Source: Paraspadella gotoi
Taxonomy: Eukaryota > Animalia > Chaetognatha
Length of the DNA stretch: 64,000 nt
Assembly (NCBI GenBank): GCA_051294375.1
Contig: CM119264.1
Coordinates: 16,837,245 to 16,901,244, forward strand
Direction of reading: 5' to 3'
Shown here piece after piece: positions 1-64,000 of the stretch (position 1 is its first letter; the number at the start of each line of letters is the position of its first letter). Below the pieces are notes generated by a model. The model had not been told where the DNA came from. It searched no databases and saw only the letters and a list, made by a program, of their open reading frames with translations. Made by a program: the position numbers and the translations under genes.

Positions 1-643
1 TAGAAGTTACGGACAGTCATCTTCAGCCCACGTAGCGCCTTATCCACATATTTTTTTTTATTTGAAAGATTTTTTTTTGGTTTTTAGTTATATTTAAAAA
101 AATATAAATTTTTTTTTTAGTATTTTCCATACAGTAAATATTTCAAAAAGCCTTGTTTTTTGGAATCAAATTCCATATTATTTTTCGGCCGATAGAAAAA
201 GAAAAATTTCATCGAATACTGCTAATCCCTATCTTTCGATGATTTTATCCGTTTTTTTTGTATTTTGACTTTAAAATGTAAGAATTTTTAAAAGATGTAA
301 TTATATTTTTTGTTTAACTTTTTATGCTCTATCAGAATCCATCCAAAAATTTTAAGATTTAAAAAAAAAATTTAAAAAAATTTAAAAAAATGTAAAAAAA
401 GACAATATATTAATCAAGACGTATAAAGTAAATTTTGTATTAATCCTTTCAGTTTCGTTGAGTTGAGATTTAAGCAAAGTTCGAAATTAGTTTCTTAAAC
501 GATTTTTATTTTTGTACGGACATGTTTCGACTCTTTTTCGAGTCTTCATTTTAAAAAAATGTTTGCTTAAATATTTAGTCAAGACAACTAAAAATTTTTG
601 CTAATAGTCGAAATCTTATATTATCTCCGGAGTTGGTCCCTAC

Positions 644-2098
644 TAGGGTTCCGTTAACCGTTAATTTTTGAGGAACTTCGCTTAACCGTTAAAACTAACG
701 TTTTTAACGGTTAACCGTTAAAATCGGTTAATTTTATAATTTAACTATAAATTTAAAATATTAATATTTAAAACTAACTAAAATATTTAATGGTATTTTC
801 TCCTTAACTCCGGCTACTGAATCGTCTTTATCTTCTATTTCAGATAGATGAAGTACACCATATAGTTGATAAATGAGAAAATTGGTTTGAAAAAACAGCA
901 TTATAATACATTTTTCTTTTGCCTTATAGCATAATAAAAATATAAAAAAAGACAATGAAAGAAAAAGCACAATATAATTTTAATTCTGTATATTTTGTTT
1001 TCTCTCTCTCTCTTTCTTTCTTTCGTTTTCGCTTTTTCTTTTTCTATTTCTCTTCCTCATTATTTTTATAGTTGTTAGTTTCTTGAAAGCATGTTTTCTG
1101 TTCTTAGTCTTTCATAAATCATGACCATAAATATAAATATAATTATGAATATTGTGTTAAGACTTTCTTTTTGTTGCGTTTATAGATAAGTGAAAGCAAA
1201 GTTTATTTGTATATAAACAACAGATTTTTATTTTTAAAAAACGGACATGTTTCGACTCTCACGCGCTGATGTAGACTCGGAAAAACATGTCCGTTTTTTG
1301 GAATAAAAACCCGTTGTTTGTAAATAAATAAACTTTGTTTTCTCTTAATTATGAATATCAATTTATTAATTGAATGGTTGAATGATCGATTGATCAAAAA
1401 AGTTATTAATTAATAAATATTTTTTAAAATTTTATTAAAGTAAAGTATATTATCATTGAAGGATAGTTTTAGTTAGCCTTAATGTCTTTTCAAAGATTCA
1501 TTCTTTCTGTTGTTTATTTTTTAAATGTTTTCTAATAATTTTTTTTTTTAGTTTTTTTTTTTTTTCATTCATTCGGCTTTATTTTATTTACTTCTTTGTT
1601 CGTTTTAAAAATTAAAAGAAAAAGTTAAAAAAAGTCAAATAAGAAAGATTATTTATTTTTTTTATTAGCAAAATAGAATATTATTGCATCTAAAAATTTG
1701 ATTTGCAAAAAAATATATGCAGATGCATATTATATTTCAAAATATTCTTTGATGTGAATGTATAAAATTAGCTGAAAGGAAAAACGAAAACAATTGGGAG
1801 AAAGTAAGAAAAAAAAATACCGGAGGGGCAGAAAAAAATGATAATAGATTAAAATAGAAAAATATTTAAAGGGTTGAAAATAACAAAGAAAAAAAGGGGA
1901 AAATGTAGAACAGAGAGAGAAAGGGAGAGGAGAAGAAGGAAAAAAATTTTTTTCTTAAAAAATCAAAGTTTCATAACAAAAAATAACAAAAATCATTCTT
2001 GAAAATTAACCGAATTTAACCGTTAAAATAAATATATTAACGGTTAAGTTAAAATTATTTTTAACCGTTAATAACTGTTAACGGTTATCGGAACTCTA
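644..2098. mobile_element. Non-autonomous hAT-type DNA transposon
   Basis: TIRs TAGGGTTCCGTTAACCGTTAA / TTAACGGTTATCGGAACTCTA, flanked by an exact 8-bp target-site duplication GTCCCTAC (636-643 and 2099-2106); repeated subterminal AACCGTTAA motifs; no transposase ORF. Confidence 0.85.
1198..1337. repeat. Short palindromic fold-back with a degenerate hammerhead-like core, nested in the hAT element
   Basis: Arms aaagtttatttgtatataaacaac...aaaaaacggacatgttt / aaacatgtccgtttttt...gttgtttgtaaataaataaacttt; centre contains CTGATGtagactcggaaAAACATGTC. Related fragment at 517-550. Confidence 0.6.
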
Positions 2099-2560
2099 GT
2101 CCCTACTTTGGACGGGTTTCTAAATTCTAATATAACCTGCAACGCGGTAAACAACACAATCTGCAACATGTGCAGCAAGGGAAAGCCTGAGGATGATCGG
2201 CCAATGGATTACAGGTCTTCACGCAACAAGGGGGTGGAGGCGCCATGCAGCACTTCGAAGTTAGTGAGCAGCGTGTTCCAAATCGTCCGCAAGGGGCGCC
2301 GCACTTATTCGCCCAACATGATGTCTCGTCACAGCAGCGAAGCAGCGATTCTCGTTGAGTGCAGCACTTGGAACATCTCGAATAAAAAAAATTTGGTTTA
2401 ACTTAAAGAAAAATTATATCCCCATGGCCCATCATTCACCTGCAACAAGGAACGCAAAAAGTTTTGCAGCTTGGACAACACGGAAAAGAATTGCACAGAC
2501 TGAGGAAACTAAATGGAACAAACATTGGAAAACAAATTTGCAAATGATCGTCAAAAAATA

Positions 2561-5500
2561 TTAAATAGTGAGGAAAACTTTAGTCATAATACCAGGCTGG
2601 TGGGTCTTTTTTGCAGCACCCACTGAAAGCGCATTTCTCTCCCAATCCGCCTTTTTGGCCGTTTTGCTTTTGACAGGCTAAAACAAAAAAAAACTTTGAT
2701 AACTGTTATTGACCATTCTACAATAAATTTAAGCAGTAACCTCGCAAACAGCAACATATCGGTATTGGGGTGTCTGGTCCTTCAAGATAAAGACGAACTT
2801 CACTCATCAAATATTGTTCCACCATGACCTTGATCAAAATAGATTGAGAATAAAAATAAAACAAAAGAGATAGAGAATAAAAGGGGGAAAAACGGCAAAG
2901 TTTTTATCGCACCTTCGATATCGCATATAGAAGCATGTTGGTCATATCTGTGAGTATGTCGTCCTAAACAATAGGATAAAAACTGATTTTGCTTTTATTT
3001 TGATTTTGCTTGGTGTTTCAACCATGAGTTGTGTCTCGATGTAGTCCTCGACTTGACTTGCTCGAAGTGCGTCAATGACTAGTGGAGCCAAAAATGGAAC
3101 ACCCGGTTGAAGGGGGCGCGTGTCCTCTGTCCTTCCAATTAAAAGTTAATTATTAAGTAGCACTGATAAATGTATTTAAAAACTTTAAAGGATTGCAACC
3201 GGGGATCGATTCCAGGTCGGTGGGGCTAACGTTGCTCCAATTTTTACGGTAGAAGACAAAATTGTCGTCGTCTGAGAGGGCACGGGATAGATGCTCAAAC
3301 AGTTCGTAAGATCCAAATCGGAATTTGCCGTCCGGCCCGTATTCGATTTGCAGCTAAGAAGTTAACTTCGCATATAAAATTTCTTTGCTTTTAATTTACT
3401 GTACGTATGTCAATTAATTTTTACCCCATTCTTATCCGTCTCATATTTGACGTTATCTGGGTTCGTGCTCGCCATGGACATCGACCTGAAATTAAAAAAC
3501 GATGAAAATGAGTTATTAACTTTTTGTAATTTTTAAGCCGGAAACCGAATGACATATTTGTCATCATTAAGTTTGGTCTTGCTCTTTTTTTTGTTGTTTT
3601 TTTTTAGTTTGAATCACTTACATTACGTCGAAGGTGGTTTTGTGAACAGTTGGTCGGAAAGCGACCTGTCTGTCTCCGCTTGTTTCCTCTTCCAGCACCG
3701 ACTGAAAATAACATTTAACAAAAACTTAAACCAGACATCCACTTGCATCTTAGTTTTAAAATCCGTTTGCCAGCTCACGTTTTCATTCCGGTTTGACGAG
3801 CGCCAGTTCTGGGACCGACGCCCCTCCGCAACAGGGACGCGATATTTTTTCCTCGCATTGCGACCAGAGCATATACCAGAGTCCGGCTTTCGCATCATTC
3901 TGTCGTTACTGTTATTAGTATCAAAATTTTGGCTTGATTTACGTTGTAAGACGTTCCATGTTTCTTCCATGCGTCGTATGGGCAAAAGTTGCAAGCCAGT
4001 GATTATAGCTTGAAAAATTGATAAACGCAAATTTTCAATTCCGAAAAGAGCCTGGTATTCTGATCTTATACCAATCTTATCCCAGTCCAGATTTCACAAC
4101 CATAATTCTCACTGAAAGCTGAGATAACAAAAAGTCATGATCATGGGTACCAGCTAAGGCTTGAAAACTTCTTGCGCCCTCCAATTCTTCCGCCACTTTA
4201 AGCCACTTGTCTATTACAAGGGCCCGATCTTCGGGTGTGGCCCCACGAATTACTTCCGACGCTGTCAGGCAGGCGATTCTGTCGAAGAAGTCGATTGCTC
4301 GCAAAAGGCAGGGAGAAAACTTCACCTGTTATCATAAACGTTACTGACTAATCTGAGTAACAAGGAATATAAAACAGTAGCGTCAAGGAAAACGCATGAT
4401 CCCGAAATGACCGCCTTGATGTTTATGTAACAGTTAGGTACTGTAACGGCCAATTAAAATAAAATTTGTCTCCATACAGCGCATTCAGATTTATCCCTTT
4501 TACATCCTTTTAAAAGTTTTGCTCTTCTTACATTCGGATAGGCTTCTTTTGTGAAACAAAACATTTCTCGCGGTTCGATGTCGAGAAAAAGCTGACGAGT
4601 AATGATAGTGAGCTCGTTTGCGATGGCGGCTGGACTCAACCGGGCGAAGGACAACCTAGAACGAAGGTTAACGATCAAGATAGTAAGGATCAAGTAGCAT
4701 GGAATAGCAAAATTAGAGAAATACTCATTACTCAACCCCTCCCTCTATGCTTAAGTATCGATTTAGCTGCCATTTTTGTCGATCTATTTTCACATGTGCA
4801 CTGTCCACAAAATATATAGCTTATTATATAAATGTATTGTATTGTATATGTTACGAAATAACTATCTTTTATATCACGAAGAAATCCAGCTTCTCCACCT
4901 TTTCCCGATGCTCTTTTGTCTTTTTTACTGACGCAGGAATTGCCGACTATTCAGCGATTACAGAGACATCTTTTATTTTAGACTTTTGTTATATATATAT
5001 ATACTTAAGTACAGATTCCGTGGCGGATTCTGATTGGTTCATCGGATTTCGATAGATTCTAATTACGATTTATCGATTTATCGATCAGATCTGTCATTCT
5101 TGCACTTTCAGTTCTCTGCAAATCTCGGAATCTTTAGTTTTTAGAAACTATTTGGTAATTGCTGGATTGGTGGACTTTCTTGTGAGAGAAGCAACCTTTT
5201 TTGCACAATAATGGCTTCAGAAACAAGTAAGAAAGATTCTTTAAACTTTATATATATATATTTGCTGAGTTTGTATTAAATGTTTTGTTATCCTTTGTCC
5301 AGGACTTCTAACTTAACTCTTCAACTCTTTACACAACTTAACTTCAACTACGTCCTGGGCTTCGCCTTTGCGGCCGAGACTTTGTCGTCCTCATCTATTG
5401 AGCGTCATAGACCGGCGCCATCGTCTCCTCTGCGCCATTACGCCACAAATACCAACGCTTTATTTGGCGTAGAGTTAGCCCGGAAAAGTTAGCAAGTCAA

Positions 5501-6670
5501 TGAAACCACTCTCCGAACTTAGTTCGAAACAGTATAATTTTAAAATTTTAAACTCTTCCCCGAATGAGATGTGGAGGAGCGTACCAAGACTCATCGGCTT
5601 CCATGACATCTTCCTCGCCTTCGTCGTTCGGGAGGCGCTGAACTTCGGCTTCCGTCAGCGCAGGAGGAAGGAAAGGGAAAATCTCGTAGCTGAAGAATCA
5701 AAATGGCATTCACAAGTTTGGCTTTTTTCGGAACTGAAAAGAGAAAAGACATTGGTATAATAAAAGATAAAAAACTCACGCTTCCTTCACCAACTCATTT
5801 TCTTCATCCGTTTCCATGACATCCGATGCAAGGTCGCGCTCTGTTTTTCTAAGGAGAATTATTTTAAAAAAATACATATTATTTTCGTTCTTTGATTGTT
5901 GGGTCTTGAAAAAATCGTTACTTCGATCTCCGTTGGAACCAGGATCTGCGCCGGCCGGAAAAATCGCTATAACTGTAAATACTGTTGCTGTTGTTATTGT
6001 TGAAGTTGTTATTGTTACTGTTTAGAATTCTTCGTTTTCTTTTTCTTTTCTTGACGACGAAAAATTGACGAAGGGTGAGAGCGAAGAATTTCATCGGATT
6101 CTCGATATCTTTGCCGAGCCACTCCCGCATCATCCGGATCTCTTTCGCTTCTTCCGTCGCATGCTCGTTTTCGGCCAAACAGAGGGCGTTCGTCGACCTT
6201 TTGACTCTCAAAAAACCAGAGTTGTCGTTTCCGTCAAAGCATCGAAAATTCCTCGAAACCCCAACTTTGTGTCGATCCGTGCGATACGGCGATGGGTCAG
6301 TCGTGGAAGACGGCCACCGTCTCGCTCTGCCGCAATTATCGGTTTCGTTTAAAGTTTCGTCATTTCCGGTTCTGAGATTTTGTTGGACGGAATTCGATGC
6401 CGATGAAGACATCGACGAAGATGAGACCGACTGCGCTTCTTCGGCGATCGAATCAACGGCTACTTTCTCCGATTCGACGATTTTGTCCGATTCGACGTTC
6501 TCTCTCTTCGCGAATGGAAATATCCTTCGGAGGGCGTCGCTAAAGCGGTGGCGGAGATTTCTCGCCACATCGTCGTCGCCGTCGTTGGTTTTCTTGATTT
6601 GTATTTCGCCGTCGTTTTCCGTTTCTTCGTGGAATCTGCTTTTCTTCCAATCTTCTTTCCATCTTTCCAC
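2561..6670 (-). CDS. RasGEF (CDC25-homology) domain protein, multi-exon; both ends uncertain
   Basis: Exon translations LSPAAIANELTIITRQLFLDIEPREM (4560-4655), DRALVIDKWLKVAEEL..SFQAL (4150-4325), AIITGLQLLPIRRMEETW (3950-4010) and VPFLAPL (~3090) follow the RasGEF catalytic-domain pattern; long low-complexity ORF 5918-6670 is a probable N-terminal exon. Confidence 0.6.
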
Positions 6671-8079
6671 TTCTGTTTCCCGGGCTATCGGGTCACGATA
6701 TCGCGACGCCGGCGCCGAATCGCTGCGTCGTCTCTGGTTTGTCCGCTCACACTATGACGGCCAATAATCATTATAAGGTCGTTTTGAGAAAGCCTCTATT
6801 TCTTTTCTTTCTATTTTCGTTCTTTCTCTTTTTCCTTCTTTTTTTCTCTTTTTTTTTCTTTCTTTCTTTCTTTTCCCCTTCTTTTTTACTTTCTTTCTTT
6901 TCTCCTTTTCCCTTCTTTTACCTCCTCTTTCACCCGTCCCCTCCAGTGTCGTTTCCTTAAATTGTCGTCGTTGTTGTCGTTATTGGCGTTGTAATTGAGA
7001 TTCCTAAATATCCCGCAAGGAAGTTTACCAAAGAAACATCGGACAAAATTGACAAAGGCCCAACCCTGAGCTCCTTTGTCCGGGATTTTCTCCGGAAAGG
7101 AAGAAGCTGAGTTTCGGAGAGGAGTCGGATTCGAAGTTCGCCGCCGACGACGCGCTGGGGCCTTCGCCTTTTTCAAAGTTCAATCTCAATAACCGAGCGA
7201 CAGGAGATTATTAGTCAGATCTGACCAAGGATAAGACGAGATCCAGTTTTAACCAGATTCATTTCTGAAGCGATGATTTGGTCGTAGCGGGAACGAATCG
7301 ATCCGCCACCCTTTTACATGGAGGGGGGACTTTCGATAAAGAAGGAAGTACGATAAAAGAGATGAGAGAGAGAGAGAGACTGAGAGAGAGAAAGATGACC
7401 TCAAAATCCTTGTGAACAAATACGTAGGATTCTGGGACGAAGACACGGAGATCGTTGACCGATTTCCAAGGACGCAAATGCGGAGGGAATCGACCCATTC
7501 TTCTTGATACATAGACGCTTCTGAATACCAAAGATTAGTAGTGTATTAGGACTCAGGTACCTGGTACTTGGTCTTACAGTTGAGAGATGAAAAATAGAGT
7601 AGAGGAATTTCCTAATTGCCAAGAATTACAGTCCGTTTTATGAGTCGGAGGAATGCACTATGATTATGACACGACTTGAAGGGAAAAGAATATGTCGGTG
7701 AAATTAGTCGATATTGTTTACATTTTGTTCACGTTTACGCTTCATTTAAATTAAACGGATAAGTCTTAAAATTGATCCAGAAAAACAAAACGTTTTTATT
7801 TTCAGATTTCACCTTTTGGGGTTAAAAATTTCACGAGCATCGAACGCCATAAATCCAGCAGAAGATCCCCAAGAGGAAGATGAAGATAATTTTGTAGATA
7901 GAAAAGCCGAATCCAAACTGGCGTACAAGAGTCAATTTTTTTTTATAATTTATTTTATAAAAATAAAAAAAGATTTAAAATTTTATTGAAAATTCATACA
8001 TTTTGTCAATTGGCATAATTTGGTCAATCAATCAATCAATTAGAGAGAGAGATAGAGAGAGAGAAACTTTAAAAAATTC

Positions 8080-8746
8080 AAATAAATGTGTCTTTTGGTT
8101 TTCTAATTTGAACTCTTTTCCACTCCTACGATTCCATCAAAAAATTTATATCCAGCTTTATCACATACTTACCTCCCCTCACACAAAATTCCATTTCAAT
8201 TTATCTATTCAATTTTTAATAAACATAATAATTATAAGTAAATTTAAGTAAAAATACTTCAAGTAAATATGACTTTTGTTTTTTTTCCATTTTAACTCAT
8301 TTCCGCTCGCACGATTCCATCGAAACTTTATATCCAGCTCAATCACACACTTTCCTACCATCATACAAAATTTCAAATCAATTGCCCTATCCACTCATGA
8401 GCAATTGGCGTTCAAATAGTGAAATAGATTTTTTTGTTTTTTCCATTTAAACCAATTTCAACTCGCACGATTCCATCGAAACTTCATATCCATCTCAATC
8501 ACACAGTTTCCTACCCACACTCAAAATTTCATACCAATCCATCCATCCAATTACGAGTAATTGGAGTTTTTTGCTTAGGGGGTGACGGACAGACGGACGG
8601 ACGGACGGACGGACATCATTTTTTTTTGCATAATTTATCATAATTCGAGGTTCTGATACGATAATAATGATTTACCGACAATATTTTGGGGTGGGACCGA
8701 CAAAGTGAATTATAGAGTCGGAATCTGCTGATAAGCAGATCCGACT
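8080..8746 (+). mobile_element. Helentron-associated non-autonomous element (HINE/DINE-1-like), 5' truncated
   Basis: Internal tandem units (cgattccatcgaaacttt...aatcacacac...caaaatttc), (GACG)n microsatellite, terminal palindrome AGTCGGAATCTGCTGATAAGCAGATCCGACT followed by an A-run; same family as 19741, 22163 and 41331. Confidence 0.7.
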
Positions 8747-8949
8747 AAAAATAACAGTTCCAACCTAATCTAGAATAGTTAATATAATTAAAAAGGTGTA
8801 ATATTTTTACTTATTTTTACGTATGTCTATTGCGACCAATTCCTATTAAATTATATGACAATCACATCGTCAACTCGCCTTTTATTTTCCCCTTCAAATG
8901 CGCCAGCATGCTTCAACCATTCCGTAACGTTCGTCCACAGACGCCAACG

Positions 8950-9620
8950 AGACTTCAAATCGCTTGCAGGGTTTTGAGGAACTGCTTCGCCCGTCTTTTT
9001 TTTCCTCTTCAAGCGAAATTCTTGACGAGTTCCGTTTGAATATCTGATAATGAACCCATCTTTCTCTTCGAGTGTTTAACATTTACAAACTTGTAAATAT
9101 TTAAATTCCTTATCGGAGTTCAGAATAACAATAACATCCTTATAGCTATCACAACAACCTGACGACTATTATCTTGGACTTGAGTGTCGTAATAGAAACG
9201 TTTTTGAGTTCAACGACCCTGCGAAGAGCCAAATCGGAACCCTTCGGAACTCGCTCAATATCGCTCGTGATTGAGGGTCGGAAACTTAGTGAATCCATGC
9301 CTTTACAAAAGCAAGTTTACTTGAAGAACAAAGGATGAAGCGAATATTTTTTGTTAAATCAATTAAAATAGCGCTAACTTTCATCGTTTCCGCCGATATC
9401 AACCAACTCTGCCACGACGAAGAACTTTCGTGTAACGCCCAACTTATAGTTTTCGTTTTGAAATCTGAGACCCTCCGAAGTTTCATTCTTCACGGACTCG
9501 ATGCTCTTTTGTGCTTTGTCAGTCGTCGTGGACGTTTTGAGGCTAAAATCGCCCGACAATAAAAGAACAGCATCGCGAATTTCCGGAGTGATTTCGCTAA
9601 GTTCTTTCAGAACGACCTTT
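8950..9620 (-). CDS. Probable exons of an unidentified small gene
   Basis: GC-richer blocks bounded by ag/gt with open frames (VVLKELSEITPEIRDAVLLLSGDF...; RRVVELKNVSITTLKSKIIVVR/YSNGTRQEFRL...LQAI*); one junction phase could not be reconciled; no family recognised. Confidence 0.3.
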
Positions 9621-9829
9621 GAAAAGTGAAATGTTAAATTATTATTAGTTTGTTTTAGTTTGTAGACAAAAACTTTAAACGAACAAAATTGTTGTTCCCG
9701 AAATTTGTTTTCGTGAAAACTGCGTTAGTTTGTAGCGGGCATTGCTAAGTTAACCTCGCTTCACTTGTGACCGTCAAGTGACCACTAACGCTGTATCAAC
9801 AAGTAAACTTTCGAAAAATTAAAATATAC

Positions 9830-10435
9830 CCATTTTTGGTCTTAATCATGGACATGAAGTGGGCGAGAGGAGAGAGAATCGCCGTGTCTATCTGTGCCCA
9901 GTGGGTCTGGGAGATTCTGCAATCAGTTGCCTTGCTTTTAGCCGGTGGTAGGCTTGCTACCAGTGGATTAACTGTCAACTGACCCTTCACTCTTTTGGAG
10001 GACAGTGCCGACCAGGGCTTGTACCCGGTTCGGTGCGCTAATACAGCAGTGATGCTGGGAACGGTCGTATTCATCGGGTAGTGATATTACGTCACTACAG
10101 ACAAGTTATATACAAGTCCCTGTTTAACTTATTTATCAAATAAAAGAATTCTGAGATTTTAAGTTGAGAAAATGTTACATACTTTCTGTTGGCCCTATCA
10201 CCTAAGTAGGCTAATGTACCATCCCAATGTGCGTCCCTGGTTCGAGCCCTAAGGTTGTCATGTACAAAGTGAGGTTGACCGGTTACCCTGAGGTAAGCAT
10301 GGGCCTGCCGCCCGATCCAAAGCTCTGCAATACATGAACATTGAACAAGCTTTCTCATTGTTACCAACTTACCACATGGTGAAACCTCTGCATGTGTGGC
10401 GCCCTTAAAAACCAACCTCTTCAATCTCACCTTTT
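9830..10435 (+). ncRNA. Candidate structured non-coding RNA (two GC-rich blocks separated by an AT-rich spacer), unassigned
   Basis: Dense hairpins whose G-U pairs favour the + strand: CCTTCA/TGGAGG, GTGCCGA/TCGGTGC, CAGCA-GTGA-TGCTG (GNRA loop), TAGTGAT/GTCACTA, GTTGGCC/GGCTAAT, long-range GTGAGGTTGA/TCAATCTCAC. Confidence 0.45.
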
Positions 10436-10785
10436 GAAAGCGCTGCATTTACGTAATTTTTTAAAGATATTATTTTAAAAGTTCTTTAAATTTTTTTTTT
10501 AATGATAAGCATGAATTTTAAAGACCTGAAGAAATATTGAAATAGCTAAAAGTAAAAGTCACTTATACGGGATGTTGCGGTATTTTACACCTTTTTTTTT
10601 TTTTAGAAAGGAACATATTTTTATATCGACGTTCTTTAGATAATGACTTATTATGTTAGCGTATTTTAGAATCGGGTGCCAAGTTTACAATCAAAGGTTG
10701 AGAATGATTTTTATTTAACGTTATCATTTTTTTTAAGTTTTCACATCTCGTTTTAAAAAAAAAAAAAATATTTTCATTGACCGCA

Positions 10786-11622
10786 ATGTCTTTACTTCTT
10801 TTCATCGCGTTCTTTATATTTTCATCGCAAGTAAGCGAATCGGCCGTTGTTTCAACAACACGCTCCACGGATGAGACTTCGGGTAATTTCTGAATAAAAA
10901 TTATGCCTAAGGTCATTGACCATTGGCCATCAACACCCATTATAAATATTTTGAATCCGACGTGAAATATATGTTCCGCCAGATTTGCATATTTTAAATA
11001 TTTTACACTTTTTCTTCTTTATTGCTTTATTGTGGGGGCAATGAATAGTATCAATTATAAAATAAATAAAACGTTACATATTTTTTTATTCGGCGTCAGA
11101 TTCTACGACGACGCCGGTGACGACGACGACGAACGTTTTCGGTGCTGGGGGCGTGGCCTTCGACGATACTCTGCTCAGGCTGAAAAATGGGTTGGAGGAT
11201 TTGAAGCACAATTTGGAAGAATCTGAAGTGGCGTCAAGCAACATCGAAATGGCGGGAGACGCCAGCAAGTAACCTCGCTTGACATCCATTTTTAATATAT
11301 TGATTTTGCCCTTGTTTCTTTTTTGTTCTACTATTTGCGGAACTTTTATGTCTGGTTGGTTCATTTTATGCTGTCAGAATATTTATGTAAAAAAAACTTT
11401 TTCACTTTTAACTGGATTTTTTTCCTCAGATACCACCGGAACCCCGACTGGCAGCCGGAACTCCGCGCCGTGAACATAGAAGTTATGAACGAAGAAAGGG
11501 CGAAGAAAAACGTTGTTGCATTAGATTTTATCAATCAAATGTTGAGTTTGATGGAACCGATTAAAAGATTGGAGGGAATAATTAGCAGGACCGTTCAAAC
11601 CTTTTCAGGAGATAATGTATAA
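10786..11622 (+). CDS. Three-exon secreted orphan protein (~150 aa) with a Thr-rich stalk and helical C-terminus
   Basis: Exon 1 MSLLLFIAFFIFSSQVSESAVVSTTRSTDETS (signal-peptide-like), exon 2 DSTTTPVTTTT...LLRLKNGLEDLKHNLEES, exon 3 YHRNPDWQPELRAV...SGDNV*; both GT-AG introns join in the correct phase (1 and 2). Confidence 0.65.
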
Positions 11623-12627
11623 TTATTATTGGATTTGATGACTTTCCTTATCATTCGATACAAGAGCCTATAAAATTAAATCTAATCTCCAAAAAAAGAA
11701 GCAACCACTCAGGCTCGAAATGTTTTTTTTAATTTTTTTTATTATGCGAAAATAAAGGGACGAAGTCTCGAAAGAATGTAATTCGCACGAAAATACGTTT
11801 AGTTAAGAATATATTTAATATTGTCGATAATAAATTCATTTCAATTCAAAAATGAAAAAAATTTCATCGTGTTATTGTGCTTAAAACTTCTTATATGTGA
11901 TTACATAATACATTAATCATATATTAATCATCCTCTATATATAACATATAACCAATTTCATAGGAAGATAGGATAACTATAAGAAAACCAAAATCGCCGC
12001 ACAAAAAATTCATTAAAGATACAATAAATTAAATACGTTTTCTCAATGCAGCCAAAATCATCGTTACTTGTCTTGGGGTCATGACATGAAACTTTTCATA
12101 CCCCTAACATTGGGATTTTTCATCGGAACTCGGTCCCGGAATCGTCCCCGTCACCTCGAGCGAATCGTTTTCATCGCCCGCAGAATTAACGAGCATTTCC
12201 TTCGTCGTCTTCTCTTTAGAGACGTTTATTTTAACGCGTTTGTATATTCTTTAATCTTTATATTATTAAGTTCCTAACGAATAATAATTAATATTAAACG
12301 CTCAAAACGATAGAGAAAAAACAACAACAACAAAAACGGTAATCGAGAAACAAAACAGGAGTGGCAATAATGATTCTTCGCTGCGATATAGATCACGACG
12401 ATTCTCCACCTTTTAAATCCTGAAATTAAATTTAAAAAAAAAAGAGAAAGATAGAGAGAGATTGAAAATCCACGCTTGACTCTTTAAATTCGTGAATTTA
12501 CTCTCTTCTGGAACACTCAAAAAAGGTGCGGATCACCACCTGGTAGCATTTTCTAGTTCCATTTCGAACAGAGTATAAACTAAAAAATAAATCACGAATT
12601 AAAAAAAAAAAAAAATTAAGAAAAGCG

Positions 12628-15600
12628 ATGGCAGGCAAAAATAACGCAGCCGAAAATGACGCTAATATCAACCAGGACCAAAGGAAAAAATGTTACGATA
12701 TTTTTCACGGTAACTCGAAATCGTTCATCGAGAGTCATTTTATTTTTTTAAGCATAACGGCACTAAACCATAGTTTTGTGGATTCATAAGAAGAGCATTC
12801 TTATCGTTCTGGTGCCATTACTGTTACTGCCTCTTCCGCTTCTATGGAGCAACGAGGAATTTCCAGCCGGTGGATCAATGGCGTATTGTTTGGCGTTGAT
12901 GGCCGTCTACTGGGTCTTGGTCGGTAATTTTGGTTTACATATTCGTATTTTGTATTTTCTGTCTTTGAAGCCGTCAATTTTCAGGAATTGTTGCCATTGC
13001 CCGTGACCGCCATGATGCCAGTGTTTCTCTTTCCACTCATGCAAATTGCAACGGCCGATGAAACCTGCGAGGTATAGTTTTTTTAATTTTTTTTACAATT
13101 CCATTAAAACCATTTAATAAACGTGCAATGCAATAAAACTTAAAATTAGTAAAGAAAAGAAATTAAACCAAGCCTAACAGCGAAAAAGCTACGTGTATCA
13201 AGAGGGGGGTTAAAAAGGAAGGTAAACCTGAGCACTGTCAATTCGAGACAAAAAAAAAAATTCAATCTTGGGTGGTAAATAAATAAAAATTAAGTGATTC
13301 AACAGCGAATTTTTTTCTTCGAAAAAAAAAGAAAGTGATATTCGATATTCGACACATGAGTCATGACTATTAGGCCTTCTCAACTGGGCTGCACTTTTTT
13401 TCCCGAATTTCACTGCTAGGCAACAACGTGCAACAACTTCTAATTCCCTGTCAATTTACTCACTACTCAGGCATATTTCAACGACGTTCAGTTTTTAGTC
13501 ATTGGAGGATTGCTGATTGCTATCGCTATCGAACGCTGGAACGTTCACGAGCGAGTTGCACTCAGCGTCCTTATGCTGGTCGGAGCCAAACTGAGGTGTG
13601 TTACTCAGTGTGTATTACGGTGTATTACGGTTTTTTACTCGGTTAATGGAAACGAAGAAAAAGTAGGGCTAAGAAATTTAATAAAGTTCTGGAAACAATA
13701 TATAAATATTTAAAAAGCGGGTCTCTTTTTTTAAATTAATTTTCCTTCCTTCATTGACAAGTAATTTATTAATTTATACTCAGCTTACTATTAACGATAA
13801 ATTTTTTATAAAGATGGATAATGCTCGGATTCATGTTGGTTACTGCCATACTAAGTATGTTTATTTCGAACACGGCTTCAACCGCTATGATGATTCCTAT
13901 CGCGAACGCCATCTTGGATGAGATTCGTTCGACAAAAGAACAAAACCAGGAAGATATCCGAAGGGAGTCGAAGATTACGGGTATAACTTCATATTCATAT
14001 TCATAACTTTAAGTGATTCATGAGACTTTGTGTAAACAAGAACCGGCAAGTTTAAGGTGTAGCACCGCAGAAATTGTTTTATGAATGAGTATGGGGTATG
14101 AAATATAAATTATATATATTTTATGATATATACATATATATATACATATATTGAGAAAATATAAAATGAAATGAGTCTAAATATATTTTCAGAGTCATGA
14201 ATAATAAGTGAATTAATAAATCATGAAATAAATCTGTTACACGAAATAAGCTTAACGATTTTTTTCAATCATATGACCATATTTTTAATTATCAATTATA
14301 ATTTTTATCATTAGTGATAAATATATAATTACATATTTATAAAAAATATATATTTATCATTTAATCAATGTTTCATTTATTTTTTATTATATATTAACTA
14401 TACAATAAAATTCAGAATTTATATATTATATTGTATATATTTTTTGGTTATATAATTTAAGGCCACGAAATTAAAGGAAAACAAACAAGGTTATATATAA
14501 TATATTATAATATACAAATAATATATAAATATAAATAATAATATTTAATAATATATAATCGTATTTTCAGGTGATTATAAGATATATAAAACATACTTAC
14601 ATTAAAGATCTCATATCATATCGCTTTACTACTAAATATTTATAAAATTAATTTGAAAATGAAGACAAAGTCTTGTTACAGCAACGATTTTATTTTAATG
14701 TACAGACAAGTTTCGGCTTTCATTCAAGCCTTCATCAGTGCTTTGACAATTCACAGTTTTCATGTTTTCCAAATTAACTTTGGAAGAGAGAGAGAGAGAA
14801 GAGAGAAGAGAGAGAGAAATAGAGAGAGAAGAAAATGGCCAACAAAGATATGAGACAGGACAGTGGTGAAATGTGAGGACAGGTTTAAGTTAGTAGAGAG
14901 AGAGAGAGAGAATGTGAGGGAAAAGAAATTAAATTTGTGAATGAGGAGAGAGAGACAGAAGAAGGCAGAGGTTAACATTTGGTAAGAAGAGTTACATTGA
15001 AAATGTACAACAATGATAAATTTAATAAATAGACAGACTTAAACAAACTAAAATATTTAAATTAATTCAGATAAATTAATTAATAAAGGAGTGAAGTTTA
15101 GATGAAATTGAAATAAAGATGTTGAGGGATAGGTAAGTGAAAGAGTAAGAGAAAAATAAAAAAGAAAAAGCTCAAAATGAGCTGGCCCCCCGGGTCAACA
15201 ATGGGGATGCTGACGATGTGGTCGGGTCATTGGTTTGTCATAGGCTGAGAGGCTATTGTGGTGGAGTGCGACATGGACGGGTCCGGTAGAGACCCAGGCG
15301 GAAAGAGGCCAAGTGCAACTCGAATATCTCTCAAGGCCTGATAAACCTGCCGACGGCCCTCGTCTCGCCTGTTGGCGAGGCGGGCGGTGGTCTGTTTCGC
15401 CTGTTTTTGCAACGGGAATTACAGACTCCCTCTCCTCCTCCTGTAACGTCTTTTTGGTGGGCGCCCGATCCGAGGAGAGTCGGACTGGGTTGTTGCAGGA
15501 GAGGATGAGGCATCGGACATCTGTTGTACATTTTCTAATGTAACTCTTCTTACCAAATGTTAACCTCTGCTTCTCTGTCTCTCTCTCCCTCATTCACAAA

Positions 15601-18600
15601 TTAATTTCTTTTCCCTCACATTCTCTCTCTCTCTCTCTACTAACTTAAACCTGTCCTCACATTTCACCACTGTCCTGTCTCATATCTTTTGTTGGCCATT
15701 TCTTCTCTCTCTATTTCTCTCTCCTCTCTCTCTCTCTTCCAAAGTTAATTGGAAAACATGAAAACTGTGAATTGTCAAAGCACTGATGAAGGCTTGAATG
15801 AAAGCCGAAACTTGTCTGTACATTAAAATAAAATCGTTGCTGTAACAAGACTTTGTCTTCATTTTCATTACCTAAAACACAACGAAAGAAAGTTTAATCA
15901 CAATAAAATTAATTTATAATGCTTATATTATTAAAATAAAATGAAATTGAATATCAGCGGGACGGATCGACCGAACGAAAAATGACTTACAGAGTTGCTC
16001 CGCGAATATTGGCGGCGCTACTAAAGAAATCCAGATATTTCTCAGAAATCGGCGTCTCTTTGTCCGTATTTAAGAAAAAAGATGTCATCGAATCTTTGAA
16101 GAGAAACTCGGTTGCTCCAATCTCGTTCAACCTTATCGAAGAAGGAAGCAAAAACCAAGCGTTTGTGGAAGATGACGACGAAAGTGAGTAAAAAAATAGT
16201 AGAGAGAACCAACTTAACGGATCGGAAGTCTCGTTTTTAGATCATCCCCTTTTTTTTTCGTTTCCTAAAGCGGTTTTTCCCCAAAATCATATTGTGAAAT
16301 TTTGGTTGGGCCTGAACGCTTTGTTCGAGTAATTGAATTTTAGGGCCAGGTAGATCTATAGAAATTTCTATATTATTTTAACCAAACGTCATAAGAATGC
16401 TTAGGAAACAAACGAAATAGAAGCGACAATTTGTAAAATTAGGCAAAATAAAGAATACAAATTCAATTCGGCGCGAAAGACTCGGGGTGTTCGGAGAGAA
16501 ACTTCCGCTTGAAGGAGTCGAGATGCGCCGCGGCGTAGAAGTCTTTAGTAGCCTCGTTTTCGCGGTAGGCGGCCTCGACTACGGCCTCCTTCATCTGAGA
16601 CAACTCGCGCCCCGTTTGGTACGCCAGGATCTGAACTTTGGCCGCCTGCTCGAAAGATTACGAATCGGGTTAAGAAGAGTAGCAGCAAGTCTGCAACTAT
16701 GTTAACGGGGTAATTTTCGACAGCAGCTGTCACGCCTCACCTGTTCGAAATAGTAATGCGTATCGAAGGCAAGTGCCACAGAATTTCCTACAGTTAAAAG
16801 TCCGTGGTTACCCATTAGCAAAACATCCTGTAATGCGGATCATGTCATTAATTAACTTTGATATAACTTAAACGTCCAACTGAGGCATGTACGAATCCCA
16901 TCGATGCCTCACTACCCAAATTCCTCAGCGAGAAATTCCATTGGTTTATGTCGGCCATGGCCGACTCGCTTAATTACTTTGTCGGCCAAGGTTCTCGCGA
17001 TTCGGTCGCACTCCTCGCTAGCGGAAAATGGTGGAGCGTCGTAATCATCGTCGTAGGCGACGTTGTGGACGAAGCGCGTCGAGTTTTGATGAAGCATCTA
17101 AAAAGCGCGGGAAAGGCCTTTAGTTGCGATTGTCACGTGATATGTCACTTAAAACAAACCTTAATTTCCTTGCGTTTGAGAAGACCCAAAACCGTGGAGT
17201 AAGTGCCATGAGTATGCATGACCGAATCGACGTCGGGTCGATAACTGTAGATGGCGCGATGAATCATGCTGGCGGCCGGTGCGGCCTTCCCTAAAAATGC
17301 CAATAGAGATATGGGCTTGCAATTCAATACGTCGAGGGCATTTTTTTTTTTGCTTCGCGTACCAGTTCCCTCGACGACGCTGCCTTCGTCCAAATCCAAT
17401 CCGATCAAACATTTTGGCGTCACTTCCGACCAATAAATCCCATATGGTACAACGAGGATAACTGGAAAAACGAAAATACCGAGTGAGAAGAATCGACTTA
17501 TCGAGGGAAAATTAAAGACTGTAAATTCTTTTACAATGAAATTTGAAGTCGTCTACCTTCACCGCCTCGCTCCATTGCAGGGGCTTTGGTGCTGAGATGA
17601 TTGCATACGCCCTCGTGCATTCCGTAGTACTCAAGGGCGCGAAAGGCGACCGCGAGGTCAACTCTCTTCGCCCAGTTGATGGCCAATCGACCTTGCTGCA
17701 CTGGGAGGTGTCGGGGGAGGTGTTAAAAAAGAGAAATGAGGGTGATATTTTAAATTTTTAAAATAGTGTTTCATGTTAAATGCTTAAAAATTGTATAATA
17801 AAAAGTTTCAAAGCTATAAAAATTTTCTTTTTTAATTTTCGGTCTCTCCGTAATTTTACAAAACCTACCTTGACAGTCCACTCGCCCGGTAAAGATGCCG
17901 CGCAAACATGTTACTATATAAAAAACTAGATTAACAAATATGCCTAATTACATGGAAAAGGCTTTTTTTGGGCAAAATGTACTTTTTAATTACCTTGTAA
18001 AACAAGTTTTCTCGATCCTTTTAAGGAGCCGGAAAAATACATTTCAAATGGTTAATTTCACAATAAAATGAGTCAAATATTATTATATGTAGTTAAAGAA
18101 TAAAAAATCTTAAAAGCATGTAAAGTCCAGACGAATATTTGCGACTCAAATACTCTTTTGCCTAGGTTAAGAGAGATATCGAATTTCGTCTCATAATCTG
18201 TCTCTCGCGATTATTCACAATTATGCTCTGAAACAGGACCCTTCTCCAAAATAATAAACGTTTGTGGACGCTTAATGGATATTTTAAGTTTTTTTAATTG
18301 ATTCTGATAAAGCTAAAAAATTTAAGCAAAAAATTTAATTACAACTTTTTAAAATTTTGATGTTTTATTATTGAAAATTAGCAAAAACTGTTAAAATTAT
18401 CGGATGATGCTGATGAGATAATTTTTTAATTTTTTTCTTAATTTTAACCCACTTATCATCAAAATATTGAAAAAAGAATTATACTTTGTGCAGACAACTT
18501 TTTATAAGCTATCTGAATCTGATTTTATAAATAGAAAATTTAAAAAAATGTTTTTAACATTTTTTATCGATAAATAAATATTAAAAAATTCATTACTAGT

Positions 18601-21600
18601 GTTTCTAGCCATTTTAGAAAATTTTGGTCCATTGAAAGTTTTCTGAGAAATGTATGAAGTTTCATTTGGGAAGGTTCCCAAATCAAACTTCTGACCCACC
18701 CCATTGACAAAGTTTTGTGGATTTGTTTATTTGTTAAATAATGCTTCTTTAATTATTTGTATTGATTGTATTGTATGAATATCTATATGTTTAGATTATT
18801 TTATTAAGGTACCATTAAATGATTTAGTAGCTTAGTTTGTCTAAACGTAAACGTCTTAATTCTGTTTTTATTTGGTTTATTTTGTTGCTGATGTATGCTA
18901 CTGTATCATTATTGATATGAAATAAAATTCTCACTAGCATCAAAATACAAGGAGCTAAATTTGATGAAATTGGTACAACAAATATAAAAATTATCCATTC
19001 ATTTAATAAATAAGCTATCTTGCCCCAAACTTTGGACAGGCTTTGGTGTTTTAAGGCCTCCATCACTTATTTTAGATTTGAAATGACATGCTTATCAAGT
19101 AGAATTGTACTTTCTATGCAGGAACAGCTACAACTTCCACACCCTACCAAGAGAGAGTGGATCAAAATTCGGGACAGATGCTGGTTCTGCCGGATGACCT
19201 TACAGCGGAGGACCTCTCAGATTTGGCGGACGATTCTCAAGGTTACTGCAGATAATTGAGTTTTGCCAATTAAAAATCTTGAAGGTGTCTTTAACTGTTA
19301 TTTCCTATCTGGCATCTATTTTAGAATTACTTTTCTTATATAGTTGAAACGGAGAAGCGTCAGTTGGCTATGGACAAAATGATGCTTCTCGCCGTCGCTT
19401 GGAGTGCTAATCTCGGAGGTTTAGGGATGCTCACCGGAACCGCTCCTAATCTCGTTCTGAAAGGTCAGTCCTTTTTAAAATTCCGGCAAAAAAAAAAAAA
19501 AAAAATGAGCCGAATGAATCTCACATGTCACATGCTAACATCCGACGAGAAGCAAAACACAAGAAATCTTCAGAAAAAAATTATTTGTTTTTCTTTTCGC
19601 ATTTAAACTATTTAAATTTAGTTTATTAATTGAACGGACATGTTTCAACTACAATGATAGCCTTCATAAGAACAAAATGAAAATATGATCAGAAAATCTT
19701 TTGAGTTAGTCAAAGGGTAGAAAAAAACTAAGTGAAATAGAAACAAGTTTGCGCAAACAATGTCGGATCTGCCCACGATCATTATCGGTAATTAAATTTA
19801 CATTTAATATAAAAAGAAAAAAAAGCATAATTAGTAAAACGATTCCATCGAAACTTTATTTCCAGCTTAATCACACACTTTCTTACACACATACAAAATT
19901 TAGGGTCAATTGCCCCATCCACTCAGGAGTAATTGGTATTCAAATAATGAAATATATAATTTTTTTTTCCATTTAAACACATTTCCACTCGGACGATTCC
20001 ATCAAAACTTCACATCCAGCTTAATCACACACTTCCCTAACCACATACAAAATTTCATTCCAATCCATCCATGCAATCACGAGTAATTGGTGTTTTTTGT
20101 TAAGGTGGGACGGACGGACGAACGAACAGACATCGTTATTTTTGTATAATTTATCATAATTTGATGTTCTAACATGAAATAAGTTAATGCCCGACAAGAT
20201 TGAGGGGGCGGACCGACAAAGTGAATTATAGAGTCGGGATCTGCTTATAAGCAGATCCGACTAAAAAAGTGAAAGAGTACAAATGAGAAAATAAAGTGAA
20301 ATTATATTTATATTTATAAGCTCTATGAAAATATTTTTATTGCATGTAAGTTGTTTAATTAACAATGCGCATTCCGAATATAATAATTTATTTCCCCATT
20401 ACACAACAGGTCACATCGATAAGCATTTCAACAGCGAACTAACTTTTCTTAATTGGTCGGCATTTTGTCTGCCGACAGTTTTTATCTTTCTCGTCTTTGC
20501 CTGGGTTTGGCTGCAAGTGTGGTTTTTGGGATTCAAAGAACTTTTTAACTGTCAACCTCGTTCCCAGAAGACAGGGTTAGAGAAGAGAATTGGTAAGGTT
20601 ATACTTATAGAAAGTTATTAAAAATTATTTCAAAAATATTTTTACCTCTCTCATACTGAGAAAGACTACAAATGCGAATATTTATAAAGCCTATTACTGA
20701 GTAGGAACCAGATGCATTTTTTTAGAATAATTATTTAGTAAAAATAATTTATTTTTACAAATTTAAAAGAGAAGCTTCTTCGCGGGAAATACGAGTCACT
20801 GGGAAAAATTCGTTTCGCCGAAGTATTGGTCGTAGTTTTATTCATTGTTTTGGTGATTCTTTGGTTCACAAGTGATTTGGGTTTCGTCGAAGGTTACAGT
20901 TCCATCTTTAAAAGGAACGAGACGATGGTAAATACAACTACGGGAACAAACCTCGTAATACTAGTATATATCAGTTTTTTTGGGGGATCTTAACTATATA
21001 AGATAATAATCTTTAAATCTTTTTTTTTAAACAAATTCAACGTATTTTACCAAGAGACTATATTTAAACTAAATAAACTTATATCGTAATTAGTTATGGC
21101 GAGGTTTGTAAGTACATTTTCTGTTTTTTAGGAAGACGGTACAACTGCGGAAGTGAAATACGTTAGGGACGCTGTACCCGCCATCTTGATTCCCTCGCTT
21201 CTGTTCGTTTTGCCATCCACGATGCCATTAGTGAGGTCACACGTACCCCGCCTTTTGGATTGGAATACAGCCCAAGAAAAGATGCCGTGGAACGTCATAA
21301 TGTTACTCGGAGGAGGATTCGCTCTTGCTAAAGGCAGTTGGAGTACAAGTCACAAGGAGATCGCAAGGCTTTAGTTTATAATAGTTCACTTTTTAAAAAA
21401 AAATAATGATTTAAGATTTTTAAAGTGTTCCTGTAACACTTTATTGATAAGTAAACTAATCAATCTTGATGTTAATAAACTAGACTGTCTTGATTAAAAG
21501 CTTGCTACGTTATTATCTTGTAAGAGACAATGGCAAGTAATAATTTCTATATTGTTTGTACAACTTTCTTAAACAGAATTACCTGTGACAGGAATGACGA

Positions 21601-23294
21601 GGTCTGGTCTCTCAAAATGGTTGGGAAAGCAGCTGCAGTCGGTTTTAAGATGCGTTCCCCGCTCGGTATTGGGGATGTGCATTAGCCTGGTAGTTACAAT
21701 GACAACTGAAGTGGCGAGCAACACCGCCACTACGCAAATTTTCACGCCGATCATGTCCGACCTTGCTCGCGAGACCGTCGTAAGTTTCGTTTTTTTTCGT
21801 CACAAGTTAGCTAAAATGTTGACTACTATTTTTCACTTTCAGGTCAATCCATTCAATACGCTTATTCCCACCACCGTGTCGGCTTCATTCGCGTTTATGT
21901 TGCCGGTTGCCACGCCTCCAAATGCAATCGCCTTTTCATATGGCAAAGTATCAATTATCGACATGGCTTTACCTGGTGAGGCTTTCTTCCCAATCAAATC
22001 AATATTAGTGAACAAAATTTGTGAACTTTCATTTTAATAATTATTCAAAACTGGTACTTTTTTTCGAACTTAGGAAATATATTGGTATTTTATATTAACA
22101 AGTGAAACAAACTTTCTAATTATAAATATATATACGCACGTGCTTTACAGTAGATAATTTTTAAACAAGTTTGAGCAAACAATGTCGGATCTGCCCATTA
22201 ATCATTAATTAATACTTAATTCAAGTTAATTAATTATTTAATTAATTAATAATTAATTTATTCAAGTTAATTATTTAATTAAATAGGCAATTATTTAATT
22301 AATTTGATCAGAAATGTTTGTTTTGATTGATTGATTAATTAATTATTGATTAATTAATTGACTAATTGATTAATTAACTGATTAATTATTTGATTAATTA
22401 ATACATCTTGCCTTTACATTTAAAATAGAAAGAAAAAAGCATAATCAATTAGTGAAATAGGTTCTTTGTTTTTTCTATTTAAACTCATTTCCACTCAAAC
22501 GATTCCATCGATTGATTTCCAGTTTAATCACACACTTTTCTACCCAAATACAAAATTTCAAGGCCTATCCTATCCTATCTACTCATGAGTAATTGGTGTT
22601 CAAATAATAAAATATATTTTTTTTATTTTTTCCATTTAAACTCATTTCCACTCGGACGATTCCATCGAAATTTCATATACAGCTCAATCACACCCTTCCC
22701 TACCCACACACAAAATTTCATTCAAATCCATCCATCCAATCACGAGTAATTGGTGTTTTTTGCTAAGGTGGGACAGACGGACGGACATAGTTTTTTTTGT
22801 ATAATTTATCATAATTTGATGTTCTGACATGATATAAGTGAATGCCCGACAATATTGAGGGGGCGGACCGACGGACCGACAAAGTGAATTATAGAGTTGG
22901 GATCTGCTGAAAGCAGATCCGACTAAAAATCTGCAATTGAAAAGTCATTTTGAAAAAAAGTAATGTATGATAATACATTTTAATTTCATTTTCATATATT
23001 TACATGTCTTTTTTAATTTATGAACCTGAAACTACTGAACTTAACCGATTAGTCATTCGGTATACTTTTAACAAATATATTTGCCTTTTATTACGCTTTA
23101 CAGTAAAACTAATTTTTAAAATTGTACCAATTTTATATTTTCATAAATACCTATTTACAACAGGAATCGTGATGAACTTGGTTGGTGTTCTCATTATTGG
23201 TCTTGGCATGAATACATGGGGCATTCCCATATTTGACTTGGAGAACCCTGACTGGCCGATTAAAGCGCTTAATAATACTATTAATTGCTCTTAA
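12628..23294 (+). CDS. SLC13 family Na+/dicarboxylate-citrate (or sulfate) cotransporter, Indy-like
   Basis: Motifs [83 protein letters not shown] over >10 GT-AG exons. Confidence 0.92.
14654..15867. mobile_element. Penelope-like inverted pseudo-LTR fold-back with a type I hammerhead ribozyme motif in each arm
   Basis: ~350-bp near-identical inverted arms (14654-15010 / 15521-15867); each has gca-CTGATGA-a-GGCTT-gaatga-AAGCC-GAAAC-tt-GTC-tgt followed by AATAAA. Confidence 0.75.
15778..15822 (+). ncRNA. Minimal type I hammerhead ribozyme (mirror copy on - strand at ~14699-14743)
   Basis: Core CUGAUGA (15783-89), stem II GGCUU/AAGCC, GAAA (15807-10), very short stem III, GUC cleavage triplet (15814-16), 3-bp stem I. 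Confidence 0.65.
16463..18042 (-). CDS. Class II aldolase/adducin-head family protein, nested antisense in an SLC13 intron
   Basis: Eight phase-consistent exons: [24 protein letters not shown].../[25 protein letters not shown]/.../IHRAIY..VMHTHG/.../[25 protein letters not shown]...FAPN*; HxH and NHG metal ligands present. Confidence 0.85.
18290..18720. repeat. Dispersed repeat; second copy at ~27260-27680, inverted fragments near 130-360 and 56100-56290
   Basis: High similarity between copies, e.g. gaaatgtatgaagtttcatttgg..aggttcccaaatcaaacttctgacccaccccattgac in both. Confidence 0.75.
18960..19070. repeat. Transposon-end fragment; inverted copy in an RPS11 intron at ~33160-33285
   Basis: ctttggacaggctttggtg.tttaaggcctccatcact is the reverse complement of agtgatggaggccttaaaccaccaaagcctgtccaaag. 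Confidence 0.7.
19741..20262 (+). mobile_element. Helentron-associated non-autonomous element
   Basis: 5' AAACAAGTTTG..GTCGGATCTGC subterminal IR, internal tandem units, (GACG)n, 3' palindrome ending GCAGATCCGACT-AAAAAA. Confidence 0.75.
22163..22924 (+). mobile_element. Helentron-associated non-autonomous element
   Basis: Same termini and internal units as 19741-20262, plus an expanded (TTAA/TGAT) low-complexity tract. Confidence 0.75.
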
Positions 23295-23842
23295 AACCGT
23301 ACCGCACACAAATTTGCTAAATGCACTATCTTCATTTTACTTATGACAGAAAATTTAGTAACGAAAATGAAAATCACCAAATTAATATATGTAATAATTT
23401 ATTTTCAAATTAACTATCAATGTGGGATTTTTGTTTCAGGATTCTTCGCGTTTCGGGCCGAAGAAAATGCCTTTAAACTAACATATAAATTAGTTAAACC
23501 GTAGCCCAATGCAGATAGATCGACTGAGTTTTAGAAGGAATTAACCTCGTCCAGTCCCTTGCTCGTGCAAATTTTCAAAACTAAATCTTACGACTGCCTT
23601 TGAACCTTTTAAATTTTAATCTACATTACAATTTTATAATAAAAAACGAAATGAAGTTTTATTAGGTATATTACAACAAATAACATTAGGCTAAAATTTA
23701 AATAAGAACGAAAAATTGCAAACAGTGAAATACCGAGATCAGTGGTTATCATAAAAATAATTTTCGGAGAAGTCCTTTCGTCATAATTTTTTGCAACTCC
23801 ATCATCGCTGGCAACCACGCCTACATTGTTACAATGCTATTG

Positions 23843-26797
23843 TCACTGTGAAAACTCGATGTCGACAATTTCCCAATTTCCGTCGCCAATGAGTCTCAAT
23901 TCACGCTTATGAAATTTTCTCAAAGTGGTTCGGTGGCCGACGCTCAGGAACGTCGTCCCTCTGTTCTGGCAGAGACGGTAAAGATGTTCCTCGGTTTCCT
24001 CGTCCATAGATGATGTCGCCTCGTCTACGATGGCGAACAACGGATTGTGGTAGAGAACTCGAGCGAAACCAAGCTTTTGTTTTTCGCCTGTAATGAGAAG
24101 AGCGACGAGGGATTATCATCTAATTGTGGTACTTTGTAAAATTAGGCGCGAGCAATCGCGACAGCTAATTAAAGCAAACATTTAATACAATAACCTCTAG
24201 AAAGGGTAGCCGTCCAAGAGCCATTCCGGGATTGACTCCTCAAATGATCCAGGCCGGCCGACTTCAGTGCTTCCACGGCTTTTTCCTCGTCAATTCTTTC
24301 TACAGACGATGGAATTCTCAGTTCCGAGATAAGGCTAGAGGCGGCGGGATCGTCGAGGATGTAAGGCGACTGAGGGAGGACGACGACGTAGCGTGGGTTT
24401 CGAAAATTCAAAGGCCATTTGAGCGCTGAATAATCCTGATAATGAAGAAAAAGGATTTGAAAGACGGAGGCGGGAACTAGTAACCACGAAGCTTTCAATC
24501 AAGCTAGACATCTTAGGCTTAGTTTAGCCAATCTCCGAGAGACCACATCAATGAAGTAATTTAGTTTTTTAAAACTGTGATATAAGGACCAAACTTATAC
24601 AGTCAGACATCACCAGCACCAAAATACAAGGGGCTGACCAAGTTTTAGTAGATCAGTACTTACCCCGATGTGAGGCCAAAGCCCGAATAAGGATCGCAAC
24701 AGTGAGCTTTTGCCGACTCCGCTCGGACCACTGACGAGAATATCGCATCCTTTCGTAGCAAAAACAAAATGTTTAATAATCGTTTAAAGATGATAGCGCC
24801 GTCAATTATCCAGTTACTACCTTTGGAAAGTTCAAAATCGAGATCTTTGACTAAGAATGATCGTCCTCCCGCTACCCCGATTCCGTTCGTGTTGGCAGAC
24901 TTGTCTGCGTCGGCAGGGATATCGCAAGAGAACTTCCTGAGGACGAAAGCGACCTCAAAAAGATCACCTCCCGGTATAGGGTAAACCACTGTCTGGGAAT
25001 CGACCACGCTATGGTGGAGCCGAGCAGAATCCTCGAGGAAATCGGATCCGACTTCTAATTTGACGAGATGGTCGGTAGAGGAAAAGGCGTCTTCGTTGTC
25101 CTTTTCCTCATCGTCCTGAAAACGTTCCGGCTCGAGAGCGAGAACTTCCAATAGTTGAGCGACGCGGTGAGCGTTGCCAGCCGCGTAAGAGATCTTGGAA
25201 GCGATATCAACCAGTGAGCTGTGAAACCCAGAAAGCGATTTAAAAAGCGTTTAAATAAAAGTTTAATACGTGAAATAAACGATTCCGTCCTTTACCTGAA
25301 CGACGACAGCAGCATAATACAAACGAATCCGTTTTTGCTAATCACTTCTGTGAGTTCTGGTCCCGTCATATCTTTATAATGTCCGTTAAAGATCGGAATG
25401 GATATCACTAAATAGCTGGGTATTAAAATAAAAATGATACTTATCAGGTCCGATTCTCGTAATGGTAATCGAGAGAAAGAATTTTCACTTCTTTTGCTTC
25501 TTTAAAACTCAACACGTCTTCCTTTTTTTTCACTTTGGATTTTATAATTTATTTAATTAATTCATTTTTATTTTATAAGATTTGGCTTATATATATGTAA
25601 TTATGTATGCTTACCTTAGAATAGCGCCGACGTAGTCGAATGTGTTAGAGGAAAAGTTAAGTCCAAACTGCCAAAGGAAGAGACGACGTTGTATGCGGAG
25701 AAGATTGAGAAAACTGGCGTCGGTTTTGCGGCGCTCCTCTACTCCAGCCCGGTAGAAAGCCATGCTCTCTGACTGAAGAGAAGCGAAGACGAATCACGTC
25801 GGTTATTTATCAAAGTAAAAAATAAATGAAAAATGAACTAGGACGCCTTTGCTGAGAATATTTAGAAAACTGCTAGCAATGAACAAATTGGTGAAGAGAT
25901 AAAACACCCCCCGTCAACTACCTGAGTCCTAGTGTTCATGTGCGCAAATCTAAAATGCCCTTCGCCCTTCTCTTGAAGAAAGACCCAATTTACGACGCGA
26001 GACATAAGTCCTTGATTGACGGCCGTACTGACGACGAAAAAGAAATATATAGACAACGGGCCGTACCAATCGGAGCTCGAATATGCTTGGTATGAATAAT
26101 AACCTAGAAATAAAGATACAAGTTTCGGCGATGTCATTTAAAGGAAAAACTAGTTTTCTTAGATTTTATACCGATCTTAAAGGGAGAGAGCAGCAAATCT
26201 GTCACAATTTCAGTGGCGCTGCTGCAGAATCTTTCGACATCCTGCGTCATTCTTTGATCGGGGTTGTCTACAGTCGATAGGTGATTGATGCGGAAAAATG
26301 TTACATCCTAAGATTACAATTATAAATTAATCAGCAACATGGAGATTGTAAAACGACTCACCAGTCACCTACTCGATAATAAAATTCGTGTAAAACTGCC
26401 ACCAAATTTTTTCGCCACAGCAGCCCGAGTATTTTCGCCACGAAATCTCTGGCGCTCTTGATAGCGGCCGTAGCAAGAACAGTCAAGATCGCGACCCAAG
26501 CCAATTTGGCGAAGGCAATTCGGTTTCCTTCGACGAGGACTCTATAGAATTTGCTCGACAAGAGTCCAGTAAAATATCCGGACACCTTGAACATTAAAGA
26601 GAATATAATTATAATAATATAATAATTTCGAAACAATTCTCCGACTAAAGTTGTTACCTAACCTCATAACCGACGGCGAAACTTAACAGAAGCAGAAAAA
26701 CGATTATGGCGGACGGAGCTCGGGTTGGCATCGTCAAGCGCAACAGTCTCGCTAACCGTCTTAAGAGCAGCGCATTGAGAACAAATTTAGTTTCCAT
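23843..26797 (-). CDS. ABCD4: ABC transporter subfamily D, ABCD4-like (lysosomal cobalamin exporter)
   Basis: DNPDQR motif (~26255), EG.FRF.H motif, Walker A GPSGVGKSSLLR, signature LSRGEKQK, Walker B IVDEATSSMD, SVGHR; short N-terminus METKFVLN... resembling ABCD4. Confidence 0.85.
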
Positions 26798-27906
26798 TTT
26801 TTGGGTTCGGTTTAAACTACAAACTTAATAAATAAGGATATTTTTATTATACCGAACTGGGCATGATGTCCACGTGGCTTTCATCTAGCTAGCCGATTTT
26901 TCCCAATTTGGGACCTTTTGCTAATTTCGATAACAAAGTCAACATGATTATTGAAAAATTTCGATGTTATGAAGGTTGCAGAGTTAAACGTTTGGACTAG
27001 AACTGTTAAAAGTAAAAAAACTTTATTATCTGTGGTTATCATCTAATTAAGCCTAACTAAGATTTCAAAGGCCATTTAACGGATATCATCGACAATAGCG
27101 GTAGCCGACCAAATTCAAATTTTAATGGGAACAGCTGTTAAACTAATCCATTATTGGTATTAATTATTGTGGTGAAATATTTTTTTGCAAAAATGTTCCG
27201 AACCATGAGTAATTCGCGAATTAATATTATTATATTGCTATATAATGTCAAAAATTTTTTTTAATTGATTCTGATAGAGCTTAAAAAGTTAAGCAAAAAA
27301 TATAATTACAACTTTTAAAATTTGATGTTTTATTACTAAAAATTAGTAAAAACTGTTAAAATCATCGGATGATAATGATGATGAATTTTTTAAGGTTTTT
27401 CTCAATTTAAACCCACTTATCATCAAAAATTTGGAAAAAGAATTATACTTTGTGTAGATAACTTTTCATAAGCTATTTGAATCTGCTTTTAAAAATAAAA
27501 AATTACAAAAAATTTTTTTGACATTTCCTATCTATAAATAAATATTAAAAAATTAATTACTAATGCTTCTTGCCATTTTAGAAAATTTTGCTCCATTGAA
27601 AGTTTTCTCAGAAATGTATGAAGTTTCATTTGGAAAGGTTCCCAAATCAAACTTCTGACCCACCCCATTGACGAAGTTTGGCTCTATCGACAATTATTTT
27701 AATGAAAGAAATTAAGATCGGCCAAACCCAGAGTTGAAAAGAAATTAGACAGACTAAGAAAGATTTCATTTCTTATATTTCTTACTTTTAAAACAATTTA
27801 GAAACATTTAACAGTACAAATTAAAAAGTAAATGAAACCGGTTCTTTTGTGAAAAGTAAATTAGAAAAAGCCAAAGAACGCCGCCGTCTTCTCTCCGTTC
27901 TTCCAC

Positions 27907-28187
<281 letters not shown>

Positions 28188-28272
28188 TTAACTTATCTTT
28201 TCAAATCTGAAAATTCAACAAGACAACTTATAAAATAAGAGCAAACAAACCTCCCGTTTAATTCGTTAAAGT

Positions 28273-31200
28273 TCAGACAGCAGTCTTGCGTTTGCTTTTC
28301 AGTTTTTTCCTCTTTCCAATAATTGATTCTTCAAGAACAGGCTCCGAATTGTCCTCTCTTTTCCTTTTCAAAGGCGCAGAAATCAAAACTTCAGGTTGTT
28401 TATTCTTGCTTTTCTTCGCATTCGATAACCCCTGATTAAGACCCCAGAAGGTGCCGACGAGATGCAAAGCCATTGATGCCGCCTTATTCAATTTAGGGGC
28501 CAACGGAATCAACGCTGCCAACTGAAGTTTTCGCTTCTCCGTGACTAATGTCTTCATAACCCTTCCACGAGACTTGTGCATCTGCGTGACAACGGAGAGA
28601 AAGGCTGCAACGGCGGAGGAATCGACGCCGGTCGCCGTCGCCTTGGCCGCTTCCTGCTCCAAATTCGAAAGGCAACAATCAAGAAGGCGGCCGAACATAC
28701 TTTCTAGCTCTCCGTCCGCGTCGTTGCTCTGTTTGCGGACGTAAAGGTTGAGAAGTCGATTAAAGAGAGCGACGAGCTGCTTGCGGCAGAAAGATGTAGT
28801 TTCGGCGTCCAAAACTAGGTCGGCCAGACGAGAAACGGCGCCGGCATCGACGATCTCGAGTTGGAAGCGATCGACGAAAGACTTAAAGGGAACGAAGTGT
28901 TCGTGTTTGAGGCTTTTCATCTTTACCACGTCCTCCAGATAAGAGAGGTAGGTTTCCACAACGGCCGACAAATTGTTTCGAACGGACGCTAGAAGAACCT
29001 TGACGAGAACGGCGCAGAGGTTGGGGACTTGGGAAAGCGGCGACGGATACTTCGCGTTGTCCTTTAGGATACTTTTAAGGAGGTCCACTCCATCTTTGTA
29101 CATAGAGGACTCCAGTGTCGGTGAGCCATGACGGAATTGGCTCACCTCTTTGATTATGCTCCTGATCTTGTGTTCCATCTCGGGTTTCGACACGAGCGAC
29201 GAACCTGTTTTTCTCCGGGTAGAGGCCTTAAAAATACGTAAAATGCATTTAGTTAAATATTTTAAATTAGATTAAATTCAAGATATTCATTACCTCGATT
29301 TGAACGATGGCTTTAAAGAGGTCCAGGAACAGCTCTCCTGGGAGACAGGGAGAAATGAGAGCAGGAACCAGATCTAGAGTGCGAAGACGAAACTTGATCT
29401 TGGATTCTTCCATCGATCTTTGTTGTTTGGCCTCCAATTTCTTAGTCCGCGCAGCCGCTTTTTTCGTTTCAATCTCCTGTCGTCATGTTCGGTTAAATTA
29501 GCTTAAAAATGTCAACTATTTCTGCTAGTATTTATAACTAGTATCAAATTTGACTGGTATCGAAATAACTCGCCTTAAAAACCGAGGCTATTTTTTCTTC
29601 GAATTCAAACATGGCGTCGTCGTCGACCTCTGATTCGTCGTCACTATCATTGCTTTCGACGAAGTCAATTTTCTTCGGCGCTGCCTTTCCCATTGCCGTC
29701 GCCAATTTCAGCTTCATTACCGCAAAATCGTCCTCCGTCGCATCTGGTTGATCCTCGTCATCGGCGTCATCATCTTCGTCATCTTCGTCGTCGTCATCAT
29801 CATTTTCGTTTTCATTCTGTTCGTTAACTTTTTCTCCCTCGCCTTCTTCGTCTTCCTCATCTGACTCTGAGGCTTCTTCTTCCATGACTTCGAAAAGATT
29901 TTCACCATCGGATTTTCCGGAAATGGCGTCAGTTATGACTCGTAGCGTATTTCGCGTGAAATACGGTAAAAGTAGAGGAAGTAGGACAGTGACGAGTCTG
30001 ACATTCAATGAATGTAAGAATATTTATTTAGGACTGATACTAATAAAATAATCCAATCTTCCGAGATTAACTTACTTCCTATATTTCACGCTTTCTCTAA
30101 GCAAAAAAGAGAGCAGCAGTTCCGTCATAACATCGACCCAGGGAATGTTAGAGTCGACCTGCTTAGAATCCGAGTCCTCTACCGACATACGAAGACCGCA
30201 GGCCCGAATGGCACAAATCTTAAGATCCGGCAGGGTTTCTCGGACTATATCCGAGTCAGTGAGCGACTGAAAAAGAGAAGTCAATGACAGAAAACATTTG
30301 ACAAAAATACCCGGCCTGACATAAGAAAATACCTGGAAACCCAAGACAAGGTAAAGTTTTTGAAAGACGTCGAGGACGGGAGAATCTTGTCCTTCGGGAA
30401 GCAAAGCCTTTTGCTTCTCAACGAGGTTCGCCAAAGCCATCGCTTGCGACCAGATTGTCGCGTTCTCGGAAGAGACTCGAGTCACGAAGGTTGAATTGTC
30501 AGCTATGAGGACATCAGCGAAGCGCCTGAAGACCATAACAAAAAGACAACTTTCAGTTAAATTGTCTCGGTTCCTCCCAACCAGAAAAAAGACTCGCCTG
30601 AATTCAAGGACGGCTTCGATGTTACCGTCTTTAGAGAGAATTTTTTTTAACAACGCGTTAAAAACAAACTCGCCAATCTTGTAGCCCTCGCTGTCTTCGA
30701 TAGGGGGCGCGGCGTGACTCAAAAACTCGTCGACGCCCGGCGCCAGGGCTGTGAGCTTCGTGCTCCGTCCGGAATCGGATGAAATGGTAAAGTGGGCAAA
30801 GAGAAAAAGTATCTGCAGAGCTTCCATTTCCCACAGCGAATTCGAGTTGCGATGAAGGCACGTCTGAATCTGTAAACAAAAACGGCAATGTTTGACTGGA
30901 AGATAGAACGAGAAGAGCGCAAGTTACGCATAGCACGGATATTAAGGGTTAATGATAAAAAAAATATGTAGATTAAAAGTGTACGGCTCCGACTGCCGGT
31001 CGGGGGTATTTAGACGACCGCCTTCCAGCGTCAGATCAGACTTTATTCTTTCCCTCCATTTTCACTCGAACGAAAAGCTGATTCGTCGAGCGGTAAGCGA
31101 AAGAGGGAATTAAGTAAACGTTGTAGGTTTGCGAAAAACAAAGCACCTACTTGCTGCAAAATCCATAAAAAACGTTTTTTATTGTCCTTGTGCCCTTCAC

Positions 31201-32657
31201 AGTTGAGGATTCGTAATAGCTCTTTTCGCAAAAGCCCCCATGTGCGTTGCAACAGAGACTGAGGAACAGCATGCAATAAGCGGCTGACGATAGCGGCCAT
31301 GCGGCCTCCGGAAGCATCTGAAGCCACGCTTTCCTGAATAACGATAAGTAATACACGTATAACAAAATACATATATAAAGTGCCAAGCGTTCGTTTGGTC
31401 TTGTCATCATAGAAAAATAAAAACAGGATTTATTAAAAACACAGTTTCTTTACCTGCTTCACAAAAGCCTCAATTATGGTTATTTTTAGCTCCTTGTTTC
31501 CTTCGTCAGCTGCGACGATATTACAGAGGGCATCTGTAACGTCTTTAGCCAGTTTACGGGAAGAATCTTTTTTGGATGATTGGTGGCACTTTGACAAAGC
31601 GTCTAAACCGCGAAATTGGAGAATATGCTTCGCCTAGTAGCGAGGGAGGACAGAAGGAAATCAGGAATGGCAATCGACCGCTTCGCGAGAAGAATTAACT
31701 CATACATACCAAGTCCGGAGATAAATCAGTCAGTAGAAAAACCTCCAAGAAACGAAGAAGAAGGCAACTTTTCTCTTTTCCTGGACAAAGTTCCTTGCAG
31801 AGCAAATCACTCCAGAACCTTTCAAGACATCCAGATGTTCCACGGGCGAGTTGGATAAATGTTAGGACGAGTTCTTTTGCCTGGTCGCGGTGATCCTTTA
31901 TCGTCATTTCCATAGCGGCTTTTTTGAAAGACTCGCGTACAAAGTCGGAACCAAAGAAGTCCGGTGCCGACAAATCAAACTTCAAATTGAGATCGGCTTT
32001 GAGTCGTTTCTTCGTAGCAACAGGATACTTCGCAGCGCAACTAAAAAGTAGGACCAACGCTTCGACGTCCGGCGCGGAACCTTTTTGTAGCATTTCAAAA
32101 ATAGGTCGAAGGGAAGGCCAAAATCGTTCTTTGAAGGACGAGGCCGTCGAGATGTTCTCTACGAAGAATCTCAAAGATTGCGTCGCAGATTTAGAAACTG
32201 TTCTGTCTAAGCGGCGCAGCTTCGTTAGATCTCCGAGTATTCTTTCGACGAGTTCATCGTCTTTGCCGATGCGGCCGCTTCTAATCAAAGCAGTCCATCC
32301 CGCGACTCGCCCAAGCGCCGGCTGGCGTTTCTCGCGAGCGACGCCGGTAATTTCGATTTCGGATTCGATTTTTTCGATGACGTCATCGGTAGTTAAACTC
32401 GAATAGTTTTTAAGGAAGACTGTGAGTGCGGCGGCGAAGGCCGTACGAACTTGGGGTCGGTCCGAGGCGAGACCAGCTACAAGTCGTTTCAGGGCATAGA
32501 CGGCTTCCTTCGGCGTTTGGGACGACTCGATCAGTTTGGCCAAAACTGCCTGGCGCACCTTAGCATCCTCGTGGGCGACAAGCCAAAACAAATCTATGTT
32601 TTCACTTGACAGCGGGGTCTGATTGTTTGATTCAGTGGAAGCTTCTTTGTTTGTCAT
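28273..32657 (-). CDS. MYBBP1A: Myb-binding protein 1A / Pol5-like nucleolar protein
   Basis: N-terminal YALKRLVAGLAS.R..VR..FA.ALT motif, PWVDVMTELLLSFL, long acidic tract with DDDAMF..E..IA..F, basic C-terminus. Confidence 0.88.
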
Positions 32658-32763
32658 TTTTTGCTTCTTAGTAAAGAAGGGAGATGGAAAAATCCTCTTT
32701 TTTTTAAGAACTAAGGAAACAAATCCGATAACAGACTAATAACGAAAAAGCCAGCCGATTTGG

Positions 32764-33768
<1,005 letters not shown>

Positions 33769-34022
33769 TTTTACAAAAGTTTTTCTTAGATTAACTACAA
33801 GGAAAAAGAGTCGTTCAATAAAGTAATTAATTCTCACAACATAAAAAGAGAAAACCTGTTAACGGTTAAGCAAGAAATTATCCAAAATACAAAAAAATTT
33901 TTTCTCGTCCTGAAGAGCTAAGAAAAATTCCTATTTTAAAATCTGGTTGCAATACAAAAAGCTTCAAAATAAATTCGGAAGCATTTCTTTTTCTTCCTTA
34001 ACGCAGCTTTGACGAAACAGTC

Positions 34023-34522
<500 letters not shown>

Positions 34523-34718
34523 TTTGATGCTTTTACAATAGAGCAACCGTTACTGACTTATCTAAAAAAAAAAAAAGAACCGGAAATACTAAACATTTTT
34601 CATAAATGGCATAAATATAAAAACTTTAGCACTTTTATTAAGAGAATCACAGAAAAATTCGGTAACACTGTCCGTTTCTCTCTCTCTCTCCTCCTAGTCC
34701 TCCCAGATGTAAAGGACA

Positions 34719-37592
34719 CTACATTCGACTAATGGGTCGGATTCCGAGAATGTTGAAACCCTGGGTCATGACCGCCGCCGTAGCTTCACAGAGCAAAAGA
34801 CGATCCATGTTGATCTTGACAACCTGACCAGTCTCTCGATCCTTTTCAACACAATAACAACTATCGTAGAATTCCGTGAAGGCGGTAGAAAGTTCGTAGA
34901 GATAATCGCAAAGGCTGTGCATAAGCAGATCGTCCAATGTACGGAGAACAATTTCGGGAAAGCGCAAAACCACTTTCGCGAGTTTCCATTCCTAACGCCA
35001 AAAGGAACGACGAGAATTAAAAATAAAAACGATATATCTTAAAAACCTCTTTCAAAAATTACCTTGGGATGCGACAGCTCAAAATGCGTGGTTTTGCAAG
35101 CTTCGTCTAGCTCTTTCTGAGAGACTTTGGCCAATCTAGCTATGGACCGAATTCGAGTAAGGGCATAGAGGAGGTAGGCGGCGGTATTTCCCCGGTCATC
35201 AAGCATCTGTGGTTATGAAATTTAGTCAAAAATTATTTTTTTACAAAAATAAGTTTATGCATAGATTTTCAATGATATTGCCTTATCGAACGAGAATACA
35301 TAATCGTTGTTACGGTTGTGGCAGAGGTCGTTGTACTTAATGCAACCATAGGCGACTGATTTCATCGCTGCGTCCAACTCGTCTGGTGATAAAACTTTGT
35401 CTCGTTCGTTCTTGATTAACTTTTCCTTTGAACGCGCGACTCCTTCATCCAGAAGATCAACCAGACGAACCTTAATCAAATATTTTATAATCAAAAATCA
35501 GTCAAGAAAAAAAAAAGGGAAAAAAAAAAGGCCGTCCTACCGTTTCACCAGAACGAGTCTTAAACTTTTTCTTGTCTTCGCCGAGCACAACGCCGAAACC
35601 GGCGTGCTCCACCCTCGCCGAGCACTCGCGATACCAGCCGATGTGTTTTGCCGCGTCAAAGACCAAATCAAAGTGGAGACCTGAGAAAATCCGTTATGGG
35701 ATTTAACAAGTTCGGTGTAAAAAACCGCGCCAACTTCTACCCTGTCCCGCGTCAACGATGTAGATGAGCCAATCTGCTTTCTCCTCGAAGAGTCGTTGCT
35801 TGATCGCTGCCAAGTCGGAAGTGTCGTAGGTATACCCACCGTCGGATTTAACGATGGTCAGTGGGACGTCGTGACCAGGAACGAAGACAACCTAGAGAAC
35901 AAAAACGAAAAAGAGTTGAGCTCGCGAAATAAACCCTCAATGAAGAGAGAGCCGTGGCAAGACCTTCCGGCCTTCGTCGATGATAACCAAGCCTTTATCT
36001 TCGAATTCCTTCACGACAGCCGCCATTCGATCCTGATAAAACGATTCCCCTCGTTCGACTATGTTTATGTCGAGTCGCTCGTAAATACTATTAAATTCCA
36101 ACCGGGAAACGTCGCAGATCATTGTCCAGGCTAAAATAAAATTATATATATTATTATAAGGCAAAACACGTAATCTTCCATTTTCGTCAGAGAACTCGAT
36201 TTTGGAAAATTAACAAACTATTTGGTTAGTAGTTACCTTTGATGATATCTTCCTCTTTGTTTTGAAGACGAACGACGCAGCTGTAAGCCCTAGATTTGAA
36301 CTCCTCTTCGGAGTCAAATCTCGCTTTGCTCTCTTTGTAAAACTTTTGCAAATCACCGATGGGAGGCGAAACGGTCAAATAGTCCGGAAATTTGTCCTTA
36401 AAACAGATTAAAATCCATAATTATAAATACAAGTGTAATTGAATTTGATTCTGAGGTCCAATGGTCGTTTTTACTTTTAAATGAGCGATCAACATTCCAA
36501 ACTGGGTACCCCAATCGCCAATATGATTCAGTCTCAGAACCTGATAAAAGAAAAATAGCCATTAGATAAACCTACCTAATCGAATAAATTCCCACACATA
36601 TAGCTTACCGAGTGACCGACAAACTCGAGGAGTCGACACACTGCTTCGCCGATGATGGTCGAGCGAAGGTGGCCCACGTGCATTTCTTTGGCAATATTCG
36701 GCGAAGAGAAATCGACGACGGCGCGGCGTTTCCCGGAGGTGATCGGCGGCCGAACGCCCTTGACGAGAAGCTTGGTCAGCTTGTCGGCAACGAATTCGCG
36801 TTTAAGGCGAACGTTGACAAATCCAGGACCCGCCACTTCCAAAGATTCCGTGACATAGTTGTCGGGAATCTTGGCGAGAACGGCGGCCGCGACGTCTCGT
36901 GGATTTAGGTTGACCGACTGGTTCTTCAACTCTTTCGAGATTGACATAGCTGAAGAAAACGAGGTTAATGGTTTTTGAGTCGCTTTAAATTTGGGCGGAC
37001 ACAACTAATTCTAATATTAATTTTTCATAAGTAAGCATTTATAATAGTCTTCAGGGCGCAATGAACAAGACTCCTTTCAAGTTAACAATTAAGTCAACAC
37101 TGACGACACAAAACGACGTACCCGAATTAAACTGATAGTCTCCAAATTTTTCGTTAGTAATTGGAGTCACAGATGCAGAGATTTCCGGAGGTAAGGACGG
37201 AAATGCCTGCCTCATCGCCGAATTGAACATTCCGGTCAATAGATCAATGAAACTGATCATGAAGTCGCCACTGAAAATAACACAAAAATGATTTCGTTAC
37301 TAATGTTGGATACATTTATCGCCAATGCCGAAATAAATCTCACCGCCTAAAAGGCGCACCTTCGTTCCAATTCCAGCTCGGCTTCGAGATTTCGTTGAAG
37401 ATGTGAGATCTGGTACTCGAGCTTTGCGTTTCGACTCTTGATGGCGGACAATTCGCTATCCGTCTCGTCGTCGTTGGTCATCAGTCGACGCTTCATTTTA
37501 TCAACACGATCCGAGACGACGCCGATCTCGGACTCGATCGCTTTCGATCGCTTCAACAAATCTTGAAACTCTTTTGAATTAACTAAAGACAT
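34719..37592 (-). CDS. RARS1: Cytoplasmic arginyl-tRNA synthetase
   Basis: [73 protein letters not shown]; N-terminal leucine-zipper extension of the metazoan multisynthetase-complex form. Confidence 0.96.
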
Positions 37593-37717
37593 TTTCTGGA
37601 ATAGAGAAAAAAATAATGCAAAAAGTAAGACAACTAAATCATAAATTCCTTAAAAATATTTAAAGGCTAAACACTACAAGGTTATTTTAAGTACTAATAC
37701 GCCAACGGCAGTAAAAA

Positions 37718-38537
37718 TCATTTTGTGGACGTGGAAAGGAGAGCCAAAATTCCACCGGCGCCGCCAACGGAGATCAAATAGTTAATGTGAGGGGTAAAAG
37801 TCTTGAAAACAAAAAATGAAGCTACAATAAATAGAACAAGAAAAAGAGAATTGTTGTAGAGAATAGAAAAAGTCGTAGCTTCGTAGTCTGCTATCTCGTT
37901 TTTCTTCCAAAGGATCCTCTCATCCTAAAAAATTTGAATTCAATTTTAATTCAACTGGTAATTTTTTAATGAATCAGATTCTAAGAGCAAAACAGAATGC
38001 AATAATAACCATCTTTACCAGTGACCAGTTTTAGTAAGAACGATTTTCATAACTCATAAATAATATTGTGTACTATTATATATATATTATTATATATTGC
38101 CTACAAGATATAAATTCAAGAGGAAATACCTTTTCTTTTTTGGCCATTTTCTTATCATCGGCCAATTTCCGCAGCATAAATTTAGTGATGTCTTCTTCCC
38201 GTTTTATGGCCACGTGATGCTTCAGGACGTGCTTTGACTTTTTATAAGCAAAGGCAACGAGCCAAGCCGAAACGAAAGTCATAACCAGAAAGAAAGGCCA
38301 CGACTGACGAGGATCTAATTGATGGATTCGCCAATACAACCAGGCTAAAAAAAATAGAAATCGATATTATACTACAGTAATTTAATTATTAAATGATATT
38401 TTCTTACCTGGAATGGCAGAGATGATGAAAGCATTTCCATAAAAAAGAGCTGACGATTTGGTCGAAACGTTTTGACTGAAGTCTTGAAGGAGCATTTCCT
38501 CCTCCTTAGTGAAGTCCGAGCTTTTGTGTTTCACCAT
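37718..38537 (-). CDS. SSR3: Translocon-associated protein gamma (TRAP-gamma), 3 exons
   Basis: [32 protein letters not shown] / WLYWRIH...KRE..I / [34 protein letters not shown]. Confidence 0.96.
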
Positions 38538-38859
38538 TTTTTAAGAGATCTAAAAGACTATCATCCAGAGATCGACTATCATGATTGAAAAAAAAAATGT
38601 CACGAGTAGATTTGAACTTTCTTTAAATATCAAGCTTCAAACCATTACTTTTCCTACAACAAAACAAGAAACTGTAAAACGCCAAAATTTTGGGACTAAG
38701 ATCGCTAAAATTGCTTGTCCCTTCGCAAGGCTTTAGGATGCCAGCTCTTAATCACACAAACCTTATTTTATGCGTCGAAAGAAACAATAAAAACAAAGTC
38801 CGGAGTCCGCTTGATAAAAATGGCAGACTTGTCTTTTATCCAAGAATAAAAAAATCTCT

Positions 38860-40116
<1,257 letters not shown>

Positions 40117-40253
40117 ATTTATATTATGTGTGATTACGCTTATAAGCGAAAATTTAATAAATTGTTCTAATGGCAAATATGTATAATTTGTATAATCTAC
40201 AAAAAAAAAAAAAAAGCAAATAAGTTAATAATACCTACAAAATTCAATACTTT

Positions 40254-43200
40254 TCATCGAGTTCTGAATCCAATAATTTTTTTCACGTCACAAAGTGTCC
40301 GCGCCGCGATTTCCCTGGCACGTAACGCGCCGTCGTCAAGAACGTCGTCCAAATAGTCTTTGTTTTCCAGAAGATTAAGCGTTCGTTTTCGTATAGGTGC
40401 CAAGTGTTCTATCACACTTTCACTAGTGGCTTCTTTCAAAAGCACCTTTCCATTCATTTCTTCGCAAGCCCGTATGGCTACGTCCCGCTTGAGTCCAGAG
40501 AAAATGGCGTAAAGATCAATAAGGTTGGATACGCCGGGACGCAGTTCAGGTTCGTAACTGTTCGCCCGAGTAGAGTCCGTCACAGCTTTTTTAATTTTCT
40601 CCCTATAAAACGCAATTATAATTTTAACTAACAACCGAGGATAATAACAGTAAATGTTTCTGCAAGTAAAAACCTTATGCTGTCCGGTGTGTCGATGAGA
40701 TGAATTCTGCTCATATCGTCGTTTTCGCTCTTGCTCATCTTTTTGTTCGGTTGTGTAAGGCTCTTAAGTTTAGGAAAGTCTCCAATCAACGGAGTAACAT
40801 GAGAAAAAAATCCCGGAGCGAAGGCGTTGTTGAAGGAATCTTTGATGTCGTTTGTTAAATTGACATGGGAAATTTGATCAGCCCCGACGGGAACATGAGT
40901 AGCTAAAAAAACGCCGATTGTCATACAGGATAGAGAAAAAAGTAAAGCAGAGGCAAATTAAGAGATTTCACCTTCGGATTAAAAAAAACTTGGCATAATA
41001 TAAAAAATTTAACCTTTAAAAAGCAAAATGTCGGCAGCTTGCAGGACGGGATAAATCAGAAGCCCCAACTGATGCGGTTCTTCTTCCTCAGAAGCAGCTT
41101 TGCTTTTGAACTGAGGTTGGTGGCGCAGCTTGTTGTGAGAAGTCAACGTGCCCAGAATCCAGCATAATTCAGAATGTTCGTGAAGGTCGGATTGTACGTA
41201 GAGCAAGCATCTGATTTAATAAAAAAAAACAAAAAAACGGTAATTACCTATAATATACTTGTCTAATAGGGCGAAGTGATGAAAGTTTGGAATTAAAATT
41301 TAGCAGTTATCTCTTGAAAACTATCTTATTAGTCGGATCTGCTTATCAGCAGATCCCGACTCTATATACTCACTTGTCGGTCCGTCGGTCCGCGCCCCCT
41401 CAATATTGTCGGGGAATAACTTATATCACGTCAGAACATCGAATTATGATAAATTATGCAAAAAAAAATGATGTCCCGTTTCCGTCGTCCCCTTAGCAAA
41501 AAACACCAATACTCGTGATTGGATGGATGGATTTGAATAAAATTTTGTGTGTGGATAGCTAAGTGTGTGATTGAGCTGGATATGAAGTTTCGATGGAATC
41601 GTCCAAGTGGAAATGATTTAAATGGAAAAAACAAAAAAAATATATTCACTATTTGAACACCAATTGCTCATGAGTGGATGGGCTGATTGACCTGGAATTT
41701 TGTATGTGGGTAGGAAAGTGTGTGATTGAACAGGAAATCAAGTTTCGATGGAATAGTTTGAGTGGAAATGAGTTTAAATGGAAAAAAAACAAAAAACCTG
41801 TTTCACTAATTGATTATGCTTCTTTTTCCTTTTATATTAAATGTATATGCAGGATGTATTAATAAATAAAATAATTAATCAGTTAATTAATCAATTAGTA
41901 AATAAATTAATCAATAATTAATTAATTAGTCAATCTATCCGTCCATCCGTCCCACCTTAGCAAAAAGCTCCAATAACTCGTGATTGGCTGGTTGGATTGG
42001 AATTAAATTTTGTGTGTGGGTAGGAAAGTGTGTGATAAAGCTGGATAAGTTTCGATGGAATCGTGTGAGTGGAAATTAGTTTAAATGGAAAAAACATAAT
42101 TCGCATTTACTAAAATCTTTTTACTTATTTAACAATAAATACTCTAATTAATCATAATTGGATGGATAGATAGAGTTGAAATTTTGTGTGTGGGTAGGAA
42201 AATTTGTGACGAAGCTTGATATAAAGTTTCGGTGGAAACGTACCAGTGGAAATGAGTTTAAATGAAAAAAATATGAGTCACATTTACTTGAATCTTTTTA
42301 TTTATTTTAACCCATGATAGATTGAGATGAAATTTTGTGAGCCGGTAGGAAAGTGAGTGAAGAAGCTAGATATAAAGTTTTGACGGAAGCAAGTTGAAAA
42401 AATGATGCAAGTTAAAAGCATAAGGATCGTCGCAATTGCATAAAAAGAGAGAGAGAGAGAGAAAGTGAGAAAGAGAGAGAGAGAAAGTGAGAGAGAGAGA
42501 GAGAGTGAGAGAAGGAGACAAAATAAAATAGAGGATATTTGTTTGTTTTGATAAAATGTAAACAAAACATTTAATAACTGTCCTGACTCAATTTTAAGGA
42601 CATCGATGATGACAAGCTAAATATAAATTATAATTAATTATTAAAATTAATTAATTAAATAATTAATCGATTAATTAATTAATCGATTAATTAATTAATC
42701 GATTAATTAATTATCGTAGGCGGATCCGACATTGTTTGCTCAAACTTGTTAATGAACACTAATCTCCAGTTATTTTTCTAATATAGTAGCCCAGTCAGCT
42801 TATTTTGAATATACCAGGAGAGCCACCGAAACTGACCCCAATAAAACTAATAGCTCTGTAACCAATTCGAATATAAATTTTATTGAGAGCGCAATACAAT
42901 CATAAAACAAGTTTGCATCGGACGAGCGAAATATTTCGAGATCAACATTTTACGCAACTTAACAATTCATTGATTATCTCTTCACCTTATGGAATTAAAA
43001 CCTCTACCATGATGAAAAAAAAATTGTCGCCGTTTGGAAAAGTCGGTTAATTTCATTGTCAAATATATTTTTTGGCCATTAAATAAGTTTTAATATGTAA
43101 TATGACCTCCCTAGGACTGAATAAAAATATTATTTCTCAACAGCATAAAATTATTTATTGCATACAATTACTTCCAAAAGAGGTCGTCTAACTGTTTTCA

Positions 43201-44472
43201 CCTCTTTTTGATCAAGAAGACTACTCATATTATTATTAATATTATATCTTTAACATAATATTTTTTATCAGATTTTGAGCAAAAAATGGTCTTTGATCCC
43301 TTATAAAGTAAACCAGGCTTGAGTTGTTGCTACATAATGTGATGATGCATTGTTTTTCCCTTCAACAAAATATTTGATTTATTTTTAACTCGTTTGATAC
43401 TTCGTTCGAAAATTAATAAAAAGAAAAAGAAAAAAAAACCGAATGATTGATGCGATAACGAATAATTGATAAAATAATAATTGTAATAGTAATTGATTGA
43501 GTGATTGATGTATTAGTAATTTAATGATCGATATAATAATAATAATTGAAAGATAGATGTAATAATAATTAAATATAGATATAATAATAATTGAATGATA
43601 AATATAATAATACTTAATTAATTATGGATGCGATAATAATCATTCATAGATACGATGATAATCATTCATTGATGCGATGATAATCATTTATTTGAAGTAC
43701 TATCCTTATATATTATATAATGTAAAAATTACAAAAGTTTTTTAAAATTTTTTTTAAATTTAAATTTTAACCGTCTAAATTTTATTTTCGTCGACCGCGG
43801 TTATGGTGGCTTCTGAAAAATCATTTAAAAATACTTATTTAAAAAAAATATTACCCAATTACCTTAACCCTAAACCCTCCTGACCCTAACCACTCCTATA
43901 TCACCCTTAACCCTAACCCCGGTCGGCGAGAGTAAAAGTAACCCGAATAAATTATAGTATTTTTATGGGTTTATATTTTGATGTTCTTTATGCAAATTTT
44001 ATTATCCAATCTCCATCTTAAGAGCGCATTTAAAAAAAAATTTCATACTTTTTATTAATTGAGGTACTACCTTGTGGGATCGAGACCACATCCAATCAAA
44101 GTGGCGACGAGTTCGTAAACACCGCGACGCAAGTCTTCTGGATTCTGTCTAACGGTGATAGCGTGCATGTCGACGATACTAAAGATGCTACGTCCATCGT
44201 TCTGGAAAACTTTTAAATTGTACACTTAAGCTGATGTAGGCGGATTAGCTTGTCAAAAGATTAAAAGAACAAGTTTCCACCTGCAGATCGATCCAATGCC
44301 GAACTGCACCTAGATAATTTCCCAAATGAATCCGCCCAGTTGGTTGTACTCCGGAATAGATCAGTTTCGAAAAGGCGGGAGAAGAGGCGTCGAAGCTACA
44401 TAGTCGGACGGGAAGATTTTTATATATCGTCCGCGCGACGTACAACGTTTGGCTCTTATAAAAAGTCCACAT
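40254..44472 (-). CDS. WARS2: Mitochondrial tryptophanyl-tRNA synthetase
   Basis: [56 protein letters not shown]; basic presequence-like N-terminus. Confidence 0.95.
41331..42750 (-). mobile_element. Helentron-associated non-autonomous element (reverse orientation, extra internal units) in a WARS2 intron
   Basis: Begins AGTCGGATCTGCTTATCAGCAGATCCCGACT and ends GGATCCGACATTGTTTGCTCAAACTTGTT, the reverse complement of the 22163 copy's termini. Confidence 0.75.
43790..43945. repeat. Short repeat with degenerate CCCTAA units; related copy at ~57810-58070
   Basis: Both end ...aaccccggtcggc(g/a)a.agtaaaa after runs of ccctaacc/cttaaccc; resembles Helitron/Helentron-type non-autonomous elements. 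Confidence 0.55.
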
Positions 44473-44637
44473 AATTTAAAATCTGATAGCAGAAAAAAGG
44501 AAAAATCTAGAAAAAAAAACAATCACGTTTCATCGAATCGATAAACGGCCAACGGAGAAAACATTTAGTAGGCGGTTTCATTTTTTTTTAATTAGCATGA
44601 AGACTACACGATGCAAACATGACTCATTCCACCGGCG

Positions 44638-46182
44638 TCACTGTATCACAGAAGAATGGCGTGAATTTTGCGTACTGCTAAGCAAGAAGTGTTTACAGAG
44701 TTCGTAACATGACCAGCTAATTGCCGTGGCAGGCATCTGCTGAACCACGCGAGGACGGCAACCCTTGAAAAACCCTAATTTAATACAAAGAATATAGAAA
44801 ATATATAATAAAAGAACAAGAATCATAAATACTAAAGACAAGTACCTCCGATTCCATTGGTGAGATACACGATCCTGAAAGCGTGGAACATTCCCGATAT
44901 TCTCGCTGTTCGCGTGTTGTTGAGTGAGAAACCGGGTCCCGCAGAGGTCGGCGTCTCCGCGCAATGAGGTACAGCGCAGAGTCCTTCAATTAAGGACAAA
45001 TTTAATTAGCACCTACAAATATTTGCGTGTAACCTGTAGTCTTTCATGTAGCCTATACAATCTCCACCTTGCTGGGTGTTGAGCAAAGTTCTGCAAACGT
45101 CTAGGGGCGTTGTGATGGCGGCGGCGACACCACCGGCCACCGCGCCAGAGACCATGTGTGTCATAGGATTGTATTTTCTTTCGTTATTTGTCCATTCTTG
45201 CATTTGTTCATAAATAACGAAATGAGAGACTTGGAAAGGGATATTCATAGTCAAAGCAGTGATGTAGCTTCGGTAGAACGCATGTACTCCTTCTGTCCGA
45301 AAAACCTAACGCAAAAAAAAATTAATAGAAAAAACCTAAGCAAAAACAAATAAGTAATTATTAAAAATTTCAGCATTACAAACCTCCGCAAAGCATTTTC
45401 GACAGTTTTTATACGGACTCTGGAACATCTGCATTCTTTGCTTGACGACTTCGGCGGGATTCATGACTGCGTCATGAAGCAGCGTCGCCGCTCCGCCTGA
45501 AATATATAAAAAATTAGTAATATTTTATGAGCGTTTATGTCCAATATATTAAACACCCATATAAATCATTAATCAATTATATAAAAAAATATTTCGAAGG
45601 TATACAAAAAATTTAAAAACGACGAAAGTCCTACATTTATGTATGTATTACTAAAGAAAATGCGTACCTGCAACAGCATTGGCTATTGGAGACTCCCCGG
45701 GTTTTCCGTGTAGCAATTTGACAGTAAAATCCCGTTTAATTCTTTCGTAACAAGCAAAGTACAAAGCATGGGCGGGGCCAGCGCCACAGAACACAGATTG
45801 CACTCCCCTCATGGTGTGCGGAAGTCCCTCCGTGGACGAAATTTTCCGCAAGGCGTCTAGGAAAAATGGATTCAAAGGGTTAAGAAACAGAAAACCAAGG
45901 AATTGAAGAAATACCTAATAATAAATGAATAATTGTAGCACCTGTTATTGACTTATAATTGGTCTCCGGGTGAGTCTTTATACACATCATCCTCGTCTTG
46001 ACGACGTCGACAGGGTACATTATGCAGTGTTCGGCGATGCCGGCCAAAGATCCCGCTAACATGTGGTGAGACATTGGGCTCTCGGGCGGAAGCGACTCGT
46101 ACGGGTCATCTTCCTCTAACATGACTACGTCAAGTTGACGAGAAGCATTATTTAAAAAGGAAGCATTCGGGTTATACTCCAT
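44638..46182 (-). CDS. Mitoferrin (mitochondrial iron carrier, SLC25A28/37 family)
   Basis: [103 protein letters not shown]. Confidence 0.95.
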
Positions 46183-46524
46183 TTGTTTAAGTCACACACA
46201 TCTGCCGTTTTATACCTGTTAACAAAGATTAAGCTGGATGTTTAAGAAAGTCTGGAAGTGTTCTGACGATAAGAATGATCCGCACATGACTAGTTTTTGT
46301 TTACAGTTTTTATTTCTTTTTGGCTTATGAAAGTTGAGGCATAATCCTTAATTTTCTGTAGTTGATCAATCTAAAATGAAATTAAGTGCTGTCGCTTGAA
46401 CTCTTTTAGACGAGAAAAAATAATTTTCAATTCTAACAAAATACGAAGGATCCAAAAATCGGGATATTTCTGAAAGGAATTTTTTTTCCATTACAAATTA
46501 AATTTTACTCGAGTTTCTACAGAT

Positions 46525-50166
<3,642 letters not shown>

Positions 50167-50357
50167 TTTGGATCCTTTTAACTAAAACTAAAATATAATG
50201 AAACAATAAAGAGCAAGACGGTCTACAGGGATTGGTTAATATAAACTACTAAGTAAATATTAAATGAAAAGGGAAAAATTACAGAAATAAAAAAATACGC
50301 GAAATTAATATGCTGTAAAATGTTTATATTTAAATTGGTATTCGGATTTATAAAATC

Positions 50358-53175
50358 TTAAGGATCGCTCGGTTTCTGGCACCCATCTCCAGAAGGCGAA
50401 CTTTCTTTCTTCGGTTCGTCGCATTTCGGAGATTCAGAGCTGTTGGCGCAGTTGGCGTTAGCGGCAAGAGGTTGCGCCACGGGAATAACGGGGGCGGGTG
50501 TCGCGGAAATTGCGTTAGGAGTAGAATCGAGGCAATTTGGCGTCTCGGTAATCGATTCTTCCTTCGATCCTGGCGCGGTGGATTCCTGCACTGAGACAGG
50601 TTGCTCAGACGAATCGCTCGGCGACGTTTCGTCAGGCTCAGGAGGTTCAGAAGGCGCGGTCGAAGGCGCGCTGGACAGCTGGTTTTGCTCTTCTACGAGT
50701 GTCTCGCGGGAAGAAACATCATCCGTAGTGTCGAGTTGCGACTCAGATGTCTTAGTCTCCGCCACCTCAGCATTTGACTCCGGCGGCGTCGGCATCGAAG
50801 GAGCCCCAGAAGGGATGGAATTTTGAGAGGCTTCCACGGGCGACGACGAAGAAGGTTCGGACGGCGTCGTGAGAGGACCGTTCGACGTCCCGGAAGAGGC
50901 GGCCGATGGTAATGCAGACGGGGTAGAAGGGCCCATTGGCGTTTTTGGGGGTGCTGCGTCAGGAATACCAACCGTCGAAGGCCCAGGGATAACTTCGTTA
51001 GGGGAAGATGCAGATGAAGTGCTAGTGGGACCCGCTGTGCTGGAGAGAACGATCTTAGAAGCGCCCGCCACCGCTAAAAAAATCATCTTAAATAGTAAGC
51101 ACGCAATAAAAAACATTTTGACGAGCAAGTACGTACCCATTGAAGCCCTTTTCTCATTATATGCATTTTTGATGGCATCACAATGCTTCCGATAGAATTC
51201 GTCGCACTGCTCTTTTGTTACTTTAAAGTCGCATTGCTTGCTATACTCATCGTTAAACTTCTCGGCTGCTTCCAGGAATTTTCGCTTTTTATTTTCGTGT
51301 TTTTCCTCTAACTGGAAAGCGAGAATAATTAATTAGTAATTGCAACATAAAATAACTTTGAGAAAGGTTTTTATGGCATTGTGGCAACACATTCACGATA
51401 GCCACCCGCCTGAGTCCATCAGCGAACTCCCGGCGTCGTAAGAGCGAGAATTCTCTCTTCCCACCAAGCGGTCTTGAGTTCGCGCTTCATTGGTGTCAAT
51501 GCTAGTACAAGGTGACACACGACAGCCCGCCGCTAAAAAAACAAGTTTNNNNNNNNNNCGACTAAAAATTTCATTTGCAAACTTGTAGAGATTTTTTCTG
51601 TAGTAAAGACCTAAATCATTTATTTATATATCCAAATTTTATATTGATTTGACTCGGCAATGAGCGGAGAAAAGTTGCCTTCAAAATCGTGTTTCATTTT
51701 AAAACTCCTTTTTTTCCTTTCAATCTGTTTGTATAACTTTTTAAATATTTAAAAAAAAAATTAAATATATGAAGAGAATGGCATAATTAAAAATACTATA
51801 ATTTCAAAATTAGCCTATTCATAATAACCAATCAATATAAAATTTGAATATATAAATGATTTAGGTTTTTACTACAAAAAAAATCTTTCAGATTAAAAAA
51901 ATCTGTATAAGTTTGAAAATAACGATTTTTTTTAGCGGCGGGATGTCGTGTGTCACCTTGTAAGCGGGACGGGAGATCTAACCCGCCTGTAGTGGCGGAC
52001 TACAGTCAGATCCAAAGTTCTGAAACTAGCAAATAACAGGCGGCAATTTGTCCTGTGGCACTAAAACATAATGTAAAAAAATTATTACAATCCCAGAAAA
52101 ACGATTTATTGGCAAAAAGCAACGGTGAACGATTAAGAAAAACTGAATGAAGAGAAAAACCTGTTGCAATTCGTTTTCCAGTTTTTCCTGATGCATACTG
52201 AGACTCTGAACCTGACGTTTTAGGATATTCATCCTTTGCGTTGTAACAACAGAACGCGCATCAGGGACCATAGATTCTGAAAAAATCTGTACAAAAAAAA
52301 ATTTGCAAAAAGTCTGTGTAAAAATAATTCGATGCCCATTTTTAATAAAATTTCGCAGTGAAAAACCTCGTTGACGAGAAGATGATTGCGAGAATATCTT
52401 GCTGATGCAGAGTGCTTGATAGAGAAACCGTCACTGTTATCGTCGTCGTCGTCAGCGGCAGGAATAAGAGCCACTTTTGGGAAGTCTGCGTTCTTACTGG
52501 CGGACTGCTTTTGATGCTGTGAGGACGTCGTGGTGGATTCGTCGTTGTTTGCAGTTGCGCTGAAACGAAAGAAATAATTAAGGATAATAGGGAAGACGGG
52601 GTGAAGCGCGCCAAATAAAAACCAACAGTTAAATTACTTCTTTTTGTCTCTCAGGTAAGCTTGATATTCCGCCGATTGATGATAGGCTTTTAGAGCGATT
52701 GCGTAGTCGGCCTTTTCGGCTTCCCATTCTTCTACCAATTCTTGTTTCTCTTCGTCAGTCACTTCCCTCCACATTGATCCCACGATTTTACCTATGATAA
52801 TGATTTAATGAATCAAAAACATTTAAGTCCCGAGAGTAACTTACAATTTCGGCAATCAAGTAACATTAACTTACCAATCTCCCATAGCTTGAGATCAGGA
52901 TGTTTTGCTTTGACAGAATCCCACACTTTTTTACTATACCGCATATACGGCATCAATGGTTTTTCCGGAGGCTTCGGGGGTTTAGCAGTGTGCAAAACAC
53001 TCGGCCTTGATCCCAACTTGGCGGGACTAAAAGCCGGACTCGCATTCTCATTGTGAACGAAAGGGCTACTCGCTTGAGAAGTATTGGAAAATGATTGAGC
53101 GTTCGCAACCATTTTTGTTGGTGTGAAGTTGTTCGAAATTTGACCAACAATTCGATAATTCATGGGAAGAGCCAT
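50358..53175 (-). CDS. SMARCE1: SWI/SNF subunit BAF57 (HMG box, NHRLI-like region, coiled coil, S/T/P-rich tail); start at 53175 or 53112
   Basis: [103 protein letters not shown]. Confidence 0.95.
51372..52030 (-). ncRNA. Candidate structured intronic RNA (~205 nt once the MITE at 51508-51960 is removed)
   Basis: GC-rich flanks of the MITE fold together: GCTAGT/ACTAGC spans the insertion site; GGATCTGAC/GTTAGATCT, TGTAGT/ACTACA, GCGAACTC/GAGTTCGC, GCATTG/CAATGC; ANANNA-like ACACCA and a 3' ACA. Confidence 0.45.
51508..51960. mobile_element. Tc1/mariner-type MITE containing an assembly gap
   Basis: TA|CAAGGTGACACACGACAGCCCGCCGCTAAAAAA ... TTTTTAGCGGCGGGATGTCGTGTGTCACCTTG|TA; same TIR start at ~56565; N-run at 51549-51558. 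Confidence 0.85.
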
Positions 53176-54115
53176 GTCCCTTTTCTATGAAAGTCAATAT
53201 AAAGCGATTAAAAATATACGATAACATTAACTAATAATATCAATCATTTTTTGAAAAAGATGTATTTTTTTTCTTCAGGAAGTTCTTGAAACAAAGCAAT
53301 TTTCTTTTCTGGGAGAATTTTCACAAATGAAGCAAATGGATGGATAAGGGGAATAGTGGATTTTAACCGATCGTTGGCCGCATTAACTTTCTATTAACGT
53401 GATCCCGTGACTACGTACATAAGTAAGAAACTAATGTACAACAATCATCTCTGGCGTATATTACCCGCCTAAAAAAAATTGCCTTTACATCAATTACTAC
53501 ACTTAAGTGCCAAATAATATTTAAAATGACTCAGAATTGCACGTGTTGAACAAATTCAAATAAAAGTGGTACCGACTGATGAAAAGGGTCAGATTGACCG
53601 ATCAAAATTGACTTGCGTCATTATCAATTGTTTTATAACTTGTACAGGTGTTTTTTATGAAAGATATATAAGTTAAATAAATAATAAAATTAAATGTAAA
53701 ATAATTTTATTATTTACGACGTTTTATTAAAATTTTGGACGTTTCGGCTTTTAGAACCATAAACAAGTAAAAACTTTTAAAATCTGAAATTCTGAAAGGA
53801 ATTATGATCCTCATAGAAATCTCCCTAGGCGGTGTCTCGCCTTTTGGTAATAGCAATATTAAAATATAATTAAATAGCTTCTAGTTAAAATCTGAGCTAA
53901 GTTTAAAAAATATATATACCGCTAAAACCAGCATATTAAAAAAAAGGTAATCCTAAATAGTTAGATGAAAAATGAATTTTTGATAGAGTAGAAATATAAT
54001 AAAATATTGGACTAATTATTTAATTTATCAATTTATATGGCAGAATTTTGTTAAAAATTTTTTTAGCTTTTTTTCAGCCCAAAAAATTTATTTGAAGAAG
54101 CGTTCATCAAACTTA

Positions 54116-54323
54116 CCAATGTCAAACAATTTAAGCTCTGAAAAATCTGCTTTTACTGAATCGAAGACGTTTTTGAAAAGCGCATATACGATGTAAGGGG
54201 CCGTTTTAGAGGATCAGGCGAAATTATAGCTCAAGTTTGGTTTTTTTCAATGTTGTGATGTAGCGACCTGAAAATAATACCAGATCCGTCGTCAGGAGAA
54301 TGTGGACCACAAATAAAGTTCAT
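54116..54323 (-). pseudogene. Degenerate duplicate of SMARCE1 exon 1
   Basis: Frameshifted translation ..PLKRPLTSYMRF-KNVFDSVKADFSELKLFDIG followed by the homologous GTAAG donor. Confidence 0.65.
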
Positions 54324-54878
54324 TTTTAATATAAACTTCAGTTTTACTTTATATCCTAAAGTTATAAAACAAAAAAAATTTAAAAAATCAAATGCAAATT
54401 GCACATGTGAGATAAAACCAAAAATAACACTACTGATAATAAAAAATAAAGCTGGATATTACTGGGAAGAGAACAAAATGTTGACACTAATACAGCACAA
54501 TATCAATGAGTAGGAATTAAATGCGAAAGTAAAAAGTAATAAAAGATGCTAATTATGAACGAAGAGGAATTTAGTAATTGGACAGTTTCTCTTGGCATAA
54601 AAAATTGACAACGCTTTCATTCCATCAAACATTTAATACATGACTTAACGAACATGACCTAATCCATCGCTCAAAAGCACCTAGTATCATTACTTGGTTT
54701 GGAAATAGTACACTAATTATTCATATTCAAATACAAGCATGCATAAATTTATTTCAATTTCAAAGGTGCCATTACGTCAAGAATTGACCAAACCTTATTA
54801 AATATAATAAAAACTATATGAATGGCTAATGTAAAATTACTTTTTACCCCCACTGATTTCATTGAAAATAATAGGTTG

Positions 54879-55343
54879 CTATTTCAAATTCTTATGCATC
54901 AAATAGGCCTGATATTCAGCCGATTCATGATAAGCCTTAAGCGCGATGGCGTAATCGGCCTTCTCTACTTTCCATTCCTCTATCAATTCTTGCTTTTCTT
55001 CATCCGCCATTTCTCGCCACATTGATCCGATTATTTTTCCTGCAAAAATGACGTTCATAATAATAATAACAGGGTTATGACACTAATTAATAAGTGTAAG
55101 CTTACCGATTTCGCATAATTTGAGATCAGGATGTTTCGCTTTAACCGAATCCCATACTCTCTTGCTGAAACGCATGTAGGGCACGAGAGGTTTGTCTGGT
55201 GGTCTCAGCGGATTCGTGTTATGCAAAATATTTGGGTTGGCTGCCAAGTCGGATTGGTTGAATGAAGTAGTTCCACTTTCATTGTGCACAAAAGGCCCAC
55301 TCGATTGGGATGAGTCGGAAAATGATTGTGAATTGGAGTCCAT
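54879..55343 (-). CDS. HMG-box-only SMARCE1 paralog (2 exons, intact ORF ending just after the HMG box)
   Basis: [40 protein letters not shown] / [53 protein letters not shown]; same intron position as SMARCE1. Confidence 0.75.
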
Positions 55344-56329
55344 CTTTATTTGCTTTAAAAATAAAAAAAAACTTATAAGATTCTCCCTTGCACGATTTTT
55401 GATCTTTGATACAATAAATAAATACAATGTGGCGGAATACATCGATGTATTCGATAGTGAATTGTTGGTATAAAAGAAAAACGACAAAATGTTTTAGCGA
55501 ATATTGGAAATGAAATTCGTAAAGATGTACGTACCGGCGTTTCGGCGATTTACAGATCACTAATAACAGAAAATGCGGCTTCGCATTTTCTTCTTTATTC
55601 GAAGCAGTTCGAATGTCGTACACAGAAGACGGAGCCCGCGACACACGTGTCTTTAAACGAGAATGCAACCACATTCGGAATCAGGCATAAAACAGCCGAA
55701 CATCCGGGGAGCGAGGCTTTTTCTCGGCGCAAGCGTTTTGCCGCTCAGAAGACTAACAGCTCGAAGCGCTCCGCCGGCTTGAGAGAAGACGCCGCGTCTT
55801 TTGTTTCACAGCATCTATCTTTTTCTGTATGGTTTTTAAATATCAACTTAACACTCCGACGTCTTTTGTTTTATTAGGGTTAACCTTACTCAGTAAAGTG
55901 GAATTTGTAAGGTGAAATTTGAATTGAAGCACCTGCTCAAACGAAGATTTAAACATTAAAAAAAAAAAAAATTGAATAGACAAAATTTTTTTAATATTAC
56001 TCTATACCCCATATATTAATTTTTTAATATCTATTTATAAATAGGAATGGCAAAATTTTTTTAAAAATATTTTTATTTTTATGATCAGATTCAGGGAGCT
56101 TGCAAAAACTTGATCACAAGTGGGTGAAAAATATGAAAAACTATTAATAATCATCATCCTTATCATATTTTGATAATTTTATTTATTTTTTTAAATTTTG
56201 ACCAAGAAAAAAAGAATTTTTGAAATTTGTAATTATATTTTTTTTTAGTGACTTGTTATGCTCTATCAGATTTAGAATCCATCAAAAAAAGTTGAGTTTG
56301 ATTTTTAAAAAAAATTATAATTATATAGT

Positions 56330-57133
56330 AAACAAGAGAAAAGATTGATTTTTACAACGAATTTTTATTTTTAATTTGCATACATGTTTCGAATAGTATT
56401 CTATTCATCGTCAATTACAAGTTTAGGCAATGTTAAAATTAAGTTTGAAAGAGAGAGACACAGAGAGTAACAGAGAAAGAGAGAGCTAAACCATCTAACA
56501 AAGGGTTGAGGGAATGACAAACCAGAGGGTGAGGACTGCTGAAGTTTTATATCAGATTGAAGGATACAAGGTGACACAAGACAGCCCGCCTCGTTGCCCT
56601 CATGCTTTCCCGCGTGGCGTCGCTCTTTTATACTAAAATCCGCAGACCGACGATTCCACGTGATGAGTTTATTTAAGCTGGAAGTTATTGAGTTTCTTTT
56701 CCGCGTAAGTTTCGAGTTCTGCCACGCCGTTTGAAGACTTGCTTCCCGGCCGATGCACCAGCAATAAAGAACCCCCTCCTCGACCTAGCGGAGAGGGAGA
56801 GACTAGAGGACGTTAAAACGAAAACTAATAGCCAAACTGAAATGTCTGGCTTTTCCAAAAGCTAACACGCTTTTAAAATGCCCAAATAAGGAAATGTCTG
56901 GCTGCCCCCAAAGCTTTATTTTTCTTTCCTAAAAGCTAACTTTGCTTTGAAAATGCCCAAATAAGGAAATGTTTAACTGTCCCTAAAGATATATTTCTCT
57001 CTCTCTCTCTCAAACTTAATTTTAATATTGCCTAAACTTATTTTACACTGACGATGAATATAATACTATTCAAAACATGTATGCAAATTAAAAACAAAAA
57101 TTCGCTGTGAAAATCGATCTTTTCTCTTGTTTA
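56330..57133. mobile_element. Older Penelope-like fold-back with degenerate hammerhead motifs in both arms
   Basis: Inverted arms aaacaagagaaaagattgatttt..gcatacatgtttcgaatag / ctattcaaaacatgtatgc..gatcttttctcttgttt; cores TTGACGA..GAAACATGTA (-) and CTGACGA..AAAACATGTA (+). Confidence 0.6.
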
Positions 57134-58179
57134 AATTTACACCAATGAAATGAAAGAAAAATAACAAATCATTATACAGTAATATTATTATTTTGATAGC
57201 AACAATAAAAGCATTAAAATCGAACTTTTTTAACAATTCTTTTTTTTACTTGAAAGTAGTCTTCAAGAGTAAGGATTTGAACCCCCGCCCCTAGTAGATT
57301 TCTAGCTTTATATCGCCTTTTTCTTAATAATAGTTAATTCAAATAAAGTATACTAATCTGTATACTAATAAATTTGCTGATAATTTTTGATAATTTGGAA
57401 AATTGAGTAAAAGTTTTCGAAATATAATTAAGACGAGAATGGCTTTTCTTTTTAGGAGTACTAAAAGCTAAAAAAAAAAAAAAAATTTAAATGCTAATGT
57501 ATGTACAGCGTTCAAATAATCTATCATGCGCATAGATTATAGTATCAAAATATTTTTTGTCAAAAATGATTTCTTCTGAAGGTACTAGCCTAATTAAAAT
57601 TATTATATTACTATATTATTATTATAATTATTATTATTATATTACTATATATCACTAAATTTTTGACTCGCCCCATTGAATGCTTAAGGCGTCCATCATT
57701 CTTAAAAGATAAAAAAAGAAATCGTTAGTTGTCGAGTCATTGACAATGTATTAGTATGGACTGATGAATAATTGAAAGCGGTACAATTGAATATTCACCG
57801 TTTAGAATCTTCCCGGTCGGTATTTTATTTTTCTGCTTCTTATAAGCACGAACGTAAAAAAAATTATTTCGCAAAAAATAGAACAATGGTTTTTCTAATA
57901 TTACTCTAACCACCCTTGATCGTAACCAGTAACCACCCCTAACCCTAACCACCCTTAATCTTAATCACCCCATACCCTAACCATCCCTAATCTTAACCAC
58001 CCCAAACGTAAACCACCCCTAAGGCACCACCCTTAACACCCCGTAACCCCGGTCGGCAAAAGTAAAATTATGCCTTTATTGTTAAAATTAACACTCTTAT
58101 CTACTATGTTAATTGTGAAGTAAAAATAAGTAACTTTTTCAGGTTTAGCTTTTTTGTTAATTAATACAGGAAGGTCCAG

Positions 58180-58652
58180 GTATGTTGGGACTAACTTCAA
58201 GAGCATACAGCTCGAAAACGGTTTATAGTATAAGAAAAAAGTGAATATATTTGGAAACTTGGCTAATTTCTCTTCTGCGCCGGTTCTTTACAAAACTTAA
58301 GAAAATTTTTGGCCAAACTCAGGAAGAAAGGTGACTTCTGTTCTGACATTTAACCGCCCAGTTTCTCTGACTGCAATCCCCCAGATTAATGAAAATGTAG
58401 GATAAAGAAGCAGAATCTCCCACGCATACCCTCCAGAACTGTCATCTTTCTGACAGCAGGACTGGCAGTATTCCTAACGGGCTCGGTCACAAAAGCATAT
58501 GCCGCCTTTTCTGAACACTTTGAGAAGGGCGTGGTTGCCAAAAATAATTGTTTTTAATGGATTGTGTTATCTTTACAATTTTTTACATGTGGACTAATTT
58601 TCATATCATAATTCTTTTACTTATCAAACTTCTTAAACTTAGTCCCAGCAAT
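58180..58652. mobile_element. Probable non-autonomous DNA transposon
   Basis: Imperfect inverted ends tgttgggactaacttcaaga / tcttaaacttagtcccagca around a GC-richer interior. Confidence 0.45.
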
Positions 58653-61020
58653 ACATACATAAATAGATAAATAAATTTAGTATTTTACAAGTAAAACGAG
58701 TCGCGACTTTGTGGCTTAATTTCCTAAATAATCAACAAATTTTAAAAATCCAACCTTTCTCATACCACTAATTAATCATTAATAAAAAATATTGATTTCC
58801 AGTTTTGGGTTTTTTTTAGGTATTAATGATGCTTTCAGAGTCTCCACGAACAATTGTCATCTCCTCTAGAGAGAGAAAGTTCCACCACCATTCATTATCT
58901 TCTAATTCTAGACTTAACTTACGTTCGTTGTCGCTTGTTTCGATGAGATCCTAAAAGTTTAACAGTAAATTGTTAATTTTGATCTTTTTTTCATAGTAAA
59001 ACGTAAAAGGGAGGATCGTCTGCTCTACTTTTGCTTGATATTTTCCTATGTCAATAGAAAGGCAGGACGTAACGTGTTTTTGAAAATCATAACTAAATAG
59101 CACCAATTACTTAAATTCTTCCTTTCAATATTTTTTTACTAGTTTGAATTAAATAATATAAATAATAAAAGAAATCTTTATAATTTTTTTTAAATACTTC
59201 TGGCAGTGATTTCTATCGAGGAATTTAGCAAAAAAACCACTTTTTTCAATATTGTTAGAATATTACTAACAAAAATGATTAAATTTTAACTCTAAGACAA
59301 ATTTGGCGAGACTACGGATTAATTGAAATCATCTGCCGCATTTTCTAATCAAGAATCAATATCATTTTTGCTACTTTTAATAAAAAAAATCATGTCCATT
59401 TTTGTCCATTTTGACTTTTGTCTTGAGATTTGAACGCCAAGATCATTGAAGAAAAATTTTTTACTCCGGATTTTGGGTCCTTCTTATCTTCTTTACCTCT
59501 GAGTTGGTTCATTTGCCATTAGTCATTTATTGTTTGCCTATGAATTAATTTTTAAATTGACTAGTCAAAAACTTACATTTTTACATTTTATTACAATTTG
59601 TTAAACGAAAATACTTCAAAATGTCCACAATTCTAATCAAATATTCCCTATTGTTGGTGCTTCTGGTACCTAAAAAATTAGGGCAAAATATTTAATACTT
59701 TGGCTGCAAAAAAAATTTTAAGCCTACTTTTAATTTATGAGGATTTGTGAGGTGCGTTTTATTTGAACTAAAGCTCGATTTTTGACTTATTTTATAGTTT
59801 TAATAGATGAGAAACACACTAAAGTTGACAATTAAAAAAAACCGCCTTCTTTTATTGAAAGGGGAAGCGTCAGCAAATTAATTTCTCTCAATCGACAGGT
59901 TTTTGCGGAAAAAATTTCCGCAAAAATCTGTCGATTTTTTAAATCTGCTTGGCAACCAAACTTCCACTAAAATCATACAATACCCTAGATTTTTTTTCTT
60001 ACATTACATTTTAAAGATTTTCATACATCCAGTATGATATGAATGAAAAAATGAGTGAGAATGAGAAAAAGATGAGAGAAGAGAGAGAATGGGTGAAAAA
60101 AATTGAAGGGAGAGGGAGAAAGAGTGGAAAGAAATTAATATATGGGGAGAGGGGGGGAAACGAGAACAATTGAGAGAAAAGAAAAGATAAGAAACAGGGA
60201 AAGAAGAGAATCAGAGAGGGAGAGAAAAACAGAGATTGAGAGGAAGGGAAATAAAGGTTAAGGAAGAAATGAAAGGATGACACAAAAATATGAGGACAGA
60301 AAAGTAGGAGAAAGGGAGAGAAAGACAGAGAGAAAGAGAGAAAGCCAGAGAGAAAGAGAGAAAAAAAGAGAGACAGCAAGAAGGTTAAAGAGAGAAAAAA
60401 AATATTGGAAAAAAAAGGGAAAAAGTTTTAAAACATAGTGTGCCGTTATTTTGCCTAAGCAGTAGTATATCTAAAAAAACGCGATAGATCTGACGAGCAA
60501 TTTAATCTTTAAAAGTTGTTCTTACCATAAAAAATCGTTTTAGTTTCATCTTAATTATGGCAGATATCGTAATTGGAATGATTGACGTGAAAGAAATCAT
60601 GTCTTACCGTATTTTGAAAGCATAGAAATTCACCCAGTAAGTTCTATGTCATAAGGAGAAGTTAACTATAGCCAACCGTTTTTTTAAATAAAGAGTGTTT
60701 CATATTTATCAGAGGGAAAAAAAGAAATAATAGTTATTTAAGTTCCAATTTCATTGTTGAAAATACCCGAATCAAAATCACTGCCTTCTATATTTTAAAA
60801 TTTTATAAAGATTATAAAAGCTTAAAAAATTTTTTAATGGATATTTTTAAAATATTTTATCAAGTTATATTTATTTTTATTATTTGATTTAAACATCACA
60901 TTCATAAAATTTTATTAAATATAATTATTTTATAATATTAATTTTTTTAAAATTTTTTTAAATAATTTATTTTTTAAAATTAAGATTGAAAAAAATTTTT
61001 AATTTTAAATAATAAATATA

Positions 61021-61725
61021 TTGTGGCGGTATATTCACACCGCCTCACGTCCATCGTCTTTCAGCCAAATCCATTGGCTCAGAGGGGGAACATACTATCC
61101 CAAGCATAGTGTTCCATCCACAGTCCAAATAGCTTCCCTCTACGTTGGCAAAGCGTGACCGTCCTAGGGTAACCGCACCAGTGACTGGAGGCGTCACTGA
61201 GGGTCGGAAGCCCCCAAAGCCAACAGTGAGATGCCCCATCCCAATGGGCATTACAGGCAACCCGGCTGTTGTTATAATAATTTATTAAAATGTTAAATAT
61301 TTTAAATATATTTAGGTTATATAATTTTTTTACCCCAAAGGGAACAAAATCTTTTTCCCTTTGGGGTTGCCCCCAGTGGCAAGCTTTTTCTTTCCCCAGG
61401 GAGATTAGCATTAGGGGTGCCGCTAGAAGAGGTAAAATATATTCCCCCAGGGTCGGCCCAAGGGGGCCACCTTTTGGGGATTCAAAAGGGGGGTACCCCT
61501 TTTCAGACTATAATCTTGCTCCCCCTGGAATAAATTGCCCCTGGGGCCGCCCCTTCTGAGGCCCCGCGGGGGAGACATTCTGGGCGATGACATATCTCGG
61601 GAAACGTGTGGATTGTGGAATGCCATAAACCACCTTGGAGATGTGTAAAACCCTCAAGCCTGATTCCAAGCCTAGGACCCGTTTCATGGCTCCTAAAGGG
61701 GCATCGAAGTTACGGATAGATAGCC
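61021..61725. ncRNA. Candidate structured non-coding RNA (two GC-rich blocks separated by an AT-rich spacer), unassigned
   Basis: At least a dozen hairpins/helices: GGCGGT/ACCGCC, AGCCAA/TTGGCT, AGAGGG/CCCTCT, GGAACA/TGTTCC, GTTGGC/GCCAAC, CAGTGAC/GTCACTG, ATGCCC/GGGCAT, 13-bp ACCCCAAAGGGAA/TTCCCTTTGGGGT, CCTTTTG/CAAAAGG, GGGGCC/GGCCCC. Confidence 0.5.
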
Positions 61726-61728
61726 CAC

Positions 61729-63396
61729 TTATCGCCTTATACACACCGTTTGTCCCATCGCGATTGTCTGATCAATCCTGCGTCCAATTAACGCTTTTAA
61801 TTCATTTTCAGTCTTCGAAATAGATTGGCGACATCTTTTTCCTTTTTCGTGCAAACCTTCTAGCTTTTTTAAAAGCTCGTCAAGGAACGCTTCATATGTT
61901 GTCGAGTTTGAACATTCTTTAAAGCATATATCAACGTTATGGTCTCTAGAGTCCAGCCATGGCGCAAAGGTTGTCAACTCTTTTTCAGATGCTACATCTT
62001 CGAATCGATTTTCCTTAACGATATCAGGTTCTTGCAACGACTCAATGAACGAATACCGTCGTCCTTCGCCACTTTCCCAGTAGAACATCTTGTCCAGCAT
62101 AAGTTGAAAGTCGCGTAATGGTTTTGGCGTTAATTCGCGCTCGCATCCTCTCATCGTCTTCATCATTTTAATGGCGGTAATGGGAGATTCGCAACTTGGG
62201 TAACAAGAACAAAGGAGGCAAACCTTTTGAACTTCCTTGTCATTGACAATGATAGCTATATTTTGCGGACATTCTTCGTCAACTAAGACGGATGATACGC
62301 CACGTAGATCGAATCGGAACAAGAGAGTCCTAGAAAAAAAATCGAAATCGCCAACTATTTTTTCTTTTTTTTCTTTGGGGATAAAGGAAAAACAACAAGA
62401 ATGATATTAGCATTCGTTTTCAAGGATAGACTTTTAGTTACAACGTTTTTTTATTGTTTAAAAACAACGGAATAATTGAAACTAAAATAACGCACATGTT
62501 TCGGCTCTGGTGAGAGCCTTCTTCATCGCGAATAATGTAGTTTTGTGAAAATAGTTTTTCACTCTCTCTCTAACTTCAAATTCTGTGAAAAACTATTTTC
62601 ACAAAACATTATTTTTCACGCTTAAGAAGGCTCTCATCAGAGCCGAAACATATCTGTTATTTTTGTTTAAATTTTACCGTTGTTTTTAACCAATAAAAAA
62701 TTCATAACAAATATCAGATGGATTGGCTTTTTCGTTTGACCTGTAACTCTTCAAATAGGTTTCTTTTATTTTATATTATAATTTAAACCGATATAAAATG
62801 GCGAATACATCACAATTCACATGTTTAAAGTGAGTATTACATTTTCAAAATCGCCAGGAGCTCAGCTTTTTGAATCTGTTCTCCATTTTGAACTATTTTT
62901 TTCTTAAATGAACAGTGAAACGCATGTAAAATTACCTTTAATAAATTGATTTATTTGTTATTCGGTTAATTTTTATATTGTTTTAAGTTTTGAGTGAGAA
63001 AATAATACCATTATCAGTATTAGTCTTCATTCCTCACAGTTGTCAATATTAGCATGACTCACCGATCATCTAAGTTCAATCCAGAAATATCTCTATCAGA
63101 AATACTTAAAATAAAGTTGTCACGGTTTTCTCGAGGTATTTCCGCAAATGATTGGGCGCTGATCTTGGCCGCATCTGCATGGGACTTGATCTCCAAGACG
63201 CTAATAAGGAACGCGGGAAATTCTATCCCGAAAGAGTAGATGATTATTTGGTTTGAGGTTATCTTGCTTGGACGCCTGTAGCTTTTATCTAGGGAAAATT
63301 TAAAGGATTAAACTTAATATTTTGTTTATTAAAAGTGTCGTGATAATATTTTGCTTACTTTTTCTCGGAATTTCATTCTTGTTTTTGAAGTATTCC
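61729..63396 (-). CDS. Protein with a PTB/PID-like domain; 3' exons only, 5' end not located
   Basis: Phase-consistent exons EYFKNKNEIPRK / ..GIEFPAFLISVLEI..FILSISDRDISGLNLDD / RTLLFRFDLRGVSSVLVDEECPQNIAIIV..CLLCSC; the hydrophobic strand pattern resembles PTB domains. Confidence 0.5.
62478..62668. repeat. Short fold-back with degenerate hammerhead motifs in both arms (intronic)
   Basis: acatgtttcggctctggtgagagccttctt..gtgaaaatagtttttcac / gtgaaaaactattttcac..aagaaggctctcatcagagccgaaacat; stem II GGCTCT/AGAGCC and GAAAC retained, CUGA mutated. Confidence 0.65.
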
Positions 63397-63877
63397 TGAA
63401 CAAAGAGTAGAAATTGTTTAGGTTTTTCCATACTTTTTGTTTTATATTTAGGTTTTGCTTTTTCTTTTGCTTAGTGATATTTTTTATTGTGATATTTTTT
63501 TGTGGTTACGGATCAGAAAATTAATTCATTTTCTTTTCTTGTGGTTTGTGAGGAAAACAATTCGCCGATCCACTGGGCAATTATTGTAAACGCATACACT
63601 TTTCAATATTCAGTATTAATGTGCCTCAGTTTCATGTTTATATTGATTACATAACATGTTATTTGAAGAACAATTATGACGGCCTGTCTACCCCAACACC
63701 CACCCTGCGACGTTGTTTTAATCTATGACTATAACGCGAGTTATACACTATACAGCCCTATTTATTACACTACGTAAAAATTTTAAGTCAAGCTTGGCCC
63801 TCGCTCTATCAAAAATTAAACATCTGGCCTCTAAATTCTTTTCCTCGTTTTTTCGTTGTTTAACGGTAGAAATATGA

Positions 63878-63918
<41 letters not shown>
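63878..63918. repeat. (AAT)n microsatellite
   Basis: Perfect AAT run of about 13 units. Confidence 0.9.
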
Positions 63919-63920
<2 letters not shown>

Positions 63921-64000
63921 CAAACGAATTCGTTTTATAGTACTATTTTATTCTCGGCGATTCTCTCCAATTTATTTCTTCATTGACGTTATCTGTAGTT

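What the first reader, a model, noticed from the sequence alone, without database searches (positions are those of the whole stretch)
23843..53175. Twelve-gene putative trans-spliced operon for translation and mitochondrial biogenesis
Seen: 12 unrelated housekeeping genes lie head-to-tail on the minus strand. Stop-to-start gaps are about 191 (SMARCE1-RPS5), 342, 165, 137, 322, 125, 196, 254, 106 and 100 nt (MYBBP1A-RPS28), too short for a 3'UTR plus a promoter; ABCD4 follows after ~1.1 kb that holds a repeat insertion. Acceptor-like sites lie just upstream of most ATGs (ttttcag before RPS28, ctattccag-aaaATG before RARS1, cttttag before SSR3, ttttttag before RPS26, ccttgtag before RPS11). Established: SL trans-splicing resolves operons in nematodes, tunicates, flatworms and other animals, and such operons are enriched in growth genes but usually contain only a few. 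Inference: this is an unusually long, functionally coherent polycistron (4 small-subunit ribosomal proteins, 2 aaRS, a nucleolar factor, TRAP-gamma, and mitochondrial proteins), possibly in a lineage where operons are undescribed.
Basis: partly seen in the sequence, partly recalled or inferred. Interest (0 to 1): 0.8.

Follow-up and report, generated by a model that had tools for sequence, protein, structure and literature searches.

The report
Eleven-gene arrow-worm housekeeping operon
Eleven intact housekeeping genes lie head to tail, 100-400 bases apart, in what is likely an arrow-worm genome, and RNA assemblies show a leader sequence joined onto one gene and spliced RNA running across three gaps, so the genes are likely read as one long RNA and cut apart by leader splicing, a process already known in arrow worms but here at an unusually large gene count.

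Summary
In detail: 11 intact minus-strand genes (SMARCE1 to RPS28, 27907-53175) with stop-to-start gaps of 100-402 nt; ABCD4 follows after 1109 nt. The animal is very likely a chaetognath. A spliced RPS26 contig carries a leader absent from the window, matching chaetognath SL2.0 at 13 of 16 letters in exact register. The nearest SSR3 and RPS26 relatives and one close RARS1 relative begin with published chaetognath leaders. Spliced contigs bridge 3 of 10 examined gaps directly and a fourth by length. Two junctions hint that the upstream mRNA ends at the acceptor AG, as in Ciona. So this is likely an SL-resolved operon, but not in an undescribed lineage: chaetognath operons are published (18% of genes, longest nine; PMC12460157). 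Eleven genes exceeds that and equals the Oikopleura figure (PMC3024270). A single promoter, the SMARCE1-RPS5 link and ABCD4 membership are untested. This scan already noted a nine-gene operon elsewhere in this genome (e1-10588163). New member of a known kind.

The parts
50358..53175 (-). SMARCE1/BAF57-like gene, 554 aa, 6 exons; likely first full cistron; acceptor-like AG about 10 nt before the ATG; 10-N assembly gap in intron 4
46525..50166 (-). RPS5, 213 aa, with a modelled 12-nt microexon and a GC-AG intron
46125..46215 (-). cis-spliced intron inside the RPS5-mitoferrin gap; removes an in-frame upstream ATG (46182)
   Evidence: joint 46124-46216 in X1
44638..46122 (-). mitoferrin-like mitochondrial carrier, 331 aa
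   Evidence: introns seen as joints; subfamily name recalled
40254..44472 (-). WARS2-like tryptophanyl-tRNA synthetase, 365 aa; 2.86-kb repeat-filled intron
   Evidence: mitochondrial type recalled
38860..40116 (-). ATP synthase subunit c (ATP5MC/ATP5G), 149 aa
37718..38537 (-). SSR3 (TRAP-gamma), 183 aa
37596..37597 (-). acceptor AG before RARS1: the SSR3 contig stops 4 A's past it; the RARS1 contig starts here with 36 non-local letters
34719..37592 (-). RARS1 cytoplasmic arginyl-tRNA synthetase, 670 aa, 11 exons
34562..34563 (-). trans-splice acceptor AG of RPS26, where an SL2-like leader is joined
   Evidence: loose end; comparison; leader absent from window
34023..34522 (-). RPS26, 106 aa
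33795..33903 (-). 109-nt stretch ending at the RPS11 acceptor AG; in X1 its end is joined back to its start through one non-genomic A (loop)
   Evidence: (table 5c)
32764..33768 (-). RPS11, 156 aa
28273..32657 (-). MYBBP1A/Pol5-like nucleolar protein, 1175 aa
   Evidence: DNA_pol_phi; link to MYBBP1A recalled
27907..28172 (-). RPS28, 64 aa; its X1 contig starts at 28206, the first base after the acceptor AG, and ends at 27658
27253..27679 (.). dispersed repeat in the RPS28-ABCD4 gap
23843..26797 (-).
   Evidence: no contig seen bridging to RPS28
54879..55343 (-). truncated tandem duplicate of the SMARCE1 5' end (HMG box only, about 132 aa, about 70% nt identity); possible extra upstream cistron
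55300..55900 (.). CpG-rich block upstream of the duplicate; candidate promoter (inference only)
   Evidence: CpG observed/expected 2.05 and 1.49, against 0.31 in the next window upstream

Best explanation
Eleven intact housekeeping genes lie head to tail in what is likely a chaetognath genome and are likely transcribed as one long precursor, which spliced-leader trans-splicing would cut into separate capped mRNAs at AG acceptors in the gaps. Shown: the layout, cis-splicing of the introns, a chaetognath-type leader on RPS26, RNA cover across several gaps. Inferred: transcription starts upstream of SMARCE1 (near 53.3 kb or at the CpG-rich block at 55.3-55.9 kb); ordinary leaders, not an operon-specific one, are used at each acceptor; much of each gap is the upstream gene's 3' UTR, and at least some upstream mRNAs end and are adenylated at the acceptor AG itself. 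ABCD4 may or may not belong. Confidence is for an SL-resolved polycistronic cluster; that all 11 genes share a single promoter I put at about 0.5.
For: Leader on the RPS26 contig: 13 of 16 loose letters match SL2.0 and 12 of 16 SL4.2 in fixed register, the 10 further aligned letters end on the acceptor G, chance about 3e-5 per leader compared; absent from the window at up to 3 mismatches. RPS28 contig starts at the first base after AG, as expected for a leader ending in AAA. Nearest SSR3 relative among 4 loci (L001, 85% identity; the others 61-69%) starts with the last 21 letters of SL2.0 exactly. Six of the 7 RPS26 proteins closest to ours (94-97%) start with translated SL3.2 or SL2.0, none of the other 113 of 120 do; 1 of 120 RARS1 hits starts with translated SL1. 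Single spliced contigs cross mitoferrin-WARS2, ATP5G-SSR3 and RPS11-MYBBP1A, and record length implies RPS5-mitoferrin too. X1 behaves as RNA here: ATP5G intron bin depth 1.8 against 278 and 649 beside it. Chaetognath operons are established.
Against: Only contigs, no raw or long reads: a contig across two genes shows no single transcript. A published-type leader is seen directly at only 1 of the 9 downstream gene starts of the tight block that were laid, and the tables are cut (12 of 636 loose-end rows shown; 6 of 37). At RARS1 the joined piece is not like SL1-4 and is unexplained. No listed contig bridges WARS2-ATP5G, SSR3-RARS1, RARS1-RPS26, RPS26-RPS11, MYBBP1A-RPS28 or RPS28-ABCD4. SMARCE1-RPS5 was never laid. 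Three of 10 gaps exceed the 250-bp rule of PMC12460157 when measured stop to start. Non-operon genes also get the same leaders in chaetognaths, so a leader alone does not prove polycistrony. L001 shows no RARS1 sequence in about 930 nt after the SSR3 stop, so gene order conservation is not shown.
Confidence: 0.8

Rival explanations
1. The run is two or more shorter operons or hybrid units: some downstream genes (for example the ribosomal protein genes, or genes after the 402- and 322-nt gaps) have their own promoters in the upstream gene's last intron or 3' UTR and are still trans-spliced.
For: This overlaps with the best explanation and only lowers the gene count per unit.
Against: The two longest gaps are among those crossed by RNA contigs (322 nt directly, 402 nt by record length); gaps are 19-35% GC without an evident promoter block.
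Confidence: 0.4
2. Independent, tightly packed monocistronic genes, each with its own promoter and short outron; the bridging contigs come from read-through or overlapping UTRs merged by the assembler.
For: Contigs are graph paths, not molecules (tool note); about half of P. gotoi genes are trans-spliced but only 18% are operonic.
Against: At two junctions upstream RNA reaches the acceptor AG, leaving no untranscribed room; 10 gaps sum to 1998 nt over 25 kb while introns reach 2.9 kb and carry repeats, so the tight packing is specific to the gaps.
Confidence: 0.12
3. The 109-nt loop and the contig stop at RARS1 are assembly or allele artefacts (a tandem duplication in the sequenced animal, a graph break), and upstream mRNAs end well before the acceptors, leaving true spacers as in C. 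elegans or Oikopleura. This rivals only the 3'-end step.
For: One run, one contig each; no DNA run of the same animal was available; AATAAA lies 77 nt before the RPS26 acceptor; the MYBBP1A contig stops at 28259, 52 nt before the RPS28 acceptor; the loop could equally be an excised spacer, which would put the RPS26 poly(A) site near 33903.
Against: The loop ends exactly on the acceptor G and adds an A where the genome has T; the SSR3 contig ends on the last templated A after AG; X2's RPS26 piece also stops at 33798 (weak); S. cephaloptera RPS14-PCNA has 3 bases between poly(A) site and acceptor.
Confidence: 0.4

Closest known systems
Paraspadella gotoi operons (PMC12460157; passages read; supplements searched)
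   Same: Same phylum, SL-resolved, housekeeping and protein-metabolism genes, ribosomal proteins in the longest operon, no operon-specific leader.
   Different: Longest reported there has nine genes with ubiquitin and proteasome subunits; this one has 11 (perhaps 12-13) and a different content. The leader variant seen here could not be compared with the three P. gotoi leaders: their sequences were not in the passages or PDF supplements I searched, and the spreadsheet (with Supplementary Table 1) was too large to read.
Spadella cephaloptera RPS14-PCNA operon and SL1-SL4 (PMC2481426; passages and section 12 read)
   Same: Leader family (SL2/SL4-like here; SL1, SL2, SL3 on relatives), poly(A) site almost touching the next acceptor.
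   Different: Two genes against 11; the leader letters seen on RPS26 are not among the forms in its Table 3.
Ciona intestinalis operons without intercistronic DNA (PMC1488885; passages and section 17 read; PMC7986045 section 25)
   Same: Same leader for operon and non-operon genes; hints here of 3' ends at the acceptor AG followed by A.
   Different: Ciona operons are mostly two genes, up to six or seven, and exclude ribosomal protein genes; abutting ends are proven there, only hinted here.
Oikopleura dioica operons (PMC3024270, passage read; PMC1488885)
   Same: Up to 11 genes per operon, ribosomal protein genes included.
   Different: 23-30-nt spacers, unrelated phylum and leader.
C. elegans SL2-type operons (as described in PMC1488885 and PMC2776167, passages)
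   Same: About 100-nt scale gaps, housekeeping genes of unrelated function.
   Different: Use a dedicated SL2; chaetognaths are reported to have none.

Membership tests
SL-resolved animal operon (chaetognath type) | Co-oriented unrelated genes with short gaps | tested here: met
   11 genes, gaps 100-402 nt
SL-resolved animal operon (chaetognath type) | Under 250 bp between gene models (rule of PMC12460157) | tested here: inconclusive
   7 of 10 stop-to-start gaps are under 250; 254, 322 and 402 are not, but UTRs, which RNA contigs show in these gaps, would shorten them
SL-resolved animal operon (chaetognath type) | Spliced leader joined at an acceptor of a downstream gene | tested here: met
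   RPS26 directly, 1 of 9 downstream starts laid; RPS28 indirectly; orthologs of SSR3, RPS26, RARS1 in relatives
SL-resolved animal operon (chaetognath type) | Leader not encoded at the locus | tested here: met
   0 matches in the 64-kb window at up to 3 mismatches
SL-resolved animal operon (chaetognath type) | Polycistronic precursor molecules | tested here: inconclusive
   3 of 10 laid gaps bridged by one spliced contig, a fourth by length; contigs are not molecules
SL-resolved animal operon (chaetognath type) | One upstream promoter, none inside | not testable with these tools
   no CAGE, chromatin or raw-read data
SL-resolved animal operon (chaetognath type) | SL RNA genes elsewhere in the genome (5S clusters, PMC2566580) | not testable with these tools
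   no whole genome held; no Rfam match in the window
SL-resolved animal operon (chaetognath type) | ABCD4 co-transcribed with RPS28 | tested here: inconclusive
   1109-nt gap with repeat; RPS28 contig ends at 27658; acceptor-like AG about 21 nt before the ABCD4 ATG
Ciona-type operon without intercistronic DNA | Upstream poly(A) site equals the downstream acceptor | tested here: inconclusive
   hints at RPS26/RPS11 and SSR3/RARS1, one run; MYBBP1A contig stops 52 nt short
Ciona-type operon without intercistronic DNA | Lack of AATAAA before the boundary | tested here: inconclusive
   AATAAA in 2 of 10 gaps, shuffles give 1.66, so no depletion can be claimed
C. elegans SL2-type operon | Leader dedicated to downstream cistrons | not testable with these tools
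   one leader seen in X1; papers report no such specificity in chaetognaths; relatives carry SL1, SL2 or SL3 on these orthologs

The most novel reading that the evidence does not exclude
A single promoter drives 12-13 cistrons (HMG duplicate, SMARCE1 to RPS28, ABCD4), longer than any SL-resolved animal operon I found in print (9 in P. gotoi, 11 in Oikopleura; searches), and trans-splicing itself makes the upstream 3' ends, which are tailed at the acceptor AG: a protostome convergence on the Ciona mechanism, with the 109-nt loop as a circularised or tailed by-product and RARS1 receiving an undescribed leader class.
Probability: 0.25. Interest if true: 0.6.

Novelty: new member of a known kind. 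Interest (0 to 1): 0.36.

Why it matters
[quoted passage not shown] It does not add a lineage or a mechanism.

Tried and rejected
No whole genome is held, so SL RNA genes, genome-wide gap statistics and the origin of the RARS1 5' piece could not be sought. Bin 33496-33794 has depth 0 although it holds RPS11 exon 1; a filter may explain it and I draw nothing from it. Contig depths were not used to rank genes. Rfam found nothing (whole window, gathering, 23000-58000, E up to 0.1): no snoRNA or SL RNA called. The 36-nt RARS1 piece has no source in the window (best 30-nt match has 11 mismatches) and a text search for two parts of it and the RPS26 leader gave 1 unrelated paper (listing only). No named chaetognath protein appeared in three homolog searches or the cluster look-up; placement rests on leaders. 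Nematode or tunicate origin was rejected because the leaders match chaetognath forms. AATAAA depletion is not significant. Two other chaetognath genome preprints have 0 occurrences of operon, trans-splic or leader in their main text (part 1 of 2 of the second also read; their supplements are closed). A search on intercistronic circles gave 3 unrelated listings. The species was not determined.
Full report
Observation. I read the whole window and built exon models by script. Twelve open reading frames lie on the minus strand between 23843 and 53175: SMARCE1-like (554 aa), RPS5 (213), mitoferrin-like carrier (331), WARS2-like (365), ATP synthase c (149), SSR3 (183), RARS1 (670), RPS26 (106), RPS11 (156), MYBBP1A-like (1175), RPS28 (64) and an ABCD transporter (638). 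Pfam supports each family on at least one exon (11 of 14 queries; for ATP synthase c and ABCD; the HMG match of SMARCE1 is below cut-off). Gaps are 191, 402, 165, 137, 322, 125, 196, 254, 106, 100 nt, then 1109 nt with a repeat before ABCD4. The 47 introns of the 11 tight genes have a median of 83 nt but reach 2860 nt and hold repeats, whereas the 10 gaps total 1998 nt. Acceptor-like AGs near the ATGs are stronger than in shuffles (1 of 2000).

RNA. One run, X1, holds 0.61 of the sampled words. It is only guessed to be RNA, but all 15 gene joints shown (of 128) and all 15 shown (of 21) have GT-AG or GC-AG ends, and a bin inside ATP5G intron 2 has depth 1.8 against 278 and 649 beside it. Single spliced contigs cross mitoferrin-WARS2 (piece 44281-44773), ATP5G-SSR3 (38408-38973) and RPS11-MYBBP1A (32161-32949). 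The 3096-nt contig has 811 nt left beyond 46216, more than the 309 nt to the RPS5 stop, so it likely continues into RPS5. For the other six gaps no listed piece bridges; the tables are cut, and contigs are not molecules.

Leader. The RPS26 contig has 16 loose letters behind 34571. With the 10 aligned letters down to the acceptor G at 34562 they fill the last 26 positions of a 36-nt chaetognath leader: 13 of 16 match SL2.0, 12 of 16 SL4.2, 5 SL3.3, 3 SL1 of Table 3 in PMC2481426 (chance about 3e-5 for one leader). The letters are not in the window and this variant is not in that table. Chaetognath leaders end in AAA, which explains why the RPS28 contig begins at 28206, right after the AG (inference from how assembly graphs branch). 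Against a uniform picture: the RARS1 contig starts at its acceptor with 36 letters that resemble no listed leader and have no source in the window. It may be a distant exon, a rarer leader or a chimera.

Lineage. No named chaetognath protein came up. But the closest SSR3 locus of 4 (L001, 85%) starts with the last 21 letters of SL2.0; 6 of the 7 closest RPS26 proteins (94-97%) begin with translated SL3.2 or SL2.0 and none of the other 113 does; one of the five RARS1 proteins that scored best begins with translated SL1 (1 of 120 hits); 0 of 38 SSR3 proteins do, as nearly all start at or after their own Met. I put chaetognath origin at about 0.95. The species is not determined. Two earlier notes on this genome reached the same phylum; they are unchecked AI notes and not counted as support.

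3' ends. Two signs suggest that upstream RNAs end at the acceptor. In X1 the base at 33795, the G of the RPS11 acceptor, is joined through one A (genome: T) back to 33903 at depth 227. The bin depth 1731.9 is reproduced exactly if the RPS26 contig ends at 33874, 30 letters into that stretch, as a 31-letter graph loop predicts (one fitted value). A tailed 3' end that mis-primed on the A run at 33903, or a circularised spacer, would both need a 3' end at AG plus A; a tandem duplication in that animal would not, and cannot be excluded. The SSR3 contig stops at 37592, the last of four templated A's after the RARS1 acceptor, where a poly(A) tail and read-through would fork. X2 pieces stop at 33798 and start at 28202, a weak second-study hint. 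Against: the MYBBP1A contig stops 52 nt before the RPS28 acceptor, AATAAA lies 77 nt before the RPS26 acceptor, and AATAAA is not depleted.

Mechanism. Most likely one precursor, or a few overlapping ones, begins upstream of SMARCE1; introns are cis-spliced; SL snRNPs attack the unpaired AG in each gap and cap the downstream mRNA; the upstream RNA is released at or shortly before that AG and tailed. Shown: layout, introns, one leader junction, RNA cover of several gaps. Inferred: the precursor, the promoter, the 3'-end step. Upstream lie a truncated SMARCE1 duplicate (54879-55343) and a CpG-rich block (55300-55900), so the unit may start there. ABCD4 has an acceptor-like AG but the RPS28 contig ends at 27658.

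Comparison. PMC12460157 (passages) reports 10,197 of 21,072 P. gotoi genes trans-spliced, 18% in operons, no operon-specific leader, enrichment for protein metabolism and a longest operon of nine genes with ribosomal, ubiquitin and proteasome genes. PMC2481426 describes RPS14-PCNA with three bases between poly(A) site and acceptor. Ciona operons mostly lack spacers and reach six or seven genes (PMC1488885; PMC7986045); Oikopleura reaches 11 (PMC3024270). Searches for longer cases gave nothing more, within a library that lacks most subscription papers. The P. gotoi operon table could not be read, so I cannot say whether this gene set is listed there. PMC2566580 (passages) places SL genes in 5S clusters; PMC2776167 was seen as passages.

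Verdict. A real, long SL-resolved operon of a known kind in a phylum where operons are described, and the second long one this scan has noted in this genome. Its length (11, possibly 12-13) and the hints of abutting 3' ends give moderate interest, 0.36.

Noticed in passing
window 37596-37597 (X1 contig): RARS1 contig starts with 36 letters unlike the window and unlike SL1-4; over 30 letters long, so less likely a widely shared leader; distant exon, rare leader or chimera.
   Followed up: partly
window 33795-33903: Loop in the X1 assembly: acceptor G joined through one extra A back to 33903, depth 227; tailed 3' end, RNA circle or allele duplication.
   Followed up: partly
window 44202-44280: X1 joint 44209-44281 uses an AG 8 nt upstream of the in-frame WARS2 acceptor, which would shift the frame; an unproductive isoform or an alignment placement.
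   Followed up: no
window 46125-46215: cis-intron inside the RPS5-mitoferrin gap; retention would add 20 aa in frame to mitoferrin. Its donor GT directly follows an acceptor-like AG.
   Followed up: partly
window 54879-55343 and about 54115-54260: Truncated HMG-only duplicate of the SMARCE1 5' end, and a second decayed piece read by eye.
   Followed up: partly
window 50033-50044 and 47667-49116: RPS5 model has a 12-nt microexon and a 1450-nt GC-AG intron holding two minisatellite arrays (about 47750-48660); not checked with RNA.
   Followed up: no
window about 16450-17900, minus strand: Class II aldolase/adducin-domain gene nested antisense in an intron of an SLC13-type sodium:sulfate symporter gene (about 12630-23200, plus strand), which converges on ABCD4.
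   Followed up: partly
window about 2100-9700, minus strand: Multi-exon gene with a RasGEF domain match.
   Followed up: no
window 61732-63307, minus strand: Two open frames (225 and 82 aa) with no convincing Pfam match, about 6.4 kb upstream of the SMARCE1 duplicate.
   Followed up: no
window 14740-15870: Long inverted flanks around a GC-rich core in the SLC13 intron, seen by eye; likely a transposon.
   Followed up: no
P0160-P0169, P0042: Marine metatranscriptome protein predictions carry translated chaetognath leaders as false N-termini, a handy tag for chaetognath sequences in such catalogues.
   Followed up: yes
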